This document shows, one piece after another, positions 1 to 64,000 of a stretch of 64,000 nucleotides of DNA. The notes under the pieces are model-generated. The model had not been told where the DNA came from, did not search any database, and saw only the letters and a list, made by a program, of their open reading frames with translations. Both the position numbers and the translations under genes were made by a program. Source of the stretch: an uncultured bacterium (GTDB lineage: Bacteria; RBG-13-66-14); NCBI GenBank assembly GCA_964577465.1, contig CAZNZF010000002.1, positions 1,336 to 65,335 on the forward strand. Reading direction: 5' to 3'. Numbering within the stretch: the first letter of the stretch is position 1; every line of letters begins with the position of its first letter.

Positions 1-35
1 CACCCCGGAACCGACGCCGACGCCCTAGGGATTCA

Positions 36-1289
36 ATGCGGAAAATTCTCCTTCTTCTCGTCTTGATGCTGACCTGCGCGGCGCTCGGCGCACCCCGCGT
101 GGTCGCGCTGCCCCTGGAAAACGAGGGGCTGCCCCAGGACGCCTGGTATCTCATGGGGCTGACCGAGTCCCTGGCCTGGCGGCTGAACGAGTCGAACTCC
201 GCCGTGGGCCTCGACTGGCGCTCCGTGCACCAGGCGCTTCAGGCGCTCAAGATGGGGCGCCAGCGCAGCTTCAGCGAGGAGGACCTGGAGAGGATTCTGG
301 GGTATCTCGAGCCGGACTACTACCTTCGGGGTTCCTACCTCATCGAGCAGCCCGAGGACCCGTTGGGCGACGTGCGCTACTCGGTGGAGGTCGCCTGCCT
401 GACCTACCCGGCCGACCGGGAGTGCTTCAACATCCGCTTCACGGGGGTGGACCTCTTCGCCATCGAGGTGGAGATTTACAAGGAGGTCCGCCTGGCCATC
501 GGAGAGCCTCTGACGGACGAGGGGCTGAAAGAGGCCCAGAACCTGATAACCGACGACGCCGTCGCCTACCGGTGGTACTGCCGGGCCGTCAGCACCGTGG
601 CCAATCCGGCGCAGCAGGCGGACTACCTCATCGAGGCGGTCAAGCTCAACAAGGGTTTCCTCACGGCGCGGCGGGAGCTGGCCCGGGCTTACCTCCAATC
701 CGGTGACACGCCGCGCGCGCTGAAAGACATACTCGCCGTCCTGCGCGAGGCGCCCGACGATTGCTGGGCGCTCAAGTACTACGGGGACATCCTCGACGCC
801 CTGGGCGAGGGCGGCAAGGCCATGCGCATCTACCGCCGGGCCGGGATGGCCGACGAGCGCGAGTGGAGGCTCCACCTCGAGCTGGCCTGGACCCTGGAGG
901 AGAAGGGGTCCTACACCCTGGCCGAGAAGTCCTACGACAAGCTCCTGGTGAAGGACAGCCGGTTCTACGACGCCTACCGCGGACTGGCCGTCATTCTTTT
1001 GAGCCGGGGGGAGTACGCCGAGGCGCTGGACCTCCTGGAGCGGGCGCGAAGCCTCGGCGAGGGGTTTGCTGAATACCACAACCTCCTCGGCCGGGCCTAC
1101 ATCTACAACGGGCGGTTCGAGGATGCCGTGCGCGAGCTGCAGGTTGCGGTGTACCTGGCTCCGAGGAACGGCGAGTTCGCCTACGACCTCGGTTTCGCCT
1201 ACTACCGGGCCGGGGACACCCGGATGGCCGACGAGTGGTGGAGGACGGCGTCGCTGTTGGGTTACAGCCACGAGACGGAGATGGAGTAG
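36..1289 (+). CDS. Secreted/periplasmic tetratricopeptide-repeat (TPR) protein
   Basis: N-terminal signal-peptide-like segment MRKILLLLVLMLTCAALGA. Multiple TPR-like helices (e.g. AEALDLLERARSLGEG, YHNLLGRAYIYNGRFEDAVRELQVAV). High GC3 in this frame. Confidence 0.6.
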   Translation: MRKILLLLVLMLTCAALGAPRVVALPLENEGLPQDAWYLMGLTESLAWRLNESNSAVGLDWRSVHQALQALKMGRQRSFSEEDLERILGYLEPDYYLRGSYLIEQPEDPLGDVRYSVEVACLTYPADRECFNIRFTGVDLFAIEVEIYKEVRLAIGEPLTDEGLKEAQNLITDDAVAYRWYCRAVSTVANPAQQADYLIEAVKLNKGFLTARRELARAYLQSGDTPRALKDILAVLREAPDDCWALKYYGDILDALGEGGKAMRIYRRAGMADEREWRLHLELAWTLEEKGSYTLAEKSYDKLLVKDSRFYDAYRGLAVILLSRGEYAEALDLLERARSLGEGFAEYHNLLGRAYIYNGRFEDAVRELQVAVYLAPRNGEFAYDLGFAYYRAGDTRMADEWWRTASLLGYSHETEME

Positions 1290-1303
1290 TGGGCGCGCAG
1301 AGC

Positions 1304-2164
1304 ATGACCGGCTACGCCGTGGGGCGCTGGTCGGAGGGCGACGACCTCCTGGTGCTCGAGGCCCGGAGCGTCAACGGCAAGCACCTCTCGGTCAAGCTCC
1401 GCCTGCCGTCGTCCCTGTCCGCCTTCGAGCAGCGGCTCACGAATCTGGTCAAGGAGAATATCGGCCGGGGCAGCGTCACCGTCAGTTGTCTCGAATTGTC
1501 CGGTTTCGCCGACGCCGGGGCTGCGCCGAAGGTGAACCTCGATCTGGCGCGGGGTTACATTAATGCGGCCGCCTCCCTGCCTCCCGAGGTATCCCGGAAC
1601 CTCACGGCCTACGAGCTTTTTCGCCTGCCCGGCGTGGTGGCCGAGCCCGAGGGCCGTCTCGACGCGGGTCGCCTGGAGCGGGCGCTGGACGCGGCGGCCG
1701 ATGAGGCGCTGCGGGGTCTGGCGGAGACTCGACGCCGGGAGGGTGAGGAGCTTTCCGGGAAAATCGGCGCCATGCTCGACGAGCTCTCCGGGGGCCTGGA
1801 ATCGCTGCGGCCCCTCGCCGCCGCGGTCCCGGAAAGGCTCCGTGCGACCATCGGGGAGAGGGTAGCCGAGCTGGCCGGAAACGTCCCGGACCGCGAACGG
1901 CTGGAACAGGAGGTGGCCTACCTGGCCGTCAGGGCGGACGTGACCGAGGAACTGGACCGGCTGGAGGGGCACCTCGCGGCGTTCCGTTCGGCCCTGGAAT
2001 CCCCGGAGTCCCAGGGGCGGCGGCTGGATTTCCTCTGCCAGGAGGTGCTCCGCGAGCTCAACACCTGCGGCAGCAAGGCCGTCGGAACCGACATCACACC
2101 TCTCGTGCTGGAGGCAAAGGTCACCCTGGACCGGATCCGGGAGCAGGCGGCGAACATCGCCTGA
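1304..2164 (+). CDS. yicC: YicC family stress-induced protein (UPF0701; YicC-type endoribonuclease)
   Basis: Starts MTGYAVGRW, matching the YicC N-terminus. C-terminal DUF1732-like region. The conserved yicC-gmk neighbourhood is present. Confidence 0.8.
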   Translation: MTGYAVGRWSEGDDLLVLEARSVNGKHLSVKLRLPSSLSAFEQRLTNLVKENIGRGSVTVSCLELSGFADAGAAPKVNLDLARGYINAAASLPPEVSRNLTAYELFRLPGVVAEPEGRLDAGRLERALDAAADEALRGLAETRRREGEELSGKIGAMLDELSGGLESLRPLAAAVPERLRATIGERVAELAGNVPDRERLEQEVAYLAVRADVTEELDRLEGHLAAFRSALESPESQGRRLDFLCQEVLRELNTCGSKAVGTDITPLVLEAKVTLDRIREQAANIA

Positions 2165-2172
2165 AGGACTCG

Positions 2173-2799
2173 ATGGATAAACCCCGCGGCATCCCCATCG
2201 TCATCTCGTCGCCCTCCGGCGGCGGCAAGACGAGCATCTACGTGGAGCTGGCGCAGAGGCACGCCGAGTTCTTCTACTCCGTTTCGGCCACCACGCGTCC
2301 CCGGCGGGCCAACGAAGAGAACGGCGTGCAGTACCATTTCATAGACGAGACGGAGTTCATGCGACGGCGGGACGCCGGTGATTTTCTGGAAACCGCCCGG
2401 GTGCACGACCACTGGTACGGCACGCCGCGTGAGCCACTGGAACGGGCGCTGGGGAATGGAATGGACGCGGTTCTCGACGTGGACGTCCAGGGGGGTGACT
2501 CCATCCGCCGCATCTACGGGGCCGACGCGCTGTTGATATTCATAGTACCCCCCGACCTGGCGACGCTGCGGGAGCGGCTGGTGCACCGCCGTTCCGAAGA
2601 GCCGGCTCTCGTCGAGAGGCGGATGGCGAACGCCCTGGACGAGCTTCGCCGCGCCCCGGACTACGACTACATCGTGGTGAACGACGACCTGCGCCGGGCG
2701 GTGGACGAGGTGGAGGCCGTAATTACCGCCGATCACCTCCGCAGCGTACGTCTGGCCGGTATCCTCGAGGAACGCTTCCCCGAGCTGGGGGAGGGATAA
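2173..2799 (+). CDS. gmk: Guanylate kinase
   Basis: P-loop SPSGGGKTS. Length ~208 aa, typical Gmk. Immediately downstream of yicC. Confidence 0.88.
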   Translation: MDKPRGIPIVISSPSGGGKTSIYVELAQRHAEFFYSVSATTRPRRANEENGVQYHFIDETEFMRRRDAGDFLETARVHDHWYGTPREPLERALGNGMDAVLDVDVQGGDSIRRIYGADALLIFIVPPDLATLRERLVHRRSEEPALVERRMANALDELRRAPDYDYIVVNDDLRRAVDEVEAVITADHLRSVRLAGILEERFPELGEG

Positions 2800-3623
2800 T
2801 GGGACGCCTGTCGATTCTCTCGATTTTCGCGGCGGCGGTCCTCCTGGCAGGCTGCGAGCCTGCCGAGCCGCTGCCCAACCCCATGGCCGACATCGAGGTC
2901 ACCGGATTCGCCTCGGACCAAATTTACCCCGACGGCTCCACCGTGCCCCACGAGGATCGGGTGGTCATCGTCCACGGCATTGTGACCGACACCGACCCCC
3001 TGAACAGCCCGGACTACTGGGACGGGTACGTAGAGATAGTGCGCAACAAGAGCGAGTCCTACGTCCTCTCGGAGCCGGAGATGCAGCAGGTCGTCGACGA
3101 AGATGGCGCGGGGACGGCGCGCTGGGAGTTCTACCGGCGGGTCCGGCTCTTCAACAGCTGGAACACCCTGGAGATATACGTCCGCGCCTTCCCCGGGGGG
3201 ACGGTCCTGGAATACTCGCCCGTGGTGGGCCTTTCCGGTGACTGGAGCGCGGGGCGCGACCCGGTCATGTGCTCGGTGGAGTGGCCCGGGTCGGACCTGG
3301 CGAACGTCAACCTCCACCTGGTGGACGACCTGGGCAACGACTGCTCCGAGGACGACCCCAACATCGGCGGGATGATTCTGGACGTCCCCGACTCTTACGG
3401 GTACGGCCCCGAGTACATCACCGCCACCGAGACCCGGCGGGCGACGTACCGGATTCTGGTCGAGTACGCGAACGACAACGGGCTCGACTCCCCGGTGAAC
3501 TGCAAGGTCCACGTTTACGTCCGCGGTGCCGAGCTGTCCCAGAGCCCCTACCGGCACACCTTCCAGCCCGACGACGCGGGCGGCGACCCGTGGGAGGTCA
3601 CCGAGGTCGACTACTACCCATGA
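2799..3623 (+). CDS. Hypothetical lipoprotein
   Basis: Signal peptide ending in lipobox LLAGC. TAATG overlap with the gmk stop. High GC3. Confidence 0.55.
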   Translation: MGRLSILSIFAAAVLLAGCEPAEPLPNPMADIEVTGFASDQIYPDGSTVPHEDRVVIVHGIVTDTDPLNSPDYWDGYVEIVRNKSESYVLSEPEMQQVVDEDGAGTARWEFYRRVRLFNSWNTLEIYVRAFPGGTVLEYSPVVGLSGDWSAGRDPVMCSVEWPGSDLANVNLHLVDDLGNDCSEDDPNIGGMILDVPDSYGYGPEYITATETRRATYRILVEYANDNGLDSPVNCKVHVYVRGAELSQSPYRHTFQPDDAGGDPWEVTEVDYYP

Positions 3624-3661
3624 TTTCACGGTTGCATCGTCTCGCCGCCTCGTTCTTTATC

Positions 3662-3687
3662 GGGGTTCCCTTGGCCCCTTTTTTTGG
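3662..3687 (+). terminator. Rho-independent terminator after lipoprotein gene
   Basis: GGGGTTCCCTTGGCCCC hairpin followed by a T7 run. Confidence 0.5.
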
Positions 3688-3758
3688 CTTAAAATAACCG
3701 CCGCACCATCCAGCCGATACGACACCGGTTTGATGTCTCAGGAAGCGTGAGGACAACC

Positions 3759-4898
3759 ATGCAGGTTTATCTGGATAACAACGCCACCACCCGGACCGCC
3801 CCCGAGGTAGTGGAGGCCATGCTCCCGTATTTCATCGAAATCTACGGGAACGCCTCGAGCTTCCACCAGTTCGGCCAAAAGGCGGCGAAGGGGATGAACG
3901 AGGCCCGGCAGGCCGTGGCCGATTTTCTGGGGGTCACCGCCGACGAAATCGTCTTCACCGGCTCCGGCTCCGAGTCGGACAACTATTTCCTCAAGGGGGT
4001 GGCGGCCCGCGAGGGCGAGGGGCACCTGGTGACGAGCGCCGTCGAGCACCCGGCGATTCTGCGCACGGCCCGATTCCTGGCCAAGAACGGCTTCGAGCTC
4101 ACCGAGCTGCCCGTGGACGGCAACGGGGTGGTCAGCCCCGACGACCTCCGGGCGGCGCTCCGTCCCAACACGATTCTAGTCAGCATCATGCACGCCAACA
4201 ACGAAATCGGGACGGTCCAGGACCTGGCCGCACTGGGAGCGGTCTGCCGCGAGGCGGGCGTCCCCTTCCACACCGACGCCGTGCAGGCGGTGGGCAAGCT
4301 CCCGATTAACTTGCGCGAGCTGCCGGTGGATTACCTCTCCGCGTCGGCCCACAAGCTCCACGGCCCGAAGGGCGTGGGCCTGGCCTACCTGCGGCGGGGG
4401 TCGAAGGCGCCGTTCAACCTCATCCACGGCGGCCACCACGAGAAGCGGCGTCGGGCGTCCACGGAGAACGTGCCGGGCATAGCCGGCTTCGGGAAGGCCG
4501 TCCGACTCGCGTCCGAGGAGGATTACCACCGGGAGGAGCTCCTGCGTCTCCGTGCGAGGCTGGAGGAGGGGATTGACGCCATCCCCGAGGTCACCATCCT
4601 CGCCCGGGAGGCGGAACGGCTGCCGAACACCTCCAACGTGCTCTTCCACCGACTGGAGGGCGAGTCCATCGTCATGAGCCTGGATTTCGAGGGAATCGCC
4701 GTCTCCACCGGCTCGGCCTGTTCCTCGGGCTCCCTGGAGCCCAGCCACGTCATCCTGGCGTTGGGCTACGACCACGCCCACGCCCAGGGGTCCATCCGAT
4801 TCTCCCTCTCCCGCTACACCACCGAGGAGGAAATCGATTACACGCTGGAGAAGCTCCCCCCCATCATCCACCGTCTGCGCAACATATCCGCCCTATGA
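3759..4898 (+). CDS. Cysteine desulfurase, NifS/IscS family (PLP-dependent)
   Basis: MQVYLDNNATT...SSFHQFG N-terminus. SASAHKLHGPKG PLP-lysine motif. Class V aminotransferase length. Confidence 0.85.
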   Translation: MQVYLDNNATTRTAPEVVEAMLPYFIEIYGNASSFHQFGQKAAKGMNEARQAVADFLGVTADEIVFTGSGSESDNYFLKGVAAREGEGHLVTSAVEHPAILRTARFLAKNGFELTELPVDGNGVVSPDDLRAALRPNTILVSIMHANNEIGTVQDLAALGAVCREAGVPFHTDAVQAVGKLPINLRELPVDYLSASAHKLHGPKGVGLAYLRRGSKAPFNLIHGGHHEKRRRASTENVPGIAGFGKAVRLASEEDYHREELLRLRARLEEGIDAIPEVTILAREAERLPNTSNVLFHRLEGESIVMSLDFEGIAVSTGSACSSGSLEPSHVILALGYDHAHAQGSIRFSLSRYTTEEEIDYTLEKLPPIIHRLRNISAL

Positions 4899-5524
4899 AG
4901 AAGAAGAAGGTCCCCCAGGCCACCGTCCACCGCCTCTCGCTCTACACCCGCTACCTGGGCGAGTTGGAGACCCAGGGCGAGGACTACGTCTCCAGCGAGA
5001 GGCTGGGGGAGGGCGTGGGCACGAACGGGGCCCAGGTCCGTAAAGACCTGAGCTTCTTCGACCGTTTCGGCATCCCCGGCCGGGGTTATCCGGTGAGCTT
5101 CCTGCGCAAACGGCTGGCGAACATCCTCGGTGTGGGGGACAAGGTGTGGCGGGTGGCGGTGGTGGGGGCCGGAAGGCTGGGGGCGGCGCTGGTGGGCTAC
5201 AGTGTTTTCGAGAAGCAGAGCTTCCACTTCGTCGCCATCCTGGACAACGACCCGGCGAAAATCGGCACGCGGGTCAACGGTCTCGAGGTCAGCGACATCA
5301 GAGACCTCCGCGGAATCGTCGCCTCGGAGAACGTGGAGGTCGCCGTAATCACCGTCCCCGTGCACAGCGCCCAGCAGGTGGCCGACATGCTCGTGGAGGC
5401 CGGGGTGCGGGCCCTGTTGAATTTCGCCCCGGCCAAGCTGGACGTCTCCCCGCAAATCGCGCTGCGCAACGTAGACCTGGCCGTCGAGCTGGAAGGGTTG
5501 TCCTTCCACCTCATCAACCGCTGA
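4895..5524 (+). CDS. rex: Redox-sensing transcriptional repressor Rex
   Basis: N-terminal wHTH (TVHRLSLYTRYL) plus Rossmann fold (RVAVVGAGRLGAAL), diagnostic of Rex. ATGA overlap with the upstream gene. Confidence 0.85.
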   Translation: MKKKKVPQATVHRLSLYTRYLGELETQGEDYVSSERLGEGVGTNGAQVRKDLSFFDRFGIPGRGYPVSFLRKRLANILGVGDKVWRVAVVGAGRLGAALVGYSVFEKQSFHFVAILDNDPAKIGTRVNGLEVSDIRDLRGIVASENVEVAVITVPVHSAQQVADMLVEAGVRALLNFAPAKLDVSPQIALRNVDLAVELEGLSFHLINR

Positions 5525-5542
5525 AGACCGACAGGGGGGTTC

Positions 5543-6652
5543 TTGGAGGAACGGCCCAACGTGCCGCTGGCGGATCTGGCCGCCGCCCACCGGGAGAACG
5601 CCGACGCCCTCGAGGGTGCCGCCGTAGCAGCTTTGCGCTCGGGACGGTACATCCTGGGGCCCGAGGTGGCCGCCTTCGAGACGGAGCTGGCGGCCTACGT
5701 GGGGGTGGGGCATGCCGTGGGCGTGGCTTCGGGCTCGGACGCCCTGCTCCTGACCCTGCAGGCGCTGGACCTGCCGCCGGGCTCGAAGGTGGTGACGACG
5801 CCGTTCACCTTCTTCGCCACGGTGTCCTGCATCGTCCGGCTCGGCCACCAGCCGGTGTTCGTGGACATCGACCCGGTGAGCTTCAACCTGGACGTGGGCC
5901 GGGTAGCCGAGGCCGCCCTCGACCCCGAGGTGCGGGCGGTCATCGGGGTGGACCTCTACGGCGACCCGCTGGATTACGACGCGCTGCGCGATTCCATCGG
6001 GCGCGACGACGTTAAAATCGTAGAGGACGCGGCTCAGAGCTTCGGCGCGGAGCTGCGTGGGCGGAAGGCCGGCTCGCTGACGGACGCGGCCACCTTCAGC
6101 TTTTTCCCGGCGAAGAATCTGGGCGCCGCGGGGGACGGCGGGGCGGTGGTTACCGACGACGCCGAGCTGGCCGACCGGGTGCGCATCCTGCGGGTCCACG
6201 GGGCCCGGCCGAAGTACCGCCACCACGTGGTCGGCTACAACTCCCGGCTGGACCCCGTGCAGGCCGCGATGCTGCGGGTGAAGCTGCGGCGGATTGACGA
6301 GGACGTGCAACGTCGGCGCCGCATCGCGGAGCGCTACGCCCCCCTGACCGAGGTCGCTGAACCGCCCTCGCCGCCGCCCGACCACCGGCACTCGTACAAC
6401 TACTTCGTAGTTTCCGTGCCGCGCCGGGACGAGCTGGCGGCGCACCTGACCGGCAAAGGCGTCGGCAACGCCCTGTACTACCCCGAACCGCTCCACCTCC
6501 AGCCCTGCTTCGCCGGATTGGGCTACGGCGAGGGCGACTTCCCCGTGGCCGAGGCGGCCTGCGGTCGCGTCATCGCCCTGCCCATGTACCCCCAGCTCAC
6601 CGAGGCGGACCAGGACTACGTCATCGAGACCATTCTGAAATTTTACCGCTGA
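5543..6652 (+). CDS. DegT/DnrJ/EryC1/StrS family sugar-nucleotide aminotransferase
   Basis: PLP-dependent sugar aminotransferase fold, ~369 aa. Motifs GPEVAAFE and FSFFPAKNLGAAGDGG. Confidence 0.85.
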   Translation: MEERPNVPLADLAAAHRENADALEGAAVAALRSGRYILGPEVAAFETELAAYVGVGHAVGVASGSDALLLTLQALDLPPGSKVVTTPFTFFATVSCIVRLGHQPVFVDIDPVSFNLDVGRVAEAALDPEVRAVIGVDLYGDPLDYDALRDSIGRDDVKIVEDAAQSFGAELRGRKAGSLTDAATFSFFPAKNLGAAGDGGAVVTDDAELADRVRILRVHGARPKYRHHVVGYNSRLDPVQAAMLRVKLRRIDEDVQRRRRIAERYAPLTEVAEPPSPPPDHRHSYNYFVVSVPRRDELAAHLTGKGVGNALYYPEPLHLQPCFAGLGYGEGDFPVAEAACGRVIALPMYPQLTEADQDYVIETILKFYR

Positions 6653-7524
6653 TGGGACCGCCGGTGCTCAGCGTCATCGTGGTGAGCTACCGGAGCCGGG
6701 AATATCTGGCGGGCTGCCTCGAATCCCTCTTCGAGCGCGGCGGGGTGGCCGATCCCGAGGTCATCGTGGTGGATAACGGCTCGGGGGACGGCTCGGTGGA
6801 GATGCTGCGGGGTAAATTCCCCGGCGTCGCGGTTTTTCCCAATCCGGACAACCGGGGCTTCGCACGGGCGGCCAACCAGGGCCTCCGTCGGGCCACGGGG
6901 CGCTACCGGATGCTCCTCAACCCGGACATGGTGGTTCAGGAGGGCGCCCTGGCCGAGCTGGTAGGCTTTCTTGAGGCGAATCCCGACTGCGGGATGGCCG
7001 GTGGGAACGGCCTCGACCCCTCGGGCAGGCCCCAGCCGCAGTTCACCCGAAGCATCCCGACCCCCCTGACGGCGCTGTACCACTTCTCGGGGCTGGACCG
7101 CCTGTTCCCCAGGAGCCGCCGCTTCGGGCGCTACAACTGCACTTACGCCGACCGGGAGACGAGCTTCGACGTGGAGGCGCTCTCCGGCTCGTGCATGGTC
7201 GTCCGCTCCGAGGCGCTGGAGCGGGTCGGGCTTCTGGACGAGCGCTTTCCGATGTACGCCGAGGACCTGGACTGGTGCCTGCGTTTCGCCCGGGCGGGCT
7301 GGCGCGTCTCCTACGTCCACACGGCCCGGTTCGTCCACTACCACGGCCGGTCCAGCCGGAAGAACCTTTTATGGACCCGGCGGCAGTTCTACCTGACCAT
7401 GCACGCCTTCGGTAAAAAAAACCTCCGGGATTCCTACCCGGCGGTGGTCAATCTCCTCGTGGACGCGGGCATCCTGGTTGCCCTGGGCCTCGGCCTCCTC
7501 CGGGCCCACTTCAGCCGCTCGTGA
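6652..7524 (+). CDS. Family 2 glycosyltransferase
   Basis: LSVIVVSYRS...VIVVDNGSGDGS GT2 N-terminus and DxD region. TGATG overlap with the aminotransferase gene. Confidence 0.8.
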   Translation: MGPPVLSVIVVSYRSREYLAGCLESLFERGGVADPEVIVVDNGSGDGSVEMLRGKFPGVAVFPNPDNRGFARAANQGLRRATGRYRMLLNPDMVVQEGALAELVGFLEANPDCGMAGGNGLDPSGRPQPQFTRSIPTPLTALYHFSGLDRLFPRSRRFGRYNCTYADRETSFDVEALSGSCMVVRSEALERVGLLDERFPMYAEDLDWCLRFARAGWRVSYVHTARFVHYHGRSSRKNLLWTRRQFYLTMHAFGKKNLRDSYPAVVNLLVDAGILVALGLGLLRAHFSRS

Positions 7525-7539
7525 GAATTTTATAGGTGG

Positions 7540-8139
7540 TTATCGGGGAAGCGGGTGCGGACCGTCCGCCTTGAAATTTTTTGCATTCAACGCGTTGTGG
7601 TCGACCCCCTTCGTGGTCTTGAGCGCCCATTTGGCCCAGCGGTGCTCGGCCGCCAGCAGGCTCTGCCGGTGCTGGTAGATGAGGTACTCGGAGAGGCTCA
7701 GGTCGCCGGAGACGGCCTTGTCCCGCCACGCGGTCTTGATGGCCTCCATCTCCTCCTCGACGGCGCTCTTGCGCTTCCCGATTAAAAGCTCCAGCTTGCC
7801 GGGGGGCAGAAGGAGTGCCCGGGCGAAGGCGATGACGATGTCGAGGGAGAAGAACAGGCGCTGGGTGTGGACGTCCAGCTCGTCGAGTCCGGTCTTGAGG
7901 GCCTTATTCCCCTCGTCGGTGAGGGTGTATACGTGGCGGGGGGGGCGGTTTCCGGTCCGAGTCGTCTTCTCGTTCACGTATTTCGATTGCTTCAGCTTTT
8001 TCAGCGTGTAGTAGAGATGCCCGGTGGAAACCTCGCTCCACAGGTCGGCGTGATTCTCGTCGAGGACGCGCTTGAGCTGATAGCCGTGCATCGGCTTTTC
8101 ACTCAAGAGACCGAGCACCATCAGATCCACTTTAGTCAC
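7540..8139 (-). CDS. PadR family transcriptional regulator
   Basis: N-terminal wHTH MVLGLLSEKPMHGYQLKRVL...HLYYTLKKL typical of PadR. Divergent from the ABC exporter genes. Confidence 0.8.
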   Translation of the reverse strand: MTKVDLMVLGLLSEKPMHGYQLKRVLDENHADLWSEVSTGHLYYTLKKLKQSKYVNEKTTRTGNRPPRHVYTLTDEGNKALKTGLDELDVHTQRLFFSLDIVIAFARALLLPPGKLELLIGKRKSAVEEEMEAIKTAWRDKAVSGDLSLSEYLIYQHRQSLLAAEHRWAKWALKTTKGVDHNALNAKNFKADGPHPLPR

Positions 8140-8358
8140 GGTCGCCTCCTCCGGTATGATTTATGAAAATTCGCTCTTCTACTAATCCTATATATATTAT
8201 AGTTAATTGTACTGTCTTTGTCAAGGCGAGCGGCTGGGGGACGGGTTTACGAGGGATTTAACAGGTTTACAATAATATGACTTATAATAAGTGTATGATA
8301 AGGTGGTTATTCGTTTAGGTCGCGTGTCCTTGGTCGGGCTGTCCGTGAGCGGCGGGGT
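8140..8358. promoter_or_regulatory. AT-rich divergent promoter/operator region between padR and the ABC transporter genes
   Basis: ~200 bp at much lower GC than the surroundings, between divergently oriented genes. Contains A/T tracts and short repeats (TTTACGAGGGATTTAACAGGTTTACAATAAT). Confidence 0.4.
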
Positions 8359-9351
8359 GTGACCTTGATGGGAACCGACGTCATCGAGGTATCGGGCTTG
8401 GTAAAGCACTTCGACGACCTCGTCGCCGTGGACGGCGTCAGCTTCGCGGTGCCTGCGGGTGAGGTCTTCGGCTTCCTGGGCCCCAACGGGGCCGGAAAGA
8501 CGACCACCCTTTCTATTCTGGCGACGCTGCTGCGGCCCACCTCCGGGTCGGCCAGCGTCGCCGGGTGCGACGTGCTGGAGAATCCCGCCGGCGTGCGGCG
8601 CGAAATCGGCATCGTGTTCCAGGAAAGCTCCCTGGATATCAAGCTCACCGCCCGGGAGAACCTGGACTTCCACGCCCGCATCTACGGCGTGGGCGACCGG
8701 AAGAAGCGCGTGGCCGAGATGCTCGCCTTCATGGAGCTTTCCGAGTGGAGCGATAAACTGGTGGAGCGGCTCTCCGGCGGCATGCGGCGCAGGTTGGAGG
8801 TGTCCCGGGCCCTGCTGCACCGGCCCCGGGTCCTGTTCATGGACGAGCCCACCCTCGGCCTCGACGTGCAGAACCGGCGGAAAATCTGGGACTACCTCCT
8901 CGAGGGTGCCCGCGTGGACTCGACCACCGTTTTCCTGACCACCCACGACCTCCACGAGGCGGAGCGGTGCCACCGGGTGGGGATTATCGACCGGGGCCGT
9001 CTGGTCGCGTGCGGTACACCCGCCGAGCTTAAGTCCTCCCTAGGGGGGAGCGTGGTCCGTCTGCGCTGCGCGGACCCACAGGACGCGGCGCGGACCATCA
9101 TGTCCACCACGGGGCTGGAGGCCAAGCTGGAGGGCGGTTCCGTCGTGGTGGTGGTGGATTCACCGGCGGAATTCCTGCCGGAGGTCATGCGGCTCTTCGG
9201 CGACGCCGTCGAGGAAATCCGGGTCGAGGAGCCCACCCTGGAGGACGTGTTCCTCGGCCTCACCGGCCACACCCTGCGCGACGACGAGGAGCGGGGTCAG
9301 GGAGCGTGGCGGACGGCCCACGCCGCCACGGCCAGGAGGGACGTCCGATGA
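8359..9351 (+). CDS. ABC transporter ATP-binding protein (ABC-2/DrrA-like exporter)
   Basis: Walker A GPNGAGKTT, signature LSGGMRRRL, Walker B LFMDEPT. Confidence 0.9.
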   Translation: MTLMGTDVIEVSGLVKHFDDLVAVDGVSFAVPAGEVFGFLGPNGAGKTTTLSILATLLRPTSGSASVAGCDVLENPAGVRREIGIVFQESSLDIKLTARENLDFHARIYGVGDRKKRVAEMLAFMELSEWSDKLVERLSGGMRRRLEVSRALLHRPRVLFMDEPTLGLDVQNRRKIWDYLLEGARVDSTTVFLTTHDLHEAERCHRVGIIDRGRLVACGTPAELKSSLGGSVVRLRCADPQDAARTIMSTTGLEAKLEGGSVVVVVDSPAEFLPEVMRLFGDAVEEIRVEEPTLEDVFLGLTGHTLRDDEERGQGAWRTAHAATARRDVR

Positions 9352-10106
9352 TTCAGGGGTTCGCCGTCGGCGCCATCTGGCTCCGGGAGTTCAAGCGGTA
9401 CTTCCGGGACGTCCCGCGGGTGGCCGCCTCCGTCGCCCGACCCGTCGTCTGGCTGTTCATCCTGGGCATCGGCATCTCGCCGAACTTTTCCCATGTGTCC
9501 GGCCTGAACTACATCGAGTACATCTTCCCCGGCATGGTGGTGATGACCATCCTTTTTACCTCGACGGTTTCGGCGATTTCCATCATTTGGGACCGGGACT
9601 TCGGCCTGTTGAAGGAGATGCTCTCCGCGCCCATCAGCCGCAGCTCCATCGTCGTCGGGAAGGTGCTCGGCGGCGCCACCATCTGCACCGCCCAGGGTTT
9701 CATCGCCATCCTGCTGGTCTTCCTGACCCACGTGCAGCTCCTGTGGTACAACATCGCCTGGATTCTCTTGGCCAGCTTCATCGTGGGGTTCATGCTCGCC
9801 GGCCTGGGGGTCATCATCGCCAGCCTGGTGAAGACCTACGAGGGCTTCAGCTCGGTGATGAACTTTCTCATCATGCCGATGTTCCTGGCCTCGGGCGCCG
9901 TGTTCCCCCTGGACAACCTTCCCCACTGGGCCTACCTCATCGCCCGGGCCAACCCCATCGCCTACGCCGTGGACCTCTTCCGCGGCCTGATGCTGCGGCA
10001 CTACGAGTTCACCTTCCTCATCGACCTCACCGTGCTCCTGGGGCTCACCGTCATCATCACCGCCCTGGCCGTCTACCGTTTCCGGCGCATGGCCACCCGC
10101 TGGTAG
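9348..10106 (+). CDS. ABC-2 family transporter permease
   Basis: Six hydrophobic segments. ATGA overlap with the ATPase gene. Starts MIQGFAVGAIW. Confidence 0.8.
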   Translation: MIQGFAVGAIWLREFKRYFRDVPRVAASVARPVVWLFILGIGISPNFSHVSGLNYIEYIFPGMVVMTILFTSTVSAISIIWDRDFGLLKEMLSAPISRSSIVVGKVLGGATICTAQGFIAILLVFLTHVQLLWYNIAWILLASFIVGFMLAGLGVIIASLVKTYEGFSSVMNFLIMPMFLASGAVFPLDNLPHWAYLIARANPIAYAVDLFRGLMLRHYEFTFLIDLTVLLGLTVIITALAVYRFRRMATRW

Positions 10107-10358
10107 GTCGGCGGGTCGCCGAGGGGCGTCCTCAAGGCGGTTCCCCCTCGACCGGGCGGGCCGGGCGGCTCGGCTCTTTTAAAAAAAACACACAACCGTT
10201 TAAAACTGGTGTAACATCCTCGACGTAGGAAAGCCCCGTTCAAGGCGCCGAGCGAGAGCCCTCGAACGCGGAGCGCCGGGTACTCGCTGGGGCGAAAACC
10301 TCGACCGGTCTTTTTAAGGCGGGATTTTTAAGCCATCTACCAGAAAGGAAGGAAGAAG

Positions 10359-10655
10359 ATGAAAGACCTCCAGTTTGTCTTCAACCGTCCGGAAAAGAGC
10401 TCGCGCGGGCTTCTGATTCTGCGTCTGTTCTTCGCCTGGATCTATGTGGGCATCCCCCACGGGCTGGCCCTGATGTTCCGCGGCATTGCCGCCGGATGCG
10501 TCTTGTTCGTCGCCTGGTGGGCGGTGCTTTTCACGGGTGCCTGGCCGGAGAAGATGTTCAGCTTCGTCTCAGGGACCTATCGCTGGTCCATGCGCGTTAT
10601 GGCTTATATGGCCTTCCTCACCGACGAGTACCCGCCGTTCACCGGGAAAGAATAG
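10359..10655 (+). CDS. Small membrane protein (DUF4389-like)
   Basis: 98 aa with two hydrophobic helices. Purine-rich AGGAAGGAAGAAG stretch upstream of the ATG. Confidence 0.45.
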   Translation: MKDLQFVFNRPEKSSRGLLILRLFFAWIYVGIPHGLALMFRGIAAGCVLFVAWWAVLFTGAWPEKMFSFVSGTYRWSMRVMAYMAFLTDEYPPFTGKE

Positions 10656-10972
10656 GGTTCGCCGACAGCCACCGGAGTTGCGCCTTTTTTGCCGTTGCAC
10701 CGGGCACGGGCGGATGGCCCGGCCGCTCTCCCCGAGGCGGCTGTGGGGTGTAGAGGTACGCTGGGTGGTGTGCCCGGTCACGGCATGAAACGAGGGGCTT
10801 CGGCCCCTAGCTTTTTACCGTCCCCCGTCACCAGGAAAGCGAAGGGGCACTCCTCGGAGAACGGCCGCATCCAGTCGGGTCTTCGGGAGGTGCCCTCGCC
10901 GCTTTTTTGCGATGGGGGATGGGCTTTTTTGGTCACGATTGCCGCCCGCCGTGGTGCGGCCTCACGGACCAT

Positions 10973-11004
10973 AAAAAAGGCACCCCTCGGGTGCCTCGTT
11001 TTTA
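10973..11004. terminator. Bidirectional rho-independent terminator
   Basis: A6-GGCACCCCTCGGGTGCC-TCGTTTTT: a perfect hairpin flanked by an A-run and a T-run. Lies just downstream of the HU gene on the minus strand. Confidence 0.6.
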
Positions 11005-11014
11005 TTGGGTGTTG

Positions 11015-11299
11015 CTAGCCGGACAGGTCCAGGGACAGCGCTTTCATCCGCTTGCCGGGGACGAATTTTATCCTCTTGCGGGCGGGGACGATGACCTCCT
11101 GGTTGGTGCGCGGGTTGCGGGCGAGCTTCTGCTTGGCCTTGCGGACGCTGAAGACGCCGAAGTCCCGGATTTCGATCCGCTCGCCCCGGGAGAGGGTCTG
11201 ACGCATCTCCTCGATGAGGGCGTCGAGAACCTGAGCCGCGACCTTCTGGGTCACGTTCAGCTTCTTGGCCACGGTAATGGCAATCTCACGCTTCGTCAT
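11015..11299 (-). CDS. HU/IHF family DNA-binding protein
   Basis: MTKREIAITVAKK...GERIEIRDFGVFSVRKAK...PRTNQEVIVPARKRIKF matches the HU/IHF beta-arm pattern. Confidence 0.8.
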   Translation of the reverse strand: MTKREIAITVAKKLNVTQKVAAQVLDALIEEMRQTLSRGERIEIRDFGVFSVRKAKQKLARNPRTNQEVIVPARKRIKFVPGKRMKALSLDLSG

Positions 11300-11450
11300 C
11301 CTGACCTCCCCTCCCCGCCTCGGAAAGTGAGTTGGTCGGTGCAGGAACACCGCCCACCCCTCTTCCCTCCCCGGCAAGGGAAGTGGGACTCCTATTTAAA
11401 TGACAGACTGCCTTTTAAGAATACCACCCAGTTATGTGATGGTCAAGGGG

Positions 11451-12059
11451 TCAGTCGGCGATGGCATCCGGGCATGTGAGCCCGTCTTCCGTCAGTTCGT
11501 AGCGGAGGCCGCAGGCGGCGCAGGTCTCGGTGAGAATTTTCCCCGAGCGCGTCGGCAGGCCGAGCCTCCGGCCGCAGGCGCAGACCCACCCGACGAGCCG
11601 CGCCGGCACCCCGGTGACCAGGCCGAAGTCCGGGACGTCCCGGGTGACCACGGCCCCGGCACCGACCATGCAGTGCTCGCCCAGGACGACGCCGCAGATG
11701 ACGGTGGCGTTGGCCCCGATGGTGGAGCCCCGCCGGCAGAGGGTGGGGACCCAGTCTGCCGAGCCGCTCTTGGGGAAGAGGGAGCGCGGGGTGAGGTCGT
11801 TGGTGAAGACGCAGCTCGGGCCGCAGAATACGCCCTCTTCTAAAGTTACGCGGGTGTACACGCTGACGTTGTTCTGCAGCTTGCAGCGGTCGCCGATGAC
11901 CACGTCACCGCCGACGTAGCAGTTCTGGCCGAGGACGCAGTTTTTGCCGATGCGCGCTCCCGACGAGACGTGGCAGAAATGCCAGATTTTGGTGCCCGCG
12001 CCGATTTCGACGCCAGGGTCGACGACGCTGGTGGGGTGGACGTAGAAGTTATCCGTCAC
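11451..12059 (-). CDS. Hexapeptide-repeat (left-handed beta-helix) sugar N-acetyltransferase, WbpD/WlbB-like, with Cys-rich C-terminal extension
   Basis: Repeated [LIV]GxxxxIG hexapeptides (IGAGTKIWHFCHV, IGKNCVLGQNCYVGGDVVIGDRCKL). C-terminal CACG...CAAC pairs suggest a zinc ribbon. Confidence 0.75.
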   Translation of the reverse strand: MTDNFYVHPTSVVDPGVEIGAGTKIWHFCHVSSGARIGKNCVLGQNCYVGGDVVIGDRCKLQNNVSVYTRVTLEEGVFCGPSCVFTNDLTPRSLFPKSGSADWVPTLCRRGSTIGANATVICGVVLGEHCMVGAGAVVTRDVPDFGLVTGVPARLVGWVCACGRRLGLPTRSGKILTETCAACGLRYELTEDGLTCPDAIAD

Positions 12060-12090
12060 CGGCTCACCTCGTTTTCACGGTTCTGGACCG

Positions 12091-13080
12091 TCATTGCACC
12101 TTCACGGGCGCCCCGCCGCGGGCCAGGCTCTCGTCGGCGGCGGCCAGTACCTTGAGCACCGCCAGGCCCTCGCGTCCGTCCGACAGCGGTTTTTCCTCCC
12201 CCCGGCAGCAGGCGACGAAGTGGGTCAGCTCCCGGGCCAGCGGCTCGCCGGGGACCGTTTCCAGCTTCTCGACCGGACCGGTGTGGTGGTCAGTCGAACC
12301 GTCGGGTAAGGGCTCCGCCCGATTCGGAAAAAATTCCAGACGCCCCTCGGCGTCCTCCCACAGGAGCATCCCCCGGTCGCCCACCACGGTGAGCCCCCGC
12401 TTCTTCTGCGGGTCGAGCCAGCTCACGTGCGTCAGGGCCAGCCGTCCCGAGGGGAATTCCAGTTCCAGCATGGCGTAGTCGGTTATCTCCGGCCGGATGT
12501 CCGCCCGCCCGGAGCAGGATACCCGGACGGGCCACTCCCCGAAAATCAGCGCGAGGTTGACGATGTCGTGGGGGGCGATGCTCCAAACGACGTTCTCGGC
12601 GGAGCGGACGCGGCCGAAGTTGGTGCGCCGCGCGTGCGCGGTGAGGACCTTTCCGATTTTCCCCTCGCCGACGGCCCGGAGAATCGCGGCCAGCGCCGGG
12701 TGGTAACGCAGGACATGCCCGACGCACAGGACGACGCCGCGCTCCTCCGCCAGGCGGACCAGTTCCGCACCCTGGGCGACGTTCAGGGCCAGCGGCTTTT
12801 CCACGAAGACGTTGAGGCTTCGCTTCAGGGCCTCGCGGGCGAGGGGGTGGTGCAACTCCGCCGGGGCGGCGATGACGACACCGTCGGGCTCCCCGTCGAG
12901 GAGGCCGGTGAAGGAATCGGCTTGGACGGCCCGGGGCGCCAGCTCGCGGGCCCGGGTCCGGCCCTCCTCCGAGGGGTCGAAAATCCGCTCCACCGAGCAG
13001 CCCTCGAGGGCGACCAGGTTTTTCAGGACGTTTCCCCCCCACCGGCCCACGCCTGCCATAACGAGCCGAACATCACCCAC
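12091..13080 (-). CDS. Gfo/Idh/MocA family NAD(P)-dependent oxidoreductase (WbpB/WlbA-like UDP-sugar dehydrogenase)
   Basis: N-terminal Rossmann fold VMAGVGRWGGN. EKP motif VFVEKPLALN. Typical length (329 aa). Confidence 0.8.
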   Translation of the reverse strand: MGDVRLVMAGVGRWGGNVLKNLVALEGCSVERIFDPSEEGRTRARELAPRAVQADSFTGLLDGEPDGVVIAAPAELHHPLAREALKRSLNVFVEKPLALNVAQGAELVRLAEERGVVLCVGHVLRYHPALAAILRAVGEGKIGKVLTAHARRTNFGRVRSAENVVWSIAPHDIVNLALIFGEWPVRVSCSGRADIRPEITDYAMLELEFPSGRLALTHVSWLDPQKKRGLTVVGDRGMLLWEDAEGRLEFFPNRAEPLPDGSTDHHTGPVEKLETVPGEPLARELTHFVACCRGEEKPLSDGREGLAVLKVLAAADESLARGGAPVKVQ

Positions 13081-13169
13081 GGCGCCTCCTGTGTCGCCAC
13101 ATCGTACCAGAGCGCGTCGGCGTAGGCAAGCCGGAGTTTTTCACTCGATTCGCAGTCCGATTTTCCGGT

Positions 13170-13198
13170 TTGCAAAATCAACCGTAATGTGATATTAT
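13170..13198 (+). promoter_or_regulatory. Sigma70-like promoter (TTGCAA-17-TATTAT)
   Basis: TTGCAA at 13170-13175, a 17-nt spacer, then TATTAT at 13193-13198. It sits ~280 nt upstream of the IMPDH-family gene. Confidence 0.45.
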
Positions 13199-13475
13199 CT
13201 CTCCACGGGAAGGGTGGCCCGTAAGGGCGTTTTTTATATGGCGGGGGGAAGTCCGGCGTTTTCAAGAGGATATATTTTTCTAGCCTCGTGAAAGAGCCGC
13301 AGGGACGCCCGGTCGTATAAAAAACTCTCCCGTACGAGGTGATAACCGAATTCAGCGCAGGGAATGACGTGGTTTACCGAATCGCCCGGCGGAGGAAGTG
13401 TCTTACGAGGTGGCCTTTGGGCCGCCTTGTTGTATTGGTGAGCCAGGATATTTTTACCGACTGAGGAGAGAGCCT

Positions 13476-14645
13476 ATGGGCAAGTATATCGGTATCGGCC
13501 GCAAGGCCCGGCAGTGCTTCGGTTTCGACGACGTGGCGCTGGTTCCGGGAAGTCTGACCATCAACCCCGATGACGTGGACATCTCCTGGGAGGTCGCCGG
13601 GAAGCGCTTCGTGGTCCCCATCGTCGCCTCGGCCATGGACGGCGTGGTGGACGTGAAATTCGCGGTGGAGTTCGGGCGGCTGGGCGGGTTCGCCGTTTTA
13701 AATCTCGAAGGCGTTCAGACCCGCTTCGCCGACCCCGGCGAGGTGCTGGACCGCATCGGTGCCGCGAAGCCCGACGAGAGCACCCACCTGCTCCAGAAGC
13801 TCTACGAGGAGCCCATCAAGAAGGAACTCGTCGGCCGGAGGGTGGAGGAAATCAAGGCCGGAGGAGCGCCCGCCGTGGTGAGCGCCATCCCCCAGCGCGC
13901 CGCCGAGTTCGGGCCGCTGGCCGCCGAGGCCGGCTGCGACATCTTCGTCGTCCAGTCCACCGTCGCCACCGTCGAGCACGAATCGAAGAGCTACGAGTCG
14001 CTGGACTTCACAAAATTCATCGCCGACATGCACGGGCGAAAGATTCCCGTCATGGTCGGCAACACCACCACCTACGAGGTCACCTACGCCCTGATGAAGA
14101 CGGGCGCGGACGGCATATTCAGCGGTGTCGGACCGGGGGCGGCCTGCACCACCCGCGGCGTCCTGGGCATCGGCGTGCCGCAGATCACCACCACCGTAGA
14201 CTGCGCCTACGCCAGGGACCGCTTCTACAAGATGACCGGCCGCTACGTACCCGTCATCACCGACGGCGGGATGCGGGTCGGCGGGGACATCTGCAAGGCC
14301 TTCGCCGCCGGCGCCGACGCGGTGATGATAGGCTCGCCCTTCGCCAAGGCCTACGAGGCCCCGGGCCGCGGCTACCACTGGGGCATGGCCACGCCCCACG
14401 CCAACCTCCCGCGCGGCACGCGGGTCCAAGTGGGCCAGAACGCCTCCCTGGAGCGCATCCTCTTCGGTCCCGCCGAGCTGGACGACGGCAGCCAGAACCT
14501 GGTCGGGGCGCTGCGGACCAGCATGGGCAACGTGGGGGCGCACAACATCAAAGAGATGCAGAACACGGAAATCATCATCGCCCCCGCGATTCAGACCGAG
14601 GGCAAGCTGCTGCAGAAGGCGCAGAAAATCGGCATGGCCAAGTAG
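13476..14645 (+). CDS. IMP dehydrogenase/GMP reductase family protein (no CBS insert)
   Basis: Catalytic-loop motif GVGPGAACTTRGVLGIGVPQ, comparable to IMPDH GIGPGSICTTR. TIM-barrel length without a CBS subdomain. Confidence 0.8.
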   Translation: MGKYIGIGRKARQCFGFDDVALVPGSLTINPDDVDISWEVAGKRFVVPIVASAMDGVVDVKFAVEFGRLGGFAVLNLEGVQTRFADPGEVLDRIGAAKPDESTHLLQKLYEEPIKKELVGRRVEEIKAGGAPAVVSAIPQRAAEFGPLAAEAGCDIFVVQSTVATVEHESKSYESLDFTKFIADMHGRKIPVMVGNTTTYEVTYALMKTGADGIFSGVGPGAACTTRGVLGIGVPQITTTVDCAYARDRFYKMTGRYVPVITDGGMRVGGDICKAFAAGADAVMIGSPFAKAYEAPGRGYHWGMATPHANLPRGTRVQVGQNASLERILFGPAELDDGSQNLVGALRTSMGNVGAHNIKEMQNTEIIIAPAIQTEGKLLQKAQKIGMAK

Positions 14646-14715
14646 GCCGGGCTTTTTAGTAAAACCTGACGGGGGCGGTCCTCCGCGGGCCGCCTTCGCT
14701 TGGGTGGAGTCGAGA

Positions 14716-15432
14716 ATGCGTCAAATTACTTTACTATTGATATTGGTCGCCGGGTGCGTGTCGGCCGAATTGTGCGACACCGAGCCGGAGCTTCGGGAGG
14801 TTGGCCGCGACCTGGCCGCGAAGGCCGCCGCATTCTACGCCGAGAAGTATTTTCCCGGTTCGAGCGTCGGCTCCGGCGAACCGGTGTACGACATCATAGA
14901 GGAGGGACAAATAGTCGGCTGGTATTTCATCATAGACACCAACGGGGAAGAGACAATATCATTTCGTGAGTACATCGAATTTGATGCACGATTGCACAAA
15001 GAGTATTTAACGCCCTTATTAACTAATCAGCCTTTCGAGGATCTTACTGCACTTACGAAGTACAACAACCAAATCGAAAACTATAAAGCAATATATATAT
15101 CTAATTATTTAGAACATTGTCCATTTTTACATTTAGAGATGGGCAGGGTAATTGCGATTTCGGGAACTCCATACTCAATTAAGCAGGTGTGTGAGCTATT
15201 TAACGCATACTTGGTAAATATTAACAGGTTATGCTCTTTACCGAATTCAGTAATATATGCAATTCAATTTGAAGACAATAATGGTAATTCATACTATTGC
15301 ATTAATTCGCTTGGGAAGCTTTATTATTCTTCAGACGAGATTGATGAAGTCATTACTTATTTAAAAGTATATCATTATGAATCTCGAATTCAGCCTTCAG
15401 GAACATGGCAAGATATACTTGATAGTTATTGA
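14716..15432 (+). CDS. Hypothetical lipoprotein with compositionally chimeric gene (GC-rich 5' third, AT-rich 3' two-thirds)
   Basis: Lipobox LVAGC after a signal peptide. Single uninterrupted ORF. Sharp drop in GC content from ~14950 to 15450. Confidence 0.5.
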   Translation: MRQITLLLILVAGCVSAELCDTEPELREVGRDLAAKAAAFYAEKYFPGSSVGSGEPVYDIIEEGQIVGWYFIIDTNGEETISFREYIEFDARLHKEYLTPLLTNQPFEDLTALTKYNNQIENYKAIYISNYLEHCPFLHLEMGRVIAISGTPYSIKQVCELFNAYLVNINRLCSLPNSVIYAIQFEDNNGNSYYCINSLGKLYYSSDEIDEVITYLKVYHYESRIQPSGTWQDILDSY

Positions 15433-15450
15433 GTATTCATTCTAGGTTAA

Positions 15451-16242
15451 GTGATGGACTCACGTGAAGTCGGGCGTTATTGGGATGAAAACGCGCCGGT
15501 GTGGACGCGGCTGGCGCGGATGGGCTGCGACGTCTTCCGCGACCAGTTCAACACGCCGGCCTTCCTTTCAATGCTCCCCGACGTTACGGGGCTCAACGGT
15601 TTGGATATCGGCTGCGGCGAGGGGGCCAACACGCGCCAGTTGGCCCGGCGCGGGGCGCGGATGACCGCCCTGGATGTCTCGGCGAACTTTATCAAGCTGG
15701 CGGTGGACTTCGTCGATGATGATACGCCGGGGATAACCTACCTCGTCGCCGACGGCTGCCGCCTGCCCTTCGCGCGGGAGAGCTTCGACTTCGTCACCGC
15801 TTTCATGAGCCTGATGGACATGCCGGACCAGGAGGGGGCCTTCGCCGAGGTCCGCCGGGTGCTGAAACCGGGCGGCTTCCTCCAGTTTTCCATCACCCAC
15901 CCCTGCACCGACACGCCGTACCGCAAATGGATTGAGGACGGGGACGGCCGCCACGTCGCGCTCTCCGTCGCCGACTACTTTCGTGAGCTCGATGGCGAAA
16001 TCTGCGAGTGGATGTTCTGCCACGCGCCGGAGGAGCTCCGGGAGACGCTGCCGAAGTTCAGGATTCCCGACTTCCACCGGACCTTGAGCTTCTACCTCAA
16101 CACCCTGGCGGAGGCCGGTTTCGTCCTGGAGCGGGCCTGCGAGCCGAAAGCCTCCGAGGAGACGGCCGAGAGGTTTCCCTTGCTGGCGGATTCGTGCCTC
16201 GTGCCGCTTTTTCTAATCATCCGGGCCCGGTGGCCCAAGTAA
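15451..16242 (+). CDS. Class I SAM-dependent methyltransferase
   Basis: Motif I LDIGCGEGANT. Post-I acidic residue. Motif II/III region VLKPGGFLQF. Confidence 0.8.
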   Translation: MMDSREVGRYWDENAPVWTRLARMGCDVFRDQFNTPAFLSMLPDVTGLNGLDIGCGEGANTRQLARRGARMTALDVSANFIKLAVDFVDDDTPGITYLVADGCRLPFARESFDFVTAFMSLMDMPDQEGAFAEVRRVLKPGGFLQFSITHPCTDTPYRKWIEDGDGRHVALSVADYFRELDGEICEWMFCHAPEELRETLPKFRIPDFHRTLSFYLNTLAEAGFVLERACEPKASEETAERFPLLADSCLVPLFLIIRARWPK

Positions 16243-16253
16243 GGAGAGGTTTC

Positions 16254-17678
16254 GTGAAGATACTCCTGGCCGCGAGCGAAGTGGTCCCCTACGCCAAGAC
16301 CGGCGGCCTGGCCGACGTGGCCGGCGCCCTGCCCCGTGAGTTTGCAGAATTGGGGCACGACGTGCGCCTCGTCATGCCGCGTTACGCCAAAATTGCTCAG
16401 GATTTGAAAACCGTAATGACCGGCCTGGGCGTCGAGCTCGGCGGGGAGCGCGTGGCCTTCGATTTGTTGAGAGATAAAAGCCAGGGCTACGAGGCGTGGT
16501 TCATCGACTGCCCGCGATTCTTCGACCGGCCGGGGCTCTACGGCGAGGACGGGGCGGATTTTTCCGACAACGCAGCCCGTTTCGCCTTTTTCGCCAAGGC
16601 CCTTTTAGCCGCGACCGAGGCGGCCTGCTTCACCCCCGACGTCATCCACTGCCACGACTGGCAGACGGCGCTGGTCCCCCTGCTGCTGAAGAAGGGCGGC
16701 TATTCCTTTTCTCCCGGCACCCTCTTCACCATCCACAACCTGGCCTACATGGGCAACTTCCCCCCCGGCGAGGCGCTGCCCCTCATCGGCCTGGGCGACG
16801 GGGTGTTCGCCGCCGAGGGCGGCCTGGAGTATTACGGCAAGGTGAACTACCTCAAGGCCGGCCTGGTCTTCGCCGACGTTCTGACCACGGTGAGCGAGAC
16901 CTACGCCCGGGAGATTCAGACGCCGGAGTTCGGCTACGGGCTGGAGGGGGTGCTGCGGTCCCGCTCCGCCGACCTCTTCGGCGTCCTGAACGGCATCGAC
17001 TACGAGCTCTGGAATCCCGCCTCGGACGCCGACCTCGCCGTCAACTATTCGGCCGAAGACCCCCGGGGCAAGGCGCTGTGCAAGGCCGACCTCCAGCGGG
17101 AGTACGGTCTGCCCGACCGGGCGGACGTCCCGCTCTTCGGCATGGTCACCCGCCTGGCCGACCAGAAGGGGCTGGACCTCTTCGAGAAGGTGGCCGACGA
17201 GTTTTTCGACCGGGACTTGCAGTTCGTCCTTCTGGGGACCGGCGAGCCCAAGTACCACGCGCTCTTCGGTGAGCTGGCCGCGCGGTATCCGCAGAGGTGC
17301 GGCGTGCGGCTGGCCTACGACGCGGCCCTGGCCCAGCGCATCTACGCCGGGGCGGACCTGTTCCTTATGCCGAGCCGGTACGAGCCCTGCGGGCTGGGCC
17401 AGCTCATCGCCCTGGCCTACGGGACGGTGCCGCTGGTCCGCGCCACGGGGGGGCTGGCCGACACCATCCGGGAGGGGGAGAACGGTTTCGCCTTCACGGA
17501 CTACGTTCCGTCGGGCCTGTTCGACTCGGTAAAGCGCGCCCTGAAAGCGTTTTCCGATGGGGATACCTGGACTGGATTGGTCAAACGAGCCTTCGCCTCC
17601 CGATACCCCTGGTCCCGTTCGGCGGAGAGGTACGTCGAGTTGTTCGGTAAAACCTTGACAAAGAGGCTCCGGGACTAG
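16254..17678 (+). CDS. glgA: Glycogen synthase (ADP-glucose type)
   Basis: GTG start preceded by AAGGAGAG RBS. KTGGLADV motif. ~475 aa GT5 fold. Confidence 0.9.
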   Translation: MKILLAASEVVPYAKTGGLADVAGALPREFAELGHDVRLVMPRYAKIAQDLKTVMTGLGVELGGERVAFDLLRDKSQGYEAWFIDCPRFFDRPGLYGEDGADFSDNAARFAFFAKALLAATEAACFTPDVIHCHDWQTALVPLLLKKGGYSFSPGTLFTIHNLAYMGNFPPGEALPLIGLGDGVFAAEGGLEYYGKVNYLKAGLVFADVLTTVSETYAREIQTPEFGYGLEGVLRSRSADLFGVLNGIDYELWNPASDADLAVNYSAEDPRGKALCKADLQREYGLPDRADVPLFGMVTRLADQKGLDLFEKVADEFFDRDLQFVLLGTGEPKYHALFGELAARYPQRCGVRLAYDAALAQRIYAGADLFLMPSRYEPCGLGQLIALAYGTVPLVRATGGLADTIREGENGFAFTDYVPSGLFDSVKRALKAFSDGDTWTGLVKRAFASRYPWSRSAERYVELFGKTLTKRLRD

Positions 17679-17751
17679 TCCCCGCTGGACTTGACCCCGG
17701 CGTTGTGTTACTATGCGCGCGGCGGCGTGAACGTCGCCCGCTTCGACCCGG

Positions 17752-18273
17752 GTGGTCGGAATGAGCCGGGCCGCCGAAATCCACGACGCCGTCGTCGGGT
17801 TGGTACAGCCGCTGCTGGTCCTCGAAGGACTCATTCTGGTCGAGTGCACGGTCGCGCTCAGCCGGGGGTCCCTGAAGCTGGACCTGGCGGTGGACCGCGA
17901 CGAGGCGCCGGCGGATGGCGTGCACGGACTGAACGTGGGCGAGTACGCCCGCCTGACGCGCTACCTCTCGACCGTGCTCGAGGCCGAGATGCCCGGGCTG
18001 GGCGAGTTTCAGTTGACCGTGGGTTCCCCCGGCATCGTCCGAAGGCTCCAGAGCGAGCTGGAGCTGGCCTGGGGCGTCGGGAAAGAGGTCGAGGTGCGCT
18101 TCCGGCGCGGCGGGGACAGCCTCGTCGGACGATTGAGCGCCTTCGATACCGGGAGTGTCACCCTGGAGATTCCGGGGGAAGGCCCCCGGCGGGTCGAACG
18201 GGAAGATATAGCCTCGCTGCGGTTGCACTTCACCTTCCCCGAGCCTTCGGGGAAGAGGTCCAGGAAACGGTAG
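17752..18273 (+). CDS. rimP: Ribosome maturation factor RimP
   Basis: Position immediately upstream of nusA. Length and pattern (LVLEGLILVECT...) match RimP. Confidence 0.8.
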   Translation: MVGMSRAAEIHDAVVGLVQPLLVLEGLILVECTVALSRGSLKLDLAVDRDEAPADGVHGLNVGEYARLTRYLSTVLEAEMPGLGEFQLTVGSPGIVRRLQSELELAWGVGKEVEVRFRRGGDSLVGRLSAFDTGSVTLEIPGEGPRRVEREDIASLRLHFTFPEPSGKRSRKR

Positions 18274-18285
18274 GCCCCGTCGAGA

Positions 18286-19560
18286 ATGGACTACGACTTC
18301 ATCCAGGCCCTGGAAGCCATCGCCCGGAACAAGGGCATCGAGCAGGACATCCTTTACGAAGCCCTGGAGGCTGGTCTCATGGCCGCCGGCCGGCGCCGGT
18401 TCGGCGAGCACGCCATCATCACGTCCCAGGTGGACCTGGACGAGGGGAAGGTCCTGGTCTGGCTGACCAAGAAGGTCGTGCGCCGGGTCAAGGACCACAT
18501 CACGGAGATTTCGCAGAAGGACGCGCGGTATCTGGCCGGCAGCGAGGTGGTCATCGGCGACGAGCTGGACATCGAGGTGGACACGGCCGAGTTCGGCCGC
18601 TCCGCCGCCCAGACCGCCAAGCAGGTCGTCATGCAGCGCATCCGGGAGGCCGAGCGGGACACCATCTTCGACGAGTTCAAGCACCGCGAGGGGACCCTGA
18701 TAAACGGCATCGTCCAGGGCGACTCCGCCGGCGGAATCGTCGTCGACCTGGGGCGCACCGACGGCATCATGCCCTATTCCGAGCGTATCCCCCGCGAGCA
18801 GTACCGCAAGGGGGACCGCGTCAAGGCCTTCGTGCTCGAGGTGCGCAAGACCAACCGCAGCCCGCAGATAATCCTCTCCCGGCGCCACCCGGGCCTGGTG
18901 GAGCAGCTCTTCGCCCAGGAGATTCCCGAGGTGGCCGACGGGACGGTTGATATAGCCGCCATCGCCCGCGACGCCGGTTTCCGCACCAAGGTCGCCGTCC
19001 GCTCCAACGACCCCAACGTGGACGCCGTGGGCACCTGCGTGGGGCTGCGCGGCTACCGCATTCAGTCCATCGTGCGCGAGCTGGACCAGGAGCGGGTGGA
19101 CCTCGTTTTGTGGGACTCCGATATGCTCCGGTTCGCCAAGCACGCCTTCAACCCGGTGGAGGTCCTGCGGGCCGAATACGACGAGACCAACGAGCGGGTT
19201 CTGGTCGTCGTTCCCGAGGAGAAGCTGTCGGTGGCCATCGGCAAGGGCGGGCGGAACATCAAGCTCGCCTCGCGGCTGGTCGGGGTCCGCATCGACGTAC
19301 GCAGCCCCGAGCAGTACGAGGAGGAGAAGACCGCCCTCACGGCCCAGGAGGAGCAGGAGGAGGTCGTCGCCGACCTGACCTGCCTGCCCGGGGTCGGCGA
19401 GTCCACGGCGATAAATCTCTTCGCGGCCGGTTTCGACGGCGTGGAGGCCGTGGCGGCGGCGTCGGCGGAGAATCTGTCCCAGGCCAAGGGCATCGGACCG
19501 AAAACGGCGGAGAAGCTCATAGCTGCCGCCAAGAAGCTCCTGGAGGAAGAGGGCTACTAG
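18286..19560 (+). CDS. nusA: Transcription termination/antitermination factor NusA
   Basis: N-terminal domain, S1, KH1/KH2, and C-terminal HhH repeats (GVGESTAINLFAAGF, GIGPKTAEKLI). Confidence 0.95.
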   Translation: MDYDFIQALEAIARNKGIEQDILYEALEAGLMAAGRRRFGEHAIITSQVDLDEGKVLVWLTKKVVRRVKDHITEISQKDARYLAGSEVVIGDELDIEVDTAEFGRSAAQTAKQVVMQRIREAERDTIFDEFKHREGTLINGIVQGDSAGGIVVDLGRTDGIMPYSERIPREQYRKGDRVKAFVLEVRKTNRSPQIILSRRHPGLVEQLFAQEIPEVADGTVDIAAIARDAGFRTKVAVRSNDPNVDAVGTCVGLRGYRIQSIVRELDQERVDLVLWDSDMLRFAKHAFNPVEVLRAEYDETNERVLVVVPEEKLSVAIGKGGRNIKLASRLVGVRIDVRSPEQYEEEKTALTAQEEQEEVVADLTCLPGVGESTAINLFAAGFDGVEAVAAASAENLSQAKGIGPKTAEKLIAAAKKLLEEEGY

Positions 19561-19633
19561 AAGGACGTTCGGGATGACCGCATCCCGTCATTTTTCCGAG
19601 AGGCACACGGCGCGAGAGGATTTATAGAGGGTC

Positions 19634-22123
19634 ATGAGGGTCCACGAGCTGTCAAAAGAATTCGGCATCCCGTCAAAGCTCCTGGTCGCCAGGATGCGCT
19701 CCCTGGGTATCGAGGTGTCCGGCCACATGTCGTCGGTCAACCCCGAGCAGGAGAAGCTGCTGCGCACGAAGTTCAAGGCGCAGGCGTTGGCCGACGCCAC
19801 CTTCGAAAAACCGCCCAAGGCCCGACGGGTGAGGAAACCGGTGACCCTGGAGGAGAAGGCCCGCGCCCGGGCCGAATCCGTGGGGACCAAGCGCTCCACC
19901 GACAAGCCCCGGGTCCGCGTCCGTCACCACGCCGAAGAGGAGGTTGTCCAGGCCGAGGCCGGCACCGTCACCGAGGAGCGGGAGGTCGGCGTCGAGGCCG
20001 GGGACGAAATCCTCACCGCCCCCAAGGTCCATCTCAAGGGCGCCGCCCGGCTCAAGGCGAAAAAAGATGTCCCGAAGAAGGAGATGGAGACGCCCGTCGA
20101 GGTGGCCCCGGAGGAAGCGGCGAAGCCGGTCTCCCCTCCGGTGACTCCCCGGCGCGACATCAAGCGGCCCGATTTCGAAGCCCAGGAGGAGGAGGAGGAA
20201 AAGCCCGGTGGCTCGCGGGTGCTCTACCGACCCGAGAAGCCGGTCGCCGCCGAGGACCTGGGATTGACGACCGCCCCGACGAAGAAGCCGCCCAAGACCG
20301 TGCGCCGCCGTCGCCGCCGTCGCCGCCGGAAATCGAGCTCGGTGATGATTCACGAGCTGCGCACCAGCCGCAAGACGCGGTCCAAGCCCAAGGAAGAGGC
20401 GAAACGGGTTCACATCTCGCGGCCCATCACCCCCATCGAGCTGGCCGAAATGCTTCACCTCCCGGTGGACGAGGTCCTGGCGAAGCTCGTCGAGCTGGGT
20501 GAGGAGTACGGGACCATCGAGGAGATGGACATCGTGACCGTGGCCAGCCTGGTGGACGAGTTGGGCTTCGAGGCGGTCCTGCCGACCGACTTCGACGACG
20601 AGAGCAAACTGAAACCGCGCCCGCCGATTATCGCCGTGCTGGGCCACGTGGACCACGGCAAGACCACCCTGCTGGATTACATCCGCCAGACCGAGGTGGC
20701 CGTCGGTGAGGCGGGGGGTATTACCCAGCACATCGGCGCCTACCAGGTTTCGACCAAGCACGGCCCCATCACCTTCATCGACACACCGGGCCACGAGGCT
20801 TTTACCGCGATGCGGGCCCGGGGCGCCGAGGTGACCGATATCGTCGTTCTGGTGGTCGCCGCCGAGGACGGCGTCATGCCCCAGACCGTCGAGGCCATCA
20901 ACCACGCCCGCGCCGCCGACGTCGAGATAGTCGTGGCCATCACCAAGATGGACAAGCCCGAGGCCGACGCGGAAAAGGTTCGGCGTCAGCTCTCCAAGTA
21001 CAACCTGGCCCCCGAGGAATGGGGCGGCCAGACCACTTTCTGCGAGGTGTCCGGCATCACCGGCCAGGGCGTGGAGCAGCTCCTGGAGAACCTCGCCCTC
21101 CACGGCGAGATGCTGGAGCTCAGGGCCGACGAGAGTGCCAACCCCCAGGGCGTCATCATCGAGACCCGCATAGACCGCGGCCGGGGCGGCGTCGGTACGG
21201 TCATCATCACCGACGGCACGCTGAAAATCGGTCAGGCCTTCGTCTGCGGCACACAGGCCGGCAAGATCCGCCTGATGACCGACGACAAGGGCAAGCCGGT
21301 AAAGTCCATCCCGCCCGGCACGCCCGGCGAAATCCAGGGGTTCGACGGTCTCCCCGAAGCGGGCGATTCCTTCATCTCCGTTTCCGACGAGAAGACGGCC
21401 CGCGCCATCGCCTCCCTGCGCCAGTCCGCCGGCCGCGAGGAGAAGCTGGAGAGCGCCAAGCGTAAGACCCTGGCGGATTTCCTCAAGCCCGGCGGGGTCG
21501 AGGAGGCGAACAAGCTGCCCCTCATCATCAAGGGCGACGTGAACGGGACCGTGGAAGCCGTGCGGGATTCCCTCGTCCGGTTCAACTCCGACGAGGTGGA
21601 AATCGAGGTCATCCACTCCGCCGTCGGTGGGGTGACCGAGGCGGACGTGCAACTGGCCGCGGCCACCGGCGCGGTGGTCGTCGGTTTCAACGTGGTGCCC
21701 GATTCCAAGGCGGTGAACCTCGCCCAGAAGATGGACGTGCAGGTCAAGCTCTTCCGGATAATCTACGAGCTCCTGGACGAGATTAAATCCATCGTGAGCG
21801 GCATGCTGGCCCCGGAAATCCGCGAGCAGGGGCTGGGGCAGGCGGAGGTCCGGGAGACGTTCCGCATCCCCCGAATCGGCATAATCGCCGGCTGCTACGT
21901 GACCTCGGGCAAGGTGAAGCGCAACGTCATGGCCCGGCTGGTCCGGGACGGGCGGCTGGTTTACGAGGGCCGGCTCTCGAGCCTCCGGCGGTTCAAGGAG
22001 GACGTTCGCGAGGTCGCCGAGGGCTACGAGTGCGGAATCGGCCTCGAGCGCTTCGACGACATCCACATCGGCGACACCATCGATGTTTACGAACTGGTCG
22101 AGGAGGCCCGCGAACTCGTGTAG
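19634..22123 (+). CDS. infB: Translation initiation factor IF-2
   Basis: G-domain [15 protein letters not shown]...DTPGHEAF...ITKMDK. Long low-complexity N-terminal region including an Arg run. Conserved rimP-nusA-infB order. Confidence 0.95.
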
Positions 22124-22289
22124 TCCGGCCGGGTGGGTTGGGGACGGCAGTTTTGTTTAAACGTGGGGTCGGCGTGTGCGGTTATTTGAGCCGCTTTTTT
22201 TTAGGGATCACCACTTCATTTCGGACCAGCACGATGTTGAGACGACCGCTAACGAGCTGTTAGCACACTTTTAAAAGAAGAGATGCTGA

Positions 22290-22340
22290 AGGTAAAAGGT
22301 GTAGGGCGGCCCTTCCACGGGCCGCCGAAAAGGGCGGGGC
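22290..22340. repeat. REP-like element (GTGTAGGGCGGC + hairpin), single copy
   Basis: GTGTAGGGCGGCCCTTCCACGGGCCGCC: a GTAG-led palindrome. The 12-mer GTGTAGGGCGGC is identical to the reverse complement of 29880-29891. Confidence 0.45.
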
Positions 22341-22653
22341 ATTCAAGAGGGTGATATAAATTCGACAGGCGTGTCCTTCCTCTTTGCCACATTCCTCCTG
22401 TTCTTTTGTGGCAGGGTCATAAACCTTGTGATGCTGTTTGTTAAAGCCTTTTTCCGATTGGCGGGGTCCGGTTAGGAAATGTGATTCCTTTTTTTTGTCG
22501 CCGCTGGTCCGGGGTGCCGTTCGTCGCTTGTTGAAAGACCCCTCCGGATACAGGATCTTTCTGAGTATTTACAGTGGATTGAGGAATCTAAGCCCCCGCC
22601 TGAATACTGGGGGTTTTCTGCACTGCGAGGTCGATTGCTCTACGTGCCATATG

Positions 22654-22686
22654 AAAAAAGGCCCCGCCGTAGCGGGGTCTTTATCG
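22654..22686 (-). terminator. Rho-independent terminator downstream of HEAT-repeat lipoprotein gene
   Basis: On the minus strand: GACCCCGCTACGGCGGGGCC followed by a T6 run. Confidence 0.55.
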
Positions 22687-22695
22687 AAATTTCAT

Positions 22696-25669
22696 TTAGG
22701 CTGGCGTTTCGGCCGTCTCGGGCGCGGGCAGCTCCAGGCCGGCCAGCGCGTCCCTCGCCGCCCGGACCAGCTCGGGGGGCGAATCGGCGGCTTCGATGAT
22801 CTGCGTCAGGTAGGCCCGGCCCACGCCGGTGGGGTCGTCGGCCAGGGAGCCCAGAACGGTCAGCCTCACGGCCAGGCTCTGGTCCTCGGTGGCTATCTGG
22901 CCCCATATAAGGGGCATGCGTTTGTCCGTCCAGGCCGCAATCCGCTCGGCCACCAGAACCCGGATGGGCTCGTCGCCGGTGCGGAACAGGCGGCGCAGGT
23001 ACGTCTGCGCCCCCAGGTCGTCCAGGGCGGCGATTAGCAGGGGGGCGTCCTCGGGGTAAGCGCTGATCTGTTCGGTCAGCCGGTCCAGAACCTTGTCGCC
23101 CCCGATTCTCGTCAGTATCGCGTACCCGAGCTGCCTTATCCCGGCGTCATCGTTATCGAGGTAAGGCTCGAAGGCGGCGTAGGCGGTGGGACGATACTGG
23201 GCGATGTTGTCCAGCAGCCCCTGACGCAGGTAGTCGTACTGCAGGGCCTTTTCGGCCACGATGGCGTAGGTGTCGGCGGACGCGGTATCCCCGGTGAGGG
23301 TCTGGGTCGCGTAGGCCCAGGCGGTAATATCCCGCGGCTCGGTGGCCAGCTCCTCGATTTGACTCTCCGGGGTGCCGGTCAGCTCAGCGGCCAGAAGCTC
23401 GATGCCGGCTCCGAGGGGCGTGATGGGAGGCAGGCCGGGATTGATGGTCAGGATGCTGTTGGAGTCGAGTTCCTCTTTCAGGAAAGCTATTCCGCGTCCC
23501 TCTTCGTCGTTGAGTCGGATGAGGCAGACGGCGGCGCCGTAGCGGACGTCGTCATCCTCATCTTTAAGATAGCCGGCGATCTCGTCGGCCATGCGTTTAT
23601 CCCCCATACGGGAGATGAAGTCCAGAGCGGCGATTTTTACCGACGGCGCGTCGTCCGTGGTGAGTACGTCGTGCACCTTGTCGATGGTGTTCTTGTCGCC
23701 GATGGCCAGGAGGGAGCCGATGGCGCTCTCCTGCACCCAGGGGCTTGAATCCTGAAGGGCCTGTCCCAGGAAGCCGGTGGTCCGCGTATCGGCGAATATG
23801 CCGAGGACCTGGGCGGCACCCCAGCGGACGTAGTCGGAACCGTCGTTCAGAAGGCCCACCGTGGGCATCACACCGCGGGTGTGGCCGATGTTCCCCAGGC
23901 AGGCCACGCCGATGAGCCGCCGGCCGACACTGGGGTCGGAAAGCATGTCGATGAAGTAGTTTATGCCGTCACGGTTGTCGAAGGATGCCAGCATGGAGGC
24001 GGCCCGCATCTTGACGAAGTAAATGTCACCCAGGCTCGAGGACAGATCGTCAAAGCTGTCCTTCGTCTCATCGAAAACGGCGTAATCGTCCTCACCCCGC
24101 TCGACCAGCGCCGCGAGCTCGTCTTTACTGTCCCTGAAGTTATACTTCGCGACGGTGTCGAGGGCGTCCCTCACAATCTGGATGTCCGGGTCTTTAAAGA
24201 GCTCCACGAGCATGGGGGGCGCCGGTGTTTCGGAGTTGCTGCGCATCGAAAGAGCGTTGATGGCGATGAGGCGTATCAGCTGGTCGTTGTCCGTTCCGAG
24301 GTAAACCTGTAGCTCCCCGTAATCGGCGATGGAGGCGACGGCGTAGGTGACTGCGGGGACGAGGGTCTCGTCGGTTACGGCGTACCTGAGCAGGCGGTCG
24401 AGGTCCTCGGAGCCGCCCAGGCAGCCCACGGCGCCGATGGCGGCGATGCGCACGTCGCTGTCGGGGTCGTCGAGGAAGCCGTTGACGGTGCCCAGGTAAT
24501 CCTCGTTGTTGAGGTTGGACAGGGAGTTGATCAACTGGAGCTTGACGAACCAGAGCTCGTCGGATTTCATGAGCGCCGCTTGCATCGCATCCCCGCCGGT
24601 GCGCATCCGTCCGAGAACCATAGCGGCCATCATCCGTCTCTGCGGGTCGACCTCGCCGAGGGCGGCAACGGCGGCCGTCTCGACCGCCTGCTTCCCCTCC
24701 TCGTTATCGAAGCTGGCGAGGGCGTTGACGGTGGCTATACGTACGTTCTCGTTGGCGTCGGCCAGGTAGCGCATCAGCGGCGTGATGGACGTCGGGTCGT
24801 CGAAAACGTCCAGGGCCTGGATGGCTGGGATGCGGACCGAGGACTCCGTGTCCGCCAGGGCGTCGATGCAGTGCTGGTAGACCGAGTCCTTCAGCGTCTT
24901 CAGATTCTGCCGGTCGAGCTCGGCCGTCTCCTCGTCCCCGTAGGAGAGGGATCGGGCGGCGTGCGCGAGGTAGTAGCTCCCGATGGCATGGATGGCGTTG
25001 AAGGTAGCGGCGCGGACTCCGGCCACCTTGTCCTCGGCGAGCTGCTTGAGGAAGTAGCCCGATTCGTGGAGGTGGAGGGCCGCCAGGGAACCGGCGGTGC
25101 AGATGCGGACGCCGGGGTCGGGATCGTTCGCGCCGTAGGAGAAGAGGTCTATGGCCTCCTCGCGCTCCTTCTCGGTGCCGAAGGCCAGTTGGCCGAGGGC
25201 GGCCATAACCTCGCAGCGGAACTGGGCCGCCAGCTCGATGGAGAGCTCGTCGTCCCCGATGGAGATGGGTTCCCCCAGGTTCTCGGTCTGGGACTGCGGG
25301 AGGTAAGCGGCGTCTATGAGCGGTTGGGTCGCGGAGATGGAACCGATGGCGGCCATGCCCCGGACCGCGGTGAGGCGGATGTCCGCCACCTCCCGCATGA
25401 TGGCCTCCTCGTCCATCTCCGAGAGACGGGCGGGGGGCACCTGGGTCTCGAACAGGTTGCGCACGGTCGTGAAATCGAGGAGCTTGGCGAAGATGTCCAC
25501 ACCCTCCTCGCCGAGCTTGACGATTTCGTCCCGGGCGATGAGTCTGGCACGGGCGTCCTCGGCGGTCACGACCGAGGTGAGGAGCTCGTCGCTGCCGGCG
25601 CCGCAACCTATGGTGGCGATGGTGCACAGCCCGATGAGAAGAGCGGCAAAATGGGTCAGGCGCATCTTG
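22696..25669 (-). CDS. Large HEAT/PBS-lyase-repeat lipoprotein (~990 aa)
   Basis: Lipobox IATIGC after a signal peptide. More than 15 repeats of the pattern D..VR..A..ALG.IG. The start was chosen at MRLTHFAALL. Confidence 0.7.
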
Positions 25670-25758
25670 GCCCCTTTCCGGGGGGTGGGATACCCCGTAA
25701 TACCAATAATTGGGTCAACTTTCAGTATTTTGATTCTAGCAGAACGCAAACTCCGAGG

Positions 25759-26694
25759 TCAAGAAATCGCTCCGAGACGACGCGCCAGAGCGTCGTAGAT
25801 AATCTCCTCCCCGCAGGCTTCCAGCGTAAGGGTTTCGAACCTCGGATCGGAGCGGAGCCAGGTCAGTTGGCGTTTGGCCAGCCTGCGCGTCGCCGTTGCG
25901 GTCTCCTCGATCGCCCGCTCGGTGGAAATCTCCCCGCGCAGGCACGCCGCCGCCTGGGTGTACCCGATGGACTCCAGGGCGGGCGCCGAGGGCGGGACGC
26001 CCAACTCGAGGAGCCCCCGCACCTCCTCCACCAGGCCCCGCTCGAACATCCGGCGGGCGCGGGCGTTTATCCTGCCGTAGAGCTCGTCCCGGGGACGGAC
26101 GAGGGCGAGCCGTGTCACCGGTCCCTCGAAGGAACGGGACGCAGGTTCGTCATTCCACTCGGAAAGCCCCCGTCCCGTCTGGAGGTGGACCGCCAGGGCC
26201 CGGACGAGACGCTGCCGGTCGTGGGGATGGATGCGGTCGGCCGAGACGGGATCGCTCCGTCGGAGCCTTTCCGCCAGCTCATCGGTCCCGAGCGCATCCA
26301 ATCCGCGCTCGATTTCGGGGTCCGTCTCCGGGGCCCCGCTCAGGCCGTCGAGGAGGGCCCGGGCGAAGAGGAGCGTCCCGCCGACGACCAGCGGGAGCCG
26401 ACCCCGGCGGTGGATTCCCGCCACGGCCCCGGCCGCCAGTCGGGCGTACCGGCCGGCGGAAAACCGTTCCGTGGGGTCGCACACGTCCACCAGGTGGATG
26501 GGCAGGCCGGCGCGCAGCTCGGGCGGGGGCTTGTTGGCCCCGATTTCCAACCCCCGGTAGACCTTGACCGAATCGCACAGGACCAGCTCGACGGGGAATG
26601 ACTCGGCGAGGCGAATCGCCAGGATGCCCTTGCCGACGGCCGTCGGACCGCCGAGGAAAAAAACTCCGGTTCGAGATGATTCGGCTTCGGTCAC
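25759..26694 (-). CDS. miaA: tRNA dimethylallyltransferase
   Basis: P-loop GPTAVGKG. Motifs LVDVCDP, LPLVVGGT, YTQAAA... Confidence 0.88.
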   Translation of the reverse strand: MTEAESSRTGVFFLGGPTAVGKGILAIRLAESFPVELVLCDSVKVYRGLEIGANKPPPELRAGLPIHLVDVCDPTERFSAGRYARLAAGAVAGIHRRGRLPLVVGGTLLFARALLDGLSGAPETDPEIERGLDALGTDELAERLRRSDPVSADRIHPHDRQRLVRALAVHLQTGRGLSEWNDEPASRSFEGPVTRLALVRPRDELYGRINARARRMFERGLVEEVRGLLELGVPPSAPALESIGYTQAAACLRGEISTERAIEETATATRRLAKRQLTWLRSDPRFETLTLEACGEEIIYDALARRLGAIS

Positions 26695-26779
26695 CGACGT
26701 GGCCCGGGGGAGGCGGGAAAGGTCGATTTACATTCGGTAAAAGACGTGTTAAATTGAGGTAGAGGCTTCGTATAGCGCC

Positions 26780-29653
26780 ATGACGTATATAGAGAAATTG
26801 CCACCCGAGTTCCGCCATCCGGCCGGGCTTTCCGGTCGCCGGAAGTACAGGCTGGTCAACGACCTTCCCGGTGCTGACCCCGGTCTGGACCGCATCTTCG
26901 AGGAGAGCCTGAACGTTGCCCGGCGCAGGGCTTTTCTCGTCGAGTGTGCCGGGGAGATGGGGGGCGACGGCGCCGCCTTTCGGGATGCGCTGGCCGACTT
27001 CGCGCGCGCGGCCGGGTTCAGGGTGATCCGAACCGCCGACCGGGGCGGGGTGGTGGAACCCCTGAGCCTGGCCAGGACGATCGTGGAGGGGTTCACCCCC
27101 TGGACGGAACTGGGTGAATCGCTCCCCACCGGGCTGGCGGAAAATCTCCACCTTATCGAGGAAGGCTACGCCGGAGACGTCGAAGGAAAAACCGGGGACG
27201 ACGAGCCTGATCCGACCGGTCTGCGCTGGACCCGGGTGGATTATACCATCGAGCTTCTCGGACGGGTCATGGAAGGGCCCACGGCGGTTTTCGCGGACAA
27301 CGCCGAGGGTGGAGGAGACCTGGAAACCCTGGCCGTTCTGGAAAGGCTGATGAGCGAGAGGAGCCACACGCCTCTTCTTCTGGTTTTGGGGGGGATAGGC
27401 GGCGCGGTCTCCTCCGAGTATTTTGACCGGGTGGACAGCCTCCACCTGCGCTACCTGCCCCAGGTCCGGTCCGAGGAGTTGGGGAGCCTCGGCGGGGAGC
27501 TGGGTCGGAGACTGAACCCGGGGCAGTTCGAGCATTACCTGGCGGAACTGCCCCGGAGCAGGATTCACGCCGAGCAGCTGCGGGCATTCTACGAGTTGGA
27601 CCTGGAAGGTGTGTTCGAGGAACGCCTGCTCACGTCGAAAACCCCCATCCAGCTCTTCATGTACCGCTGGGAGGGGCTGAAGGAGGAGGAAAAGAAGGTC
27701 CTGTGCGTCCTGGCCGGAGAGGCGCGCCCACAGTCGACGGAGGGCGTCGCGCGGGGCACCGGCTTCGGAAAGAAAAACGTGGAGAAGCTGCTGGGCGGGC
27801 TGACGGGGAAATTCTTCTGCGAGCGGGTGGGCGCGGCATACACACTCAGGGTGCCGCGTTTCGGCGGGTGGATAGCCGATTTCGCCGGTGAGATGATGGA
27901 CGACGTGCACCGGGCCTGGCTGTCCACGGAGGTCGAACCGGGGCGGAGCTTTGTCGAGGATTTTTTCCGGGTGAAGCGCCTCTCGGCCGTCGGTCGAGAC
28001 GACGAGGCCCTGACCGGAATGGTGGATGTTCTGAGGCGCCTGCACCGATCGGGCTTCTTCCCCACCATCTGCTCCCTGGAGCCCCTCGCGGAAGGAATCG
28101 CGTCCAGGGGCCGGGACAAAGGGTTGAGCCTTGAGGCCCGATTGAAACTCGCCCAGGCCGACATCGAGCTCCTCCGGTTCGATTCGGCTTTACGGCTTCT
28201 GGACATCGTCCGGGAATCGCTCTCGGCGGAGGACGACCCCTTCGCGGGTCGGGAGAGTCTCCTCCGGGGGGCCGTCCACGAGGCGAGGGGTGAGAACGAC
28301 GACGCGGTCCGGTGCTTTCGGGAGGCCGCGAAGCGGTTCGGTGAAACGCGGGAGGGGGCGCTGGCCCTTCGCCGGGCCGTGGACATCCAGGACACCCTCG
28401 GCGACCTCGAGCGGGACGGGTCTCTGGTGGACGAGCTGATGGGCTTTCCCGAGCGGGATGGCATCGGGTATGTGAAGAAGCTGATGAAGGCCAAGCACCT
28501 GAAGCGGGGCGGGAAGCTCGAGGAGGCGGGGGAAATCCTCGCCGACCTGGTCAAGGCGGTCAAGCGCGGCGGCATCACCTGGCTGGGAGTGTCGCCCGAG
28601 ATAGACCTGGGCAACCTCAACCGGCACATGGGGCGGCTGGAGGAGGCCGCGAAACTGCTCGGTGGGGCGGCGGAACGGGCCCGGCTCAGGGGTGACCTGC
28701 GGGGGTTGGCCGACGCCAAGTTGGGCCTGGCCGATATCCTCTACCTGCAGGGGCGCTTCGGTGAGGCGGCGGACCTCCACCTGGAATGCCTGCCGATATT
28801 CGACAGGGTGAGGGCGCCCTACGAGCGGATGACCATCCTGAACAACCTCGGCATGATTTACCTGAACTGGGGGAGGCTGGAGTCCGCCCTCGACTGCCTG
28901 GAGCGGTGCCGGGCGTACTTCGTCGGCACGCGTTACACGGCCTACCTCAACGCCGTGGAGCTGAACCTGGGGCTGGCGATGGTGAACCTGGGGCTGGCGG
29001 CCGAGGCGCTGACCACCCTGGACGGGCTCAAGGTCAGGCTGTCCGAGGAGAGTCCCTACCGCCGCATCCTGCTCTTCGTCATGGGTCGGGTGGCCCGGGA
29101 GCAGGAAAATCTCGTACTGGCCGAGGACCTCATGACGAAGGCGCTGGGCGGATTCCAGGAAACGTCCATGCTGGGTTGGGAGCTGAAGGCCCTCCAGCAT
29201 CTGGCTGAAATCATGGTGATGACCCAACGGCCGCAACGGGCGAAGGAGCTTATCGAAGAGGCCCTGCCCCGATTGGAGGGCCTGGGCTCGGACGTGCACC
29301 GGGCGGGTTTCCTGCAGGGGCTGGCGGAGGCCGAGCTGGCGCTGGGCGACGCCGACAAGGCCCTGGACCTGGCCCGGCAGGCCATGGTGCTCGACGAGAA
29401 GAGCGGCAATCCCGTCCACCAGGCCCTGCTGTATCACCTGATGGGACGCGCCCATCTGGCCCAGGGGGACAAGAAGGCGGCGAAAAACTCGCTCAAGAGT
29501 GCCTTGGACGAGCTGGAGGGGGTTCTGGGCGACCTGACGCAGGCCGGGCACCGGCGGTCCTTCCTCAGCCGTCCGGTCGTGCGGAATCTGTTCGCCACGG
29601 CCACGATGCTTTCCGTGAGCCTGGACCGGCGGAGGTTCGAGGAGGGGAGATAG
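26780..29653 (+). CDS. Large TPR-repeat protein with N-terminal non-TPR (possible STAND/MalT-like) region
   Basis: 957 aa. The C-terminal half carries many TPR helices (ILNNLGMIYLNWGRLESALDCLERC...). No clear Walker A motif was seen in the N-terminal half. Confidence 0.65.
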   Translation: MTYIEKLPPEFRHPAGLSGRRKYRLVNDLPGADPGLDRIFEESLNVARRRAFLVECAGEMGGDGAAFRDALADFARAAGFRVIRTADRGGVVEPLSLARTIVEGFTPWTELGESLPTGLAENLHLIEEGYAGDVEGKTGDDEPDPTGLRWTRVDYTIELLGRVMEGPTAVFADNAEGGGDLETLAVLERLMSERSHTPLLLVLGGIGGAVSSEYFDRVDSLHLRYLPQVRSEELGSLGGELGRRLNPGQFEHYLAELPRSRIHAEQLRAFYELDLEGVFEERLLTSKTPIQLFMYRWEGLKEEEKKVLCVLAGEARPQSTEGVARGTGFGKKNVEKLLGGLTGKFFCERVGAAYTLRVPRFGGWIADFAGEMMDDVHRAWLSTEVEPGRSFVEDFFRVKRLSAVGRDDEALTGMVDVLRRLHRSGFFPTICSLEPLAEGIASRGRDKGLSLEARLKLAQADIELLRFDSALRLLDIVRESLSAEDDPFAGRESLLRGAVHEARGENDDAVRCFREAAKRFGETREGALALRRAVDIQDTLGDLERDGSLVDELMGFPERDGIGYVKKLMKAKHLKRGGKLEEAGEILADLVKAVKRGGITWLGVSPEIDLGNLNRHMGRLEEAAKLLGGAAERARLRGDLRGLADAKLGLADILYLQGRFGEAADLHLECLPIFDRVRAPYERMTILNNLGMIYLNWGRLESALDCLERCRAYFVGTRYTAYLNAVELNLGLAMVNLGLAAEALTTLDGLKVRLSEESPYRRILLFVMGRVAREQENLVLAEDLMTKALGGFQETSMLGWELKALQHLAEIMVMTQRPQRAKELIEEALPRLEGLGSDVHRAGFLQGLAEAELALGDADKALDLARQAMVLDEKSGNPVHQALLYHLMGRAHLAQGDKKAAKNSLKSALDELEGVLGDLTQAGHRRSFLSRPVVRNLFATATMLSVSLDRRRFEEGR

Positions 29654-29744
29654 GAGCGGATGACGTGAAACGGCCCCGTCGCCGGGGTCATTCTTAATTT
29701 CCGTGAGGCGGGGGTGGCGATGGTGATTGCGTCAACTGCCGTGC

Positions 29745-30035
29745 ACCCGAGTGTAGTGCGGGGGCTCCGTACCCCGCCTGTTTTATTGACAACTGCGCCG
29801 TTAAATGTAGGGTGGGGACTTTAGTCCCCGCCGTTTTTACCCCTCACCCTAGCCCGTAGGCGAGCCTCCTCCCAGAGGGGCCGCCCTACACATATCGTTC
29901 GATGGCCATAGGGCGGGTGTCCGCACCTGCTCGTCAGCGGTAAAACAAATGTAGGGAGGGGCTCTGTACCCCGCCCCTGTCCCGCCGTCATGCGACCGGG
30001 CGGCACACGGAGTTGCCGCCCTACGTTTCATACGT
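29745..30035. repeat. Cluster of REP/BIME-like elements (GTAG(G)+GC-rich hairpin), five copies in alternating orientation
   Basis: Direct copies at ~29752, ~29808 (GTAGGGTGGGGACTTTAGTCCCCGCC) and ~29952 (GTAGGGAGGGGCTCTGTACCCCGCCC). Inverted copies at 29880-29893 and 30014-30027 (GCCGCCCTAC...). Confidence 0.5.
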
Positions 30036-30119
30036 TAGAAAATGGCGTAGATTCGGATCTCCATGCCTGCCCGCGGGCCGACCGGTCGGTCGGCCCCTAC
30101 GAGGTTATCGCTCCTCCCG

Positions 30120-31451
30120 TCAGTACCGGGGCACGTAGTACGTCGAGCGGTACTCGGCCCGGCGGTAGCGGTTGCGTTCGTGGTGGTCGCGGAAAACGTA
30201 GGTGATGAAGACGGCGTTGGCCGCGATGAGGGCCGCGGCGAAGAAGAACGGTGCCTGGGGCGCGATTCCCTCGTAAAGGTAGCCGGCGACGATGGGGCCG
30301 ACCACCAGGCCGAAGGAGGTGATGGTGCCCACGCCGCCCAGCACCGTGGCCCGGCCGCGCAGCGGCATGTTCTCCACGGAGAGGCTCATCCAGCTCGGCA
30401 GAATCATCGCCACGCCCGCTCCCGACATGAGCATCATGGTGTAGTAGAACCCGGCCCGGGTGATGAAGGGGAGCATGACCATGGCCGACGAGACCAGGAA
30501 CATCCCGAAAATCATCAGGTACTTGCGGCCGATGCGCTCGGCGTAACGACCCGCCGGGTACACGCACAGTATCGTCGAGAGGGACAGGAACAGAAAGCCG
30601 AAGCCGATCTGGTAGGTCTCGAGCTTCAGCACGTTGTCGGCGTAGAACACCAGCACGCTCGTGTTTATGCCCACGATGAACATGTTGATGAAGCCCTGGA
30701 GGGAGAGGGCCAGGAGCTTGCCGTTCTTGTAGAGCGCCGACAGGGCCTGCCCCAGCTCCCGCCACCAGTTGCGGACCACCTCGTTCCGGGGCAGGCGTTT
30801 CGCGGGCTGCCGTCTTCGGCGGCGCAGGGTCTCCTGCATGAAGAGGTAGGCCCCGAGCGCCGTAAGGCCGATGAGGATGGACGCCGACCAGAAGGTCCAC
30901 TTGGCGCCTCCCCCCTCGATTCCCCCGAACCAGTCCATGAGGTACAGCCCGATGGCCGGTCCGACACCGGAGCCCAGGGCGAAGCTCAGGTTCAATACCC
31001 CCAGGGCGGCGTCGCGCCGTTTGCGCCCCATCATGTCGGCCACCATGGCGTTGGCCGCCGGCCAGATGACCGAGTTCCCCGTCCCGTCCATAGCGCGGAT
31101 GGGGATGTAGAGCCAAATCAGCCAGGAGACGTTTATGAATGAGAGAAGAAGGGGGCTCAGGCAGGAGATGGTCAGGCCGATGGCGATCATCAGCCGCCGC
31201 CCGTAGCGGTCGGCCAGGGAGCCGCCGAAGATTTTCAGGAAGGTGTTGGTGAAGGGGAAGGCCGCGATGGCCACGCCGACCATACCGACCGTGGCGCCCA
31301 GGACCTTCGTCGAGTAGAGCTGGAGCGCCGGGATGACTATCCCGTACCCCAGCTCCGCGGCGAAGATGGCCGCGATGAGGAGGATGTAGTTCCGCGTGAC
31401 CTTGACGTTGCGGAGACCCGTAAGACCGCGTATCGTCGCTTTGTCGCTCAT
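30120..31451 (-). CDS. MFS transporter
   Basis: 12 predicted TM helices. MFS motif GGSLADRYGRR. The start was chosen at MSDKATIRGL. Confidence 0.8.
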   Translation of the reverse strand: MSDKATIRGLTGLRNVKVTRNYILLIAAIFAAELGYGIVIPALQLYSTKVLGATVGMVGVAIAAFPFTNTFLKIFGGSLADRYGRRLMIAIGLTISCLSPLLLSFINVSWLIWLYIPIRAMDGTGNSVIWPAANAMVADMMGRKRRDAALGVLNLSFALGSGVGPAIGLYLMDWFGGIEGGGAKWTFWSASILIGLTALGAYLFMQETLRRRRRQPAKRLPRNEVVRNWWRELGQALSALYKNGKLLALSLQGFINMFIVGINTSVLVFYADNVLKLETYQIGFGFLFLSLSTILCVYPAGRYAERIGRKYLMIFGMFLVSSAMVMLPFITRAGFYYTMMLMSGAGVAMILPSWMSLSVENMPLRGRATVLGGVGTITSFGLVVGPIVAGYLYEGIAPQAPFFFAAALIAANAVFITYVFRDHHERNRYRRAEYRSTYYVPRY

Positions 31452-31647
31452 CGCCGGATTGACGTTTGCCGGGGCGGCACGACCGTCCTGGTTGAGATGG
31501 TGGCGTAAAAAAAGCGTCGAGCAAAACAGAGTTGCACCTATTGTCCCCCAACCGCCGCCAACTATCAACCGCGTCGTGGAAAAGCCCGCAGTTCTGTGCT
31601 ATAGTGCATTTTGCCTTGATTCGGCTTCCTTTTTTTCGGATGTATAC

Positions 31648-33204
31648 ATGGCGAATACACTCCTGGTCTGCTTCGATTCCCTGGCGTACGCCCCCGGACT
31701 GCGCCTTCTATCCGCCTTAGGTAACGCTGCCGGTCACGACACCCACATCCTGTTCCTCATAAAGGAAAGCGTGACTTTCCACGAGCACCGCTTAGAGACG
31801 CCCGGTGAGCTGGCTGGTTTCGCAAACCTCTTGAACGAACTATCCATCGACGTGGTGGGTCTGTCGGTGATGACGCCGGAGTACCATCGGGCGGTGCGGG
31901 TGGCCGAGCGCGCCCGGGCCGAGGGTCGTCACGTGGTGTGGGGTGGGATCCACGCCGCCATCCGCCCGGAGGAGTGTCTGCCATACGCCGATGCGGTCTG
32001 CCTAACCGAGGCTGAAGCAACCTGGACCGCGTACCTGGACGCTCTGGAACACGGAGGGGACCGGCGGTTGCCCAACTTCGTTCTTCCGGGTGAGGACGCC
32101 GCCGAGGTCCGCGCCGGCGGCCGCCTCGAATTGATTGACGACCTCGACTCCCTCCCCTTCCCGGACTACGACGTCCGACACTCCTACTATTCGAACGGGG
32201 AGGAAATCCTCCCCATGGGGTGGGAGTCGTATCAAAGGCTCAACACCTGGGAGGGAACTTACTACCGCTTGTTGACCAGCCGGGGTTGTCCGTACCAATG
32301 CACGTACTGCGTTAACAGCTTCTTCTGGAGTCAGTTCGGCAAGCACTGGCTGCGTCGGCGGACGGTGGGGAACAGCATCGCCGAGATCCTCTGGGCCCGG
32401 GAAAAGATGCCATTCATCCGGGGTATCAACATCCAGGACGACAGCTTCTTCATGGGTTCCGACGAATGGATGGATGATTTCTGCCGCCGGTACAAATCGG
32501 AGGTCGGCCTGCCCTTCATCGCCCGCATGATACCCCACTTTACAACCGAAAGGAGGGTCAGGATCCTGGCCGACGCCGGTTTCGATTACGCGGGGATAGG
32601 GTTGCAAACCGGCTCGAAGCGCCTCTCCCTAGAGGTATACGAGCGCGTGCAGGATAACGAGAAGTTCCTGGAAAACGACCGGATCCTGTCGAAGTACGGG
32701 GTCAGTAAGAGTTACGACGTCTTGGTGGACAACCCCTTCGAGACGGAGCGGGACGTACTGGACACCATAGATATCCTGTTGAAACTGAAGAAGCCATACT
32801 ACATTGTCACTTACTCCCTGACGCCCTTCCCGGAGACCATTTTCTACGACAAGGCGAAGACCGCCGGGCTTCTCGACCGGATGCCGGACCCCTACAACTC
32901 GGCGATGTACGCCACAAACCCGGCCAACTACTACACTCCCAAGACGTTGCGCTGGCTGATTGAAACCGCCCCTTACATCCCTAAACGCCTGATTCGCTAC
33001 TGCCGCGACCATTGGCGTGGAAATCTGGTCAGTTGGTTTGCTCCCAAACTCTTCGGTTTCTACAAGTGGATTATCCGGGTGATAAATTGGGGGCGTTACA
33101 AACACCCCTGGTTTCTACGGTTGGTGCTCTTTTTCGCCCGCATCTGGGGCCGGATAGGCCTACGGGAGGCGCTGCCCCAGGAAGAGGTCCACCCCGAGAA
33201 TTAA
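31648..33204 (+). CDS. B12-binding domain radical SAM protein (class B)
   Basis: N-terminal cobalamin-binding Rossmann fold. CxxxCxxC motif SRGCPYQCTYC. Confidence 0.85.
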   Translation: MANTLLVCFDSLAYAPGLRLLSALGNAAGHDTHILFLIKESVTFHEHRLETPGELAGFANLLNELSIDVVGLSVMTPEYHRAVRVAERARAEGRHVVWGGIHAAIRPEECLPYADAVCLTEAEATWTAYLDALEHGGDRRLPNFVLPGEDAAEVRAGGRLELIDDLDSLPFPDYDVRHSYYSNGEEILPMGWESYQRLNTWEGTYYRLLTSRGCPYQCTYCVNSFFWSQFGKHWLRRRTVGNSIAEILWAREKMPFIRGINIQDDSFFMGSDEWMDDFCRRYKSEVGLPFIARMIPHFTTERRVRILADAGFDYAGIGLQTGSKRLSLEVYERVQDNEKFLENDRILSKYGVSKSYDVLVDNPFETERDVLDTIDILLKLKKPYYIVTYSLTPFPETIFYDKAKTAGLLDRMPDPYNSAMYATNPANYYTPKTLRWLIETAPYIPKRLIRYCRDHWRGNLVSWFAPKLFGFYKWIIRVINWGRYKHPWFLRLVLFFARIWGRIGLREALPQEEVHPEN

Positions 33205-33208
33205 AGCG

Positions 33209-33739
33209 TTAGAACGCCGACCGGAAGGCCTCGTAGGCGCGGGGTCCGTAGAGGACGAAAATCACGCGCCGGACGCTCGCCAGCGGCATGGCCTCCTCCA
33301 GGCCGACGCGCATCGCCCGGGCGCAGTCCTCCATCGCCAGCCCCCCGACCCCGGTTCCCAGAGCGGGCAGGGCGACGGTTTTAGCCCCGATTCGCTCGGC
33401 CTCCTTCACGGCGCTGACCGTTGCCCGGCGGACCTTGTCGGCGTCAGTCTCCAGGTCCTGGCCCATCACCGCCGCGTGGATGACCCATTTGACGGGCAGG
33501 TTGCCGGCACCCGTGGTCACCGCGTGACCCACCTCTATCGGCCCCAGAGCCATCGCCTCGCGCTCGACGGAGGGACCTCCGGCTTTCTTGAGCGCCCCCG
33601 CCACCCCCGAGCCCATCCACAGGTGGTTGTTGGCCGCGTTGACCACCGCGTCGCAGCCCATCCGGGCGATGTCGCCCTTGGCGATGACGATTTCCAATCC
33701 GGCCAGTCGGAGCGATTCCCGTTCCACCAGAACCTCCAT
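33209..33739 (-). CDS. Macro domain protein (ADP-ribose/O-acetyl-ADP-ribose processing)
   Basis: CDAVVNAANNHL...GSGVAGAL...GNLP...IHAAV: canonical macro-domain motifs. Confidence 0.8.
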   Translation of the reverse strand: MEVLVERESLRLAGLEIVIAKGDIARMGCDAVVNAANNHLWMGSGVAGALKKAGGPSVEREAMALGPIEVGHAVTTGAGNLPVKWVIHAAVMGQDLETDADKVRRATVSAVKEAERIGAKTVALPALGTGVGGLAMEDCARAMRVGLEEAMPLASVRRVIFVLYGPRAYEAFRSAF

Positions 33740-33857
33740 GAGGGTCTCCCGGATTATGCGCCGGCGGAAGCGGCCGGTCAAGGTCCGGCCGGGTGTGGTC
33801 AGACGCCGGGTGAGTGGTTATAATGGGGGCGAGATTCGAGGGGCGTTCGGAGGGCCC

Positions 33858-34562
33858 ATGTTTTACGGTTTCGGCTGGTTCTACATGGACTGGACCATCG
33901 TTTTGCTAATCCCCGGTCTCATACTGGGGCTCATCGCGCAGTCCATGGTCAGTTCGCGCTTCCGCCGCTACTCCCAGGTCCGGACGCACGGCGGACTGAC
34001 CGGGGCGCAGGTGGCGGCCGGCATCCTGGCCGAGGCCGGGCTGCCCGACGTGGAAATCGAGGTGGTCGGAGGTCGGTTGTCGGACCATTACGACCCGCGG
34101 ACGCGCAAGCTGTACCTTTCCGCCGACGTGGCCCATTCGGCCTCCGTAGCCGCGCTGGGGGTGGCGGCCCACGAGGTCGGCCACGCCATCCAACACGGAA
34201 GCGGCTACTTTCCGCTCCACCTGCGCAACGCCGTCGTCCCCGCGACCAGAATCGGCTCCTGGCTGTACCTGCCGCTATTCATCGCCGGGCTCATTTTCGC
34301 CGTGGAGCCCTTGGTCTGGGTCGGCATAGGCTGCTTCACGCTCCTGTTGCTGTTCCAGCTCATCACGCTTCCGGTGGAGTTCAACGCCAGCTCGCGGGCC
34401 CTGGCGATTCTGCGCGACGGGAATTACCTGGAGCCCGAGGAGCAGAAAGGGGCGCGGAAGATTCTCTCCGCCGCGGCGCTGACCTACGTCGCCGCCCTGG
34501 TGTCCAGCCTGCTGATTCTGCTGCGCCTTCTTTTAATTGCCGGCGCCTTCAACCGGCGGTAG
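33858..34562 (+). CDS. Membrane-anchored zinc metallopeptidase (HExxH, PF04298-like)
   Basis: HEVGHAIQH motif with flanking TM helices. ~234 aa. Confidence 0.7.
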   Translation: MFYGFGWFYMDWTIVLLIPGLILGLIAQSMVSSRFRRYSQVRTHGGLTGAQVAAGILAEAGLPDVEIEVVGGRLSDHYDPRTRKLYLSADVAHSASVAALGVAAHEVGHAIQHGSGYFPLHLRNAVVPATRIGSWLYLPLFIAGLIFAVEPLVWVGIGCFTLLLLFQLITLPVEFNASSRALAILRDGNYLEPEEQKGARKILSAAALTYVAALVSSLLILLRLLLIAGAFNRR

Positions 34563-34567
34563 GAAAT

Positions 34568-34978
34568 ATGCGGCTCTGGGTGGGGCGACCGGTTTCCGAC
34601 GAGCCCGGCCGGTACGACCTCCGGCCCGTGGAGGTGGATTACCCCCCGGAGCGACTGCGGAGGCTGTACAGGTTCCCGCTCATTCTGTCTTTGGGGCTGA
34701 TCGTTTTTTTCGGCGCGGCGACGGCGGTCCTCGCTTTCGTATCCGACGAGACCGGGTCGGGCTGGGCCCTGGGGGTCATGGCCGCGGGCGCCGCGGTGTC
34801 GGCGGTGGTTTTAATCCTTCAACTCCGCCGACGGGCCGCCGTACGCCGGGAGCCGGAAAATTTCGCCAAGCGCGCCTACCTCGCATTCGACGCCCGGGAG
34901 GGGGAGGCGGCCTTCACCGAGGATGAGCTGGCCGAGGGACGGGCGGGCACGGGAGACGACCATGCGCGTGAAGATTGA
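34568..34978 (+). CDS. Hypothetical membrane protein
   Basis: Two hydrophobic helices. High GC3. Tightly packed in a same-strand series. Confidence 0.45.
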   Translation: MRLWVGRPVSDEPGRYDLRPVEVDYPPERLRRLYRFPLILSLGLIVFFGAATAVLAFVSDETGSGWALGVMAAGAAVSAVVLILQLRRRAAVRREPENFAKRAYLAFDAREGEAAFTEDELAEGRAGTGDDHARED

Positions 34979-35450
34979 CGTTGCCGACCGGACCGACGAG
35001 CGGCGCAAACCGCGGGCGACCCGGAGCTCCGGTCATCTGATGCTGTGGATAATCCTGTTCGTCATCGGCTGCACCGTTTTGGGGCCCGGCATCGTCTTCG
35101 GGCTCTCCATCGGTTGGTACTTCCTGCCCTGGGTTTTAGGAGGCTTCTTCCTCTTCACGCTCATCCTCTTCATCCGGGCCGTAATCCGGGCCTCCACGGT
35201 GGATGGCGGCGCTTCCAGGTGGAGCGGCGTCGACTTCCGGGAAACCATGCGGCGTTTGCAGGAGTCGATTCAGCCGAAGGGGCCGACGGGGCCGCAGCCG
35301 GAAAGGCGGACGGTCCGGATGAAGACCCGCTGCCCCAACTGCGGGGCGTCGGTGGCCGCCGGGAATATCACGAAAATCGACGGCGTCCCGGCGGTGCACT
35401 GCCCCTACTGCAACACGCTCTACCCGCTGGAGGAAGCGGAACCGGCCTAG
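34962..35450 (+). CDS. Hypothetical membrane protein with C-terminal zinc-ribbon (CPNC...CPYC)
   Basis: Two TM helices followed by CPNCG...HCPYCN Cys pairs. Overlaps the preceding ORF by 17 nt. Confidence 0.5.
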   Translation: MRVKIDVADRTDERRKPRATRSSGHLMLWIILFVIGCTVLGPGIVFGLSIGWYFLPWVLGGFFLFTLILFIRAVIRASTVDGGASRWSGVDFRETMRRLQESIQPKGPTGPQPERRTVRMKTRCPNCGASVAAGNITKIDGVPAVHCPYCNTLYPLEEAEPA

Positions 35451-35462
35451 GAGGGCGATTTC

Positions 35463-35915
35463 TTGCGCGTAGTCCTGCAGCACGTTTCACAGGCGCGGGT
35501 GGAGGTGGACGGCCGGGTCACGGGCGAAATCGGCTTCGGCCACGTCCTCCTGGTCGCCATTGGCGCCGACGACACCGAGGCGGAGCTGGGCTGGATGGCG
35601 GAGAAGGTCCTGGACCTGCGGGTGTGCCGGGACGAGGGGGGGAAGCTGAACCGCTCCCTGCGCGACCTGGGGCGGGGGGAATTGCTGGTCGTCAGCCAGT
35701 TCACGCTCTACGGGGACAGCCACAAGGGTCGGCGGCCCAGTTACATAAAAAGCGCCCCGCCGGAGCTGGCGGAGCCGATGTGTAAGCAATTCGCGCAAAT
35801 GTTACGAGAACGGGGGTTCACCGTGGCCGAGGGGGTCTTCGGCGCCCACATGCACGTGAGCCTGGTGAACGACGGCCCGGTCACGCTCATCCTGGAGCGG
35901 GAGCACGAACGCTGA
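35463..35915 (+). CDS. dtd: D-aminoacyl-tRNA deacylase
   Basis: SQFTLYGD signature. ~150 aa. Confidence 0.9.
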   Translation: MRVVLQHVSQARVEVDGRVTGEIGFGHVLLVAIGADDTEAELGWMAEKVLDLRVCRDEGGKLNRSLRDLGRGELLVVSQFTLYGDSHKGRRPSYIKSAPPELAEPMCKQFAQMLRERGFTVAEGVFGAHMHVSLVNDGPVTLILEREHER

Positions 35916-35935
35916 CCAGATGACGTCACCGAAAT

Positions 35936-35968
35936 GAAAAAGGCGGCCTCTATCGGCCGCCTCTTTTT
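35936..35968. terminator. Bidirectional rho-independent terminator
   Basis: A5-GGCGGCCTCTATCGGCCGCC-TCTTTTT. Confidence 0.6.
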
Positions 35969-35982
35969 ATTGACTGCTCGGG

Positions 35983-36594
35983 CTAGGGCAGGAAGACTTC
36001 CACGTCCAGCACCTCGTTGGTGTCCGTGTCCACGGCCACGTTCGCCTGACCCTGGAAATCCTCGGGGACGAAAACGAGAGCGCACCAGTTGGTGGTGCCG
36101 GGGAAGTCGTCCCCGTCGTAAGGCTCGACGACCAGGCTCCGTGGAATCCAATCGGGGTAGCCCTCATCGGTCAGGGCGGCGGCGGCGGCCTCCACCCAGG
36201 GCCCGGCGTCGTCATAGTCGGGCAGGCCCACCAGGGGAAGGCTGGAATCGGTTTCCCACTGCGCGTCGGTCGAACCGTCGTACTGGACCACTACGATCAG
36301 GACGTCCTCGTCGGATCCGCCCGGGAGCTCGGCGTAGTAGAACTGCCAGGGCAAGTTCTCCTCGGGCTCGCCGTCATCGGTTACATCGATGCAAGCGATG
36401 TTGAACAGTTCGCCGTCGGGCATCTCCGCGTCGCGGACGGCGTCGGCCAGGTTGATACCCCAGCCGAGGCCGTGGCCGTCCCCATCGCCGTCCCCATCAC
36501 CGCCTCCGTCTCCCGTGGAGCTGGCACAGCCCGCAACGAGGGCCAGAACGAGGGTGCAGAGCAGTGCGAGGAGGGTTTTTATCGAACTTCTCAT
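35983..36594 (-). CDS. Hypothetical acidic lipoprotein with (GD)n low-complexity linker
   Basis: Lipobox LVAGC. A GDGGGDGDGDGDGHG run encoded by tandem hexanucleotide repeats. Confidence 0.55.
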   Translation of the reverse strand: MRSSIKTLLALLCTLVLALVAGCASSTGDGGGDGDGDGDGHGLGWGINLADAVRDAEMPDGELFNIACIDVTDDGEPEENLPWQFYYAELPGGSDEDVLIVVVQYDGSTDAQWETDSSLPLVGLPDYDDAGPWVEAAAAALTDEGYPDWIPRSLVVEPYDGDDFPGTTNWCALVFVPEDFQGQANVAVDTDTNEVLDVEVFLP

Positions 36595-36722
36595 GATCGG
36601 ACCTCCTTGGGTTGGTGGTTTGAAAATTACTTAATTATACAGCCGGATTGGTCCGTTTTCCATTTACGGTTCTATTTTCACCTGACTGGTACGGGGGTAA
36701 CCTTTGGTACGTCGGGCGGACA

Positions 36723-36932
36723 CTACCCGCCCCCCTCCAGGTAGCCGTTGAGCCAGCCGATGATTTCCTCGATTTGGTTGGGCCGGTAGCGTTTGGTCGA
36801 CAGGAGCTCGCCCACGGTGCCGGGGAAGACCTCGTTGCAGCGCAGGCATATGATGCCCCGCTGCTGGAACCAGTCGGCGGCCTTGGGGTGGTCCGCGATG
36901 ACGGTCTTGACCGGTGTGTCCTTGGTCACCAT
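36723..36932 (-). CDS. DUF1858 domain protein (hybrid-cluster-protein-associated redox disulfide domain)
   Basis: HPKAADWFQQRGIICLRCNEVFPGTVGEL...IIGWLN matches the DUF1858 pattern. TGATG overlap with its upstream paralog. Confidence 0.7.
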   Translation of the reverse strand: MVTKDTPVKTVIADHPKAADWFQQRGIICLRCNEVFPGTVGELLSTKRYRPNQIEEIIGWLNGYLEGGG

Positions 36933-37144
36933 CACTCCGCCTTCTCCAGGAATGCGTTCAGCTCGGCGACGATTCGCTCCACGTCCGCCGTCGAGTGCCC
37001 CTTGTTTCCCAGAAGCTCGGCCAGGGTGCCCCAGAAGGGCTCGCCGCAGCGCAGGCAGACGATCCCCCGCGCCAGGAGCCAGTCGGCCGCCGCCGGGTGC
37101 TCCTCCAAAAGCCGTTCCACGTTGATTTCCCCGTTCAGTACCAC
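36932..37144 (-). CDS. DUF1858 domain protein (paralog)
   Basis: HPAAADWLLARGIVCLRCGEPFWGTLAEL...IVAELN. Confidence 0.75.
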   Translation of the reverse strand: MVLNGEINVERLLEEHPAAADWLLARGIVCLRCGEPFWGTLAELLGNKGHSTADVERIVAELNAFLEKAE

Positions 37145-37199
37145 ACCTGGACTTTACCACGGGCGGGACCGCGCCGCAACCGGTCGGATGTTTTTGTGC

Positions 37200-37231
37200 A
37201 AAAAAGCCGACCCGAGGGCCGGCTTCTTCTA
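37200..37231 (-). terminator. Rho-independent terminator downstream of bacterioferritin-like gene
   Basis: On the minus strand: GAAGCCGGCCCTCGGGTCGGCTTTTTTG. Confidence 0.55.
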
Positions 37232-37241
37232 CGGTTCGTCG

Positions 37242-37793
37242 TTACCTGAGGAACTTCGAGACGAAGGGCGAGGTCTCGCCGCGACGCATGAAGTGTCCCG
37301 AGGGCCCCTCGCCTAGAAATTCCGAGAACCAGGACTCGTGCTCGATTTCCTCGTTGAGGATGGCCAGGACCAGGTCGTAGGTCCGGTGGTCCTTGCCCGC
37401 GGTCATGTTGCAGATTGCGGTGTAGCCTCGGACGGCGCAGCGTTCCGCCTCCACGAGCACCTTCAGGATGGCATTGACGTCGGAGGTGTCTTTGGGGAGG
37501 TGGGCCGGGGGGCAGGCGGAGAGGTCGTGGAATTTCTTCATGTCGTCGGGCAGCTTGCCGCCCAGCTCGTAGATGCGCGGGAACAGCGCTTCGAAGTGGT
37601 TGCGGTCCTCGACCCGGGCCGTCTCGGCGATTTCCTTCAGGGTCTCGCCGTCCAGGCCCGTAAGGTTGGACCGCAGGATGGTGTAGTAGTAATAGGTGGT
37701 GAGCTCGGCGGCGGCGTTTTTCACCAGCAGGTCCAGGAGCTTGTCCACGTCCACGCCGGCTTTTTCCACCATCTCTCTGGCGACTTTGGCCAT
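37242..37793 (-). CDS. Bacterioferritin/ferritin-like diiron protein
   Basis: Ferritin-like four-helix pattern with E..H motifs (ETARVEDRNHFEAL...; LNEEIEHESWF), resembling Bfr ILRDEEGHIDWLE. Confidence 0.65.
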   Translation of the reverse strand: MAKVAREMVEKAGVDVDKLLDLLVKNAAAELTTYYYYTILRSNLTGLDGETLKEIAETARVEDRNHFEALFPRIYELGGKLPDDMKKFHDLSACPPAHLPKDTSDVNAILKVLVEAERCAVRGYTAICNMTAGKDHRTYDLVLAILNEEIEHESWFSEFLGEGPSGHFMRRGETSPFVSKFLR

Positions 37794-37799
37794 GGTTTA

Positions 37800-37990
37800 T
37801 CCTCCATTACGGTTGGGGTTTTTTCTTGACGACTGGAGCCACGGCAAAAGTATAGCGTGTTTGTCATATAAATGCATAATAAAATGCGAATAATATAAGT
37901 CATAATATAAACGATTATGGTTAATTGCAACTAATTCAATAACATGATGATACGCTTGCATTAAACACTGAGTAAACACCAAGCGGCTTG
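37800..37990. promoter_or_regulatory. Strongly AT-rich intergenic island upstream of bacterioferritin-like gene (candidate promoter/operator)
   Basis: ~190 bp at roughly 25-30% GC within a ~65% GC genome. Contains direct repeats AATGC(A/G)(T/A)AATAA and the imperfect flanking inverted repeat GTGTTTGTCA / TGAGTAAACAC. Confidence 0.4.
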
Positions 37991-38104
37991 TTGAGTAGTA
38001 GCGGGGTCGCTGTCCACGCCACTTGGTTTCCTCTGCGCGGGAGTACCGTCATTTTGCTAAAAAAACCCAGTTTGAGTGCCCGAAAGTCGGTGGTGATAAT
38101 TCTC

Positions 38105-38135
38105 GAAAAAGGCCGCCCGGTGGCGGCCTCGAATC
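38105..38135 (-). terminator. Rho-independent terminator downstream of superoxide reductase gene
   Basis: On the minus strand: GAGGCCGCCACCGGGCGGCC followed by TTTTTC. Confidence 0.55.
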
Positions 38136-38149
38136 ACTCGGAGGTTCCG

Positions 38150-38548
38150 CTACGCCAGCTCCACCCGCTTGCTCGATTCCCACAGGCCGTGGATGTTGCA
38201 GTAGGCGAGCGCGTTGAGCGTGCCGGCCTTGGCGGTCTTGAAGGAGAAGGTCGCCTCGTGGTGGGTGTACACCGGCCCGGTGTTGGGGCCGTCGGTGGAT
38301 TCGCCGTGGGCGTTGAACTCGAAAGTGCCCAGGTCGTAGGCGAATTTCGCGCCGTCCGGCACGAAGAACGCCTGAATCCACCGGATGTGGTGCTCCGTGG
38401 TGTTGGGGTGGGCGATTTCCTTGCCCAGGGTCACCGTAACCGGCGTGAACTCGCCCGGTTTGACCTTGTCCGGGCAGGTTATGACCGGCACGTGCTTCTC
38501 CTGCTTCCAGTCCGCCGACTGGATTTTCTCGGCTATGCGTTCGGCCAT
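38150..38548 (-). CDS. Superoxide reductase (1Fe-SOR/neelaredoxin type)
   Basis: EKHVPV motif and C-terminal CNIHGLWES. 132 aa with no desulforedoxin domain. Confidence 0.85.
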   Translation of the reverse strand: MAERIAEKIQSADWKQEKHVPVITCPDKVKPGEFTPVTVTLGKEIAHPNTTEHHIRWIQAFFVPDGAKFAYDLGTFEFNAHGESTDGPNTGPVYTHHEATFSFKTAKAGTLNALAYCNIHGLWESSKRVELA

Positions 38549-38584
38549 CGTGAGCCTCCTTAAATTACCAGGCTCGTTTTTCTG

Positions 38585-39082
38585 TCAACCTTTTTTCAGC
38601 AGCAGCTCCAGGTCCGCCAGGACGGATTCCAGGTCGTCCTCGTGCTCGACCTCGTCGGCGAGGATGCCGAGCAGCATGTGGTAGGTTATGGGGTCGGCGT
38701 CCTTGACCAGGGCGGTGAGCTTCTGATAAACGCCGATGGCGCATCGTTCGCCCTCTATGTTCTGCTCCAGGATTTTGCGGACGAACGGGTCGGCCGGGGG
38801 GTCGTAGCCGCAGTTGGTGATTTTGTACCACTCCTCGGGCTTGAGCACCGGCGTGCCGCCGAGCTGGAGGATGCGGTCGGCGATGAGCCCGGCGTGCCGG
38901 AGCTCGTCGTCGGCGTGCTCGATGAGCTCGTCCATGGCCGCCTCCCGCAGGGGACCCTGGACTACCTTCGCCCCGAGCCAGTACTGGTAGTAGGCCAGCC
39001 ACTCGTCGGCCAGGGCGCGGTTCAGTTCCCCGATGAGCTTGGGAACGTCCATGCCGACTATCTCGGTGCCTTTTTTACCCAT
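38585..39082 (-). CDS. Bacterioferritin-like diiron protein (paralog)
   Basis: LNRALADEWLAYYQYWL...DELIEHADDELRHAGLIADRILQLGG...ILADEVEHEDDLE closely parallels bacterioferritin motifs. Confidence 0.7.
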   Translation of the reverse strand: MGKKGTEIVGMDVPKLIGELNRALADEWLAYYQYWLGAKVVQGPLREAAMDELIEHADDELRHAGLIADRILQLGGTPVLKPEEWYKITNCGYDPPADPFVRKILEQNIEGERCAIGVYQKLTALVKDADPITYHMLLGILADEVEHEDDLESVLADLELLLKKG

Positions 39083-39154
39083 AGCGACTCCTTTTTTCTA
39101 TTGGGTTTTCCTGCGGATGAAAAACGGGCGCTGCTCGCCGTCGCGCGGTTCCGG

Positions 39155-40807
39155 TCAGGCGTCCAGCATCGGCATCTTTATGCCGAATTTTTTCGCGTTT
39201 TCGATGGCCCGGGGGTAGCCGGCGTCGGCGTGGCGGACGATGCCGAGGCCGGGGTCCGTGGTCAGCACGCGGGACAGGCGCTCGTCCATTCCCGGCGTGC
39301 CGTCGGCGACGATGACCATGCCGGCGTGCTGCGAGTAGCCCATGCCCACCCCGCCGCCGTGGTGGACGCTGACCCAACTCGCCCCGCCCACGGCGTTTAA
39401 GAGGGCGTTCAGGAAGGCCCAGTCGCTCACGGCGTCGGAGCCGTCGGCCATGCCCTCGGTCTCGCGGTTGGGGCTGGCCACGGAGCCGCAGTCCAGGTGG
39501 TCGCGGCCGATGACGATTGGGGCCTTCAATCGGCCGTCGCGCACCATGTGGTTGATTTCCAGGCCGAATTTTTCGCGGTCGCCGTAGCCCAGCCAGCAGA
39601 TGCGGCAGGGCAGCCCCTGGAAGCGGACCTTCTCCCGCGCCTTTTTTATCCAGCGGGCCAGGGCCTCGTCCTCCGGGAAGAGGCGCAGGACCGCCTCGTC
39701 GGTGGCGTGGATGTCGGCGGGGTCGCCGGAGAGCGCGGCCCAGCGGAAGGGGCCCTTGCCGTCGCAGAACAGCGGTCGGATGTAGAGCGGGACGAAGCCC
39801 TGGATGTTGAAGGCGTCGGGCGCGCCGCGGTCCACCGTCTGGCCGCGGATGTTGTTGCCGTAGTCGAAGGCTACAGCTCCCGCTTTCTGCATCGCCAGCA
39901 GGGCGTTCATGTGGACGACCATAGCCGCCAGAGAACGTTTCTTGTACTCCTCCGGGTTTTTCTTCCGCAAGGTCTGGGCCTCCGCGAGCGGCATCCCGTT
40001 GGGGACGTAGCCCGAGAGCTCGTCGTGGGCTGAGGTCTGGTCGGTGAGCACGTCCGGCGTGACCCCGCGGCGGACCAGCTCCGGGTGTACGTCGGCGCAG
40101 TTGCCCACCAAGCCGATGGAGAGGGGCTCGCCCTTTTCGGTGAACTCCTCCACCAGCCGCAGCGCCTCGTCCAAATCGGTGACCATGCGGTCGCAGTAGC
40201 CGGTGGCCAGGCGCTTTTCGATTCTGGCCGGGTCCACCTCCACGTCCAGGCAGACCCCGTCGTTCATGGTGACCGCCAGGGGCTGGGCGCCGGACATGCC
40301 GCCCATGCCGCCGGTCAGGACCCATCTCCCCTTGAACGAACCGCCGAAGTGCCGGCGGGCCAGCTCGGCCAGTGTCTCGTAGGTCCCCTGGAGGATGCCC
40401 TGGGTGCCGATGTATATCCAGGAGCCGGCGGTCATCTGGCCGTACATCATGAGGCCCTTGGCCTCCAGCTCGTAAAAATGCTCCCACGTCGCCCACCGGG
40501 GCACGAGGTTGGAGTTGGCCAACAGGACGCGGGGAGCCTCCTCGTGGGTGGTGAAGACGCCCACCGGCTTGCCCGACTGGACGAGGAGCGTTTCGTCGTT
40601 CCCCAGGGTGCGCAGGGTCTTCAGTATCGCCTCCAGGGACTCCCAGTTCCGCGCCGCCTTGCCCGAGCCGCCGTAGACGATGAGGTTGGCCGGGTCCTCG
40701 GCCACGGCGGGGTCCAGGTTGTTCTGGAGCATCCGGTAGGCGGCCTCCTGGTGCCAGCCCCGGCAGTTGAGCTTGGTGCCCGTGGGGGCGTGCAGTTCGC
40801 GCGGCAT
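39155..40807 (-). CDS. hutU: Urocanate hydratase
   Basis: 550 aa. Highly conserved urocanase sequence ([38 protein letters not shown]). Confidence 0.9.
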
Positions 40808-41106
40808 GTTCCGTCCTCGGTTGAGGTTTGACGGCGGCGGTACGACCGACCCTCAAAATAGCACAGAGCCGGTCCCGTCTCAAGGGCTAAAGGGCCGCTC
40901 CGATTCGGGAATCCGGCTTTTTTTTATCGTTTCAGGGAAGGGCGGTGTCTCGAATCGCCGGGTTTTCCTCCCCGGTAAAACCCATTTGTGATAGTATAAA
41001 GCACAGTCGGATTGAGCCGGACTGCCGCTCGCAGAAAGGCGCCCCGGCCGGGACGCGGAAAAAGAAGGCGCCGACTACGACTACCGTCCAGGCGGTGAGG
41101 TGAGGC

Positions 41107-42762
41107 GTGGCTGAAACCGGTACCCTGACGGACGGCGTGAAGCGCGACCGGATTTTCTGGTGGGCGCTGTTGGCCCTGGAGGTTTTTTTCTGCGTCGTCA
41201 TCCTGGGCGACCTGAGCAACTACACCATCGATGACGGCTACATCTATCTGAACGGCGCCCGGCAACTGGCCCGGGGTGAGCTGCCCAACATGACGCCGGG
41301 CGAGGCCCCGACCGACGCCTGGGGCAGTTACCTGTGGCTTTTAATGCTCACCCCCGCGTACCTGTTGGGAGCGAATCCCCTGTTCTGGGCCAAGGCGCTG
41401 GGGTTCCTGTTCCTCCTCGGCGGGGTGTGGTGGATTTCGCTGCTTTTCAGGCTCTGGCGTCCGGCGATGAGCCGCTTGGAGTCACTGGCGCTGGCCGGTT
41501 TGGTGCTGGCCTTCGTCCCGGCGGTTTACGGGTCGGTCAACGTCCTGGAAACCGGGTTCCACCTCTTCGCCCTCCTCACGGCGCTTTACCTGTTGGTGCG
41601 CGATGTCGCGAGGAAGAGGCCCGGCCTGCCGTTCGGCCTCTCGTTGAGCCTTCTGCTCGTCAGCCGCCCCGACGCCTTCATCGAGGTAATCCTCTTTCTG
41701 GCAAGCTATCTCTGGCTGTCACTCCGGCGCGAGTCGCCCTTCATCAGGCGTGACGTGTGGCGACCGTTTCCCGGCCTCGTTCCCGGCATTCTGTTCTGGG
41801 CGGCGATAGTATTAATTTACGGCACCCTCCTGCCCACCAGCGCGCTGGCGAAGACGCCGGCTTTATCCTTCCTCCTGTCGTTTGTATGGCTGCGCAATTT
41901 CGAAGGTGCCATCGTGGAGATGGCATACACGCCCGTCCTGGCACCCGCCATCATCGGCGCCTTCGTGTTCATTTTCCGCCGGAGGGGTGAGAAGCCGATC
42001 CCGCCCATCCGCTTCCTCCTCGCCGCCATCATCCTCTGGGGGCTGGCGGAGATGATGGTGATAATGGACTGGACCATGGTGAACCGGCTGTGGGTCAGCA
42101 AGGGGGTGATGGCCATAGCCTGTTCGACGCTGCTGCTGTACGATCTGGTCGAGAAGCTGCATTCCCGGTTCATCGCCGCCACGCTTTTCTGCATCGGGCT
42201 GATGGGGGGCCTGTGGGGGTGGCGGTTCCACGTGTTCAACTACTTCGACAAGACCCACTGTCCGGCCCGGGTGATGGGAGAGCTCATCAATGAGCTGAAG
42301 CTGCCCGATTCCTGGCTGGCGACGCCCGACATGGGTATATTGCCGTACCGGGGCGACATCCCGACCGTGGATACCTGCCTGTCCCCGGTGTGCAGCCGAT
42401 ACATGCTCGAACACCCGGAAGATGTGGATTACGTCTGGTCGCACAAGGTGGATTTCGTGGTGATCTGTTCGATCTACATGAATCCGGCGGAGGCGGGGGG
42501 CGTTCGCTTCGGTATTCCCGACTTCATGTACAAGAGTGATTACTTCGTCGAGCACTTCCGGCCGGTGATGGTGGCGGAGGGGGCCGTGCCCTTGACCCTG
42601 GACTATTATTGTGAAAACCTGGGGCACTACTTCCACCTCTACGTTTCCGACCGCATCGACTACGATGCGCCGGCCCCCGTGCCCGTTTACCTGCGCGGGT
42701 TGGCGGCGCTACCGGTGCATTACCCGTATCTCAATCTTGTCATAGGGGATTGGATGCGGTAG
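41107..42762 (+). CDS. Polytopic membrane protein, GT-C glycosyltransferase-like architecture (paralog 1 of 3)
   Basis: ~13 TM helices. Conserved first-loop motif DDGYIYLNGARQLARGELP. C-terminal ~165 aa soluble domain (DSWLATPDMGILPY...VWSHKVDFVV...YFHLYVSDRI). Confidence 0.6.
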   Translation: MAETGTLTDGVKRDRIFWWALLALEVFFCVVILGDLSNYTIDDGYIYLNGARQLARGELPNMTPGEAPTDAWGSYLWLLMLTPAYLLGANPLFWAKALGFLFLLGGVWWISLLFRLWRPAMSRLESLALAGLVLAFVPAVYGSVNVLETGFHLFALLTALYLLVRDVARKRPGLPFGLSLSLLLVSRPDAFIEVILFLASYLWLSLRRESPFIRRDVWRPFPGLVPGILFWAAIVLIYGTLLPTSALAKTPALSFLLSFVWLRNFEGAIVEMAYTPVLAPAIIGAFVFIFRRRGEKPIPPIRFLLAAIILWGLAEMMVIMDWTMVNRLWVSKGVMAIACSTLLLYDLVEKLHSRFIAATLFCIGLMGGLWGWRFHVFNYFDKTHCPARVMGELINELKLPDSWLATPDMGILPYRGDIPTVDTCLSPVCSRYMLEHPEDVDYVWSHKVDFVVICSIYMNPAEAGGVRFGIPDFMYKSDYFVEHFRPVMVAEGAVPLTLDYYCENLGHYFHLYVSDRIDYDAPAPVPVYLRGLAALPVHYPYLNLVIGDWMR

Positions 42763-42848
42763 GTACTTGCGGGGGACCGTCTTTATTAAGAGCGACGACG
42801 GCAGAGCGGATCGAGCCATAAAAAATCGAACTTTTTTCACGACTCTCC

Positions 42849-42877
42849 TTGCCAATAAGCGAATCTTGGACTATATT
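42849..42877 (+). promoter_or_regulatory. Sigma70-like promoter (TTGCCA-17-TATATT) for secreted protein gene
   Basis: TTGCCA at 42849-42854, 17-nt spacer, TATATT at 42872-42877. AAGGAGG RBS precedes the ATG at 42909. Confidence 0.45.
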
Positions 42878-42908
42878 ATCGCCGTAGCGTTTGCGATAAA
42901 GGAGGCTC

Positions 42909-43487
42909 ATGTACCGTCATATTCTGCTGATATTAATCGTGTTTGCATCGTTCGCCTCCGCCGAGGTCCTCTTTTTCGAGGATTTTTCCGACGGCGGAAT
43001 GCCCGGCTGGACCCAGGACCCCGGTGAAATAGGACAACGCTGGATAGTCAGCTCACAGCACTTCTTCAGCGGTCCCTTCGGCGTTATTTGCGAAAAGGGT
43101 CGGGACCAGGATGAGCGGCTGATTTCACCAGGCATCTGCCTCACATCGGACGTGGTAATCGACTTCTACTGGGCCACGAGCTACACCTGGTTCGTTTCCC
43201 CCCACGACAACGGGGACTACAGCCTGGAGATTCGCGAGGCCGGTGGACCGGGCGAGTGGTCGGAAATCTGGAACGAGGCGGAGTTCGGGTCGTTCGAAAA
43301 CTGGGTGTGGAACGAAACCAAGGTCGGGATTGGCGGTTACTGGGACGGCCACGACGTTCAGTTCGCATGGCGTGTCGTCTCCGACAAGGCCGCCGACGTT
43401 TGGCTCGACACGATTACGGTTACCGCCGGTGATTCTTCGGACGTCCAGGAGACGAGCTTCGGGGTCATCAAGGCCACCTTTCGCTGA
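42909..43487 (+). CDS. Small secreted protein of unknown function
   Basis: Signal peptide MYRHILLILIVFASFASA. 192 aa, Trp/Asp-rich. Own promoter and RBS. Terminator at 43503-43531. Confidence 0.55.
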   Translation: MYRHILLILIVFASFASAEVLFFEDFSDGGMPGWTQDPGEIGQRWIVSSQHFFSGPFGVICEKGRDQDERLISPGICLTSDVVIDFYWATSYTWFVSPHDNGDYSLEIREAGGPGEWSEIWNEAEFGSFENWVWNETKVGIGGYWDGHDVQFAWRVVSDKAADVWLDTITVTAGDSSDVQETSFGVIKATFR

Positions 43488-43502
43488 TTTGGGTTCTCTC
43501 AC

Positions 43503-43531
43503 GAGGGCGGCTTCCGGCCGCCCTTTTTTTT
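43503..43531 (+). terminator. Rho-independent terminator
   Basis: GAGGGCGGCTTCCGGCCGCCC followed by a T8 run. Confidence 0.6.
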
Positions 43532-43641
43532 CGATTCCACCGCGGTCCGTCCCGATTCACCCGGGCTCGGTCCCGGCGTGGTAAGATATATCCCTTGCTT
43601 GGACCGGACGACGTTTTCACGGAAGACCCGCGAGGCTGACG

Positions 43642-45420
43642 ATGGCCGCTGTTGAAGCCGAATTGACGGACCGGACTAGGGGGACCCGGTATCTCACCTG
43701 GGGCCTCATCGCCCTCGAACTCGTCCTGTGCGCCTTCATCGTCTGGGACCTGTCCGGATACACCCCCGACGACGTCTACATCTACCTGAACGGGGCCCGT
43801 CAACTGGCCGGCGGTCGACTACCGAGCATGACGCCGGGCGAGGTCCCCACCAACGCCTGGTCCAGCCTTTTGTGGGTGGGGCTTGTCACGCCGGCCTACT
43901 GGCTCGGCGTCGACGCCCTGGTCTGGGCCAAGGTGCTCGGTTTCATCCTGCTCCTGGGAATCGTCTGGCAGATTGCGCGGATAATCGGGCTCTTCCACCC
44001 CAAGCTCGACCAGGCGACCGTCTGGGCCGTCGCCGGGCTGGCGCTCACCTACATGCCGCTGGTCTTTTGGGCCACGAGCGGCATGGAGACTATTTTCTAC
44101 GTCTTCAGCCTGGTGTTGGTCTTCCGCCTGCTCCTGAGGGACACTTCGCAGAAACGGCTGTCCGTGGGCCTGGGGCTCGCCCTGTCGGTGCACCTGGTCA
44201 CCCGGCCCGACGCCTTTATCAACGTGGCCCTCGTGCTGATGCTCCTGGTGGTTCTCGTGTTGAATCCCCGGCGGACCTATTCCTGGTCGGGTCTTGTGCG
44301 CCCCGCCCTCGGTCTGCTTCCGGGAATCGTGCTGTTCCTCCTGCCCGGCCTCTTCTACCCGACCGTACTTCCGACCAGCGCCCTGGCGAAGGCCGGCGTT
44401 ATAGGCCCCCTCTTCAATGACCAATTCTGGTGGAACTTCCGCGAACTGGTCCTGAACTTTTCGCTCACGCCGGGAAATATTTTCATCTTAGCCGGGATGC
44501 TTATATTTTTATTCTGGCGCCGCCAGCGGGGTGACCTGAGCTGCGGCTGGGAGATGCGGGTCTTCGTAGTCCTGTTGGTCGCGATGCACCTGGGCGAAAG
44601 GGTGCTGGTGAGTGACTGGATGGCGGTTCAGCGCCTGTGGCTGGAATCGGCGGTAATCGCGCTCGTCGTTTGTCTTTTGGCGTTCATCCGTCTGATGGAA
44701 AAGAAAAAATATCTCTTGATATCCGCCATTATTCTGTGCGGCAGCCTGGCGGCGGGGCTGCTCGGTTGGCGGATGTTTATCTTCGACTTTTTCCACCACC
44801 CCGGCAATCCCGCCGAGGTGATGGCGCAGTTCGTGGGCGAGCTGAAGAGGGACGACTCGTGGATGATCACCACCGATATGGGTGTCGTGCCCTATTTCGC
44901 CGAAATCAATACGATAGACGCCGAAGCCGTTCCCATATGCAACTATCACCTCATGAAAATGCCGAATGACCTCGCCTACGTGTGGAGTCATCAGATTGAT
45001 TTCATCGTCGTCACCTCTCCCTGCCTGACTGCGCCCCGACCGGAAGCTACCCAGTACCGCCTGGTGAGGGACATAATGAGCCAGAGGTACTTTCGGGACA
45101 ACTACCGCCACGTGTTGAGCGCCGTGTGGGCCTCACCGTTCAATCACGGGCACGGGACCCTGCGGTCGTATCCGGGCAGGTACTACCACCTGTTCGTCTC
45201 GAATCGGATTGAATGCGACCTGCCCAGCCCCCCGATCCTGTTGATGAAGGATATTTACCACACGCGACCCATTGCCGCGGAAGTCGTCCTGCCCGTGGAG
45301 CTCCCACCGGCGTACACCGAAAACGGCGTCGTTCCCGCCGTCCCCGACGAGCCGCTGCCCGGGTATTTTGTCCCGTCGAATCCGGGAACCGACCGTCCCG
45401 GTGACTCCGCCTCTCCTTGA
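43642..45420 (+). CDS. Polytopic membrane protein, GT-C glycosyltransferase-like architecture (paralog 2 of 3)
   Basis: DDVYIYLNGARQLAGGRLP; LVTRPDAFI; YPTVLPTSALAK; DSWMITTDMGVVPY...VWSHQIDFIVV...YHLFVSNRI. Confidence 0.6.
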   Translation: MAAVEAELTDRTRGTRYLTWGLIALELVLCAFIVWDLSGYTPDDVYIYLNGARQLAGGRLPSMTPGEVPTNAWSSLLWVGLVTPAYWLGVDALVWAKVLGFILLLGIVWQIARIIGLFHPKLDQATVWAVAGLALTYMPLVFWATSGMETIFYVFSLVLVFRLLLRDTSQKRLSVGLGLALSVHLVTRPDAFINVALVLMLLVVLVLNPRRTYSWSGLVRPALGLLPGIVLFLLPGLFYPTVLPTSALAKAGVIGPLFNDQFWWNFRELVLNFSLTPGNIFILAGMLIFLFWRRQRGDLSCGWEMRVFVVLLVAMHLGERVLVSDWMAVQRLWLESAVIALVVCLLAFIRLMEKKKYLLISAIILCGSLAAGLLGWRMFIFDFFHHPGNPAEVMAQFVGELKRDDSWMITTDMGVVPYFAEINTIDAEAVPICNYHLMKMPNDLAYVWSHQIDFIVVTSPCLTAPRPEATQYRLVRDIMSQRYFRDNYRHVLSAVWASPFNHGHGTLRSYPGRYYHLFVSNRIECDLPSPPILLMKDIYHTRPIAAEVVLPVELPPAYTENGVVPAVPDEPLPGYFVPSNPGTDRPGDSASP

Positions 45421-45607
45421 GAGCGTGCCGCCCGGCGGCGCGCGATGACCGGCGGGGTTGGGCGGAGGCCGCTTGCCGACGAATCGAGCCCGAGGGCGGG
45501 ATCTGCAGCCCTTTATTCGCGGCTCCTTCAACAACGGGATGGACCGCCTCTTTTGGGCGTGTTCTAACGTGTTACAATTACCGGAGTGTCCACGCGGGAG
45601 ACGGAAA

Positions 45608-47242
45608 GTGCGTCTACTGTCCGCGGTCCGGGAAATCCGGGGCATCTGGTGGCTGGTCATCGCCGTGGAAATCGGCCTGGCCCTCGTCGTAATTTACGAG
45701 CTGGGGGCCTACTCCTTCGACGACGCCTACATCTACCTCTCGGGGGCGCGGCAGCTTTCGCGGGGCGAGTTGCCCAACCCGAGCGCCGGCGACGGAAAGC
45801 TCCCCACCAATTCCTTCTCCAGCCATCTATGGCTTCTTCTGCTGGCCCCCGCCTTCTGGCTCGGCATCCAACCGCTGGTCTGGGCCAAGGCGCTGGGCTT
45901 CCTGTTTCTCCTCCTGTCGGTGTTCCAGGCCGCGGGGATTCTGCGCCGACTGCGACCCACGTTCTCCCACGGTTCATCCCTCGCCCTGGCCGGGGTCTTC
46001 CTCGTCTTCACCACGTCGCTCCTCGGTTCGGTGAACGGCCTCGAGACGGCGCTGAACCTCTTCTCCATCCTCCTTCTGCTCCGCTTCGCGCTCCGGGATT
46101 TCCTGCGCGACAAGCTCAGCACGGCCCTGGGCCTGGCCGCCGGGTTGCACCTGGTCACCCGGCCGGACGCCTTCATCGACCTCGTCGTGCTGGGGATCGT
46201 CGTCGGCTGGTGCTGGGCGTCGAAGCGGTCGGGCATCGGCTGGCGCGACGTGCTGCGGGTCAAGCTGGGAGCGCTTCCCGGCCTGGTTTTCTTCGTCGCC
46301 GTGGCGCTCGTCTACTGGCAGATTCTGCCCACCAGCGCCGGGGTGAAGGTTCCCGCGTTGGAGGTGATGTTCAGTCTCTGGGGCTTCAAGGAGGGCTTTC
46401 TCCGGGTCTTTTGGGATTTTATCCGCACGCCCGGCCTCGCCCTGGTTTATGCCGGTTTCATCTACTTCCTGGTCCGGCGCAGGAAGGGGGGGGAGGACGG
46501 GAGTGGTGCGGAACGGACTCCACGGCTGACCACCCCTCTCCGGCTGCTCCTCGTCGGGCTGGCCCTGGACCACCTCGGCGTCCTGTTCTTTGCCGGCGAC
46601 CCCATCGGAGTGGGCCGCCTGTGGCTCCCCTCGGCCGCCACGGCCCTGGTTTGCACCCTGGCAGTGCTTCCCGCGTTCTTCCACCGGCGCCGGGGGCTGG
46701 CCGTCGGCACCCTCCTGCTCGGTTTCACCCTCTGGGCCGGATTTCTGGGCTGGTGGTCCTACGTGGTTTACCACTACAACCACCCCGGCTCGCCCGCGGA
46801 GCGGCTTGGGGAGTTCATCGCCGAGACGAAGCTCCCCGACTCCTGGCTGGTGACCATGGACATGGGGGTCGTGCCCTACTTCGGGGACCTTCCGACCATA
46901 GATTCCCACGACCGCCCCAAGTGCAACCGGTACCGGACGGCGAATCCCGGTGACCTGGACTACATCTGGCAAAAACCGGTGGACTTCGTGGTCCTCATCA
47001 CCCAGACGCCCGAGCCGGAAACGGGCTTCATCTACCACGGCGTCAATCAACATCTCTCCGCCGACGAGTGGTTCGACCGCTTCCGGGAGGTGCTGGTCGC
47101 GGAGTGGCGTCCGCCGGTGAATCTCGATTCTCTCCTGAGCAACGCCGGTCGCTACTTCCACCTCTACGTCTCGGATAGAATCCGGTGCGGAATCGAGGAG
47201 CCGATTCTGCTGCTGCGCGGCATTCCCGAATCGGGGCTGTGA
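45608..47242 (+). CDS. Polytopic membrane protein, GT-C glycosyltransferase-like architecture (paralog 3 of 3; alternative ATG start at 45539)
   Basis: DDAYIYLSGARQLSRGELP; LVTRPDAFI; ILPTSAGVK; DSWLVTMDMGVVPY...IWQKPVDFVV...YFHLYVSDRI. The GTG start was chosen by alignment to the paralogs. Confidence 0.55.
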   Translation: MRLLSAVREIRGIWWLVIAVEIGLALVVIYELGAYSFDDAYIYLSGARQLSRGELPNPSAGDGKLPTNSFSSHLWLLLLAPAFWLGIQPLVWAKALGFLFLLLSVFQAAGILRRLRPTFSHGSSLALAGVFLVFTTSLLGSVNGLETALNLFSILLLLRFALRDFLRDKLSTALGLAAGLHLVTRPDAFIDLVVLGIVVGWCWASKRSGIGWRDVLRVKLGALPGLVFFVAVALVYWQILPTSAGVKVPALEVMFSLWGFKEGFLRVFWDFIRTPGLALVYAGFIYFLVRRRKGGEDGSGAERTPRLTTPLRLLLVGLALDHLGVLFFAGDPIGVGRLWLPSAATALVCTLAVLPAFFHRRRGLAVGTLLLGFTLWAGFLGWWSYVVYHYNHPGSPAERLGEFIAETKLPDSWLVTMDMGVVPYFGDLPTIDSHDRPKCNRYRTANPGDLDYIWQKPVDFVVLITQTPEPETGFIYHGVNQHLSADEWFDRFREVLVAEWRPPVNLDSLLSNAGRYFHLYVSDRIRCGIEEPILLLRGIPESGL

Positions 47243-47333
47243 TTTAGGTCTTGCGGACGGGCATCCGGCGTTGCGTCGGGCGGCGGGGGTTAAATTTTAT
47301 TAAATACACGCGGATTTAAGGACGGATTGCCCG

Positions 47334-48518
47334 ATGCGCCGCTGGCTCATCCTGGTCGTCGTGGTGCTGGTCCAGCTCTGCATCGGCGGGATTTACGCCT
47401 GGAGCAACCTGGCGCGAGCCCTGACCGACGAGTACGGCCTCTTCGAGTGGCAGGCCCAGCTCATCTTCGGGGTGAACATCGCGGTCTTCGCCCTGACGAT
47501 GCTCTTCGCGGGACCGCTACTGGATCGGCGGGGTCCGAGGACGCCCATCCTGATCGGAGGCATTCTATTCGCGGCCGGCCTCTTGGTGGCGTCCTTCTCC
47601 CAGGGGTCCTTCATCGTGCTCCTGGTCGGGTATGGCGTAATAGCCGGCGCGGGCATCGGGTTCGTTTACCTCTGCCCGATTTCAACGGCGGGGCGTTGGT
47701 TCCCCAAGCGTAAGGGGTTGGTGACCGGCGTGGCCGTCGCCGGTTTCGGAGGGGGGGCCGTCATCCTGTCGGGCCTCATCGAGGTTCTCCTGGATTCCGG
47801 TCTCAGCCCCCTGGACATCTTCCTCTGGATTGGAATTATCTACGGCGCCGTTATCCTGTCAGGCGGATTCGTGCTGGCCAACCCGCCGGACAGCCCGCCG
47901 CCGCCGGCACGTCACGAAATCCCCCGCGTCCGGCGCGACCCGCGGTTCTGGCGTCTCTTCGGGACCATGTTCGCCGGGACCTTCGCGGGCTTGCTGATAA
48001 TCGGCAATCTCAAACGTATGGGGCTTTCCGGCGGCGCGGAGGAGATCATCGCGGCCTCGTCCGTCGGCGCCCTGGCGGTGGGTAACGCGATGGGCCGCAT
48101 CGGCTGGGGGTTCATCGCCGACCGATTCGGCCGGAGGTTGGCCAGTGTGCTCTCCCTGTCGCTGCTGGCCGTTTCCATCCTCTTGCTGCTGCCCACCGCC
48201 GGAGCGGGGTGGGCGTTCCTTCTGGTTGCGGCTTGCGTGGGCTTCAACTTCGGCGCGGCCATGGTCCTCTACGCCACGCAGACCTCCGATGTTTATCGAC
48301 CGGTGAATTTCGGGCGCATATATGCCTTCGTATCGCTGTCCTACGGCCTTTCCGGCACGACGGGCCCCTTCGTCGGGGGGCTGGTTTACGATCTTACCGG
48401 CGGGTATTGGCCGGCGGTCATGATCGCGGCCGCCATCGCCCTGGGGGGTGCCCTGTATTACGCCGCCATGGGGCGGGGAATCCACAGGCTTGCCCTGGAC
48501 GAATCCGCGGTGGATTGA
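47334..48518 (+). CDS. MFS transporter (OFA-like)
   Basis: 12 TM helices. GPLLDRRGPR loop. Confidence 0.8.
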   Translation: MRRWLILVVVVLVQLCIGGIYAWSNLARALTDEYGLFEWQAQLIFGVNIAVFALTMLFAGPLLDRRGPRTPILIGGILFAAGLLVASFSQGSFIVLLVGYGVIAGAGIGFVYLCPISTAGRWFPKRKGLVTGVAVAGFGGGAVILSGLIEVLLDSGLSPLDIFLWIGIIYGAVILSGGFVLANPPDSPPPPARHEIPRVRRDPRFWRLFGTMFAGTFAGLLIIGNLKRMGLSGGAEEIIAASSVGALAVGNAMGRIGWGFIADRFGRRLASVLSLSLLAVSILLLLPTAGAGWAFLLVAACVGFNFGAAMVLYATQTSDVYRPVNFGRIYAFVSLSYGLSGTTGPFVGGLVYDLTGGYWPAVMIAAAIALGGALYYAAMGRGIHRLALDESAVD

Positions 48519-48541
48519 GTCGCCGGGGGGGTGCTTTGGAT

Positions 48542-49279
48542 ATGGAATGGTGGGAGACGTTCTTCGACGACGTCTGGCTCGAGGGCGGCTTCGGTCCCGC
48601 GGGCGCCGAGGCCCCGGTGGAAGAGATAGATTACCTCTGGCGGCAGTTGAAGCTACGCCCGGGGTCACGGCTGGCCGACATCTGCTGCGGCATCGGGCGG
48701 CACTCCATCCCCCTGGCGCGTCGGGGGGTGGAGGTGACGGGGGTGGATTTCTGCCCAAAATATCTCGAACGGGCCGAAGAGAGCGCCCGTGGATTGCCGG
48801 CGGCCTTCGTCCGCGCCGACATGCGCGAGACGGGCCTGGGGACGGGCGCCTTCGACGCGGTCATCAACATCTGGACCAGTTTCGGCTACTTCGCCGACGA
48901 GGACGAGAACGAGAGGGCGATGGTCGAATGGTCCCGGCTCCTGCGTCCCGGCGGCCGCCTGGTCATGTCCCTGGTCAACCGGGACGGACTCATGCACAAT
49001 TTCCAGCGGAAGCGGGGCGACGCCAGGCTCGGGTGGCTCCTTGCGGAGGAGTCCGAGCCGGATTACCTCACCGGTCGCATGACCGGCCGCTGGCTCTGGG
49101 TCTCACCCTCCGGGGAGCGCCACGCCCGGGAGATTAACCTCCGCAATTACGCCGTCCACGAGCTGGTCCGTATGGGCGCGCGGCACGGCCTGGAGATAGT
49201 GGATGCCCACGGCGACCTTCTAGGAGAGCCGGCCGGGCGCGAGCACACGCACATGTACCTGACCTTCGAGCGGGCCTGA
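48542..49279 (+). CDS. Class I SAM-dependent methyltransferase
   Basis: Motif I LADICCGIGRHS. Motif II/III LLRPGGRLVMS. Confidence 0.75.
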   Translation: MEWWETFFDDVWLEGGFGPAGAEAPVEEIDYLWRQLKLRPGSRLADICCGIGRHSIPLARRGVEVTGVDFCPKYLERAEESARGLPAAFVRADMRETGLGTGAFDAVINIWTSFGYFADEDENERAMVEWSRLLRPGGRLVMSLVNRDGLMHNFQRKRGDARLGWLLAEESEPDYLTGRMTGRWLWVSPSGERHAREINLRNYAVHELVRMGARHGLEIVDAHGDLLGEPAGREHTHMYLTFERA

Positions 49280-49405
49280 TCGCCGAGGGGCCGGGAGGCG
49301 GTAGGGTCACGGTGGAACGATAGGGCGAAATCAAACACACTCGGTTTGGACACGGCCTTGTTTCCCCGATTGCGAACCGGCGTCCATTTACCATATCTAC
49401 GCTAT

Positions 49406-49440
49406 AAAAAAGGCGACCCGTATGGGCCGCCTTTATTCTT
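49406..49440. terminator. Bidirectional rho-independent terminator
   Basis: A6-GGCGACCCGTATGGGCCGCC-TTTATTCTT. Confidence 0.55.
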
Positions 49441-49456
49441 GCTCCCGGAACTTGCG

Positions 49457-52207
49457 TTACCGGGCGATGATGAACCGCTGGGTGAGCACGCCTTCATCAG
49501 CCACCAGGCGGATGATGTACACGCCCGCGCTGGCACTGTTGGAATCCCAGGCCAAGGTATGCCGGCCCGCGGTCAGCTCGCCGGTCTGGATGGTGGAGAC
49601 GCGGCGTCCGGCCAGATCGAAGACGGCCAGCGTCACGTCCTGCGTCTCGGGCAGGGTGAAGGCGAAGTTGACCCTGCCGGATGTCGGGTTCGGGAAGGGA
49701 CTCTCGAGCGCCAGGGCCATGTCGGCGGTCGGACGGTATGACGCCTCGGCGGGGCCGTAGGAGACCGTGGTTCCGTCGGGTTTGATGGCCTCGATGTAGT
49801 AGTCGTAGTCGCCTTCCGCGGGTCGGTCGAGCCAGGCTCCGATGGTGCCGCCCTGGAGCGATTCGGTGTTGAGGCGGAGCCTTGAGCTGTCGCCTTGCTC
49901 GGCGCGGTAAATGTTGAAGCCGGCAAAGCCGGAGTCCGCGGTCCAGGTCAGCATGACGCCGTCCGAGGTGATTTTGGTTTCGATGGCGACCCAGGAGGCA
50001 CTCTCTTCGGGCACGCTCACCTGGATGTCGTCCACGTACCAGCCTTCGTTCGTTATATCATCGGAGTCGGAGACGAACCGGAATCGCAGTTGCACCACCG
50101 TGTCGGCGTAGGCGGTCAGATTGAGTACCCACTCCTGCCACGTGTACTGGGTGCCGTCGTGATTTTTTATCTGGAGCCAGCCGGAGCCGTCGTTGATATC
50201 GACATAGCCCATGTCTTGAGCGAACTGCAGCTCGTACCAGGTCCAGTAGCGCAGCTCCGCGGCGGCGGGGTTGATGTACACCGGCGGCGAGTAGAGGCAG
50301 GCGTTGATGTCTTTGACGTAATCGTCGCTCCCCATGCCCCCGCATTTCCACGAGTGTGAGGGTGAGTGCGAGCGGTAGTCGTCGACGTGCCATGCGTCGT
50401 TGTCGCCGTTATGGGTCCAGTACCACTCACCGCTCTCGACGTCGTCGTCTATCATATCGGCCGGCGAGAAGAGGGTGAAGAAGAGGTCCTGGGAGTCGAA
50501 GCCCTGGGATTGCACCGTCAGGGTGAACTCGAAGGAGTTGGGGGACCCGGACCCGGCGCTCACGTCGAAGCCGAAGGTGGAGGAACCGGAGTCGCCGGCG
50601 GGGATGGTGCCGAAATCTCCGTCGCCGTCGGTGATGGTGACGTCGGGGCTGGAGCAGGTGAGGGTGCCCGTGGTGCTCGGACCGGAGCCCTCACCCACGT
50701 TGTTGATGGTCACCTCGATTTCGATGGACTCACCGGGCTCGATGAGGCCGTCGGAGTCGGTGTCCGAGGTGACGGCCACGTCGCCGAGCTCGAAGCTGGG
50801 CTCCTCGGGGGACGGGGTCAGGGATTGCACCGCGGCCAGGACGTCTATGCGTCCCGAGCCGTAGTCGTTGTCCTTGCCCGCATCACCCAGGTCGATGGCG
50901 GTGTCCTCCAGGACCTGTTTCAGCTCCGCGGGGGTCAGCGTGTAGTCGGCGTCCAGCAGGAGGGCACAGGCGCCGGCGACGTGGGGGGTCGCCATGGAGG
51001 TGCCGTTCCACCCGTCCTGGTACGCGGTGTCCGAGGAGACGTAGCAGCTCTTGATGTTGACGCCGGGGGCGGACACGTCGGGCTTGATGCAGTCTTCGCT
51101 GCCCCATTCGTCGGTGGGGCCGCGGCTGGAGAATCCGGCGATGACATCGCCGGAGTCGGTGGCGCCCACGGTGATGACTTCGGGCACGTTGCCCGGGGTG
51201 CGCAGCGTCATGGGGCCGGGCCCCTCGTTGCCGGCGGCGATGACCAGGGCGGTGCCGGCGGCGATGGCGTTCTGGGCGTTGGTGCGCCACGTGGGCTTAT
51301 CCGGATTCCAGGAGTCGATCCAGCCCAGGGAGTTGGAGACCACGTCCGCGCCGAAATCCACGGCCCCCTGCCAGGAGGCCCACACGGACAGCTCGCCCTG
51401 GTGGTTGCCGTACATGTAAAGGCGGTGGGCGCCGTAGTTGTATTCGGGCGCCACGCCGGCCTGGGTCCCGGCGGTGCCGTCGGAGCCCACGCTGCCCGCG
51501 CAGTGCGTGCCGTGCTCCTCACCGGACGAGAAATAGGGGTCGGGGTCGTTGTCCGCGTAGTCGTAGCTGATCGAGGGGTCGTAGTGGCTGGCGAGGTCGT
51601 GGTGTGTGTAGCGCTGGCCCGTGTCTCCGATTACTACGGAGACGCCCGCGCCGGTGTAACCCAGGTCCCAGACGGCGGGGGCGTTGACCTTATCCACCCC
51701 CCAGGCGATCTCGCGGCCGTTGTCGTACACGGTGAGGGGTTCGGCGCTCTCGCCGGCCTTGAATCCGAGCCCGATCCACTGACCGTCGCCGTCGGCGCCG
51801 CGGGTGATGCGGGCCACCTCGGGCCGTTGGGCCACCTCGAGGATGGCCTTCGGGGTCAGCTCGGCGTAGACGAAGTTGGAGATCCAGAACGGGCGGTAGG
51901 CGCCCACCGAACCGTTGGTCTGGTTGGCGGTCAACCATCGCAGCAGGCCCTCCTGCTCGGTCGAGGCCACGTTCTTGAGCCAGCCGGTGACGGCCGCCCG
52001 GGCCTCGTCCCGCGTGCGGCCCAGCCAGAGTTGGGCCGTCGTCGCCCGGTCGAGCTGGGTCTGCAGGGTGATGTAGCAGGGGAGCAACTCATTATCGGTG
52101 CTCGTGGCCACGTAGCCCTGGAGGTAATCGGTTAGCTTGGCCTCGGGCTCCACGGCCATGGAGCTGAAGGCTAAAACTAATGCCAACAATATCAATATCT
52201 TCCGCAT
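49457..52207 (-). CDS. Secreted subtilisin-like serine protease (S8) with C-terminal T9SS-type sorting/FlgD-Ig-like domain
   Basis: Signal peptide MRKILILLALVLAFSSMA. Catalytic triad motifs VIGDTG, HGTHCAG, GTSMATPHVAG. C-terminal TLAVFDLAGRRV...GVYIIRL typical of a Por-secretion CTD. Confidence 0.8.
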   Translation of the reverse strand: MRKILILLALVLAFSSMAVEPEAKLTDYLQGYVATSTDNELLPCYITLQTQLDRATTAQLWLGRTRDEARAAVTGWLKNVASTEQEGLLRWLTANQTNGSVGAYRPFWISNFVYAELTPKAILEVAQRPEVARITRGADGDGQWIGLGFKAGESAEPLTVYDNGREIAWGVDKVNAPAVWDLGYTGAGVSVVIGDTGQRYTHHDLASHYDPSISYDYADNDPDPYFSSGEEHGTHCAGSVGSDGTAGTQAGVAPEYNYGAHRLYMYGNHQGELSVWASWQGAVDFGADVVSNSLGWIDSWNPDKPTWRTNAQNAIAAGTALVIAAGNEGPGPMTLRTPGNVPEVITVGATDSGDVIAGFSSRGPTDEWGSEDCIKPDVSAPGVNIKSCYVSSDTAYQDGWNGTSMATPHVAGACALLLDADYTLTPAELKQVLEDTAIDLGDAGKDNDYGSGRIDVLAAVQSLTPSPEEPSFELGDVAVTSDTDSDGLIEPGESIEIEVTINNVGEGSGPSTTGTLTCSSPDVTITDGDGDFGTIPAGDSGSSTFGFDVSAGSGSPNSFEFTLTVQSQGFDSQDLFFTLFSPADMIDDDVESGEWYWTHNGDNDAWHVDDYRSHSPSHSWKCGGMGSDDYVKDINACLYSPPVYINPAAAELRYWTWYELQFAQDMGYVDINDGSGWLQIKNHDGTQYTWQEWVLNLTAYADTVVQLRFRFVSDSDDITNEGWYVDDIQVSVPEESASWVAIETKITSDGVMLTWTADSGFAGFNIYRAEQGDSSRLRLNTESLQGGTIGAWLDRPAEGDYDYYIEAIKPDGTTVSYGPAEASYRPTADMALALESPFPNPTSGRVNFAFTLPETQDVTLAVFDLAGRRVSTIQTGELTAGRHTLAWDSNSASAGVYIIRLVADEGVLTQRFIIAR

Positions 52208-52406
52208 GGAGCCCCCATTGGCTTGTGTTTCGTTATCGTTAAGGTTGGCCTGAGTAAAGCTACAACCTTCACCAGCTAAACTAGCGGAAAAAATCCTAAT
52301 TGTCAAATTTAACTTCGAGCGTGAAAGGATTGATAGCTCTGCCTTTTGCCGATGTATCACCCCGGAGATAAAGAGAGGTCCTTATTATTGAACGCAAGAT
52401 ACGTGC

Positions 52407-52434
52407 GAAAAGGGGGTGTGCCCCCCTTTTTATT
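52407..52434. terminator. Rho-independent terminator immediately downstream of dnaA
   Basis: GAAAAGGGGGTGTGCCCCCC followed by a T5 run on the plus strand. The minus-strand reading is also hairpin-competent with a 4-T tail. Confidence 0.5.
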
Positions 52435-52453
52435 TGGCCCAATAACGCAGGAT

Positions 52454-53755
52454 TTAATCGCCGCCGGCGCTGGCGATGCGCTCCAGCTTGCTCACCAGGG
52501 CGGCCGTATCGGCGTCGTTTTCCACCACGTCGCGGATTTTATTGTAGCTGTGGATGACGGTGGAGTGGTCGCGTCCGCCGAACTGGAGCCCGATTTCGTG
52601 GAGCTTCGCGTCGGTCAGGTTTCTCGCCAGGTACATGGCCACCTGCCGCGGGAAGACGACCGAGGCGTTGCGCGTTTTGGACAGAAGCTCGCCCAGCGCC
52701 ACCTCGAAGTGGTCGCAGACCACCCGCTGAATCGTACCGATGGAGACCCGGGGGGTCTCGCGGCCGAGGATGTTGGACAGAACCTCGCGGGCCATCTTGG
52801 CGGAAATCGGCTGCTCGCTGATGGCGCTGAAGGCCGACAGCCGCAGAATCGCCCCCTCGATGGTGCGGATGTTCGACCGCACCCGCTGGGCGATGAGGTC
52901 GACCACCTCGTCGGGAAGGTGGATGCCCTCGTTCTCGGCCTTGGCCTGGATGATGGCGATGCGGGTTTCGATGTCCGGCGGTTGGATGTCGATGAGCAGG
53001 CCCCATTCGAAACGGGTGACCAGCCGTTCGTCGAGCTTTATCTCCGCCGGCGGACGGTCCGAGGTGAATACGATCTGCTTCGAGTTGTTGTACAGGGTGT
53101 TGAAGGTGTGGAAGAGCTCCTCCAGCGTAGCCTCTTTCCCGGCCAGGAACTGGAGGTCGTCGATTAAAAGGATGTCCAGGTTGCGGTACTTGGCCCGCAG
53201 GTCCGAGGAGCGGTCGTAGCGGATGGCTTCGATGAACTCGTTGGTGAACTCCTCGCTGGTGACGTAGGCGGTGCGCAACTCCCTGCGCGACTGGAAGGAT
53301 TCGTGGCCGATGGCGTGCAGAATGTGGGTCTTACCCAGCCCCACGCCGGCGTAGATGAAGAGCGGGTTGTAAATCTGGCCGGGCCGCTCGACGACGGCCT
53401 GGGCTGCGGCGTAGGCGGTGGAGTTGCCGCGCCCGACCACGAAGCTCTCGAAGGTGTACTTGGGGTTGTACGGGTTGCGGGGCGAGATCGGCTTCTTCCC
53501 CCCTCCGTTGTTCCGGGCCACCAGGACGACCTCGAGGTCGCGGCCGCAGACGCTCGCGAACTCCCCCGTTATCTGCTCGAGGTAGGTCGAGCCCAGCCAG
53601 TCCACGTAGCGCTGGTTGGGCACCTCGAGGGTGACGAGGTCCTCGGTCAAGGCCCGGGGCTTTATGAGGGAGATGTAGGATTTGTAATGGTACGGGTCTA
53701 TTCGGGGCTTCAGGTTCCCGGAGACCTGGGCCCAGAGGTCCTTAAGCCGGTCCAT
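52454..53755 (-). CDS. dnaA: Chromosomal replication initiator protein DnaA
   Basis: AAA+ Walker [11 protein letters not shown], Walker [10 protein letters not shown], sensor and domain IV motifs. The start was chosen at MDRLKDLWA. Confidence 0.92.
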
Positions 53756-53850
53756 GATCCTGTGTCCGTTCGTCGTTTGCCGGTTGACGCCGATTGGGGG
53801 ACGGGTTGATTGAGGGGGGGATTGCGTATCGGCTTGCCGCGTCGCGCAAT

Positions 53851-53956
53851 TTGTCCACAAAAACCGCGGACTGTATTTTTGGGTGACTCGTGGCTTTATA
53901 TGGGCCGGGTGCGGAGGCGTGGGGAGTTGTCAACCAAGAGTCGCACGTTATCCACA
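53851..53956. promoter_or_regulatory. DnaA-box region upstream of dnaA (candidate oriC / dnaA autoregulatory region)
   Basis: Perfect DnaA box TTATCCACA at 53948-53956. One-mismatch box TTGTCCACA at 53851-53859. AT-rich stretch in between. Confidence 0.45.
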
Positions 53957-54194
53957 AGTTGTTAACATCAGATGTAACAGCAATTTATGGTAGCACACCT
54001 GTAAAATCGGCTCAAGGGGGGAAGTGGGGTTTTTTACCCCGGCGGGGGTGTAAGGGCTTGGATTACAACGAGGAAAAAATTTATCGTGAATTTCGTCACC
54101 CAAAAGACGACCTATTGGACGGGTCTTTCGTTTTTTCGGGACCGGGACGCGGCGCCGCCTTTACTCACCCCGCAATGCGTCGTATAATCCGTCC

Positions 54195-55520
54195 ATGCTG
54201 GAATTCTGGCGCCTCCTCTACGACCTCGTTCTCGTCCCGGTCGTCCGCCTCGCCGCTCCCTTCGCCGCTCTGGTGAACGCCGAAGCGCGTTCCGGCCTGG
54301 CCGCCCGTCGTGGTTGGCGCGCCTCCCTGGAGGAGGCCGTCGGGCGTCTCGGACGGGACAAGCCGCGGCTGTGGTTCCACTGCGCTTCTTTGGGGGAGTT
54401 CGAGCAGGCCAGGCCCATCCTCGCCGAGCTGCGTCGGCGCCACGGAGACGGATTGGCCGTCTGCCTGAGCTTCTTCTCCGAAACCGGTCTGCGGCACGGC
54501 CGCCACGCGGGGCTGGCCGATTGCGTCTTTCTCCTGCCGTTGGATTCCCCGGCGGCGGCGCGGCGGCTCCTCGAGATTATTAAGCCCCATCTCGTGTGTT
54601 TCGTCAAGTTCGATCTGTGGCCGGAGCTGGCCTGGACCGCCCGGGAGACCGGGGTGCCCGTGGCCCTGGTCTCGGCCGCCGTCCACCGGCGTTCCGGGAC
54701 GGCCCGTCCACTCCTGCGCGGTTTTTATCGGGCGGTTTTCAGCGCCTGTAACTTAATCGGCGCCGCCGACGCCCTGAGTGCCCGTTTCCTCCGGGCCGTT
54801 TCTCACGCGGGGGTGGAGGTCGCCGGCGACTCCAAGTTCGACGCCGTCCTGTCGCGCCGCGATTCGGCCGGCGGACCGCCCATCCGTTTTGCGCACGCCG
54901 GGCCGATCCTCGTCTGTGGCAGCACCCACCCCCCCGATGATGAGGGGCTCCTGCCCATCCTCGTAAAACTCCTGGCCGAGCGGGAAGATTCGGCGGTGGT
55001 CCTGGCCCCCCACCACGTTGACGGGGGGCGTCTGGGGGGGATAGAATCCTTCTTGGGCGCCCGGGGGATTACCCCCGAAAGGCTTACGGCGGTGGTCGAG
55101 CGGGGAGGCGTCGCTGCGGGCCGACTGGTCCTCGTGGACACGGTGGGCTGCCTCTTCGAACTTTACTCCCTGGCCCGGGTGGCCTACGTCGGCGGCGGAT
55201 TTTGGGACCGAGGGCTGCACAACGTCCTGGAACCGGCGGCCTTCGGGGCGGCGCTGGTCTTCGGACCCCGAATCGGCAACTCGGCGGAGGCGGTGGAGCT
55301 CGCCGGGGCGGGTATCGCCGAGCGGGTCGGGGATTTCGACCAGCTGGAACGTGCGCTGCGACGGTTGTTAACGGACCCGACGGAAGCCCGCTCGAAGGGC
55401 GCCGCCGCGCGAAGGTACTGCGAGGAGCGGGCCGGCGCCTCCGCCCGCATCGCGGACCGCCTGGAGCGCCTGTACGGTTTGCCAGCTCCTCACCGGGGAG
55501 GCCGTGGGAATGATGGATAG
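54195..55520 (+). CDS. waaA: 3-deoxy-D-manno-octulosonic acid (Kdo) transferase
   Basis: WFHCASLGEFEQARPI N-terminal motif and GT30 fold. A TATAAT element 8 nt upstream of the ATG. Confidence 0.85.
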   Translation: MLEFWRLLYDLVLVPVVRLAAPFAALVNAEARSGLAARRGWRASLEEAVGRLGRDKPRLWFHCASLGEFEQARPILAELRRRHGDGLAVCLSFFSETGLRHGRHAGLADCVFLLPLDSPAAARRLLEIIKPHLVCFVKFDLWPELAWTARETGVPVALVSAAVHRRSGTARPLLRGFYRAVFSACNLIGAADALSARFLRAVSHAGVEVAGDSKFDAVLSRRDSAGGPPIRFAHAGPILVCGSTHPPDDEGLLPILVKLLAEREDSAVVLAPHHVDGGRLGGIESFLGARGITPERLTAVVERGGVAAGRLVLVDTVGCLFELYSLARVAYVGGGFWDRGLHNVLEPAAFGAALVFGPRIGNSAEAVELAGAGIAERVGDFDQLERALRRLLTDPTEARSKGAAARRYCEERAGASARIADRLERLYGLPAPHRGGRGNDG

Positions 55521-56556
55521 GCTCAAGCTACTGGCGCTCGTAGGCCTTTTCTGCGCCATTTTCCTCTCGGCCGCCTGCGAGGACTCCTCCGACGTGGAGG
55601 GCAAGTTCAAGCTGGGCGTCATCTACGGCCTGGGGGGCAGCAACGACAAGTCCTTCAACGAGGCGATAAAGCTGGCCGTGTCCCGGTCGGTGCGCGACTA
55701 CAGGGTCATCCTCACCGAGCGGGAGCCGCGCAACCAGCAGGAGTTGCAGGGCTTCCTGGAGGAACTGGCCTCGAGCGGCCTGGACTGCATCGTGGTGGCC
55801 TGCGATCCCTCCGACCTGGAGCCGGTGGCGCTCGCCCACCCGGACCAGCACTTCATCCTGGTGGACGGGGAAATCGAGATGGAGAACGTGATCGCCCTCT
55901 CGCTGGAAAGTCGCCGGGCCGCGGTTTCCATGGGCGTTATCGCGGCGATGACCACCCGGACGGGCCGAATAGGCTTCATCGGGGCCTTTGAGGACCGCTC
56001 CAGCCGGCGGGTGCTGGCCGGTTACCAGGAGGGGGCGATGCTCGCCGCCGGTTTCCTGCGCGACGCGGGGCTGGAGGTTCCCGAAATCGAAGTCATCGCG
56101 GATTTCATCGGCTCCGGGCCCGACGCCCTCAACAATCCGCAGCGCGCCGAGTTCCTGGCCCGTAAGCAGTACAGCCGCAACGTGGACATCATCTTCGCCT
56201 TCTGCGGCAAGAGCGCCGAGGCGGTCTTTCTGATGGCCAAGAACTACAACCGGCTGGCCATCGGCAGCGACCTCAACCAGAACTGGATCGAGAAGGGGCA
56301 CATCCTCACCAGCATGCTGCGCAACGTCAACGACGCGGTGTACGACGTCATGGAGAAGACCATCCACCAAGGCTTCACTGGTGGCTTAATAGATGTCCCG
56401 CTCGGCAACAACGACCTGGGGTACTACGTGGACCGCTACAACGATGCGCTGATGCCCGACGGGGCCGAGGAGATGGTCCGGCGGGTCTTCGCCGAGCTGG
56501 ACGCCCGGGAGGCGGAGATGCTGGCGGAGGAGCCGGTCGAGAAGCCGGTGATGTAA
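55510..56556 (+). CDS. BMP family (PnrA-like) ABC transporter substrate-binding lipoprotein
   Basis: Lipobox LSAAC. KLGVIYGLGGSNDKSFNEA pattern. Confidence 0.75.
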   Translation: MMDRLKLLALVGLFCAIFLSAACEDSSDVEGKFKLGVIYGLGGSNDKSFNEAIKLAVSRSVRDYRVILTEREPRNQQELQGFLEELASSGLDCIVVACDPSDLEPVALAHPDQHFILVDGEIEMENVIALSLESRRAAVSMGVIAAMTTRTGRIGFIGAFEDRSSRRVLAGYQEGAMLAAGFLRDAGLEVPEIEVIADFIGSGPDALNNPQRAEFLARKQYSRNVDIIFAFCGKSAEAVFLMAKNYNRLAIGSDLNQNWIEKGHILTSMLRNVNDAVYDVMEKTIHQGFTGGLIDVPLGNNDLGYYVDRYNDALMPDGAEEMVRRVFAELDAREAEMLAEEPVEKPVM

Positions 56557-56608
56557 AGGTATCGGATGCGACCGAAGGCGGGTTGGGGCCCGCCTTTTTA
56601 TACGGGAG

Positions 56609-56766
56609 AACGTAGGGCGCGGAACCGTGCGAATCGAGTTATACGAAGCAAATCCCTTCACCGCTGTTTCCGTTTGCGATGGCGTAGGGGCGGGCCTCTG
56701 TTCCCGCCCGCGAATGTACGGCGACCTCTGTACACCTGAACGCCGGGTGGGGAGTCCCTTCCCCGC
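56609..56766. repeat. REP-like elements (same family as 29745-30035) in intergenic region
   Basis: AACGTAGGGCGCGG at 56609. GCGTAGGGGCGGGCCTCTGTTCCCGCCC at 56681-56708. GGGTGGGGAGTCCCTTCCCCGCC at 56744-56766. Confidence 0.45.
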
Positions 56767-56865
56767 CGTGCCTGTAAGCGAGCTGCTTCCCCATATGGGA
56801 AAGGAGCCTGGAATCTCGGGCGGGACGTGTTGAGCCCGCTCTTTTTTATGCGTGAACCGAGCGGT

Positions 56866-57906
56866 TTAAAGTCCAGACAAACCTTTCAGCGTCTCCCCGT
56901 ATGGCGGTCGGACGACCCCGCGCTCGGTGACGAAGGCGGTGATGTAGCGGTACGGGGTCACGTCGAAGGCGGGGTTGAAGACGGTCACCTCCGGCGGCGC
57001 GGTCTGTACGCCGCGGAACCGGCGGACCTCGTCGGGTTCGCGTTCCTCGATGGGAATCCCGTCCCCGGTGGGGAGGCTGAAATCGAAAGTGGAGAGCGGG
57101 GCGGCGACGTAGAACGGCAGGCCGTGCTCCCGGGCCAGGACGGCCAGGCCGTAGGTGCCGATTTTGTTGGCCGTGTCACCGTTGGCGGCGATGCGGTCCG
57201 CCCCGGTGATTACGCAGTCCACCAGGCCGCGGGCCATGACCGTGGCCGCCATGTCGTCGCAGATGAGCGTGACCGGTACGCCGGATTTCTCCAGCTCCCA
57301 GGCGGTGAGCCGCGCCCCCTGCAACAGCGGCCGGGTTTCGTCGGCGAAGACGCGGATTTTTTTGCCCGCCTCCACCGCGGCGTAGACGACGCCCAGGGCG
57401 GTGCCGTAGTCCACGGTGGCCAGCCCCCCGGCGTTGCAGTGGGTCAGAACGGAAGAGCCGTCCGCCAGGAGCGCCTGACCGTGGCGCCCGATGGCCCGGC
57501 AGGTGTCCCGGTCCTCGGCCAGGATGGCGAGCGCCTCGTCGAGGAGGGCCCGTTTCACGGCCTCCGGCTCCGCGTCGGGCATCCCCTCGACCGCGGACGT
57601 CATCCGCTCCAGGGCCCAGGTGAGGTTGACCGCCGTAGGGCGGCTCGACGCCAGGTAATCCGCCGCTTGACGAAGCGCCTTTTTGAGGCTATCGTATGTG
57701 GTGAAAGCGCCGTCCCGGACGGCGACGTACAGACCCAGCGCCGCCGCGACACCGATGGCCGGAGCGCCCCGGACCTCGAGCCGGTGAATCGCCCGGTGGA
57801 CGTCCTCGACGGTCTCCAGGACGACGTAGCGCTCCTCGGTCGGCAGCCGGGTCTGGTCGAGGATGACCAGCGAGTCTTTCTCCCAGGCGATGGTTTTCAC
57901 CGGCAC
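56866..57906 (-). CDS. mtnA: eIF-2B alpha/beta/delta family isomerase (S-methyl-5-thioribose-1-phosphate isomerase MtnA-like)
   Basis: LVILDQTRLP N-terminus. THCNAGGLATVDYGTALGV and GADRIAANGDTANKIGTY motifs. GTG start at 57906. Confidence 0.75.
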   Translation of the reverse strand: MPVKTIAWEKDSLVILDQTRLPTEERYVVLETVEDVHRAIHRLEVRGAPAIGVAAALGLYVAVRDGAFTTYDSLKKALRQAADYLASSRPTAVNLTWALERMTSAVEGMPDAEPEAVKRALLDEALAILAEDRDTCRAIGRHGQALLADGSSVLTHCNAGGLATVDYGTALGVVYAAVEAGKKIRVFADETRPLLQGARLTAWELEKSGVPVTLICDDMAATVMARGLVDCVITGADRIAANGDTANKIGTYGLAVLAREHGLPFYVAAPLSTFDFSLPTGDGIPIEEREPDEVRRFRGVQTAPPEVTVFNPAFDVTPYRYITAFVTERGVVRPPYGETLKGLSGL

Positions 57907-57978
57907 GGCGCGACCTCCGGTAGGGTTGACCGCTAAACCATCCCATCTCGGGGGCGCCCTGTCAAGCCCCGTGACATA

Positions 57979-58623
57979 ATGGAACAAGACAATCAAGGTT
58001 GGCGCGGGATTCGCCGTTACCTGCTGTTGTCCCTGCTGGTCAACCTGCTGATTCTGATGTGGGTCATCCGGCTGGGGGTGGCGCGGGGGGAGCCGCCGAA
58101 CCGCAGCGGAGGGCCCATCAGCGTCCTGTCCATCGTCACCGAACCCGACGCCGAGCCGCAGCGCCTGGCGACCATCCGCCAGCTCATCGACGGGGTTACG
58201 CAGCCCATCGTGGTCGAGGACAGGGACATCGAGACGGAGAAGGAGCAGGGGCAGCCGGAGGAGGCGAGCGACCAGACGACGCCGGCGGTGGAGACCTTCG
58301 ACTTCCGCTACAACTACAACGTGCCGGCCGTCATCGTCCAGCCGGTCCTCGTCGGCGGGCGGCACGACCCGGTCATGCCGGAGTCCCTCGCCAGCTCCCG
58401 GTGGGAGGGGACGGTCACGCTGGGGCTCCTGATTGACTCCCAGGGGCGGCTGGTGGACCTGTGGGTGGAGGAGTCCTCCGGCCGGGAGGACGCCGACCGC
58501 GACGCCCTGACCTGCTACCGCGACACCCAGTGGCGGCCGGCCACCGTGGACGGGAAGCCCACCATCTGCCGGCTCTTCGTGAAGGTGCCCTACGAGATGG
58601 CCTACCAGACGACCATGTTTTAG
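57979..58623 (+). CDS. TonB family protein (energy transducer, C-terminal TonB domain)
   Basis: N-terminal TM anchor. Pro/Glu-rich linker. C-terminal WEGTVTLGLLIDSQGRLVDLWVEESSG... Confidence 0.7.
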   Translation: MEQDNQGWRGIRRYLLLSLLVNLLILMWVIRLGVARGEPPNRSGGPISVLSIVTEPDAEPQRLATIRQLIDGVTQPIVVEDRDIETEKEQGQPEEASDQTTPAVETFDFRYNYNVPAVIVQPVLVGGRHDPVMPESLASSRWEGTVTLGLLIDSQGRLVDLWVEESSGREDADRDALTCYRDTQWRPATVDGKPTICRLFVKVPYEMAYQTTMF

Positions 58624-58746
58624 CCGGGGACGTGGTGCTGAAATGATGCGGTTTGTCGGCGGCCGACGGGGGCCGCTGTTTTATTGTAAAATCGGGCCGG
58701 TCGCAGCCGACGTTTTCCCGCCTGATTCTGGAGTTTTATAAACCGC

Positions 58747-59376
58747 GTGAGAACCGGCCTCATCAGGAGCGGCATCCTCCTCTCCGTCCTGGCGCACCTG
58801 CTGCTCCTGAGGGGGCTGGTCGCCGGAACGGGTTCCGTGGAGCCGCCATCGAGGGCCTGCAACGAGTTACCCATCGCGGTGAGCCTCCAATCCTCCGAGG
58901 CGGTCGTCGAGCCGCCGGGGATGCCCGAGATTCTCGTCCCGGTGCCGACGACCGTACCGGCCTCTGTGAAGACCGAGCTTACCGCGGATTCCGCGGGAAT
59001 CGAGGCCCCGCAGCTTTCGCCGGAAACGATGAACCTCGGCGGACCGATTGGTGAGGCCGACCTCGGCCCCTCCCCCGATACGCCCTCTACCGCCCGCGTG
59101 GTCGAGCCGACCGGGAGATACCTCCCCGACGCCCCGCCCCTGAAGCTGAACGACCGCCGCTGGGAAGGCGAGGTCAGGGTGGGCGTGTACGTCACGCCGG
59201 ACGGCCGGCCGGGGAAGGTGTGGGTCATCGAGAGCTCGGGCCGCCGCGAGGCCGACCTGGACGCCCTGGACTTCTTCGCCAAAACGCTGTGGAATCCGGC
59301 CACCGTGGACGGTGAGCCGGTGGGCTGGGTGCTGGAGCGGACCGTCGCCTACCGCCAGCGGGAGTATTTCCCCTGA
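58747..59376 (+). CDS. TonB family protein (paralog)
   Basis: N-terminal TM anchor. Pro-rich linker. C-terminal WEGEVRVGVYVTPDGRPGKVWVIESSGRREAD. Confidence 0.7.
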   Translation: MRTGLIRSGILLSVLAHLLLLRGLVAGTGSVEPPSRACNELPIAVSLQSSEAVVEPPGMPEILVPVPTTVPASVKTELTADSAGIEAPQLSPETMNLGGPIGEADLGPSPDTPSTARVVEPTGRYLPDAPPLKLNDRRWEGEVRVGVYVTPDGRPGKVWVIESSGRREADLDALDFFAKTLWNPATVDGEPVGWVLERTVAYRQREYFP

Positions 59377-59480
59377 CCCGACCAGTTCCTAATAAACGGA
59401 GACAAGGGGTTTAAACCCCTTGCCTATAGAATAGAAGAAGCGAGCCGTGGGGCCCGCTTTTTTATCGTGGAATACCTGGC

Positions 59481-60896
59481 TCACAGGTCGACGCGGACCT
59501 TCAGGTACACCTCGTCGTTGGTCTCCATCCCGGCGAACTTGGAGTCGCCCTCGCCCTCGAGCCAGTAACCGCCGAGAATTACGTTCAATCCCGTGAGCGG
59601 CTCGTAGGTCAGCTCGGGCAGCAGGATGAACCCCCAGTTCTGGTCGAGCGTGTCGAAGTCGGGCACCTCCACCCCCGCGGCCAGGCGGATTTTCAGCACG
59701 TCGTAGAACAGGCCCTTCTCCAGGGCGAGGACGAAGTAGTCGCCCATCTCGGCGGCGCCGCGCTCGTCGTACAGGCCGTGGATGTACTGGAGCTGCGTGT
59801 ACCACCCGTCGAAGCTGTAATCGATGCCGCCCATCCACTTGAAGAACGCGCCCCTGGGGTAGAGGACCGTCTCGGTGGTTCCGAGGGGGCTGGTCTGGGT
59901 CTGGACTATGTCCTCGGGGTAGACGTAGGCCGCCGCCTCGCCCCACAGGCCGATGTCGAAAACGTCGGCGGCGAAGGAGGCCCCGATGATGTGCCGCCGG
60001 GGGAAGGTGCCCCGGGCGGTGACGTTCACCGGGATGGTGAAGGGCGGCGCGTCGGGGTCCACGGTCATCTCGACGGTCATATCGGTGGCCACCGGGAGGT
60101 GTTCCCGGGTGTAGAGGTAGGCCAGTTCGAGGTCCACCGGCCCCAGGCTGCCCCTGAACCGGGCGCCGTACTGGGCGGATTCGGCCAGGGAGGATTCCGG
60201 CTGCTCGACGGGAGTGGAGAGCTGCGACAGCCACAGCGGCATCCCCATGAACTCGCCGAGGTCCATTTGCGAAACCTCCTGCCACCGCGCGGCGGGGAGA
60301 CGGGCCGGGGTGAAGGTGGGAACGAAAATGCCTTCCATGAACCAGGTGCCCGAGAACCAGCCGGTCAGGCGCACCATGTTCACCCCCAGGTGCTCGCCGA
60401 AATCCAGCGGGTCCTCGTAGTCGCCGGGATTGACCTCGTCGTAGGTCCGCAGCTTGTCGCCGACCCCCCAGCCGACCTCCTGCTTGCCGATGGAGATGTC
60501 CACCGGGTCGAGGGGCAGGCCGTAGAGGTTGAGGTAGGCGCTCTCGAGCTCCAGGCTCCACGGGTCCACGTAGCCGATGTACTCCAGGTCGGCCGAGGAA
60601 GCGGCGGTGGAGAATCCCAGCCCGCGCAGGCGCAGGCTGCCGGCGGCCTCGGCCTTCTCCCACTTGGTCGCCACGGAGAGGAATAGGTCGTTTTCGTTGT
60701 AGGTGAAGGTTTGGGGCGGCTCGGTCAGGTGGCGCAGGTCCGCGGTGATGGTGGCGCCCAGCTCGACTTCGGGGACCAGACCTGAATCCTCGACCACGAC
60801 GCCGGGGTCGTCCTCGGGGTACTCGACCTCGCCCTCCTGGGCCGACGCGACGGCCGCCAGGAGCGTGAGAAAAAACACTACGGGTAAACGTTTCAT
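59481..60896 (-). CDS. Outer-membrane beta-barrel protein (DUF1302-like), secreted
   Basis: Signal peptide MKRLPVVFFLTLLAAVASA. Alternating amphipathic beta-strand pattern. C-terminal aromatic residue. Confidence 0.6.
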   Translation of the reverse strand: MKRLPVVFFLTLLAAVASAQEGEVEYPEDDPGVVVEDSGLVPEVELGATITADLRHLTEPPQTFTYNENDLFLSVATKWEKAEAAGSLRLRGLGFSTAASSADLEYIGYVDPWSLELESAYLNLYGLPLDPVDISIGKQEVGWGVGDKLRTYDEVNPGDYEDPLDFGEHLGVNMVRLTGWFSGTWFMEGIFVPTFTPARLPAARWQEVSQMDLGEFMGMPLWLSQLSTPVEQPESSLAESAQYGARFRGSLGPVDLELAYLYTREHLPVATDMTVEMTVDPDAPPFTIPVNVTARGTFPRRHIIGASFAADVFDIGLWGEAAAYVYPEDIVQTQTSPLGTTETVLYPRGAFFKWMGGIDYSFDGWYTQLQYIHGLYDERGAAEMGDYFVLALEKGLFYDVLKIRLAAGVEVPDFDTLDQNWGFILLPELTYEPLTGLNVILGGYWLEGEGDSKFAGMETNDEVYLKVRVDL

Positions 60897-60940
60897 AAAA
60901 TCCCCCCGATGGGGCAAGGGGTTAAAACCCCTTGTCGCCG

Positions 60941-61672
60941 TTATTTCTTGAGCTCGCGCTGGCTGAAGAAGGACGACTCGAGGCCGGTGTCGTACTCCAC
61001 GCTGGAGATGGTGATTTGGGTCTTGTGGCCCGTCCTTTGGTCGACCATCAGGAGGGCGCCCAGGGTCGTGTAGCCGTCCCGGACCGAAACCGACCCCGTG
61101 GTCATACGCTTCAGGAGTCCCGAGGAGTCGTAGAAGTCTATGCGGTCGAAGACCCAGGTGTCCCGGTCGACCCACATGTAGAGACTGGAATAGGCGGTAT
61201 CGGCGCCGGACTTCGGGACGAGCTTGAGCTTGTACTGCGCGTCGGTGGTCTGGACCAGCTCCGCCGTGTAATCCGCGGAGTAGTCGTAGCTCGCCAGGTC
61301 CTTGTAGCTGAAATCGGTGTTGTGAAATCCCTCGTTGCGGGCGTGACCGGCGATGCGGCGGACGTCGGCCCGGCTGGGGGAGTAGAAGTACATCTCGTCC
61401 TCACCCAGCACCAGGAAGCCTATGCCCTTCACCGAGGACGGGGAGGTGTACTTGATCATCCGCTTCTCGTCGCCCAGGGTCCAAATTTTTATCGTCGATG
61501 TTTGGCTGGAGCCTTCGGCGTCGGTGACGGTTATTTTATACACCGCGGTCATGTCGGCCGCGCCGGTGAGGGTGTCGGAGATTTTGTCCAGAATGCCCTG
61601 GGCGGTGATGGCCAGGGCGGGCGCGCACGCGCCGAGGGCCAGAATCAGGCTGATTGAGGTTAACCGTCTCAT
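60941..61672 (-). CDS. LolA-like outer membrane lipoprotein-sorting protein family
   Basis: Signal peptide with LGAC lipobox. LolA-like length and pattern. ATGA-overlapped with the upstream MMPL gene. Confidence 0.65.
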   Translation of the reverse strand: MRRLTSISLILALGACAPALAITAQGILDKISDTLTGAADMTAVYKITVTDAEGSSQTSTIKIWTLGDEKRMIKYTSPSSVKGIGFLVLGEDEMYFYSPSRADVRRIAGHARNEGFHNTDFSYKDLASYDYSADYTAELVQTTDAQYKLKLVPKSGADTAYSSLYMWVDRDTWVFDRIDFYDSSGLLKRMTTGSVSVRDGYTTLGALLMVDQRTGHKTQITISSVEYDTGLESSFFSQRELKK

Positions 61673-64000
61673 TCGTTCTCCTTCTTCGAGGTAGGGAGTT
61701 TTAACCCCTTGTTGAAAATGAATTTAGGTCGGAAGGTGAAGTAGATGGCCGGGAGGATGACCAGCGCCGCCAGGGAGCTGGCGACCATGGTCACCGCCAC
61801 CAGGACGCCGAACTGGCGCAGGGGAATGATTTCGCTGGCCAGGAGCACCAGGAAGCCGGCGGCGACGCTCGCGGCGTTGATGATGACCGCGCGCCCCGTG
61901 GTGGCCAGGACCCGCTCCAGGGCCGTGACCGGGCTTTCAGACCGCGCGAGCTCGCGGCGGAACGACTCCGTGAAATGAATCGTGTAGTCCACCCCGATGC
62001 CGATGACCAGGCTGGCTATCATCATGGTGACGAAGTCCAGCGGGATGCCCCACAGCGCCATGATGGCGAAATTTAAGAGAATCGTCAGCAGGATGGGTAT
62101 CGAGGCCAACAGACCGCCGACGACGTTGCGCATGATCAGCAGGAGGAGGAAAAAGACCAGCACGTAGGCGATGGCCATGGAGGTCTTCTGGTTGTCCACC
62201 AGCTTGCCCTCCATGACGCCGTAGATGCTGGGGAAGCCGCTCTGTGTGATGAGCAGGGGGACGATTTCGGTGGGGGCCTCCCCGGTCAGGCGCCAGGCCA
62301 AGTCCGACGGCACGTAGGCCGTGCGGTCGGTGAGCTCGAATAGGGCCCCGCGCAGGTCGGAGACGAACTCCGCGTCGGCGGAAAAAGGCTCGGGCAACCT
62401 TCTCAGAACTTTTCCCGTCCAGCGGTCCACCACGCCGTTCTGGACCAGATGGGTCGTCCGCTTGGCGATGATGTCGGCGAGCCAGTCCGGGTCGTCGGGG
62501 TATTTTGCCAGGTAGGTCGGCGGCAGGGCGCCCGCGACGGCGGCGGAGATTTCCGCCGGGTCGGGGTACAGGTCCCCGCCGGGCCGCCAGACGCCGGCGA
62601 TGGCCGCAGCCAAACGCTCCTGTGCCGGCCCGTCGTCCAGGAGCACGTCGCCGGAATTTTTCACGTAGTCCTCCACCCAGGGACCCAGGGTGCCGGCGAT
62701 GGTTTCGGCGTCCATCGAGACCGGCTCGGCGAGCCCCGTTTCCCGGAGCGCGCGGAGAGCCTCCTCCCGGCTCAGGTCCAAACCGCGGTACAGCGCGTCC
62801 CGGGATAGCCCCCAGGCGAGCCAACCGAGCTGGTAGTCCCGCAGCTCGTCGAAGGCCGTCTCGTCCAGGTCGGCCACGGTGACCGGCGACTCCAGCCGCG
62901 GGACGTCGTGCTTGAGAAACTCCTCCACCACCTGGTTGTGGACAATCATCTCCTGAGTCCGGGAGCTGGAGACGTTGGTGATTATCACCGCCTCGGTTTC
63001 CGTGTTTTCATCGTTGTCGGCCTGGACCTCAGCCGGTGCCGGCGTCTGGTAGAAGGCGCTCTGGCGGCGTATCACCTCCGGCGGGTAGTAGCCGCCCCGG
63101 GCGATCAAGTTTTTCAAGAGGTCGTTGCCCTCGATGAGGTAGAACAGCTCGTTGATCCCGGCGCGGGTCGGCGGTATTCGCCGCTCGTCGTATAGGTTGA
63201 AAGAGAGTTCGCTCAGGAGCGCCCCGATGCTCTGTGCCCCGTGACCCACCTCGGAACGCATCAGCTTCTCGATGCGCTCCATGCGCGCCAGGACGCTGGG
63301 GTGGCGGATGTCCCCCTGTACGTAGACCTGCATCGGCACGCTGCCGCCGAAGTGCCTCTCGATTACCCGCTCGCTCGAGCGCATGGTGGAGTCCTCCGGG
63401 AAGAACTCGACCAGGTTCACCTCGCGCCGCACGTAGGGAAGGGCGATCACGCCCGCCACGAAGAGGACCAGGACGCCGAGGCTTATGAGCCTGGGACGGT
63501 GCTCGATGAAACGGCTCACCGCGTGGGAAATCCTTCCCGGCTCGACCATGCGGTTCACGAAATCCCGCTTGACCGAGCCGCCGATTATGGCCAGGACCGC
63601 CGGGACCAGGGTCAGGGCGATGACTGTGGCCGCGAACACGCCGAAGGCGGCGAACAGACCCATCTCCCGGATAATCTGTATATTGGCGCTCGCCAGGGAG
63701 CCGAAGCCGACCACCGTGGTCAGTCCGGCGAAGAGTACCGGGAGGCCGACGTGGGAGAAGGCCCGCCGGGTGGCCTCGCGCCGGTCGTCCACCAGCCGCC
63801 GCTCGTCCACGTACCGGCTTACCACGTGGATGGCGTAGGCCGAGCCCACCGCCACCAGCACCACCGGGAGTACGCCGGTCATGATTGAGATGGGGGTCCC
63901 GGTGAGCCCCATGAGCCCCAGGCTCCAGACAACCGCGAACCCCACCCCCGCCAGCGGCAGGAACACCCCCGCCAGCCGGCGGTAGAAGAGCCCTAAAACC
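61669..64000 (-). CDS. MMPL/RND superfamily exporter (5' end beyond window)
   Basis: Two 6-TM bundles with large periplasmic loops. MMPL-type motifs (GIDYTIHF, GVVLTAG-like). The ORF continues to the window edge. Confidence 0.75.
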   Translation of the reverse strand, partial: VLGLFYRRLAGVFLPLAGVGFAVVWSLGLMGLTGTPISIMTGVLPVVLVAVGSAYAIHVVSRYVDERRLVDDRREATRRAFSHVGLPVLFAGLTTVVGFGSLASANIQIIREMGLFAAFGVFAATVIALTLVPAVLAIIGGSVKRDFVNRMVEPGRISHAVSRFIEHRPRLISLGVLVLFVAGVIALPYVRREVNLVEFFPEDSTMRSSERVIERHFGGSVPMQVYVQGDIRHPSVLARMERIEKLMRSEVGHGAQSIGALLSELSFNLYDERRIPPTRAGINELFYLIEGNDLLKNLIARGGYYPPEVIRRQSAFYQTPAPAEVQADNDENTETEAVIITNVSSSRTQEMIVHNQVVEEFLKHDVPRLESPVTVADLDETAFDELRDYQLGWLAWGLSRDALYRGLDLSREEALRALRETGLAEPVSMDAETIAGTLGPWVEDYVKNSGDVLLDDGPAQERLAAAIAGVWRPGGDLYPDPAEISAAVAGALPPTYLAKYPDDPDWLADIIAKRTTHLVQNGVVDRWTGKVLRRLPEPFSADAEFVSDLRGALFELTDRTAYVPSDLAWRLTGEAPTEIVPLLITQSGFPSIYGVMEGKLVDNQKTSMAIAYVLVFFLLLLIMRNVVGGLLASIPILLTILLNFAIMALWGIPLDFVTMMIASLVIGIGVDYTIHFTESFRRELARSESPVTALERVLATTGRAVIINAASVAAGFLVLLASEIIPLRQFGVLVAVTMVASSLAALVILPAIYFTFRPKFIFNKGLKLPTSKKENE

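Follow-up and report, generated by a model that had tools for sequence, protein, structure and literature searches.

An AT-rich cassette within a gene for a small, predicted exported protein of Candidatus Coatesbacteria, probably exchanged by homologous recombination

The AT-rich remainder of gene X, an intact open reading frame in the 64,000-nucleotide (64-kb) stretch of DNA analysed here (the window), is a unit that has been replaced by recombination, and the edges of that unit lie where the composition of the gene breaks. The reading that we consider probable is that of a subgenic AT-rich cassette exchanged by homologous recombination, its AT-richness being a standing property of the gene family and not the legacy of a recent donor of foreign DNA. 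A sharp GC step within a gene, in other words, need not mean recent foreign DNA: the one described here is conserved within its clade and borders a recombining subgenic cassette. The analysis also defines a small and previously unnamed family of proteins in Candidatus Coatesbacteria and relatives, predicted to be exported and PepSY-like in fold.

Gene X, its composition step and its locus

The preliminary description of this DNA had reported a single open reading frame with a GC break, a drop to 35-40% GC from about position 14950 to 15450, and a return to normal composition at the next gene (15451), all of which is borne out by a maximum-likelihood three-segment fit (log-likelihood gain of about 72). 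The change points of the fit (Table 1) fall within about 25 nt of those positions, its three segments have GC contents of 0.65, 0.33 and 0.65, which makes the drop slightly deeper than described, and native composition is regained at the methyltransferase start, GTG 15451 or ATG 15454. GC at the first, second and third codon positions is 0.62, 0.43 and 0.72 in codons 1-69, and 0.38, 0.30 and 0.32 in codons 70-238 (the C-part). The C-part has a composition z-score of -9.5 against 170-codon windows in the remaining genes of the window, and is the sole coding stretch within the 64 kb that falls below 45% GC per 300 nt, the GC content of the whole window being 64.4%. Its FYMINK content is 38%, as against 19%; under the codon usage of the window, however, the same amino acids would be expected to give a GC3 of 0.84 and a total GC of 0.53, whereas 0.32 and 0.33 are observed, so that amino acid bias accounts for part of the drop only.

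A GGAG Shine-Dalgarno sequence (14706-14709) lies 6 nt 5' of the ATG of gene X, and the hairpin with a T-run that follows the IMPDH-like gene suggests, as a prediction from a consensus scan, that gene X opens a separate transcript. No RNA family is found by Rfam in 14400-15700.

Table 1. Features of the gene X locus in the window
Feature	Coordinates	Strand	Basis
IMPDH/GMP-reductase-family gene; conserved upstream flank of the syntenic locus	13476..14645	+	Pfam PF00478, 9.1e-50
Terminator-like hairpin and T-run 3' of the IMPDH-like gene	14635..14654	+	consensus scan only
Gene X, 238 aa; secreted protein of an unnamed family with three PepSY-like modules (modelled)	14716..15432	+	
Signal peptide, residues 1-17, MRQITLLLILVAGCVSA	14716..14766	+	sequence and family alignments
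Conserved N-part, residues 18-69, native GC (GC3 0.72); putative 5' recombination anchor	14767..14922	+	
AT-rich hypervariable cassette, 33% GC: codons 70-238, stop and 21-nt spacer	14923..15455	+	change points
SAM-dependent methyltransferase (MTase) gene; first ~70 nt a putative 3' anchor	15454..16242	+	Pfam PF08241, 2.4e-26

A word-indexed search of 5.8 billion proteins returned six full-length homologs of protein X at 43-63% identity (the same search with the C-terminal part alone returned the query itself only), and when 1.84 billion representatives were searched exhaustively with a profile, no more than three further homologs came to light. The family stands at 10 representatives in 1.84 billion proteins, with distant members at 27-28% identity. 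Gene X occupies the same place in five related Coatesbacteria loci (L001, L004, L007/L008/L009, L010 and L017), with the order IMPDH-X-MTase-GlgA-RimP-NusA-IF2 kept as far as the contigs reach (L001, L004, L007-type, L010 and L017), and the IMPDH-like protein of the window is 89-96% identical to those of L001, L004, L007 and L010. The paralog P0003 lies at another locus (GATase_5 ... DnaJ) in the same MAG as the L007-type ortholog; an unannotated 322-aa gene upstream of it (L002:3630-4409) contains internal repeats at an offset of about 141 nt (about 78% identity). A long form, P0012, is a 995-aa secreted beta-helix protein that carries an X-family module at its N-terminus. The distinct syntenic or paralogous X sequences number about seven, all of them from MAGs or metagenome contigs.

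Chimeric assemblies are well known for abrupt GC steps, and the window probably comes from a metagenome assembly; the chance that the locus is an assembly chimera or a decaying pseudogene is nevertheless practically negligible. Two contigs that were assembled independently, from two further JGI samples, run across both junctions and encode an identical X protein (L012/L022, with 1 SNP in 1498 nt relative to the window, and L023, with 12 SNPs in 1283 nt), and the matching architecture is found in 5 other lineages. The X open reading frame is intact in all relatives, and dN/dS of the C-part within each of the allele classes described below is 0.16-0.38, which indicates that protein X is functional and under purifying selection.

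Mosaic structure and exchange of the cassette

Nucleotide identity between the window and L004 is 93-97% over 14705-14825 and 88% over 14825-14884, drops to about 42% between 14945 and about 15425, and is again 95-97% at 15485; in junction alignments of the two, one edge lies at about 14895-14935 and the other precisely where the MTase begins, at 15451. The flanking proteins of these loci are 96% (IMPDH), 88.5% (MTase) and 92% (GlgA) identical, and protein X is 47% identical overall, with 85-87% amino acid identity in the N-part and 23-24% in the C-part. By the Nei-Gojobori method, dS between the window and L004 is 0.20-0.29 in the flanks and 0.40 in the N-part, and the C-part is saturated (pS 0.79). 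Among the syntenic orthologs, the N-part shows 67-87% amino acid identity and a dS of 0.4-0.6, similar to the flanks.

Comparison with L001 gives the reverse mosaic (N-part 65-87% and C-part 55-82% identical). Identity matrices and neighbour-joining trees divide the C-parts into class A, comprising the window, L001 and the paralog P0003, and class B, comprising L004, L017, L007 and L010; the module of P0012 is nearest to class B (48-51% identical to L007/L010 and 35-38% to L004/L017). The N-part tree joins the window with L004, as do the flanks, and the C-part tree joins it with L001 and the paralog. The preliminary description had proposed to look in related loci for a conserved N-terminus with variable C-termini, and this is what was found, with N-part and C-part trees in conflict. 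In the triplet of window, L004 and L001, the maximum chi-square method singles out an inner segment at 14934..15474 (chi-square 85.3, reached by 0 of 200 permutations), inside which the window agrees with L001 at 176 sites and with L004 at 53, the corresponding counts outside being 52 and 118; these breakpoints match the compositional change points.

The cassette of the window, a class-A allele, spans the modelled modules 2-3 and the C-terminal helices. The C-parts of both classes can be aligned over their full length and are homologous, with Y97, P100, L102, Y123, I128, S129, N130, P136, P152, L172, L175, N177, Y203 and W231 invariant. The presence of two allele classes at one locus suggests diversifying or frequency-dependent selection on X, in an uncultured phylum.

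The class-A cassette of L001 is followed by a spacer as in the window, and after it (L001:4826-5600) the first ~24 codons of the MTase gene occur as an orphan duplicate. Next come a gene for an NADPH-dependent FMN reductase (4964-5557, PF03358), which is an insertion, and an intact MTase, so that the insertion is bracketed by a duplicated 5' gene end. The orphan copy indicates that the cassette and the 5' end of the MTase gene move together. Both class-A loci (window and L001) have a common spacer of about 21 nt, 'tgagtattcattct...', between X and the methyltransferase start; in class-B loci the X stop overlaps that start as ATGA (L004:6720-6723, L007:6723-6726), which suggests translational coupling of X and the methyltransferase. 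As a separate observation, the methyltransferase is itself mosaic between L007:6726-7514 and L010:3565-4353 (69% amino acid identity, dS 1.4), and the IMPDH-like genes of these two loci are 95% identical (dS 0.19).

Fast point mutation in situ, under positive selection or hypermutation and with AT-biased mutation but no exchange, is a different way of arriving at such divergence. A GC3 of about 0.3 is close to the equilibrium that AT-biased mutation is expected to reach in bacteria, and both dS and dN of the cassette within each class are 2-4 times those of the flanks, which counts in favour of this explanation; the raised dS fits an older coalescence of the alleles and also a weaker synonymous constraint in AT-rich DNA. 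At strain level, however, the variants L004/L005/L006 (class B) carry 10-17 SNPs in the flanks and 0 in the 723 nt of X, and the window differs from L023 by 12 SNPs in 475 nt of flank and by 0 in 808 nt of intergenic region, X and spacer, all of these numbers being small and the flank SNPs partly clustered; local hypermutation is absent at gene X. Moreover, flank dS is 0.2-0.3 and yet the cassette is saturated, and a constant rate multiplier cannot yield a class switch. The incongruent N-part and C-part trees, in which the window cassette groups with a paralog from another locus, the recombination footprint in L001 and a cassette dN/dS below 0.4 tell against it as well, as does the result of a blastn search, which found no second copy of 14895-15455 in the window and hence no template repeat as a diversity-generating retroelement requires. 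Evolution in situ is, on this evidence, quite improbable.

Some other origins were rejected. A diversity-generating retroelement and a silent-cassette system were discarded since neither a template repeat nor an orphan cassette is present in the window, and insertion of a mobile element was discarded as the source of the block since no target-site duplication and no terminal inverted repeats are found around it.

Under homologous exchange of a cassette, the account that we favour, the first ~70 codons, which encode the signal peptide and the greater part of module 1, would be stable, vertically inherited and of genome GC, as part of the IMPDH-X-methyltransferase-glgA locus. The remaining ~170 codons and the short spacer would constitute a replacement cassette with at least two deeply diverged homologous allele classes, which would be swapped by homologous recombination between lineages and between paralogs of the family, with one crossover in the conserved coding sequence of module 1 and a second one within the initial ~70 nt of the methyltransferase gene. 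The mid-gene GC step would then be the edge of the exchanged unit, and the X family would elsewhere sit in AT-rich islands. What counts against exchange is the small number of sequences, about seven, and that class B may be simply vertical, with a single swap of A for B plus one transfer.

Age and persistence of the AT-richness

The low-GC segment begins 213 nt (L001), 207 nt (L004) and 210 nt (L007) into gene X and ends 1-9 nt from the X stop in these three loci, with GC3 at 0.75-0.80 ahead of the break and at 0.30-0.43 beyond it; a GC3 step like that of the window is also present in L010 and L017. The paralog P0003 has 37% GC and a GC3 of just 0.29 in its N-part, the distant homologs P0009 and P0010 have 41% GC within surroundings of 57-64% GC, and the long form P0012 has 38.5% GC and a GC3 of 0.24-0.34. 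Every member of the family is AT-rich within a GC-rich genome, in four genomic contexts and in surroundings of 54-70% GC, and the exhaustive search of 1.84 billion representatives, AT-rich genomes included, found no X homolog outside GC-rich surroundings. The shared break in related loci, together with the family-wide AT-richness, implies that the break is old and bears no mark of a recent foreign donor.

The preliminary description had taken the 3' part of the gene for a recent replacement by foreign DNA. Replacement stands, with its edges at the break; "recent" and "foreign" are not supported, given the shared break and the AT-rich family, and a full-length gene with a matching break is present in five syntenic related loci. 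Recent replacement of the 3' two-thirds from a foreign low-GC donor, not yet ameliorated, draws support from the sharpness of the break and its ending at a gene boundary, and from the fact that, relative to L004, the window underwent or escaped replacement of exactly the cassette block. Cassette GC3 also forms a series, from 0.25 in the long form through 0.30-0.32 in the paralog and class A to 0.36-0.43 in class B, and in polarised counts within the cassette changes from W to S are at least as numerous as those from S to W (counts that are noisy and biased by saturated AT-rich outgroups), both of which are compatible with slow amelioration of an AT-rich import, the source being a gene pool of AT-rich islands. 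We nevertheless judge this explanation very unlikely: the break recurs in all five syntenic relatives, with an MTase dS to the window of up to about 1; the nearest relative of the window cassette, in L001, stands at a dS of 1.66, too much for a recent cassette; the DNA around every homolog known (10 representatives in 1.84 billion) has 54-70% GC; and the cassette shares homology with its predecessor at the locus.

AT-richness may instead be maintained, either through exclusion from GC-biased gene conversion (gBGC, a concept taken from PMC4450053), as diverged alleles cannot recombine internally, or through selection of AT-rich DNA or of rare codons (for instance for silencing by a nucleoid protein, or for low expression), an explanation that complements cassette exchange rather than replacing it and that we regard, tentatively, as a possibility. 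In its favour, AT-richness persists throughout the family, down to 27% identity and in four genomic contexts; the same conserved N-terminal peptide is encoded with a GC3 of 0.72-0.80 in the recombining syntenic copies, the value in the other family members (paralog, long form and distant homologs) being 0.27-0.39; and published work has linked recombination positively with GC3 in bacteria (PMC4450053). The polarised counts, on the other hand, reveal no AT-ward pressure. To our knowledge, moreover, no silencer has been described in the Coatesbacteria phylum, which also weighs against maintenance. That the AT-richness is a maintained state and not a historical trace, with the GC step dividing DNA that recombines with relatives from DNA that is swapped whole, is in our estimate rather unlikely; if true, it would make gene X a natural experiment separating gBGC, amelioration and selection. 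The GC-rich and AT-rich encodings of the same X peptide could help to test what determines GC content within genomes.

Further AT-rich genes were seen near members of the family. In a genome of 65-70% GC, a 6-kb AT-rich island (L021:3001-9000, 30-47% GC) holds the genes for a Tricorn_N/PD40 protein, two unknown proteins and P0012, and the gene next after P0012 carries a Por_Secre_tail domain. P0012 itself comprises the X-family module, a middle region with Cys/His motifs and a beta-helix; these motifs may resemble those of a papain-like or C39-like peptidase, a tentative lead, and searches with the middle region matched no peptidase family. A second low-GC gene (L020:1358-2398; 346 aa, no Pfam match, 300-nt minimum 0.31 GC) is found 3 kb upstream of P0010, and X-bearing genomes may harbour AT-rich orphan genes repeatedly.

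Predicted export, fold and likeness to known systems

The LVAGC lipobox of the preliminary description is present in the window protein, in which V-A-G-C at residues 11-14 fits the pattern [LVI][ASTVI][GAS]C; the label of lipoprotein that went with it is uncertain, since the Cys is found in only 4 of the 10 family members and so is not kept across the family. P0003, P0005, P0006, P0008 and P0010 have no Cys in the lipobox stretch, and P0009 has one Cys near it, in a different, non-lipobox column. S16-A17-E18-L19, an SPase I-type site, is invariant across the 7 closest homologs. Judged from its sequence, lipidation of protein X is possible in the Coatesbacteria clade.

Protein X is modelled as a small exported protein with three PepSY-like modules, each consisting of a helix and a beta-sheet, the first of them at residues 30-74; a first AF2 model, built from 7 sequences, had a pLDDT of 52 and was discarded as too poor. 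The predicted structure agrees with the PepSY fold, in which a helix is packed on a 3-4-stranded sheet, often in tandem. Pfam PepSY (PF03413) matches none of the 10 family members, even at E<=10, searches of Pfam, NCBIfam, PHROGs and PDB sequences with protein X or the family alignment gave no match, and a Foldseek search of protein X against the PDB returned nothing significant. Predicted export is shared with PepSY proteins such as YpmB, YpeB and the propeptides of M4/M36 peptidases, and the module of P0012 stands at the N-terminus, the place for a propeptide; the lack of a sequence match to Pfam PepSY sets protein X apart from these proteins, and an inhibitory or regulatory role is suggested by analogy. 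The cassette would set the specificity with which the protein binds or inhibits a partner outside the cell, such as a hydrolase or a phage, and its variation would be kept by diversifying or frequency-dependent selection.

Among known systems the X cassette comes closest to a replacement flexible genomic island, here reduced to a portion of a single gene. In such islands, clusters for the O-chain, the S-layer and flagellar glycosylation are swapped at conserved borders (Lopez-Perez et al. 2014, PMC4033161), and they are reported to combine borders rich in SNPs with an interior that is identical (PMC4033161). The X locus likewise has a fixed place in all relatives, conserved borders as putative crossover sites, an interior that is almost unalignable between close relatives and identical among strains with SNPs at the borders, a border (N-part) dS that is somewhat raised (0.40 as against 0.20-0.29), and a product that is predicted to be exported. 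It differs in that the exchanged piece measures 0.53 kb and lies within one open reading frame, not in a multi-gene surface-structure cluster, and in that its alleles are homologous, with the same predicted fold, whereas islands hold different gene sets; the comparison for X is also at about genus level, whereas islands are compared among strains of one species.

A conserved 5' segment followed by a hypervariable remainder also recalls type IV pilins, flagellins and similar mosaic surface proteins, which share with X discrete allele classes across lineages and a conserved segment that can anchor recombination. Unlike them, protein X has a Sec-type signal peptide and neither a pilin-type leader nor an N-methylated hydrophobic helix, and it has a PepSY-like predicted fold and no silent cassette array in the window or in the relatives' loci.

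The preliminary description had further seen in the break the pattern of polymorphic surface or toxin proteins with swappable C-terminal domains. Polymorphic toxins (CdiA-CT, Rhs-CT) do resemble X in having a conserved N-part, a variable C-part of lower GC and a sharp breakpoint, but the toxin pattern is contradicted by C-termini that are mutually homologous and by the 21-nt spacer or ATGA overlap downstream, which leaves no room for an immunity gene; X is also only 238 aa long and matches no toxin or pre-toxin domain. The orphan C-terminal cassettes for which a search had been proposed did not turn up by tblastn in the 64-kb window or in the relatives' loci that were retrieved. X is also unlike the target of a diversity-generating retroelement, blastn finding no near-identical template repeat in the window.

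Two further low-GC spots of the 64-kb window are essentially intergenic and unrelated to gene X. A low-GC patch at 52155-52466 lies on the 3' side of dnaA (52454..53860, -) and overlaps the start of a gene (49457..52360, -) for a 967-aa S8 subtilase whose C-terminal sorting domain is of T9SS type. This patch may be tied to a replication origin, but the GC skew does not switch at it. The second spot, about 350 nt of AT-rich intergenic DNA (37794-38149), has a ferritin-like gene (37242..37793, -) on one side and a desulfoferrodoxin/superoxide-reductase gene (38150..38548, -) on the other, and probably serves to regulate oxidative-stress genes.

Follow-up and report, generated by a model that had tools for sequence, protein, structure and literature searches.

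The window analysed here is a stretch of 64,000 nt of bacterial chromosome with a GC content of about 64%. Positions 29654–30119 form a non-coding gap whose borders are marked by gene-like ORFs with high third-position GC. The gap separates two convergent genes, one for a TPR protein and one for an MFS transporter, and a cluster of short repeats sits between them. It contains six clear units and one decayed unit, four on the plus strand and three on the minus strand. The heads of the clear units are at 29753, 29807 and 29951 on the plus strand and at 29889, 30024 and 30100 on the minus strand. The units share one design: a pyrimidine, a GTAG(G/T)G head, a GC-rich stem of 6–9 bp and a loop of 4–8 nt. 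We read the region as a cluster of GTAG-tagged REPs, with a probability of roughly 0.85. The features are listed below, first those of the gap and its flanking genes and then the related sites elsewhere in the window; fold energies are for DNA, and E values are those of the covariance model described further on.

26780..29653, plus strand: TPR protein gene, 957 aa
29672..29689, plus strand: hairpin found by hairpin and terminator scans, GGCCCCGtcgcCGGGGTC and then ATTCTTAATTT; likely the intrinsic terminator of the TPR gene, outside the REP family
29753..29778, plus strand: REP unit u1, GTAGTGCGGGGGCTCCGTACCCCGCC, with the T-rich tail TGTTTTATT; terminator-like; fold −7.3 kcal/mol; E 0.011
29807..29832, plus strand: REP unit u2, GTAGGGTGGGGACTTTAGTCCCCGCC, with the tail GTTTTTA; fold −8.5 kcal/mol, z −4.1; E 2e-4
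29838..29880, plus strand: second repeat module, CCCTCACCCTAGCCCGTAGGCGAGCCTCCTCCCAGAGGGG, overlapping u3; multi-copy in the non-syntenic contigs L184, L206, L209, L198 and L235
29856..29889, minus strand: REP unit u3, inverted and imperfect, GTAGGGCGGCCCCTCTGGGAGGAGGCTCGCCTAC; fold −10.4 kcal/mol; E 0.22
29908..29930, plus strand: decayed unit with an ATAG head, ATAGGGCGGGTGTCCGCACCTGC, from the hairpin scan; weak fold, z −1.0; E 7
29951..29976, plus strand: REP unit u4, GTAGGGAGGGGCTCTGTACCCCGCCC; fold −6.7 kcal/mol; E 0.11
29998..30024, minus strand: REP unit u5, inverted, GTAGGGCGGCAACTCCGTGTGCCGCCC; fold −10.8 kcal/mol, z −3.4; E 2.4e-4
30075..30100, minus strand: REP unit u6, inverted, GTAGGGGCCGACCGACCGGTCGGCCC; fold −12.2 kcal/mol; E 7e-5
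30120..31451, minus strand: MFS transporter gene

14674..14694, plus strand: hairpin with a mutated head, GGCGGTCCtccgcGGGCCGCC, 29 nt after a gene; E 2.6
22301..22326, plus strand: single REP unit, GTAGGGCGGCCCTTCCACGGGCCGCC; fold −11.1 kcal/mol; E 3e-7
56684..56709, plus strand: single REP unit, GTAGGGGCGGGCCTCTGTTCCCGCCC, with TTGCGATGGC before it; E 1.8e-7
56746..56767, plus strand: hairpin without a GTAG head, GGTGGGGAGTCCCTTCCCCGCC; E 1.3, over model positions 7–32 only

A preliminary description of 29745–30035 had reported five copies of GTAG(G/T)G followed by a GC hairpin, three direct and two inverted. The repeats are present: the pattern GTAGNGNGGGGN{4,12}CCCCGCC matches three times in the window, compared with no matches in 100 shuffles. 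Their mixed orientation also stands, but there are six clear copies plus the decayed one at 29908, three copies are inverted rather than two, and the end coordinate misses the inverted unit at 30075–30100. The same description named a 12-mer, GTGTAGGGCGGC, as recurring outside the cluster. It does recur, with a chance expectation of 0.02, at 22299–22310 (plus strand) and 29880–29891 (minus strand) rather than at 22297–22308, and the copy at 22301 is part of a full unit, GTAGGGCGGCCCttccacGGGCCGCC. Further copies had been placed at 56609–56766. The one at 56684–56709 is good, while 56603–56629 is very weak and 56746–56767 has no head.

Stems of the window units are perfect or near-perfect, those of u3 and u4 being imperfect. 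The GTA(G) of the head is unpaired in the folds, which range from −6.4 to −12.2 kcal/mol, and the z-scores of individual units are modest (−1 to −4). Head-to-head spacing within the cluster is irregular (54, 82, 62, 73 and 76 nt), and the spacers between units, 20–60 nt long, are unrelated. Two pairs of units carry GTAG at both outer ends: u2 and u3 make up a dimer at 29807–29889, and u4 and u5 make up another at 29951–30024. The two arms of each pair differ in stem, and centroid folds hold them separate. A loop core resembling CTCYGT or CCTGTG is found in u1, u4, u5 and the unit at 56684. The cluster units nearest each flanking gene are in sense orientation within 3′ regions, with u6 only 19 nt past the stop codon of the MFS gene.

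Across its 64 kb, the window holds 9–11 units over 4–5 separate intergenic regions, and eight of them begin with GTAG. Three of the unit loci lie between convergent genes and one follows a co-directional gene. The single unit at 22301 is 178 nt after infB with convergent genes on both sides, and the unit at 56684 is also between convergent genes. The hairpin at 56746 is probably a relic that lost its GTAG head. At 14674 the head reads GACGGGG where relatives have GACGTAGGG, and the stem and loop are identical to those of a unit on contig L018, gtagGGCGGTCCctccgcGGGCCGCC. An Rfam search of the window and of the cluster matched no family, and a tRNA/tmRNA search of the window found none.

The association of head and hairpin is well beyond chance. 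In the window, a perfect GC hairpin (6 bp or longer) follows within 3–5 nt of 5 of the 21 GTAGGG hexamers, compared with about 1% for 29 other permutations of the hexamer; hairpins are approximately 24 times commoner after GTAGGG than after control hexamers. We scanned the whole window, unfiltered, with a covariance model (R1) built from 38 distinct seed units, all taken from DNA outside the window. GTAGGG is invariant across those 38 units. Matches with E ≤ 0.011 were found at 56681–56712, 22298–22329, 30072–30103, 29804–29835, 29996–30027 and 29750–29781, and the next matches were 29948–29978 (E 0.11) and 29856–29892 (E 0.22). Of the nine best matches, eight are family units, each of them in intergenic DNA. 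The remaining one, at 57632 (E 0.016), lies inside a gene; the sequence there, GTAGGGCGG at 57635, is a borderline match and probably due to chance.

All family units of the window fall in its approximately 12% of non-coding DNA. The same bias holds in 72 GC-rich contigs, where a crude coding mask takes in 62% of the bases but only 12 of 232 units (5%). Where those contigs are non-coding, a hairpin comes after 209 of 341 GTAGGG hexamers (61%), compared with 0–5% for most control hexamers; two controls stand apart, GGTAGG (12 of 96) and TAGGGG, whose sequence overlaps GTAGGGG. The contigs used for these statistics were fetched by the motif itself, and unit density in them is therefore inflated. 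Both contrasts (coding against non-coding, and GTAGGG against control hexamers) are unaffected by this way of fetching.

The family extends far beyond this window. A scan of genome contigs with GTAGGGNGGGGN{4,12}CCCCGCC gave at least 119 loci from many phyla. Labels of MAGs among the matches listed include Verrucomicrobiota/Opitutaceae, Rhodobacteraceae, Oscillospiraceae, Acidobacteriota, Planctomycetota, Armatimonadota, Chloroflexota and others, and a near-identical hairpin design, GTAGGGCGGGG...CCCCGCC, occurs among those matches in MAGs labelled as at least 10 phyla. The free position of the pattern is C, the pairing base, in about 130 of the 143 matches listed, and the stems extend with matching bases. 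A metagenome scan with a narrower pattern gave at least 120 loci; the commonest variants among the matches listed are GTAGGGGCGGGGCTCCGTCCCCGCC (37), a CTCTGT version (29) and GTAGGGCGGGGGCTCCGTACCCCGCC (22).

Every window subtype was found again in non-syntenic contigs. Among the metagenome loci listed, u1 has 23 matches with up to 2 mismatches across 21 loci, and the unit at 56684 has 24 such matches at 24 loci. Also among the loci listed, u2 has 8 copies with up to 1 mismatch at 6 loci and u5 has 5 exact copies at 5 loci, none of them picked via the u2 or u5 subtype, respectively. In the listed metagenome contigs, u6 has 13 copies and u7 has 9, each with up to 3 mismatches. Subtypes u2, u5, u6 and u7 of the window played no part in fetching contigs, and their recurrence in the listed contigs indicates that these contigs carry the same subtype set. 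The less regular units have relatives as well: u4 differs by one deletion from GTAGGGCGGGGGCTCTGTACCCCGCC (8 copies among the metagenome matches listed), u3 resembles a long-stem subfamily, GTAGGGCGGCCCCGTGGGATGCATCCCCTGCGGGCCGCC, of L148 and L218, and the decayed unit at 29908 resembles the subfamily GTAGGGGCGGGTGtccaCACCCGCCC (9 copies). Several large contigs carry repeats at two or more loci; on Ga0315289_10000010, for instance, there are three.

Our collection of GTAGGG-hairpin units, drawn from the window, from L018 and L120 and from GC-rich metagenome contigs, has 294 members and 146 distinct sequences. Their stems are mostly 8–9 bp and their loops 4, 6 or 8 nt. A pyrimidine stands at position −1 in 272 of the 294, and the base after the stem is G in 229. 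The loop in related contigs is most often CTCYGT, and about one third of the related units have a conserved upstream motif, TTGCGATGAC, which also precedes the unit at 56684 and is common to many loci. At least eight stem types share the Y-GTAGGG head, many copies having the CTCYGT loop or the upstream motif. A doublet, GTAGGGGCGGGGCTCCGTCCCCGCCC-GCGGGC(C)GACC..GGTCG(G)CCCCTAC, recurs in related contigs. Six of the eight stem pairs have changes on both sides (81 cells), and these changes are compensatory between subtypes. The covariation score is 0.756, compared with 0.165 in shuffles and at most 0.16 with the partners slid; because the units were selected for perfect stems, the percentage paired is set by construction, and the information lies solely in the variety of pair types.

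Comparison with relatives reveals that unit content changes quickly. Homologues of the MFS transporter are 97% identical on JGI contig Ga0180429_10010583 (L120) and 83% identical on DAOVLG010000064.1 (L121), and gene order is conserved. L121 is from the same assembly as L018 (contig DAOVLG010000463.1, labelled Candidatus Coatesbacteria), which makes the source of the window an uncultured relative of that MAG. Genes of L120 are approximately 90% identical to those of the window, and its alignment to the window ends at 29670 and restarts at 30073. Between these conserved flanks are 402 bp in the window and 93 bp in L120, about 310 bp of the cluster being absent. L120 has only u6 and one further inverted unit at this site; in L121 the site is occupied by an RsgA gene and is free of units. 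In two orthologous pairs of contigs, L198/L233 and L217/L218, the alignment likewise breaks exactly at REP clusters. This shows that REP-unit content is gained or lost on a short evolutionary scale, which is turnover, whatever its mechanism. Among the orthologous contig pairs compared, no clean pair of filled and empty sites that would define a target sequence was found. The only recorded sequence with the exact MFS protein is a Logan contig of 1.5 kb that runs no further than the cluster, an instance of the lineage's assemblies breaking at such repeats.

The preliminary description had noted no RAYT gene in the window. In agreement with this, profiles run against every ORF of the 64 kb detected no Y1/HUH (RAYT) protein, and no RAYT was found in approximately 550 kb of repeat-bearing metagenome contigs tied to the host lineage. 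The search for RAYTs in other contigs started from an E. coli YafM sequence, which served as a probe only. All matches were re-checked against Pfam and NCBIfam, with NCBIfam NF047646 (REP_Tyr_transpos, cutoff 80 bits) and Pfam PF01797 as the criteria for a RAYT. Contig L049, from an Opitutaceae MAG, encodes a 166-aa protein that scores 113 bits against the NF047646 equivalog ‘REP-associated tyrosine transposase’, and GCCGCCCTAC-N20-GTAGGGCGGGGTCGCCGAACCCCGCC is present on both sides of it. The RAYT of L202 is flanked by inverted GTAGGGCGGGGGCTCCGTCCCCCGCC, one base from a common relative of u1, and its homologues are named ‘REP element-mobilizing transposase RayT’ or REP-associated tyrosine transposase by their sources.

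The RAYT of L243 is flanked by GTAGGGCGGGGGCTCCGTCCCCCGCC as well. This REPtron has three tandem units and one inverted unit upstream and three units downstream, and the stop codon of the RAYT gene is the TAG of a GTAG. An inverted pair of units accompanies the RAYT of L244, alternating arrays of GTAGTGCGGGCACTCCGTGGCCCGC and GTAGTGCGGGGACTCTGTGCCCCGC accompany those of L245/L247, and those of L248 and L249 are similarly flanked by GTAG hairpins. Loop types at L244, L245/L247, L248 and L249 are CTCCGT, CTCTGT, CCTGTG or CTACGT. The REPtrons differ in stem, and most of their loops share a CTCYGT or CCTGTG-like core. The RAYT contigs L202 and L243–L249 are without TTGCGATGAC, the typical flank of the host lineage, and five further look-ups of RAYT homologues returned REPtrons of other lineages and none of the host lineage. 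Two weaker profile matches, L191 and L225, were set aside as ordinary IS200 TnpA.

The cluster is a new member of the known GTAG-REP superfamily, in a BIME-like arrangement. GTAG-tagged REPs are known from over 80 species in 8 phyla (Di Nocera, De Gregorio & Rocco 2013, BMC Genomics 14:522; PMC3733652), and the superfamily includes SMAG of S. maltophilia and GTAG-17/19/20 of Opitutus terrae. In the sections of that survey used here, GTAG-REPs have stems of 6–9 bp and form subfamilies with complementary stem changes and some G-T pairs. They occur as singles, as dimers with the tags outside, inside or in tandem, and as larger clusters. They are found mainly after genes, with convergent or co-directional ORFs, and occasionally inside genes, and they flank RAYT genes (PMC3733652). 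The units described here share with them the unpaired GTAG, the GC stem of 6–9 bp, the subfamilies, the dimers and clusters, and the location after genes, as well as RAYTs flanked by units and a TAG stop codon supplied by a GTAG (here in L243); the comparison with the published families is by description. Differences from the same sections of the survey are the loop, which is 4–8 nt and often CTCYGT here and mostly 2–4 nt there, the extension of the head to Y-GTAGGG, and the TTGCGATGAC upstream of about a third of related units. Candidatus Coatesbacteria, the label of a MAG to which the host lineage is related, is outside the phyla that those sections name for GTAG-REPs.

The units also resemble the group 3 REPs of Stenotrophomonas/S. 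maltophilia and Marinomonas (Corneloup et al. 2021, PMC8266576), in which a GTAG likewise precedes a perfect palindromic stem of about 8 bp and the loop is conserved; the likeness is one of hairpin design. For a group 3 RAYT, the GTAG and loop bases are the recognition determinants, and cleavage is at CT or CA beside the hairpin (PMC8266576). As in group 3 REPtrons, such units flank the RAYT genes of a single clade in L202, L243, L244, L245, L248 and L249.

The preliminary description had classed the repeats as REP/BIME-like. Its reading of a REP family agrees with the unpaired GTAG head, the GC hairpin, the intergenic placement, the clusters in mixed orientation and the many related copies. 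The BIME half of the label fits as arrangement only, and the units are not REPs of the E. coli type. Like the BIMEs of E. coli (mosaics of Y and Z REPs), the cluster combines several REP types in alternating orientation within one intergenic region. However, E. coli REPs have a bulged stem that is required by their RAYT (group 2), together with defined linkers and IHF sites, whereas the stems here are perfect and the 20–60 nt spacers are not E. coli linkers. The inverted pairs with a short spacer, and the recurrent doublet of related contigs, also resemble REPINs (Bertels & Rainey 2011, PMC3116915). In contrast to a REPIN, the doublet forms no single long hairpin, its two arms being unlike in stem; because the arms fold separately, the REPIN definition fits only loosely.

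Since the window units share their hairpin design and loop core with units that flank RAYT genes, we infer that they are substrates of such a RAYT and that RAYT mobilisation put them in place. On this model the units would be non-autonomous elements, spread and reshuffled on single-stranded DNA by a RAYT (TnpA-REP) encoded elsewhere in the host genome. The enzyme would bind the folded hairpin together with its GTAG and cut at a nearby dinucleotide. The units probably end up in the 3′ ends of the transcripts of the flanking genes, where u1 and u2, with their T-rich tails, could act as terminators or 3′-end stabilisers. RAYT mobilisation is the best-supported origin of the units, and a role at the level of the host is possible.

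The units might instead be relics of a once-active REP family, retained only because they serve the host, for instance in protein binding, supercoiling or mRNA stability, with no active RAYT left. The lost heads at 29908, 14674 and 56746 and the imperfect stems of u3 and u4 are consistent with this, as are the searches of the 64-kb window and the approximately 550 kb of contigs that found no RAYT for the lineage. There is also a precedent in the sections of the GTAG-REP survey used here, where many E. coli strains have lost the RAYT and retained the REPs (PMC3733652). We nevertheless consider this unlikely. Unit content differs strongly between the window and a relative whose neighbouring genes are about 90% identical, which suggests recent turnover, and u5 and u2 have exact or near-exact copies in several contigs. 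Moreover, 64 kb is too little DNA for the absence of a RAYT to be judged.

It is very improbable that the hairpins are plain intrinsic (rho-independent) terminators of the two convergent genes, alike only because terminators have a common design. The position between convergent genes would suit terminators, u1 and u2 do have the GC stem and T-rich tail of one, and REPs are known to act on transcript 3′ ends in the portion of the literature consulted. However, a T tail is present in only two of the seven units of the cluster and in neither of the units at 22301 and 56684. The obvious terminators of the window (for example those at 10978, 35941, 43503, 49434 and 52407) are different, with A- and T-tract flanks and no GTAG, and the hairpin at 29672 already provides the TPR gene with a terminator-like structure. 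Terminators also need no Y-GTAGGG head, no conserved loop and no near-identical copies in unrelated intergenic regions and contigs.

The outer GTAGGG and CCCTAC of the two unit pairs could be taken for the terminal inverted repeats of elements of 74–83 bp (29807–29889 and 29951–30024), which would make these MITEs derived from an insertion sequence with a DDE transposase. The variation of element-like content among relatives would also fit. Still, single units are common, both in the window (22301 and 56684) and in many of the contigs; in a pair, both arms form hairpins of their own, with unlike stems. No target-site duplications were seen at the units, and where such units were found directly beside a transposase gene, the enzyme is a Y1/HUH RAYT and in no case a DDE enzyme. 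We regard an origin as MITEs as exceedingly unlikely. A CRISPR array is ruled out by the mixed orientation, the irregular spacing and the differing sequences of the units.

With the cluster read as GTAG-tagged REPs, 29654–30119 and the other unit sites should be annotated as repeat DNA, not as regulatory or coding. A tentative and somewhat doubtful extension of this reading is that the host lineage carries an unusually diverse radiation of GTAG-REPs, in which one clade of RAYTs, spread across phyla, reads mainly the head and loop and tolerates any stem. If true, the family would be a natural system for studying the evolution of RAYT-REP specificity, and it would speak against REP-RAYT systems being inherited strictly vertically. 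The finding extends a well-described class, the GTAG-tagged REPs, to an uncultured candidate lineage and involves no new mechanism. Its value is in a catalogued family that may serve as a model of how REP subtypes diversify.

Scanning of genome contigs for the GTAGGGCGGGG...CCCCGCC hairpin returned at least 119 loci (L001-L119). Among the matches listed, the MAGs carrying it are labelled as many phyla, with labels that include Rhodobacteraceae, Opitutaceae, Oscillospiraceae, Acidobacteriota, Planctomycetota, Armatimonadota and Chloroflexota.

About a third of the related units, if not more, have a conserved decamer, TTGCGATGAC, directly 5' of GTAG, and in another set AAAT precedes GTAG. A second repeat module, often found adjoining a GTAG unit, has its own GTAG and its own hairpin and is multi-copy in the non-syntenic contigs L184, L198, L206, L209 and L235. 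Both elements occur in the window:

56674-56683: decamer TTGCGATGAC, also found in metagenome loci, e.g., L148, L173, L176 and L198
29838-29880 and about 56760-56800: second repeat module, CCCTCACCC-TAGCCCGTAGGCGAGCCTCC(C)CCCAGAGGGG(GGAGGGG)

In two Clostridia loci, the hairpins were found within RAYT-like ORFs. Both ORFs score under the 80-bit cutoff of NF047646, the NCBIfam profile for RAYT:

L106 4890-5402, minus strand: RAYT-like ORF of an Oscillospiraceae MAG, 61.7 bits
L051 7033-7542, minus strand: RAYT-like ORF of a Flavonifractor MAG, 71.4 bits
L106 5239-5264: in-frame hairpin encoding VGRGALTPP
L106 5068-5093: in-frame hairpin encoding GGVRAPRPT

Each ORF carries two GTAGGGCGGGG..CCCCGCC hairpins, inverted and in frame, one on either side of the HUH motif. 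In other parts of Clostridia loci these hairpins are intergenic. Between the two genomes, compensatory changes in the in-frame stems result in a different encoded peptide.

Two other transposase genes, on two of the repeat-bearing contigs, are ordinary IS200-type TnpA, unrelated to the RAYT clade, with the sequence features WNCKYHIVF... and PDHVHML:

L191 12732-13019: IS200-type TnpA gene
L225 5008-5493: IS200-type TnpA gene

On L243, a contig of a RAYT homologue, the RAYT gene ends at 10456-10459 on a TAG stop codon that belongs to the GTAG of the nearest unit downstream. The genome concerned, GCA_054773435.1, also encodes another RAYT paralogue, at L248 8001-8507, whose REP type is different.

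Two further sequence features were seen in the window:

57632-57667, plus strand: GTAGGGCGGCTCGACGCCAGGTAATCCGCCGCT, REP covariance model E 0.016
59400-59425 and 60911-60934: palindrome (G)ACAAGGGGTTTAAACCCCTTG(TC), different from the GTAG units

The former falls within an IF-2B-family gene (56866-58365, minus strand) and is either a chance match or an old intragenic unit. The palindrome, present in two copies here and in a further copy near position 13100 of L206, may represent another small repeat family.

Follow-up and report, generated by a model that had tools for sequence, protein, structure and literature searches.

Do six genes that run in series on the minus strand of one contig form a single antioxidant system into which a urocanate hydratase gene, hutU, has been drawn? 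The contig comes from an uncultured Coatesbacteria-like sediment bacterium, and we analysed a stretch of 64 kb of it (the window). The preliminary description had listed hutU, two bacterioferritin-like genes, a superoxide reductase (SOR) gene and two DUF1858 genes. All six were found in place (Table 1), with host-like codon bias (GC3 0.87-0.93), and the earlier interpretation as a whole was partly supported. The locus is an ordinary modular oxygen-stress and iron-detoxification locus without a new system, and its sole real curiosity is an uncharacterised pair of CxxC proteins, here named smA and smB, together with an ancestral coupling to hutU. We think it likely that the oxygen-stress and iron-detoxification genes are a modular, lineage-specific set flanked by the genes of a housekeeping urocanase and of a pair of small redox-type proteins, with the adjacency to hutU inherited. 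Four units would then be present: hutU, DPSL-1 with the 1Fe-SOR, DPSL-2, and smA-smB. No regulator gene adjoins the cluster. The gene content, taken by itself, suggests an anaerobic lifestyle of the organism. Promoters and terminators are predictions throughout.

Table 1. Features of the locus (positions in the window)
Feature	Position	Strand	Description and evidence
Gene series	36723-40807	-	Order hutU, DPSL-1, SOR, DPSL-2, smA, smB
Sigma-70-like site upstream of hutU	40855..40883	-	TTGAGA-17-TATTTT with TG; consensus match only
hutU	39155..40807	-	Urocanate hydratase, 550 aa; three Urocanase domains, E 1e-60 to 1e-92
Weak bulged hairpin	39120..39141	-	ACGGCG-AGCAG-CGCCCGT + T5, possible leaky terminator; read from sequence
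DPSL-1	38585..39082	-	DPS-like mini-ferritin, Bacteroides fragilis type, 165 aa; PF00210 E 1e-28
SOR	38150-38548	-	1Fe superoxide reductase, neelaredoxin type, 132 aa; PF01880 E 7e-33
Terminator after SOR	38104..38130	-	Predicted intrinsic, ends DPSL-1/SOR unit; stem 38109-38130 + U-run
AT-rich promoter island of DPSL-2 and conserved leader	37794..38103	-	GC, promoter-like sites
DPSL-2	37242..37793	-	DPS-like mini-ferritin, archaeal type, 183 aa; PF00210 E 2e-22
Terminator after DPSL-2	37194..37229	-	Predicted intrinsic; stem 37200-37229 + U6
smA	36932..37144	-	70 aa, DUF1858/ScdA_N fold, motif CLRCGEPFWG
smB	36723..36932	-	69 aa, paralogue of smA

HutU scores as a canonical urocanate hydratase, reaching 949 bits against the equivalog model TIGR01228 (cut-off 375) and remaining below the cut-offs of both the thiourocanate and the S-methyl-thiourocanate hydratase models. 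In this full-length, equivalog-level match it resembles the hutU of canonical hut operons (hutUHIG; Pseudomonas, Bacillus). However, small CxxC genes follow it instead, and neither a search of about 60 ORFs against Pfam nor a six-frame motif scan of the 64 kb window found hutH, hutI, hutG or hutF. No hut partner lies within 4-10 kb of hutU in any related contig, and the label "orphan" therefore holds locally, for the window and for the flanks in these contigs. The hutU unit would comprise this canonical enzyme and a promoter-like site of its own. The spacer between hutU and DPSL-1 measures 72 nt. Its hairpin folds no better than shuffled sequences (z +0.7), and the terminator scan made no call there; the claim that no terminator separates the two genes is roughly right, but not certain.

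Profile searches placed both bacterioferritin-like genes in the ferritin superfamily (PF00210); failure of these searches would have refuted the preliminary description. However, they are not bacterioferritins: their profiles and alignments identify them as an old pair of paralogues within the DPSL ("thioferritin") proteins. A bacterioferritin identity was rejected considering the TIGR00754 score (36.6 bits, cut-off 125.55), the missing Met at the haem-ligand column (as seen in the alignment of DPSL-1) and the presence of a Cys pair. Both proteins retain the di-iron ligands of the ferroxidase site in alignments. The preliminary description was correct in counting two copies, but a recent duplication does not fit their 32% identity and separate clades.

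The nearest solved structure to DPSL-1 is 2vzb (E 1e-41, 46% identity), presumably the Bacteroides fragilis DPSL ('bfr' gene product); in the same way we take 2clb to be the DPSL of Sulfolobus solfataricus. DPSL-1 shares with the B. fragilis protein the ligands (columns E27, E60, H63, E112, E144 and H147), the Cys pair (C91/C114), a similar length and an annotation as bacterioferritin at first sight, but its operon partner is a 1Fe-SOR. No NCBIfam DPS or Bfr model scores it above its curated cut-off, so its clade lies outside the coverage of those models. DPSL-2 exceeds the cut-offs of NF009990 (327.8 bits, cut-off 158) and NF040955 (304 bits, cut-off 250) and matches 7stw over its full length (E 4e-74, 66% identity). 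We take 7stw, whose molecule name is "DNA protection during starvation protein", to be the Pyrococcus furiosus DPSL. This assignment is based on its Cys94/Cys118 numbering, which matches that in PMC12532284. DPSL-2 has the same ligand pattern as this archaeal protein (Glu, Asp-x-x-His, Glu, Glu-x-x-His; E30, D63, H66, E117, E149 and H152) and the same type of Cys pair (Cys94/Cys119), but it is encoded in a bacterium, where another DPSL, of bacterial type, and a SOR belong to the same locus. Orthologues 85-88% identical to DPSL-2 were found in TA06, WOR-3, Sumerlaeota, Anaerolineae, Heimdall- and Bathyarchaeota. They were solitary in all three other-phylum contexts examined: a Fur-family regulator adjoins the gene in TA06 and Heimdallarchaeota, and in the third lineage it stands between a cation-efflux gene and a sulfur-transport gene. 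Unlike the TA06 and Heimdallarchaeota orthologues, DPSL-2 has no adjacent Fur/PerR-type regulator here.

The SOR is a canonical 1Fe superoxide reductase, as proposed: in addition to PF01880 it matches TIGR00332 (105.5 bits, cut-off 61.9), and it stays below the cut-off of the 2Fe dfx model. It shows full-length matches to the 1Fe SORs of Thermotoga maritima (2amu, E 2e-49) and P. furiosus (1do6, E 6e-44), with the same metal ligands and E-K-H motif; the conserved residues E17-K18-H19, H47, H53, C117 and H120 comprise four His and one Cys ligands and the E-K pair. SOR converts superoxide into H2O2, and DPSL dodecamers oxidise Fe(II) preferentially with H2O2 and store it as a mineral. The SOR gene starts 36 nt downstream of DPSL-1, and the two form a bicistron closed by a strong predicted terminator. 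From the known biochemistry of both families, we infer that the pair may be functionally coupled and would remove superoxide, then peroxide, then free iron in sequence without release of O2. H2O2 is the oxidant preferred by DPSL, a family defined by its Cys pair (PMC12532284). An O2/ROS-defence set, as suggested earlier, is thus well founded for the DPSL-SOR-DPSL part of the locus. In contrast to P. furiosus, where we assume SOR to be clustered with rubredoxin and rubrerythrin, the neighbourhood here has no gene for rubredoxin, rubrerythrin or an NROR-type protein; a six-frame scan detected no rubredoxin motif in the window, and the window encodes no electron donor for SOR. Also in contrast to the P. 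furiosus and T. maritima proteins, this SOR is paired with a DPSL, and its gene occurs in some very close relatives but not in others. It is missing from contigs L006, L012, L023 and L025, where DPSL-1 is followed directly by the retained terminator.

The terminators previously noted after SOR and after DPSL-2 were both borne out by folding. The former, which contains a perfect 8-bp inverted repeat, has a folding energy of -25.2 kcal/mol (z -3.1 against shuffles) and the latter one of -22.2 kcal/mol (z -3.7), with none of 200 shuffles folding as well. Both are conserved in relatives, the post-SOR hairpin even in those that lack SOR. The extremely AT-rich island described before DPSL-2 was likewise confirmed, with a GC content of 0.42-0.46 at 37650-38099 versus 0.60-0.70 in the flanks, and of 0.39-0.46 versus about 0.65 for the stretch given in Table 1. 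Six sigma-70-like sites were found in 5.5 kb, where 0.7 would be expected by chance, and half of them lie inside the island on the minus strand. A -10-like TATACT in the island (37849-37854) is conserved, and conserved blocks of the island are common to six related contigs. Searches of the island and leader for an Rfam family, a Rex box or a PerR box were negative. DPSL-2 would be monocistronic, driven from this island and ended by its own terminator, and probably responds to a different signal. No promoter was found in the window for DPSL-1/SOR or for smA/smB, and read-through from hutU and from DPSL-2 may occur.

The two small genes were previously called DUF1858. Individually, both products are below the cut-offs of PF08984 (DUF1858; E 5e-4) and TIGR03980 (E 1e-5), but PF08984 is matched by 59 of 73 members of their subfamily. 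They are placed in the DUF1858/ScdA_N superfamily by fold and transitive profile evidence, and the earlier name is right in this sense, although the single-sequence matches are sub-threshold. This small subfamily (213 clusters in a set of 1.84 billion representative proteins) has an invariant CxxCGEPxWG motif, whereas DUF1858 proteins (2k53, 2k5e, 2fi0) carry CxGC and the ScdA_N domain of RIC (RIC/YtfE; 5fnn) carries DfCCgG. The smA/smB proteins also differ from these in being encoded by two coupled paralogous genes in this lineage. The two genes are translationally coupled, the ATG of smB overlapping the TGA of smA. The tandem duplication is confirmed as a paralogous pair, but not as a recent one (41% identity; kept coupled in relatives of the window clade). 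A natural tandem fusion (P0013) was also found. SmA and smB most likely work as a pair, a heterodimeric module for thiol redox chemistry or metal handling.

It had been suggested that hutU is integrated with the antioxidant genes, being co-transcribed with DPSL-1/SOR and put to non-canonical use given that the other steps of the hut pathway are missing. The short spacer with a weak hairpin at best, the lack of a recognisable DPSL-1 promoter, and the lack of hutH, hutI and hutG both from the window and from the surroundings of hutU in related contigs all agree with this suggestion. However, the missing partners reflect a local search (64 kb window and contig flanks), one or two unrelated genes split hutU from DPSL-1 in L008, L011, L015 and L016, and DPSL-1 has its own clear predicted promoter (TTGCCT-18-TATAAT) in L015 and L016. 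Moreover, L014 and L034 carry hutU with neither DPSL nor SOR. Together with the promoter-like site of hutU, its equivalog score and the two failed thiourocanate hydratase models, this leaves integration unsupported as a conserved feature and, in our view, very unlikely; inheritance of the gene order, not a pathway shared with the antioxidant genes, is the best account of the adjacency. If the small genes instead belonged functionally to the urocanase, they might regulate, activate or protect HutU, for instance by maintaining its cysteines or bound NAD+ in functional form, and the antioxidant genes would be later insertions. The arrangement in L014, where the hutU stop and the GTG start of smA are 1 nt apart and smB follows 2 nt after smA, favours this, as does L034, where hutU is followed by a smA remnant and an intact smB. 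All hutU-carrying Coatesbacteria-like contigs have a small CxxC gene no more than about 3.5 kb downstream of hutU and on its strand. However, L013, L030 and L031 keep the pair without a nearby hutU, more distant family members are not beside hutU, and conserved order inside one phylum can be plain inheritance. The NAD+ of urocanase serves as an electrophile and undergoes no net redox turnover, and we know of no redox partner of this enzyme. We consider a urocanase role of the pair quite improbable.

The small proteins could also be dedicated partners of the antioxidant proteins, a heterodimer with four cysteines that reduces the DPSL Cys pair, handles DPSL iron or, given the absence of rubredoxin from the window, supplies electrons to SOR. 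As a DPSL partner, it would resemble the ScdA_N domain joined to a di-iron domain in RIC/YtfE, and a channel links these two parts in YtfE (PMC9268430). Selenoprotein forms of DUF1858 with CxxU point to a redox-active motif (PMC9312934), and the DPSL cysteines have no assigned function so far (PMC12532284). In L015 and L016 the start of smA follows DPSL-1 by about 20-30 nt, and throughout the window clade smA is found downstream of DPSL-2; in the window, however, a strong predicted terminator stands between DPSL-2 and smA. In addition, no DUF1858 neighbour accompanies the DPSL-2 orthologues examined in other phyla, distant subfamily members adjoin unrelated genes (aldehyde dehydrogenase, sortase and enoyl-CoA hydratase), and L014, L034, L013, L030 and L031 have the small genes without DPSL or SOR. 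Such a partnership therefore seems unlikely to us, and we prefer the modular locus with an inherited hutU neighbour.

The small genes themselves vary among the related contigs. They are paired in close relatives of the window clade and in L014, their order is reversed in L013, L030 and L031, and L015 and L016 carry smA alone. Their direct coupling to hutU in two lineages fits a purely antioxidant role poorly. Unexpectedly, the constant neighbours of hutU across the lineage are these small CxxC genes and not the antioxidant genes.

All six genes of the minus-strand series headed by hutU, the urocanase gene, are well-formed at the coordinates proposed in the preliminary description, as judged from the ORF listing and a codon-position GC analysis (GC3 of 0.87-0.93 across the six genes). 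We consider it likely that the series is a modular oxygen-stress and iron-detoxification locus of well-known families, which adjoins a canonical urocanase by inherited gene order. All components come from described families, and finding them together in an anaerobe is no biological surprise.

Genes of the minus-strand series, with the evidence or feature recorded for each
Gene	Coordinates	Strand	Basis
hutU	39155-40807	-	ORF listing; three Urocanase domains and TIGR01228
DPSL-1 (ferritin-like)	38585-39082	-	PF00210
SOR (superoxide reductase)	38150-38548	-	PF01880/TIGR00332
DPSL-2 (second ferritin-like)	37242-37793	-	PF00210
smA (small CxxC gene)	36932-37144	-	ORF listing
smB (small CxxC gene)	36723-36932	-	ATG overlaps smA TGA by one base

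Profile searches placed both ferritin-like proteins in the ferritin superfamily through PF00210, the ferritin-like four-helix bundle (E = 1.4e-28 for DPSL-1 and 1.6e-22 for DPSL-2). We aligned the two proteins with 2vzb, 7stw and E. coli bacterioferritin (Bfr). Examined for the Bfr-type intrasubunit pattern Glu; Glu/Asp-x-x-His; Glu; Glu-x-x-His, the alignment revealed that every di-iron ligand column is kept in both DPSL-1 (E27, E60, H63, E112, E144, H147) and DPSL-2 (E30, D63, H66, E117, E149, H152). Neither gene encodes a Bfr, as the earlier label "bacterioferritin-like" had implied: TIGR00754 gave 36.6 bits against a cut-off of 125.55 for DPSL-1 and no match for DPSL-2, at the column of the haem ligand Met52 DPSL-1 has Leu and DPSL-2 has Arg, and both proteins carry the cysteine pair of thioferritins. 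These pairs (C91/C114 in DPSL-1 and C94/C119 in DPSL-2) align with those of 2vzb and 7stw. The best solved relative of DPSL-1 is 2vzb (E = 1e-41, 46% identity), for which the molecule is named and the organism is not; we take it to be the Bacteroides fragilis DPS-like protein. DPSL-2 passes two curated DPS models, NF009990 and NF040955, and is 66% identical to the 7stw sequence. We presume 7stw to be the Pyrococcus furiosus DPSL because the Cys94/Cys118 numbering fits that of PMC12532284. The thioferritin motif is a conserved cysteine pair that lies between the surface and the ferroxidase centre, H2O2 is the preferred DPSL oxidant, and the role of the thioferritin cysteines is still an open question (PMC12532284). 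Considering their identities to structurally characterised DPSL proteins, DPSL-1 and DPSL-2 would be expected to form dodecameric cages and to prefer H2O2.

The duplications claimed at first are not recent tandem events, which were rejected on identities of 32% between DPSL-1 and DPSL-2 and 41% between SmA and SmB, the products of the small genes. Judged from their sequences, the two DPSL genes are old paralogues from different clades; bacterial and archaeal DPSL types can sit side by side in one bacterium. Orthologues of DPSL-2 with 85-88% identity were found among database proteins (P0175-P0278) and comparison contigs (L044-L051) from TA06, WOR-3, Sumerlaeota, Anaerolineae, Heimdall-, Bathy- and Promethearchaeota and others, which suggests that the gene is extremely conserved, is frequently passed horizontally between sediment anaerobes, or both. 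In all three contexts examined in other phyla the orthologue is solitary, without SOR or DUF1858 neighbours. It adjoins a Fur-family regulator in two of them (TA06 and Heimdallarchaeota) and lies between cation-efflux and sulfur-transport genes in the third; a metal transporter (Zip or cation efflux) is adjacent in two of the three.

The SOR product (132 aa; PF01880, E = 7e-33) is a superoxide reductase of the 1Fe type, as had been proposed. It passed TIGR00332 with 105.5 bits (cut-off 61.9), reached 40 bits on the 2Fe model TIGR00320 (cut-off 146.9) and has no N-terminal desulforedoxin domain. Full-length matches were obtained with two 1Fe-SORs, 2amu from Thermotoga maritima (E = 2e-49) and 1do6 from P. 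furiosus (E = 6e-44), with which the ligands (four His and one Cys) and the E-K-H motif align (E17-K18-H19, H47, H53, C117, H120). Because SOR has a Shine-Dalgarno sequence of its own, starts 36 nt 3' of DPSL-1 and is followed by the strong terminator that closes the unit, we regard DPSL-1 and SOR as a bicistron. The pairing appears biochemically sensible, since SOR yields H2O2 and DPSL proteins favour H2O2 for Fe(II) oxidation; peroxide made by SOR would serve the DPSL as its Fe(II) oxidant. SOR can be wired directly to a peroxide-consuming mini-ferritin. A search of the window's six-frame translation for an electron donor of SOR gave no rubredoxin motif. In four contigs of very close relatives (L006, at 8955-9332, L012, L023 and L025; hutU 93-96% identical) the gene order is that of the window minus SOR, and DPSL-1 is followed directly by the same terminator hairpin. 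This indicates that the SOR ORF alone was cleanly gained or lost within the transcription unit.

HutU scored 949 bits on TIGR01228 (cut-off 375) over residues 3-547 of 550 and is, by score, a canonical urocanate hydratase equivalog. Thiourocanate and S-methyl-thiourocanate hydratase were rejected, as NF058530 (685.9 bits against 930) and NF058531 (724.5 against 880) fell below their cut-offs. With the failure of both models, a link of hutU to ergothioneine, which would tie it to redox metabolism, was rejected as well. An exact-match look-up of HutU returned no record. The gene had been described as an orphan, and no hutH, hutI or hutG was found nearby by Pfam searches of about 60 window ORFs or by a six-frame motif scan of the window. 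The HutH MIO motif and the HutI motif are absent from the window and from 396 kb of fetched loci, and the window holds no hut operon, defined as hutU with hutH and hutI plus hutG or hutF. The claim that no terminator separates hutU from DPSL-1 needs a qualification: the 72-nt spacer contains a weak bulged hairpin followed by T5, which is not better than shuffles. Because the spacer has this weak hairpin only and no recognisable promoter, read-through from hutU into DPSL-1/SOR is possible in the window's genome; a sigma-70-like site (40855-40883) lies just upstream of hutU. With the canonical score of HutU and the gene orders of relatives set against this possible read-through, an integration of hutU with the antioxidant genes seems to us improbable. 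In L006 (4207-4449) and L025 (231-473), a short segment that may be a gene fragment shares 45% identity with HutU residues 8-91 and precedes the intact hutU by about 2.3 kb; a counterpart was not found in the window.

The window is exactly matched by short metagenome contigs (at most 2.7 kb in the DPSL-2 look-up) and shares synteny with long contigs from uncultured bacteria, the nearest named relatives being Candidatus Coatesbacteria. The order (hutU)-DPSL-1-SOR-DPSL-2-(smA-smB-lipoprotein) is full in the window and partial in each of the short contigs L001 and L027. A DUF6150 gene interrupts the run from hutU to DPSL-1 in L008 and L011, accompanied in L008 by a 286-aa gene. In L015 and L016, two unrelated genes separate hutU from DPSL-1, which has a TTGCCT-18-TATAAT promoter of its own and is followed by smA without smB. 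On the contigs of two Coatesbacteria-like lineages, which have neither DPSL nor SOR, the small CxxC genes come immediately after hutU: it is followed by smA and smB in L014 (2434-2665), where 1 nt separates the hutU stop from the smA GTG start, and by a decayed smA N-terminus (VLEKHPSA) and an intact smB in L034 (5889-5980). L013, L030 and L031 carry the pair in reversed order (smB'-smA') and lack hutU, DPSL and SOR. With gene order varying in this way across contigs, the antioxidant genes act like cassettes that can be exchanged. In this lineage it is the small CxxC genes that are the stable neighbours of hutU, and they remain paired in L014 and in the close relatives of the window's clade.

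The assignment of smA and smB to DUF1858 stood in part. Both missed the family-model cut-offs (SmA had no Pfam match and 20.2 bits on TIGR03980 against 44.95; SmB had 20.5 bits on PF08984 against 32.2 and 25.4 on TIGR03980 against 44.95), but both belong to the DUF1858/ScdA_N superfamily by a shared fold and by homology traced via intermediates. Their C-x-x-C-G-E-P-x-W-G motif is nearly invariant in the subfamily (C30, C33, G34, E35, W38), PF08984 is matched by 59 of the 73 members examined, and the family profile recovers only 213 clusters in 1.84 billion representative proteins. CxxU selenoprotein forms occur in DUF1858 (PMC9312934), which points to a redox-active CxxC motif. In RIC/YtfE, the related domain is fused with a di-iron four-helix bundle, to which a channel connects it (PMC9268430). 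In one database protein (P0013, 132 aa), two CxxCGEP-type DUF1858 domains are naturally fused in tandem, suggesting that the window's separate small proteins may work as a pair, and we infer that SmA and SmB act together. A 203-aa predicted lipoprotein without Pfam or NCBIfam match (35983-36594, minus strand) lies 3' of smA-smB in all close relatives, and the promoter-like site upstream of it (36634-36662) is the region's best sigma-70-like site, with 10/12 matches.

The small proteins stand beside DPSL and SOR genes in the window, and a role as dedicated partners of either has a low probability. A universal DPSL-DUF1858 linkage was rejected on the contexts in other phyla and on those of distant subfamily members, which adjoin an aldehyde dehydrogenase (Geobacter), a sortase (Anaerolineae) or an enoyl-CoA hydratase. 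A functional tie to HutU, behind which the pair directly follows in L014 and without which it persists in L013, L030 and L031, is likewise unlikely. A bolder reading, which we hold to be quite doubtful, takes the CxxCGEPxWG pair for a new two-subunit redox or iron-handling module, ancestrally coupled translationally to urocanase in Coatesbacteria and then recruited beside DPSL/SOR, as the missing SOR reductant or as a partner cycling the thioferritin Cys pair. Under that reading, the module plus DPSL would resemble, in split form, the RIC proteins, in which ScdA_N and di-iron domains are joined. If the CxxC pair does cooperate with DPSL or SOR, it would open the role of the thioferritin cysteines and the purpose of DUF1858 to experiment. 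Under our preferred reading, a modular locus next to a canonical urocanase, the gain is mainly one of annotation, in that "bacterioferritin-like" genes of sediment anaerobes can be DPSL thioferritins. The locus is also a data point on oxygen coping in uncultured Coatesbacteria.

Folding against shuffles confirmed both claimed terminators as strong hairpins, each followed by a U-run: one at 38109-38130 (-25.2 kcal/mol, z = -3.1), which closes the DPSL-1/SOR unit, and one at 37200-37229 (-22.2 kcal/mol, z = -3.7). The AT-rich island upstream of DPSL-2 is also genuine, with a GC of 0.42-0.46 against about 0.65 in the flanks. Six sigma-70-like sites were found in the 5.5-kb region, where 0.7 were expected, and three of them are concentrated in the island. 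Searches of Rfam gave no match at gathering thresholds in the whole window or at E<=1 in 36500-41100, and the window contains no tRNAs. A PerR box search found none in the island and a sole match elsewhere, at 8282. The Rex box TTGTGAAN4TTCACAA, with up to three mismatches allowed, had 0 matches anywhere in the window; a gene for a Rex-type redox-sensing repressor (Put_DNA-bind_N and CoA_binding) lies 32 kb from the cluster (4895-5524, plus strand). In the sister clade (L008, 9292-9325; L011, 9287-9316), the DPSL-2 promoter is short and GC-normal, and a perfect inverted repeat, AACGCATCA-N16-TGATGCGTT, spans its -10 element and looks like a candidate operator. This palindrome is absent from the window's cluster region, the only half-site in the window being at 63256. 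The window's clade has instead the island of about 300 nt with other conserved blocks (TGACTTAnAtTATTCGC; TAATGTAATTACA-like; GCTATACT). No obvious operator is common to the window and the sequences that precede DPSL-2 orthologues in other phyla.

Divergent from hutU, three large multi-pass membrane proteins of 551-594 aa are encoded on the plus strand (41107-42762, 43642-45420 and 45458-47242), none with a Pfam match. The first two are paralogues (39% identical) that flank a 192-aa protein without Pfam matches (42909-43487), and the arrangement is conserved in relatives. The dnaA gene (52454-53860, minus strand) lies about 12 kb from the cluster; the locus is therefore close to a probable replication origin. 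A 967-aa subtilase (49457-52360, minus strand) carries FlgD-Ig and Por_Secre_tail (T9SS sorting) domains, which would fit a contig from an FCB-related lineage or a candidate phylum.

Follow-up and report, generated by a model that had tools for sequence, protein, structure and literature searches.

A tandem array of probable AftB-like GT-C glycosyltransferases in Candidatus Coatesbacteria

Organization of the array and its neighbors

In the window, by which we mean the whole 64-kb stretch of DNA analyzed here, three large genes for putative AftB-like GT-C glycosyltransferases, designated c1, c2 and c3 (copies 1 to 3), lie on the plus strand. The c1 gene (positions 41107..42762), identified from its ORF, its paralogy and its residue motifs, encodes a protein of 551 aa, and c2 (43642..45420) encodes one of 592 aa. 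The c3 gene (45569..47242) lies within an open frame of 594 aa (45458–47242), and comparison with its orthologs placed the true start at the GTG codon at 45569 (557 aa) or at the GTG codon at 45608 (544 aa), in agreement with the length of about 545 aa given for this protein in the original prediction. Alignment of the three products showed 150 invariant columns and 39–41% pairwise identity over the full length, and tblastn comparisons between different copy types, in which the window proteins were set against the copies of their relatives, yielded E values of 1e-93 to 1e-122. The three consecutive genes are thus paralogous, as had been proposed, to a degree far beyond chance. All three are labeled “hypothetical” in every source. 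Scanning the window for Rfam families and tRNAs gave no hits.

The motifs first noticed in the three proteins were recovered to different extents. The sequence DD(G/V/A)YIYL(N/S)GARQL was found in c1, c2 and c3. The internal motif written as LVTRPDAFI is present as LV(S/T)RPDAFI, c1 having Ser instead of Thr. In the C-terminal portion, DSW...(T/P/M)DMG..PY is common to all three copies, but the motifs that follow it are looser than originally written, c3 having YIWQK in place of VWSH and c2 reading YYHLFVSNRI.

Between c1 and c2 lies a small gene (42909..43487, plus strand), defined by its ORF and its orthologs, whose product is a secreted, single-domain, choice-of-anchor-J-like protein of 192 aa. 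Its signal peptide, MYRHILLILIVFASFASA, is followed by EV, with the cleavage site between ASA and E, and contains no lipobox cysteine. The gene had been predicted to carry its own promoter, ribosome-binding site and terminator, and all of these sequence elements were located: a promoter-like site (TTGCCA-17-TATATT, 42849..42877, plus strand), which is a consensus match only, in the upstream intergenic spacer of 48% GC; an AAGGAGG ribosome-binding site; and a strong intrinsic terminator (43503..43535, plus strand) with a 10-bp stem that includes 7 G-C pairs and is followed by a T run. The small protein is an independently transcribed neighbor of c1–c3. Its orthologs were found only in Coatesbacteria-type metagenome-assembled genomes (MAGs) and in records of unclassified bacteria or metagenomes. 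A match to NF038128 (choice-of-anchor J) was obtained for 10 of 15 orthologs (51–85% identity; best E value, 1.2e-8); the window copy did not match this model at E ≤ 1, and Pfam and NCBIfam scans of it gave no match. One ortholog is named choice-of-anchor J at NCBI. Unlike choice-of-anchor J domain proteins, the small protein is a stand-alone combination of a signal peptide and a single domain. Searching the PDB with a profile of the small protein returned only marginal matches to a carbohydrate-binding module (E = 0.05), and BLASTP comparison with the MAM-like region of the S8 protease encoded nearby was not significant (E = 0.84–3.8).

Downstream of the array, the predicted MFS transporter, SAM methyltransferase and S8 protease were all confirmed by Pfam. 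The transporter gene (47334..48518, plus strand; MFS_1, E = 4e-35) encodes a protein that resembles transporters of the monocarboxylate, oxalate/formate or L-lactate type and scored 291 bits against the NCBIfam model SfMCT, under the cut-off of 320. It is followed after 20 bp by the gene for a class I SAM-dependent methyltransferase (48539..49279, plus strand; Methyltransf_25 and Methyltransf_11), and both genes are conserved downstream neighbors. The S8 protease carries a Por_Secre_tail domain and is encoded on the strand opposite to the array.

Homology to AftB and predicted structure

Pfam and NCBIfam scans of c1–c3 matched no model. Two NCBIfam models are related to these proteins, NF041481 (the AftB equivalog; cut-off, 1050 bits) and NF047440 (LA_3751/LA_3752; cut-off, 200 bits); c1–c3 reached neither cut-off and gave no match to either model even at E ≤ 1. 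A profile of the clade that contains c1–c3 collected 920 proteins at E ≤ 1e-10, aligned nearly end to end, and intermediate relatives matched NF041481 with E values down to 3e-15 (at most 55 bits) and NF047440 with E values down to 7e-15 (up to 55 bits). A 47-sequence superfamily profile that included c1–c3 matched M. chubuense AftB (PDB 9dlf, 9dlf_C) with an E value of 9.4e-41 over AftB residues 32–442, and this was the sole significant match among PDB sequences. When the profile was restricted to the clade, a plain HMM search of PDB sequences found nothing and did not reach AftB; hhalign comparison of the clade-only profile with AftB gave a probability of 81.5% and an E value of 1.2e-5 over 247 columns. 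At the level of sequence profiles, the clade has significant homology to the characterized enzyme AftB.

The structure of c2 was modeled with AF2 from the 47-sequence alignment (pLDDT, 84.5; pTM, 0.87); an earlier model from an 11-sequence alignment was too weak (pLDDT, 59). In a Foldseek search with the c2 model, the top 30 PDB matches were all GT-C enzymes, among which AftB had the lowest rmsd and the highest identity. The original prediction of GT-C-like polytopic glycosyltransferases without a recognized family name had come with two possible refutations, a profile match to a non-glycosyltransferase family and a predicted structure without the GT-C fold. The profile searches (Pfam, NCBIfam) gave no match to a transporter or other such family and the model has the GT-C fold, so the prediction passed both tests; a transporter identity for c1–c3 is ruled out by the fold and by the lack of any matching profile. 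These data clearly identify c1–c3 as GT-C glycosyltransferases. The likeness proposed at the same time, to ArnT, PglB, PMT or AftD, has to be replaced, since the closest characterized relative by both sequence and fold is AftB (CAZy GT89).

In c2, a transmembrane (TM) domain (residues 17–378) is followed by a periplasmic alpha/beta cap (about 385–535) and a disordered tail (538–592), and each copy has a C-terminal cap domain of this kind, about 150 aa long. The approximately 13 TM helices counted initially turned out to be 11 TM helices and a pair of juxtamembrane helices that belong to the first periplasmic loop. The juxtamembrane pair, between TM1 and TM2, and a conserved N-terminal 7-TM core place the proteins in the GT-C(A) class. 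Positive-inside analysis counted 10 K/R in 38 residues of the cytoplasmic loops versus 6 in 106 residues of the periplasmic loops, and predicted that the N-terminus is inside and that the DD loop, the C-terminal domain and all functional residues are on the periplasmic side, in keeping with the periplasmic location that had been put forward for the loop and the C-terminal domain.

The active site of AftB has been described in detail: D62 within the DD motif is the catalytic nucleophile, E172 hydrogen-bonds the sugar, and R221 and R372 bind the donor phosphate, mutants of either arginine being inactive (PMC12041299). In the 47-sequence profile alignment, D62, E172, R221 and R372 of AftB correspond to D44, E149, R188 and R331 of c2, and all four equivalents are invariant in c1–c3 and across the alignment. 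The DD motif as a whole, aligned to AftB D61/D62, is likewise invariant in c1–c3 and in all 47 aligned relatives, and in the c2 model D44 directly precedes helix 45–56, which is juxtamembrane helix 1. The functional residues are D43, D44, E149, R188, K250 and R331 in c2 and DD 42–43, E148, R187, K249 and R327 in c1. Two AftB positions vary, T91 being replaced by Ser or Gly in the copies and T274 by Ser or Thr.

Distribution of the copies and conservation of their surroundings

The clade is confined to Candidatus Coatesbacteria, whose genomes carry one to three copies each at this locus. Orthologs specific to each copy occur in other genomes (55–94% identity), versus about 40% identity between paralogs. 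The first gene of the three-copy array at locus L003 is an ortholog of c1 (55% identity), c1 itself recurs almost unchanged in L005 (99.8% identity) and unchanged in L006; orthologs of c3 (73–94% identity) occur in L001, L007, L010 and L011. The triplication described in the original prediction is therefore real as to the three tandem paralogs, but the orthogroups involved are old, and their members have been lost and duplicated again to different extents in different genomes. Recent amplification in tandem is ruled out by the low identity between the paralogs and by the orthologs that each of them has. It appears quite probable that c1, c2 and c3 are anciently diverged paralogs belonging to an AftB-like (GT89-related) GT-C(A) clade specific to Candidatus Coatesbacteria.

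This conservation of every orthogroup across genomes also bears on whether the proteins are enzymes at all. They could keep the GT-C fold in a non-catalytic role, as a scaffold or in substrate binding (cf. PIG-U/GAB1), or one copy could be active and the others degenerate. We consider either situation very improbable, given that the three copies and all orthologs retain the DD motif together with the Glu and the two Arg that bind phosphate.

The genes around the array suggest two further readings. In one, c1–c3 would be protein glycosyltransferases (cf. PMT, PglB/AglB, DPY19) with secreted or T9SS-sorted proteins as targets, possibly the choice-of-anchor-J protein or the S8 protease; in most genomes the array encloses the gene for the small secreted protein, the T9SS-sorted protease is a conserved neighbor, and a distant relative (L029) is also located beside secreted peptidases. 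The small protein is, however, absent from the three-copy L003 array and is consequently not an obligate partner, and the protease is on the opposite strand in a region that is syntenic throughout. Furthermore, c1–c3 have sequence homology only to AftB, a polysaccharide-acting enzyme; none of the copies contains WWD, so that the WWDxG motif found in the C-terminal domain of STT3/PglB/AglB is missing, and the Pfam scan of c1–c3 showed no STT3, PMT or MIR domain. Protein glycosylation by c1–c3 is accordingly an unlikely reading.

In the other, c1–c3 would make up a single dedicated glycan module together with the MFS transporter, which would export or flip a precursor, and with the methyltransferase, which would modify the sugar. 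The same-strand order of GT-C gene(s), MFS gene and methyltransferase gene, with gaps of 91 and 20 bp, is indeed kept in the window and in L001, L003, L007 and L010. Little can be read from this order, since all of these genomes come from a single phylum and the synteny extends just as well to the flanking genes (urocanase, S8 protease, dnaA). In addition, the closest relatives of the transporter are L-lactate and oxalate/formate transporters, L011 appears to be without the MFS gene and most of the methyltransferase gene, and neither the unlinked copies in L009 and L012 nor the distant relatives show the MFS/methyltransferase pairing. We regard such a module as improbable, and the broader one originally envisaged, which also included the T9SS protease, reduces to synteny of the whole region, urocanase and dnaA included, within a single phylum.

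The surroundings of other relatives were compared as well. Those of the unlinked L009 and L012 copies, which include a PAP2 phosphatase gene at a distance of two genes and an upstream gene for a Wzz-type tyrosine kinase, were uninformative. Distant relatives are located in glycan clusters, that in L027 with GT2, acetyltransferase and two GT4 genes directly upstream, and L028 containing a row of genes for PMT, GT87 and three unannotated proteins of GT-C size. In the 64-kb window itself, a search for donor-synthesis or flippase genes (polyprenyl-phosphate glycosyltransferase, GtrA-like flippase, DPA pathway) found none and revealed housekeeping genes, a Kdo transferase and a glycogen synthase only; no further glycan genes linked to the array were found there.

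Proposed function and comparison with known systems

By analogy with AftB, c1–c3 probably build a cell-envelope sugar polymer. They would be inner-membrane enzymes with a cytoplasmic N-terminus, each of which would take a sugar, on the periplasmic face, from a polyprenyl-phosphate-linked donor. The donor phosphate would be held by the two conserved arginines (R188 and R331 in c2), whose conservation with AftB is what suggests a lipid-linked donor, and the sugar would be placed beside E149, the conserved Glu, and D43 and D44 of the DD motif, at the tip of juxtamembrane helix 1, before being passed to the growing envelope glycan, which we favor over protein as the acceptor. The three paralogs most likely add different residues, form different linkages or serve different acceptors, in much the way that the Aft and Emb enzymes share out the steps of mycobacterial arabinan synthesis. 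For Coatesbacteria, a phylum known only from MAGs, the array suggests that envelope glycosylation proceeds in several steps in the periplasm. A more specific proposal is that Coatesbacteria possess a lineage-specific envelope glycan or lipoglycan made by periplasmic AftB-like enzymes from polyprenyl-phosphate pentofuranose or other unusual donors, with the choice-of-anchor-J protein as a glycan-binding or glycosylated partner; we offer it as a speculation with a rather small chance of being correct, which, if true, would place arabinan-like chemistry outside Actinobacteria.

With a threshold of E ≤ 1e-3, the profile search for the AftB-like GT-C superfamily returned over 5,000 cluster representatives. 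Outside Actinobacteria these enzymes form a large, mostly unannotated superfamily, useful for annotation and for tracing the evolution of periplasmic glycan assembly.

Among known systems, no sequence similarity to c1–c3 was detectable for ArnT, PglB/AglB/STT3, PMT, ALG6/9/12, AftA or PimE. The putative Leptospira glycosyltransferases LA_3751/LA_3752 (NF047440) belong to the same broad superfamily as the window proteins; that family is uncharacterized and adds no functional information on c1–c3. Its name is that of two consecutively numbered loci. The instructive comparison is with AftB, the mycobacterial terminal beta-(1->2)-arabinofuranosyltransferase (CAZy GT89; PDB 9dlf/9dlh; NCBIfam NF041481), whose donor is decaprenyl-phosphoryl-arabinose (DPA). 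Like c1–c3, AftB has a GT-C(A) fold with 11 TM helices plus a cap in the periplasm (PMC12041299), a juxtamembrane helix 1 that bears the DD motif at its tip, and the aligned Glu (SG[LM]E), Arg (RP[DE]), (T/S)ALAK and second Arg. There are also differences. The identity is only about 17%, from which the sugar, linkage and acceptor cannot be inferred; c1–c3 are shorter (544–592 versus 669 aa), and the sequence of their C-terminal cap has no detectable similarity to that of AftB. TM3 and TM10 may differ too: in AftB each is split into a helix and a strand (PMC12041299), and the c2 model predicts TM3 as a kinked helix made up of two helices (124–136 and 138–144) and TM10 as one uninterrupted helix, with no strands close to the membrane except two short ones (40–41 and 384–385). 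The hosts differ as well, this one being a candidate phylum of Gram-negative type in which no arabinan is known. The array reveals no new mechanism, but the link to AftB gives the previously unassigned c1–c3 a fold, a topology, four functional residues and a testable reaction type; rather than a new kind of system, they represent a known enzyme class, of which they form an unannotated branch.

Three tandem paralogs and their relatives

All three ORFs of the original prediction were found in tandem on the plus strand: c1 (41107-42762, 551 aa), c2 (43642-45420, 592 aa) and c3, which occupies an open frame at 45458-47242 and, judging from ortholog N-termini, starts at GTG 45569 (557 aa) or GTG 45608 (544 aa). 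Their products share 39-41% pairwise identity over the full length, with 150 invariant columns, and the motifs quoted previously were present in all three, with small deviations from their wording.

No match to c1, c2 or c3 was found in Pfam or NCBIfam. When 5.8 billion protein clusters were searched by word index, only about 10 clear relatives emerged, plus weak matches, one of which carries the JGI label "arabinofuranosyltransferase". An exhaustive HMMER search with a profile of the clade (c1-c3 and close relatives) detected 11 proteins at E<=1e-30, 920 at E<=1e-10 and 5,316 at E<=1e-3, mostly 500-550 aa long and aligned almost end to end, thereby indicating that the clade is narrow but lies inside a large superfamily. 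Ten intermediate proteins gave sub-threshold yet significant matches to two NCBIfam models, NF041481 (AftB, terminal beta-(1->2)-arabinofuranosyltransferase; down to E 3e-15) and NF047440 (LA_3751/LA_3752 family, putative glycosyltransferases; down to E 7e-15). AftB, a mycobacterial cell-wall enzyme, is classified as CAZy GT89 (PMC8476585). In a PDB search, a 47-sequence alignment headed by c2 matched residues 32-442 of Mycobacterium chubuense AftB (cryo-EM structure 9dlf/9dlh) at E 9.4e-41, and nothing else significantly. The clade-only profile did not reach AftB by plain hmmsearch; by hhalign it aligned to AftB with a probability of 81.5% (E 1.2e-5, 247 columns, 27% identity). AftB is the closest characterised relative of the window proteins.

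Gene order and surroundings

Genomes with close relatives were either Candidatus Coatesbacteria or labelled "uncultured bacterium", and the locus is bounded by urocanase at one end and by an S8 protease together with dnaA at the opposite end. The order c1, small secreted protein, c2, c3 was seen in the window and in two contig fragments each spanning part of the array (L005 and L006). Loci L001 and L007 carry the small protein, c2 and c3; L010 carries the small protein and c3; L003 carries one c1-type and two c2-type genes. Extra unlinked GT-C copies occur in genomes L009 and L012. In a neighbour-joining tree (without bootstrap support), c1, c2 and c3 fell into three separate orthogroups, and orthologs were 55-94% identical, as against about 40% for paralogs. 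The array therefore consists of old, diverged paralogs subject to lineage-specific loss and re-duplication; the "tandem triplication" proposed originally stands as three tandem paralogs, but a recent triplication is rejected on these same grounds. In L001 (GCA_004196295.1), a called gene of 75 aa between the small protein and c2 (9757-9984) resembles the c3 N-terminus (44% identity over 90 aligned positions) and probably remains from a copy that was lost or truncated. The unlinked copy in L012, a Coatesbacteria-type MAG, lies at 9992-11626 between two electron-transfer-flavoprotein genes (ETF-domain, 9132-9929; ETF-alpha/ferredoxin, 11960-13138), an odd insertion point, with a Wzz/GNVR tyrosine-kinase gene upstream.

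The 192-aa small protein (42909-43487, plus strand) has a cleavable signal peptide, and its gene is a separate transcription unit, as predicted: a promoter-like site (42849-42877, plus strand; spacer GC 48%) and an AAGGAGG ribosome-binding site precede it, and a strong intrinsic terminator (43503-43525, plus strand) follows. Homologs were found only in Coatesbacteria-type MAGs and in unclassified bacterium or metagenome records. One is named choice-of-anchor J domain protein at NCBI, and NF038128 was matched by 10 of 15 orthologs (best E 1.2e-8), the window copy not being among them. Since it is separately transcribed and missing from the L003 array, the small protein is a frequent rather than an obligate neighbour.

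Downstream, the expected MFS transporter, class I SAM methyltransferase and T9SS-tailed S8 protease were all present, the protease on the opposite strand. Their proposed union with the array in a glycan or glycosylation module is unsupported: the GT-C-MFS-methyltransferase order is conserved, but its surroundings are conserved too, all within a single phylum; the MFS gene is apparently missing from L011; and the MFS protein is nearest to lactate and oxalate/formate transporters. The array is surrounded by housekeeping genes (for NusA, IF-2, MiaA, ferritin, urocanase and DnaA), and no donor-synthesis or flippase gene was found within the 64-kb window. Distant superfamily members are located in glycan clusters: one (L027) has GT2, acetyltransferase and two GT4 genes upstream, and another (L028) lies in a row where PMT and GT87 genes stand with three of GT-C size that lack annotation. 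This row (2015-9554, in a Chloroflexi MAG) consists of five same-strand genes in succession, all of GT-C type or size: PMT/PMT_2, GT87 and the three without annotation (517-568 aa), of which one is a superfamily member; tandem GT-C rows are therefore not special to Coatesbacteria.

The S8 protease carries a T9SS sorting tail, and its ORF (49457-52360, minus strand) spans 967 aa when read from a GTG codon. Its signal peptide (MRKILILLALVLAFSSMA) starts at residue 52, and the true start is probably ATG 52207, giving 916 aa, which fits the 918-aa ortholog in L001. The protein also matches weakly an InhA-like MAM domain. Because dnaA (52454-53860, minus strand) is situated some 5 kb downstream from the array, the locus is probably close to the chromosomal replication origin; cumulative GC skew rises across the entire window, with no clear turning point. 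Elsewhere, miaA is flanked by genes for a 1017-aa HEAT-repeat protein (22696-25749, minus strand) and a 957-aa TPR protein (26780-29653, plus strand); a second HEAT-repeat protein is encoded near the unlinked copy in L009. Two minus-strand ORFs of 564 aa (59481-61175) and 203 aa (35983-36594) have coding-like GC3 and no Pfam match. GC content dips to 0.57 at 14001-16000, versus about 0.65 elsewhere; the coincident 14646-16007 segment (about 1.4 kb) holds no ORF passing the coding filter, and Rfam and tRNA scans found no match in the low-GC stretch.

Fold, active site and comparison with AftB

A shallow alignment gave a poor model (pLDDT 59) and a deeper one a confident model of c2 (pLDDT 84.5, pTM 0.87), with which the best 30 Foldseek matches in the PDB were all GT-C enzymes. 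The original GT-C reading is thus upheld: the model has the GT-C fold, and no profile of a non-glycosyltransferase family matched. When the helices of the model were taken as TM segments, cytoplasmic loops contained 10 K/R in 38 residues versus 6 in 106 for periplasmic loops, and the C-terminal alpha/beta domain (about 385-535) lay on the periplasmic side, as did all functional residues. This charge bias and sidedness indicate an N-in topology with 11 TM helices and two juxtamembrane helices, which accounts for the earlier count of about 13 TM helices: the total was right, but only 11 are transmembrane.

AftB has 11 TM helices together with a cap in the periplasm; the catalytic nucleophile, D62, belongs to a DD motif located at the tip of juxtamembrane helix 1, E172 hydrogen-bonds the sugar, and R221 and R372, mutants of which are inactive, hold the donor phosphate (PMC12041299). 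Mapped through the 47-sequence profile alignment, AftB D61 and D62 correspond to c2 D43 and D44 (DD), E172 to E149 (SGMET), R221 to R188 (TRPDAF) and R372 to R331 (QRLW). All five c2 residues, and likewise K250 in LPTSALAK, are invariant in c1-c3 and in all 47 sequences, and AftB T91 and T274 have conservative replacements. In the c2 model, helix 45-56, equivalent to juxtamembrane helix 1, starts directly after D44.

The best-supported reading is that a sugar would be moved in the periplasm from a polyprenyl-phosphate donor onto an envelope glycan, with c1, c2 and c3 each having a distinct specificity. What the analysis shows is the fold, the homology, the topology and the conserved functional residues; the donor, the acceptor and how the paralogs share the work are inferred. 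The three proteins are new, phylum-restricted GT-C glycosyltransferases related to AftB, in a class that is already known, and the chief value of the assignment is annotation. They are not AftB equivalogs: NF041481 (cut-off 1050 bits) does not match them, identity to AftB is about 17%, their cap sequence is different, and the split TM3 and TM10 of AftB are not seen in the c2 predicted model. In fold and active site, sequence and model suggest that c1-c3 work like AftB.
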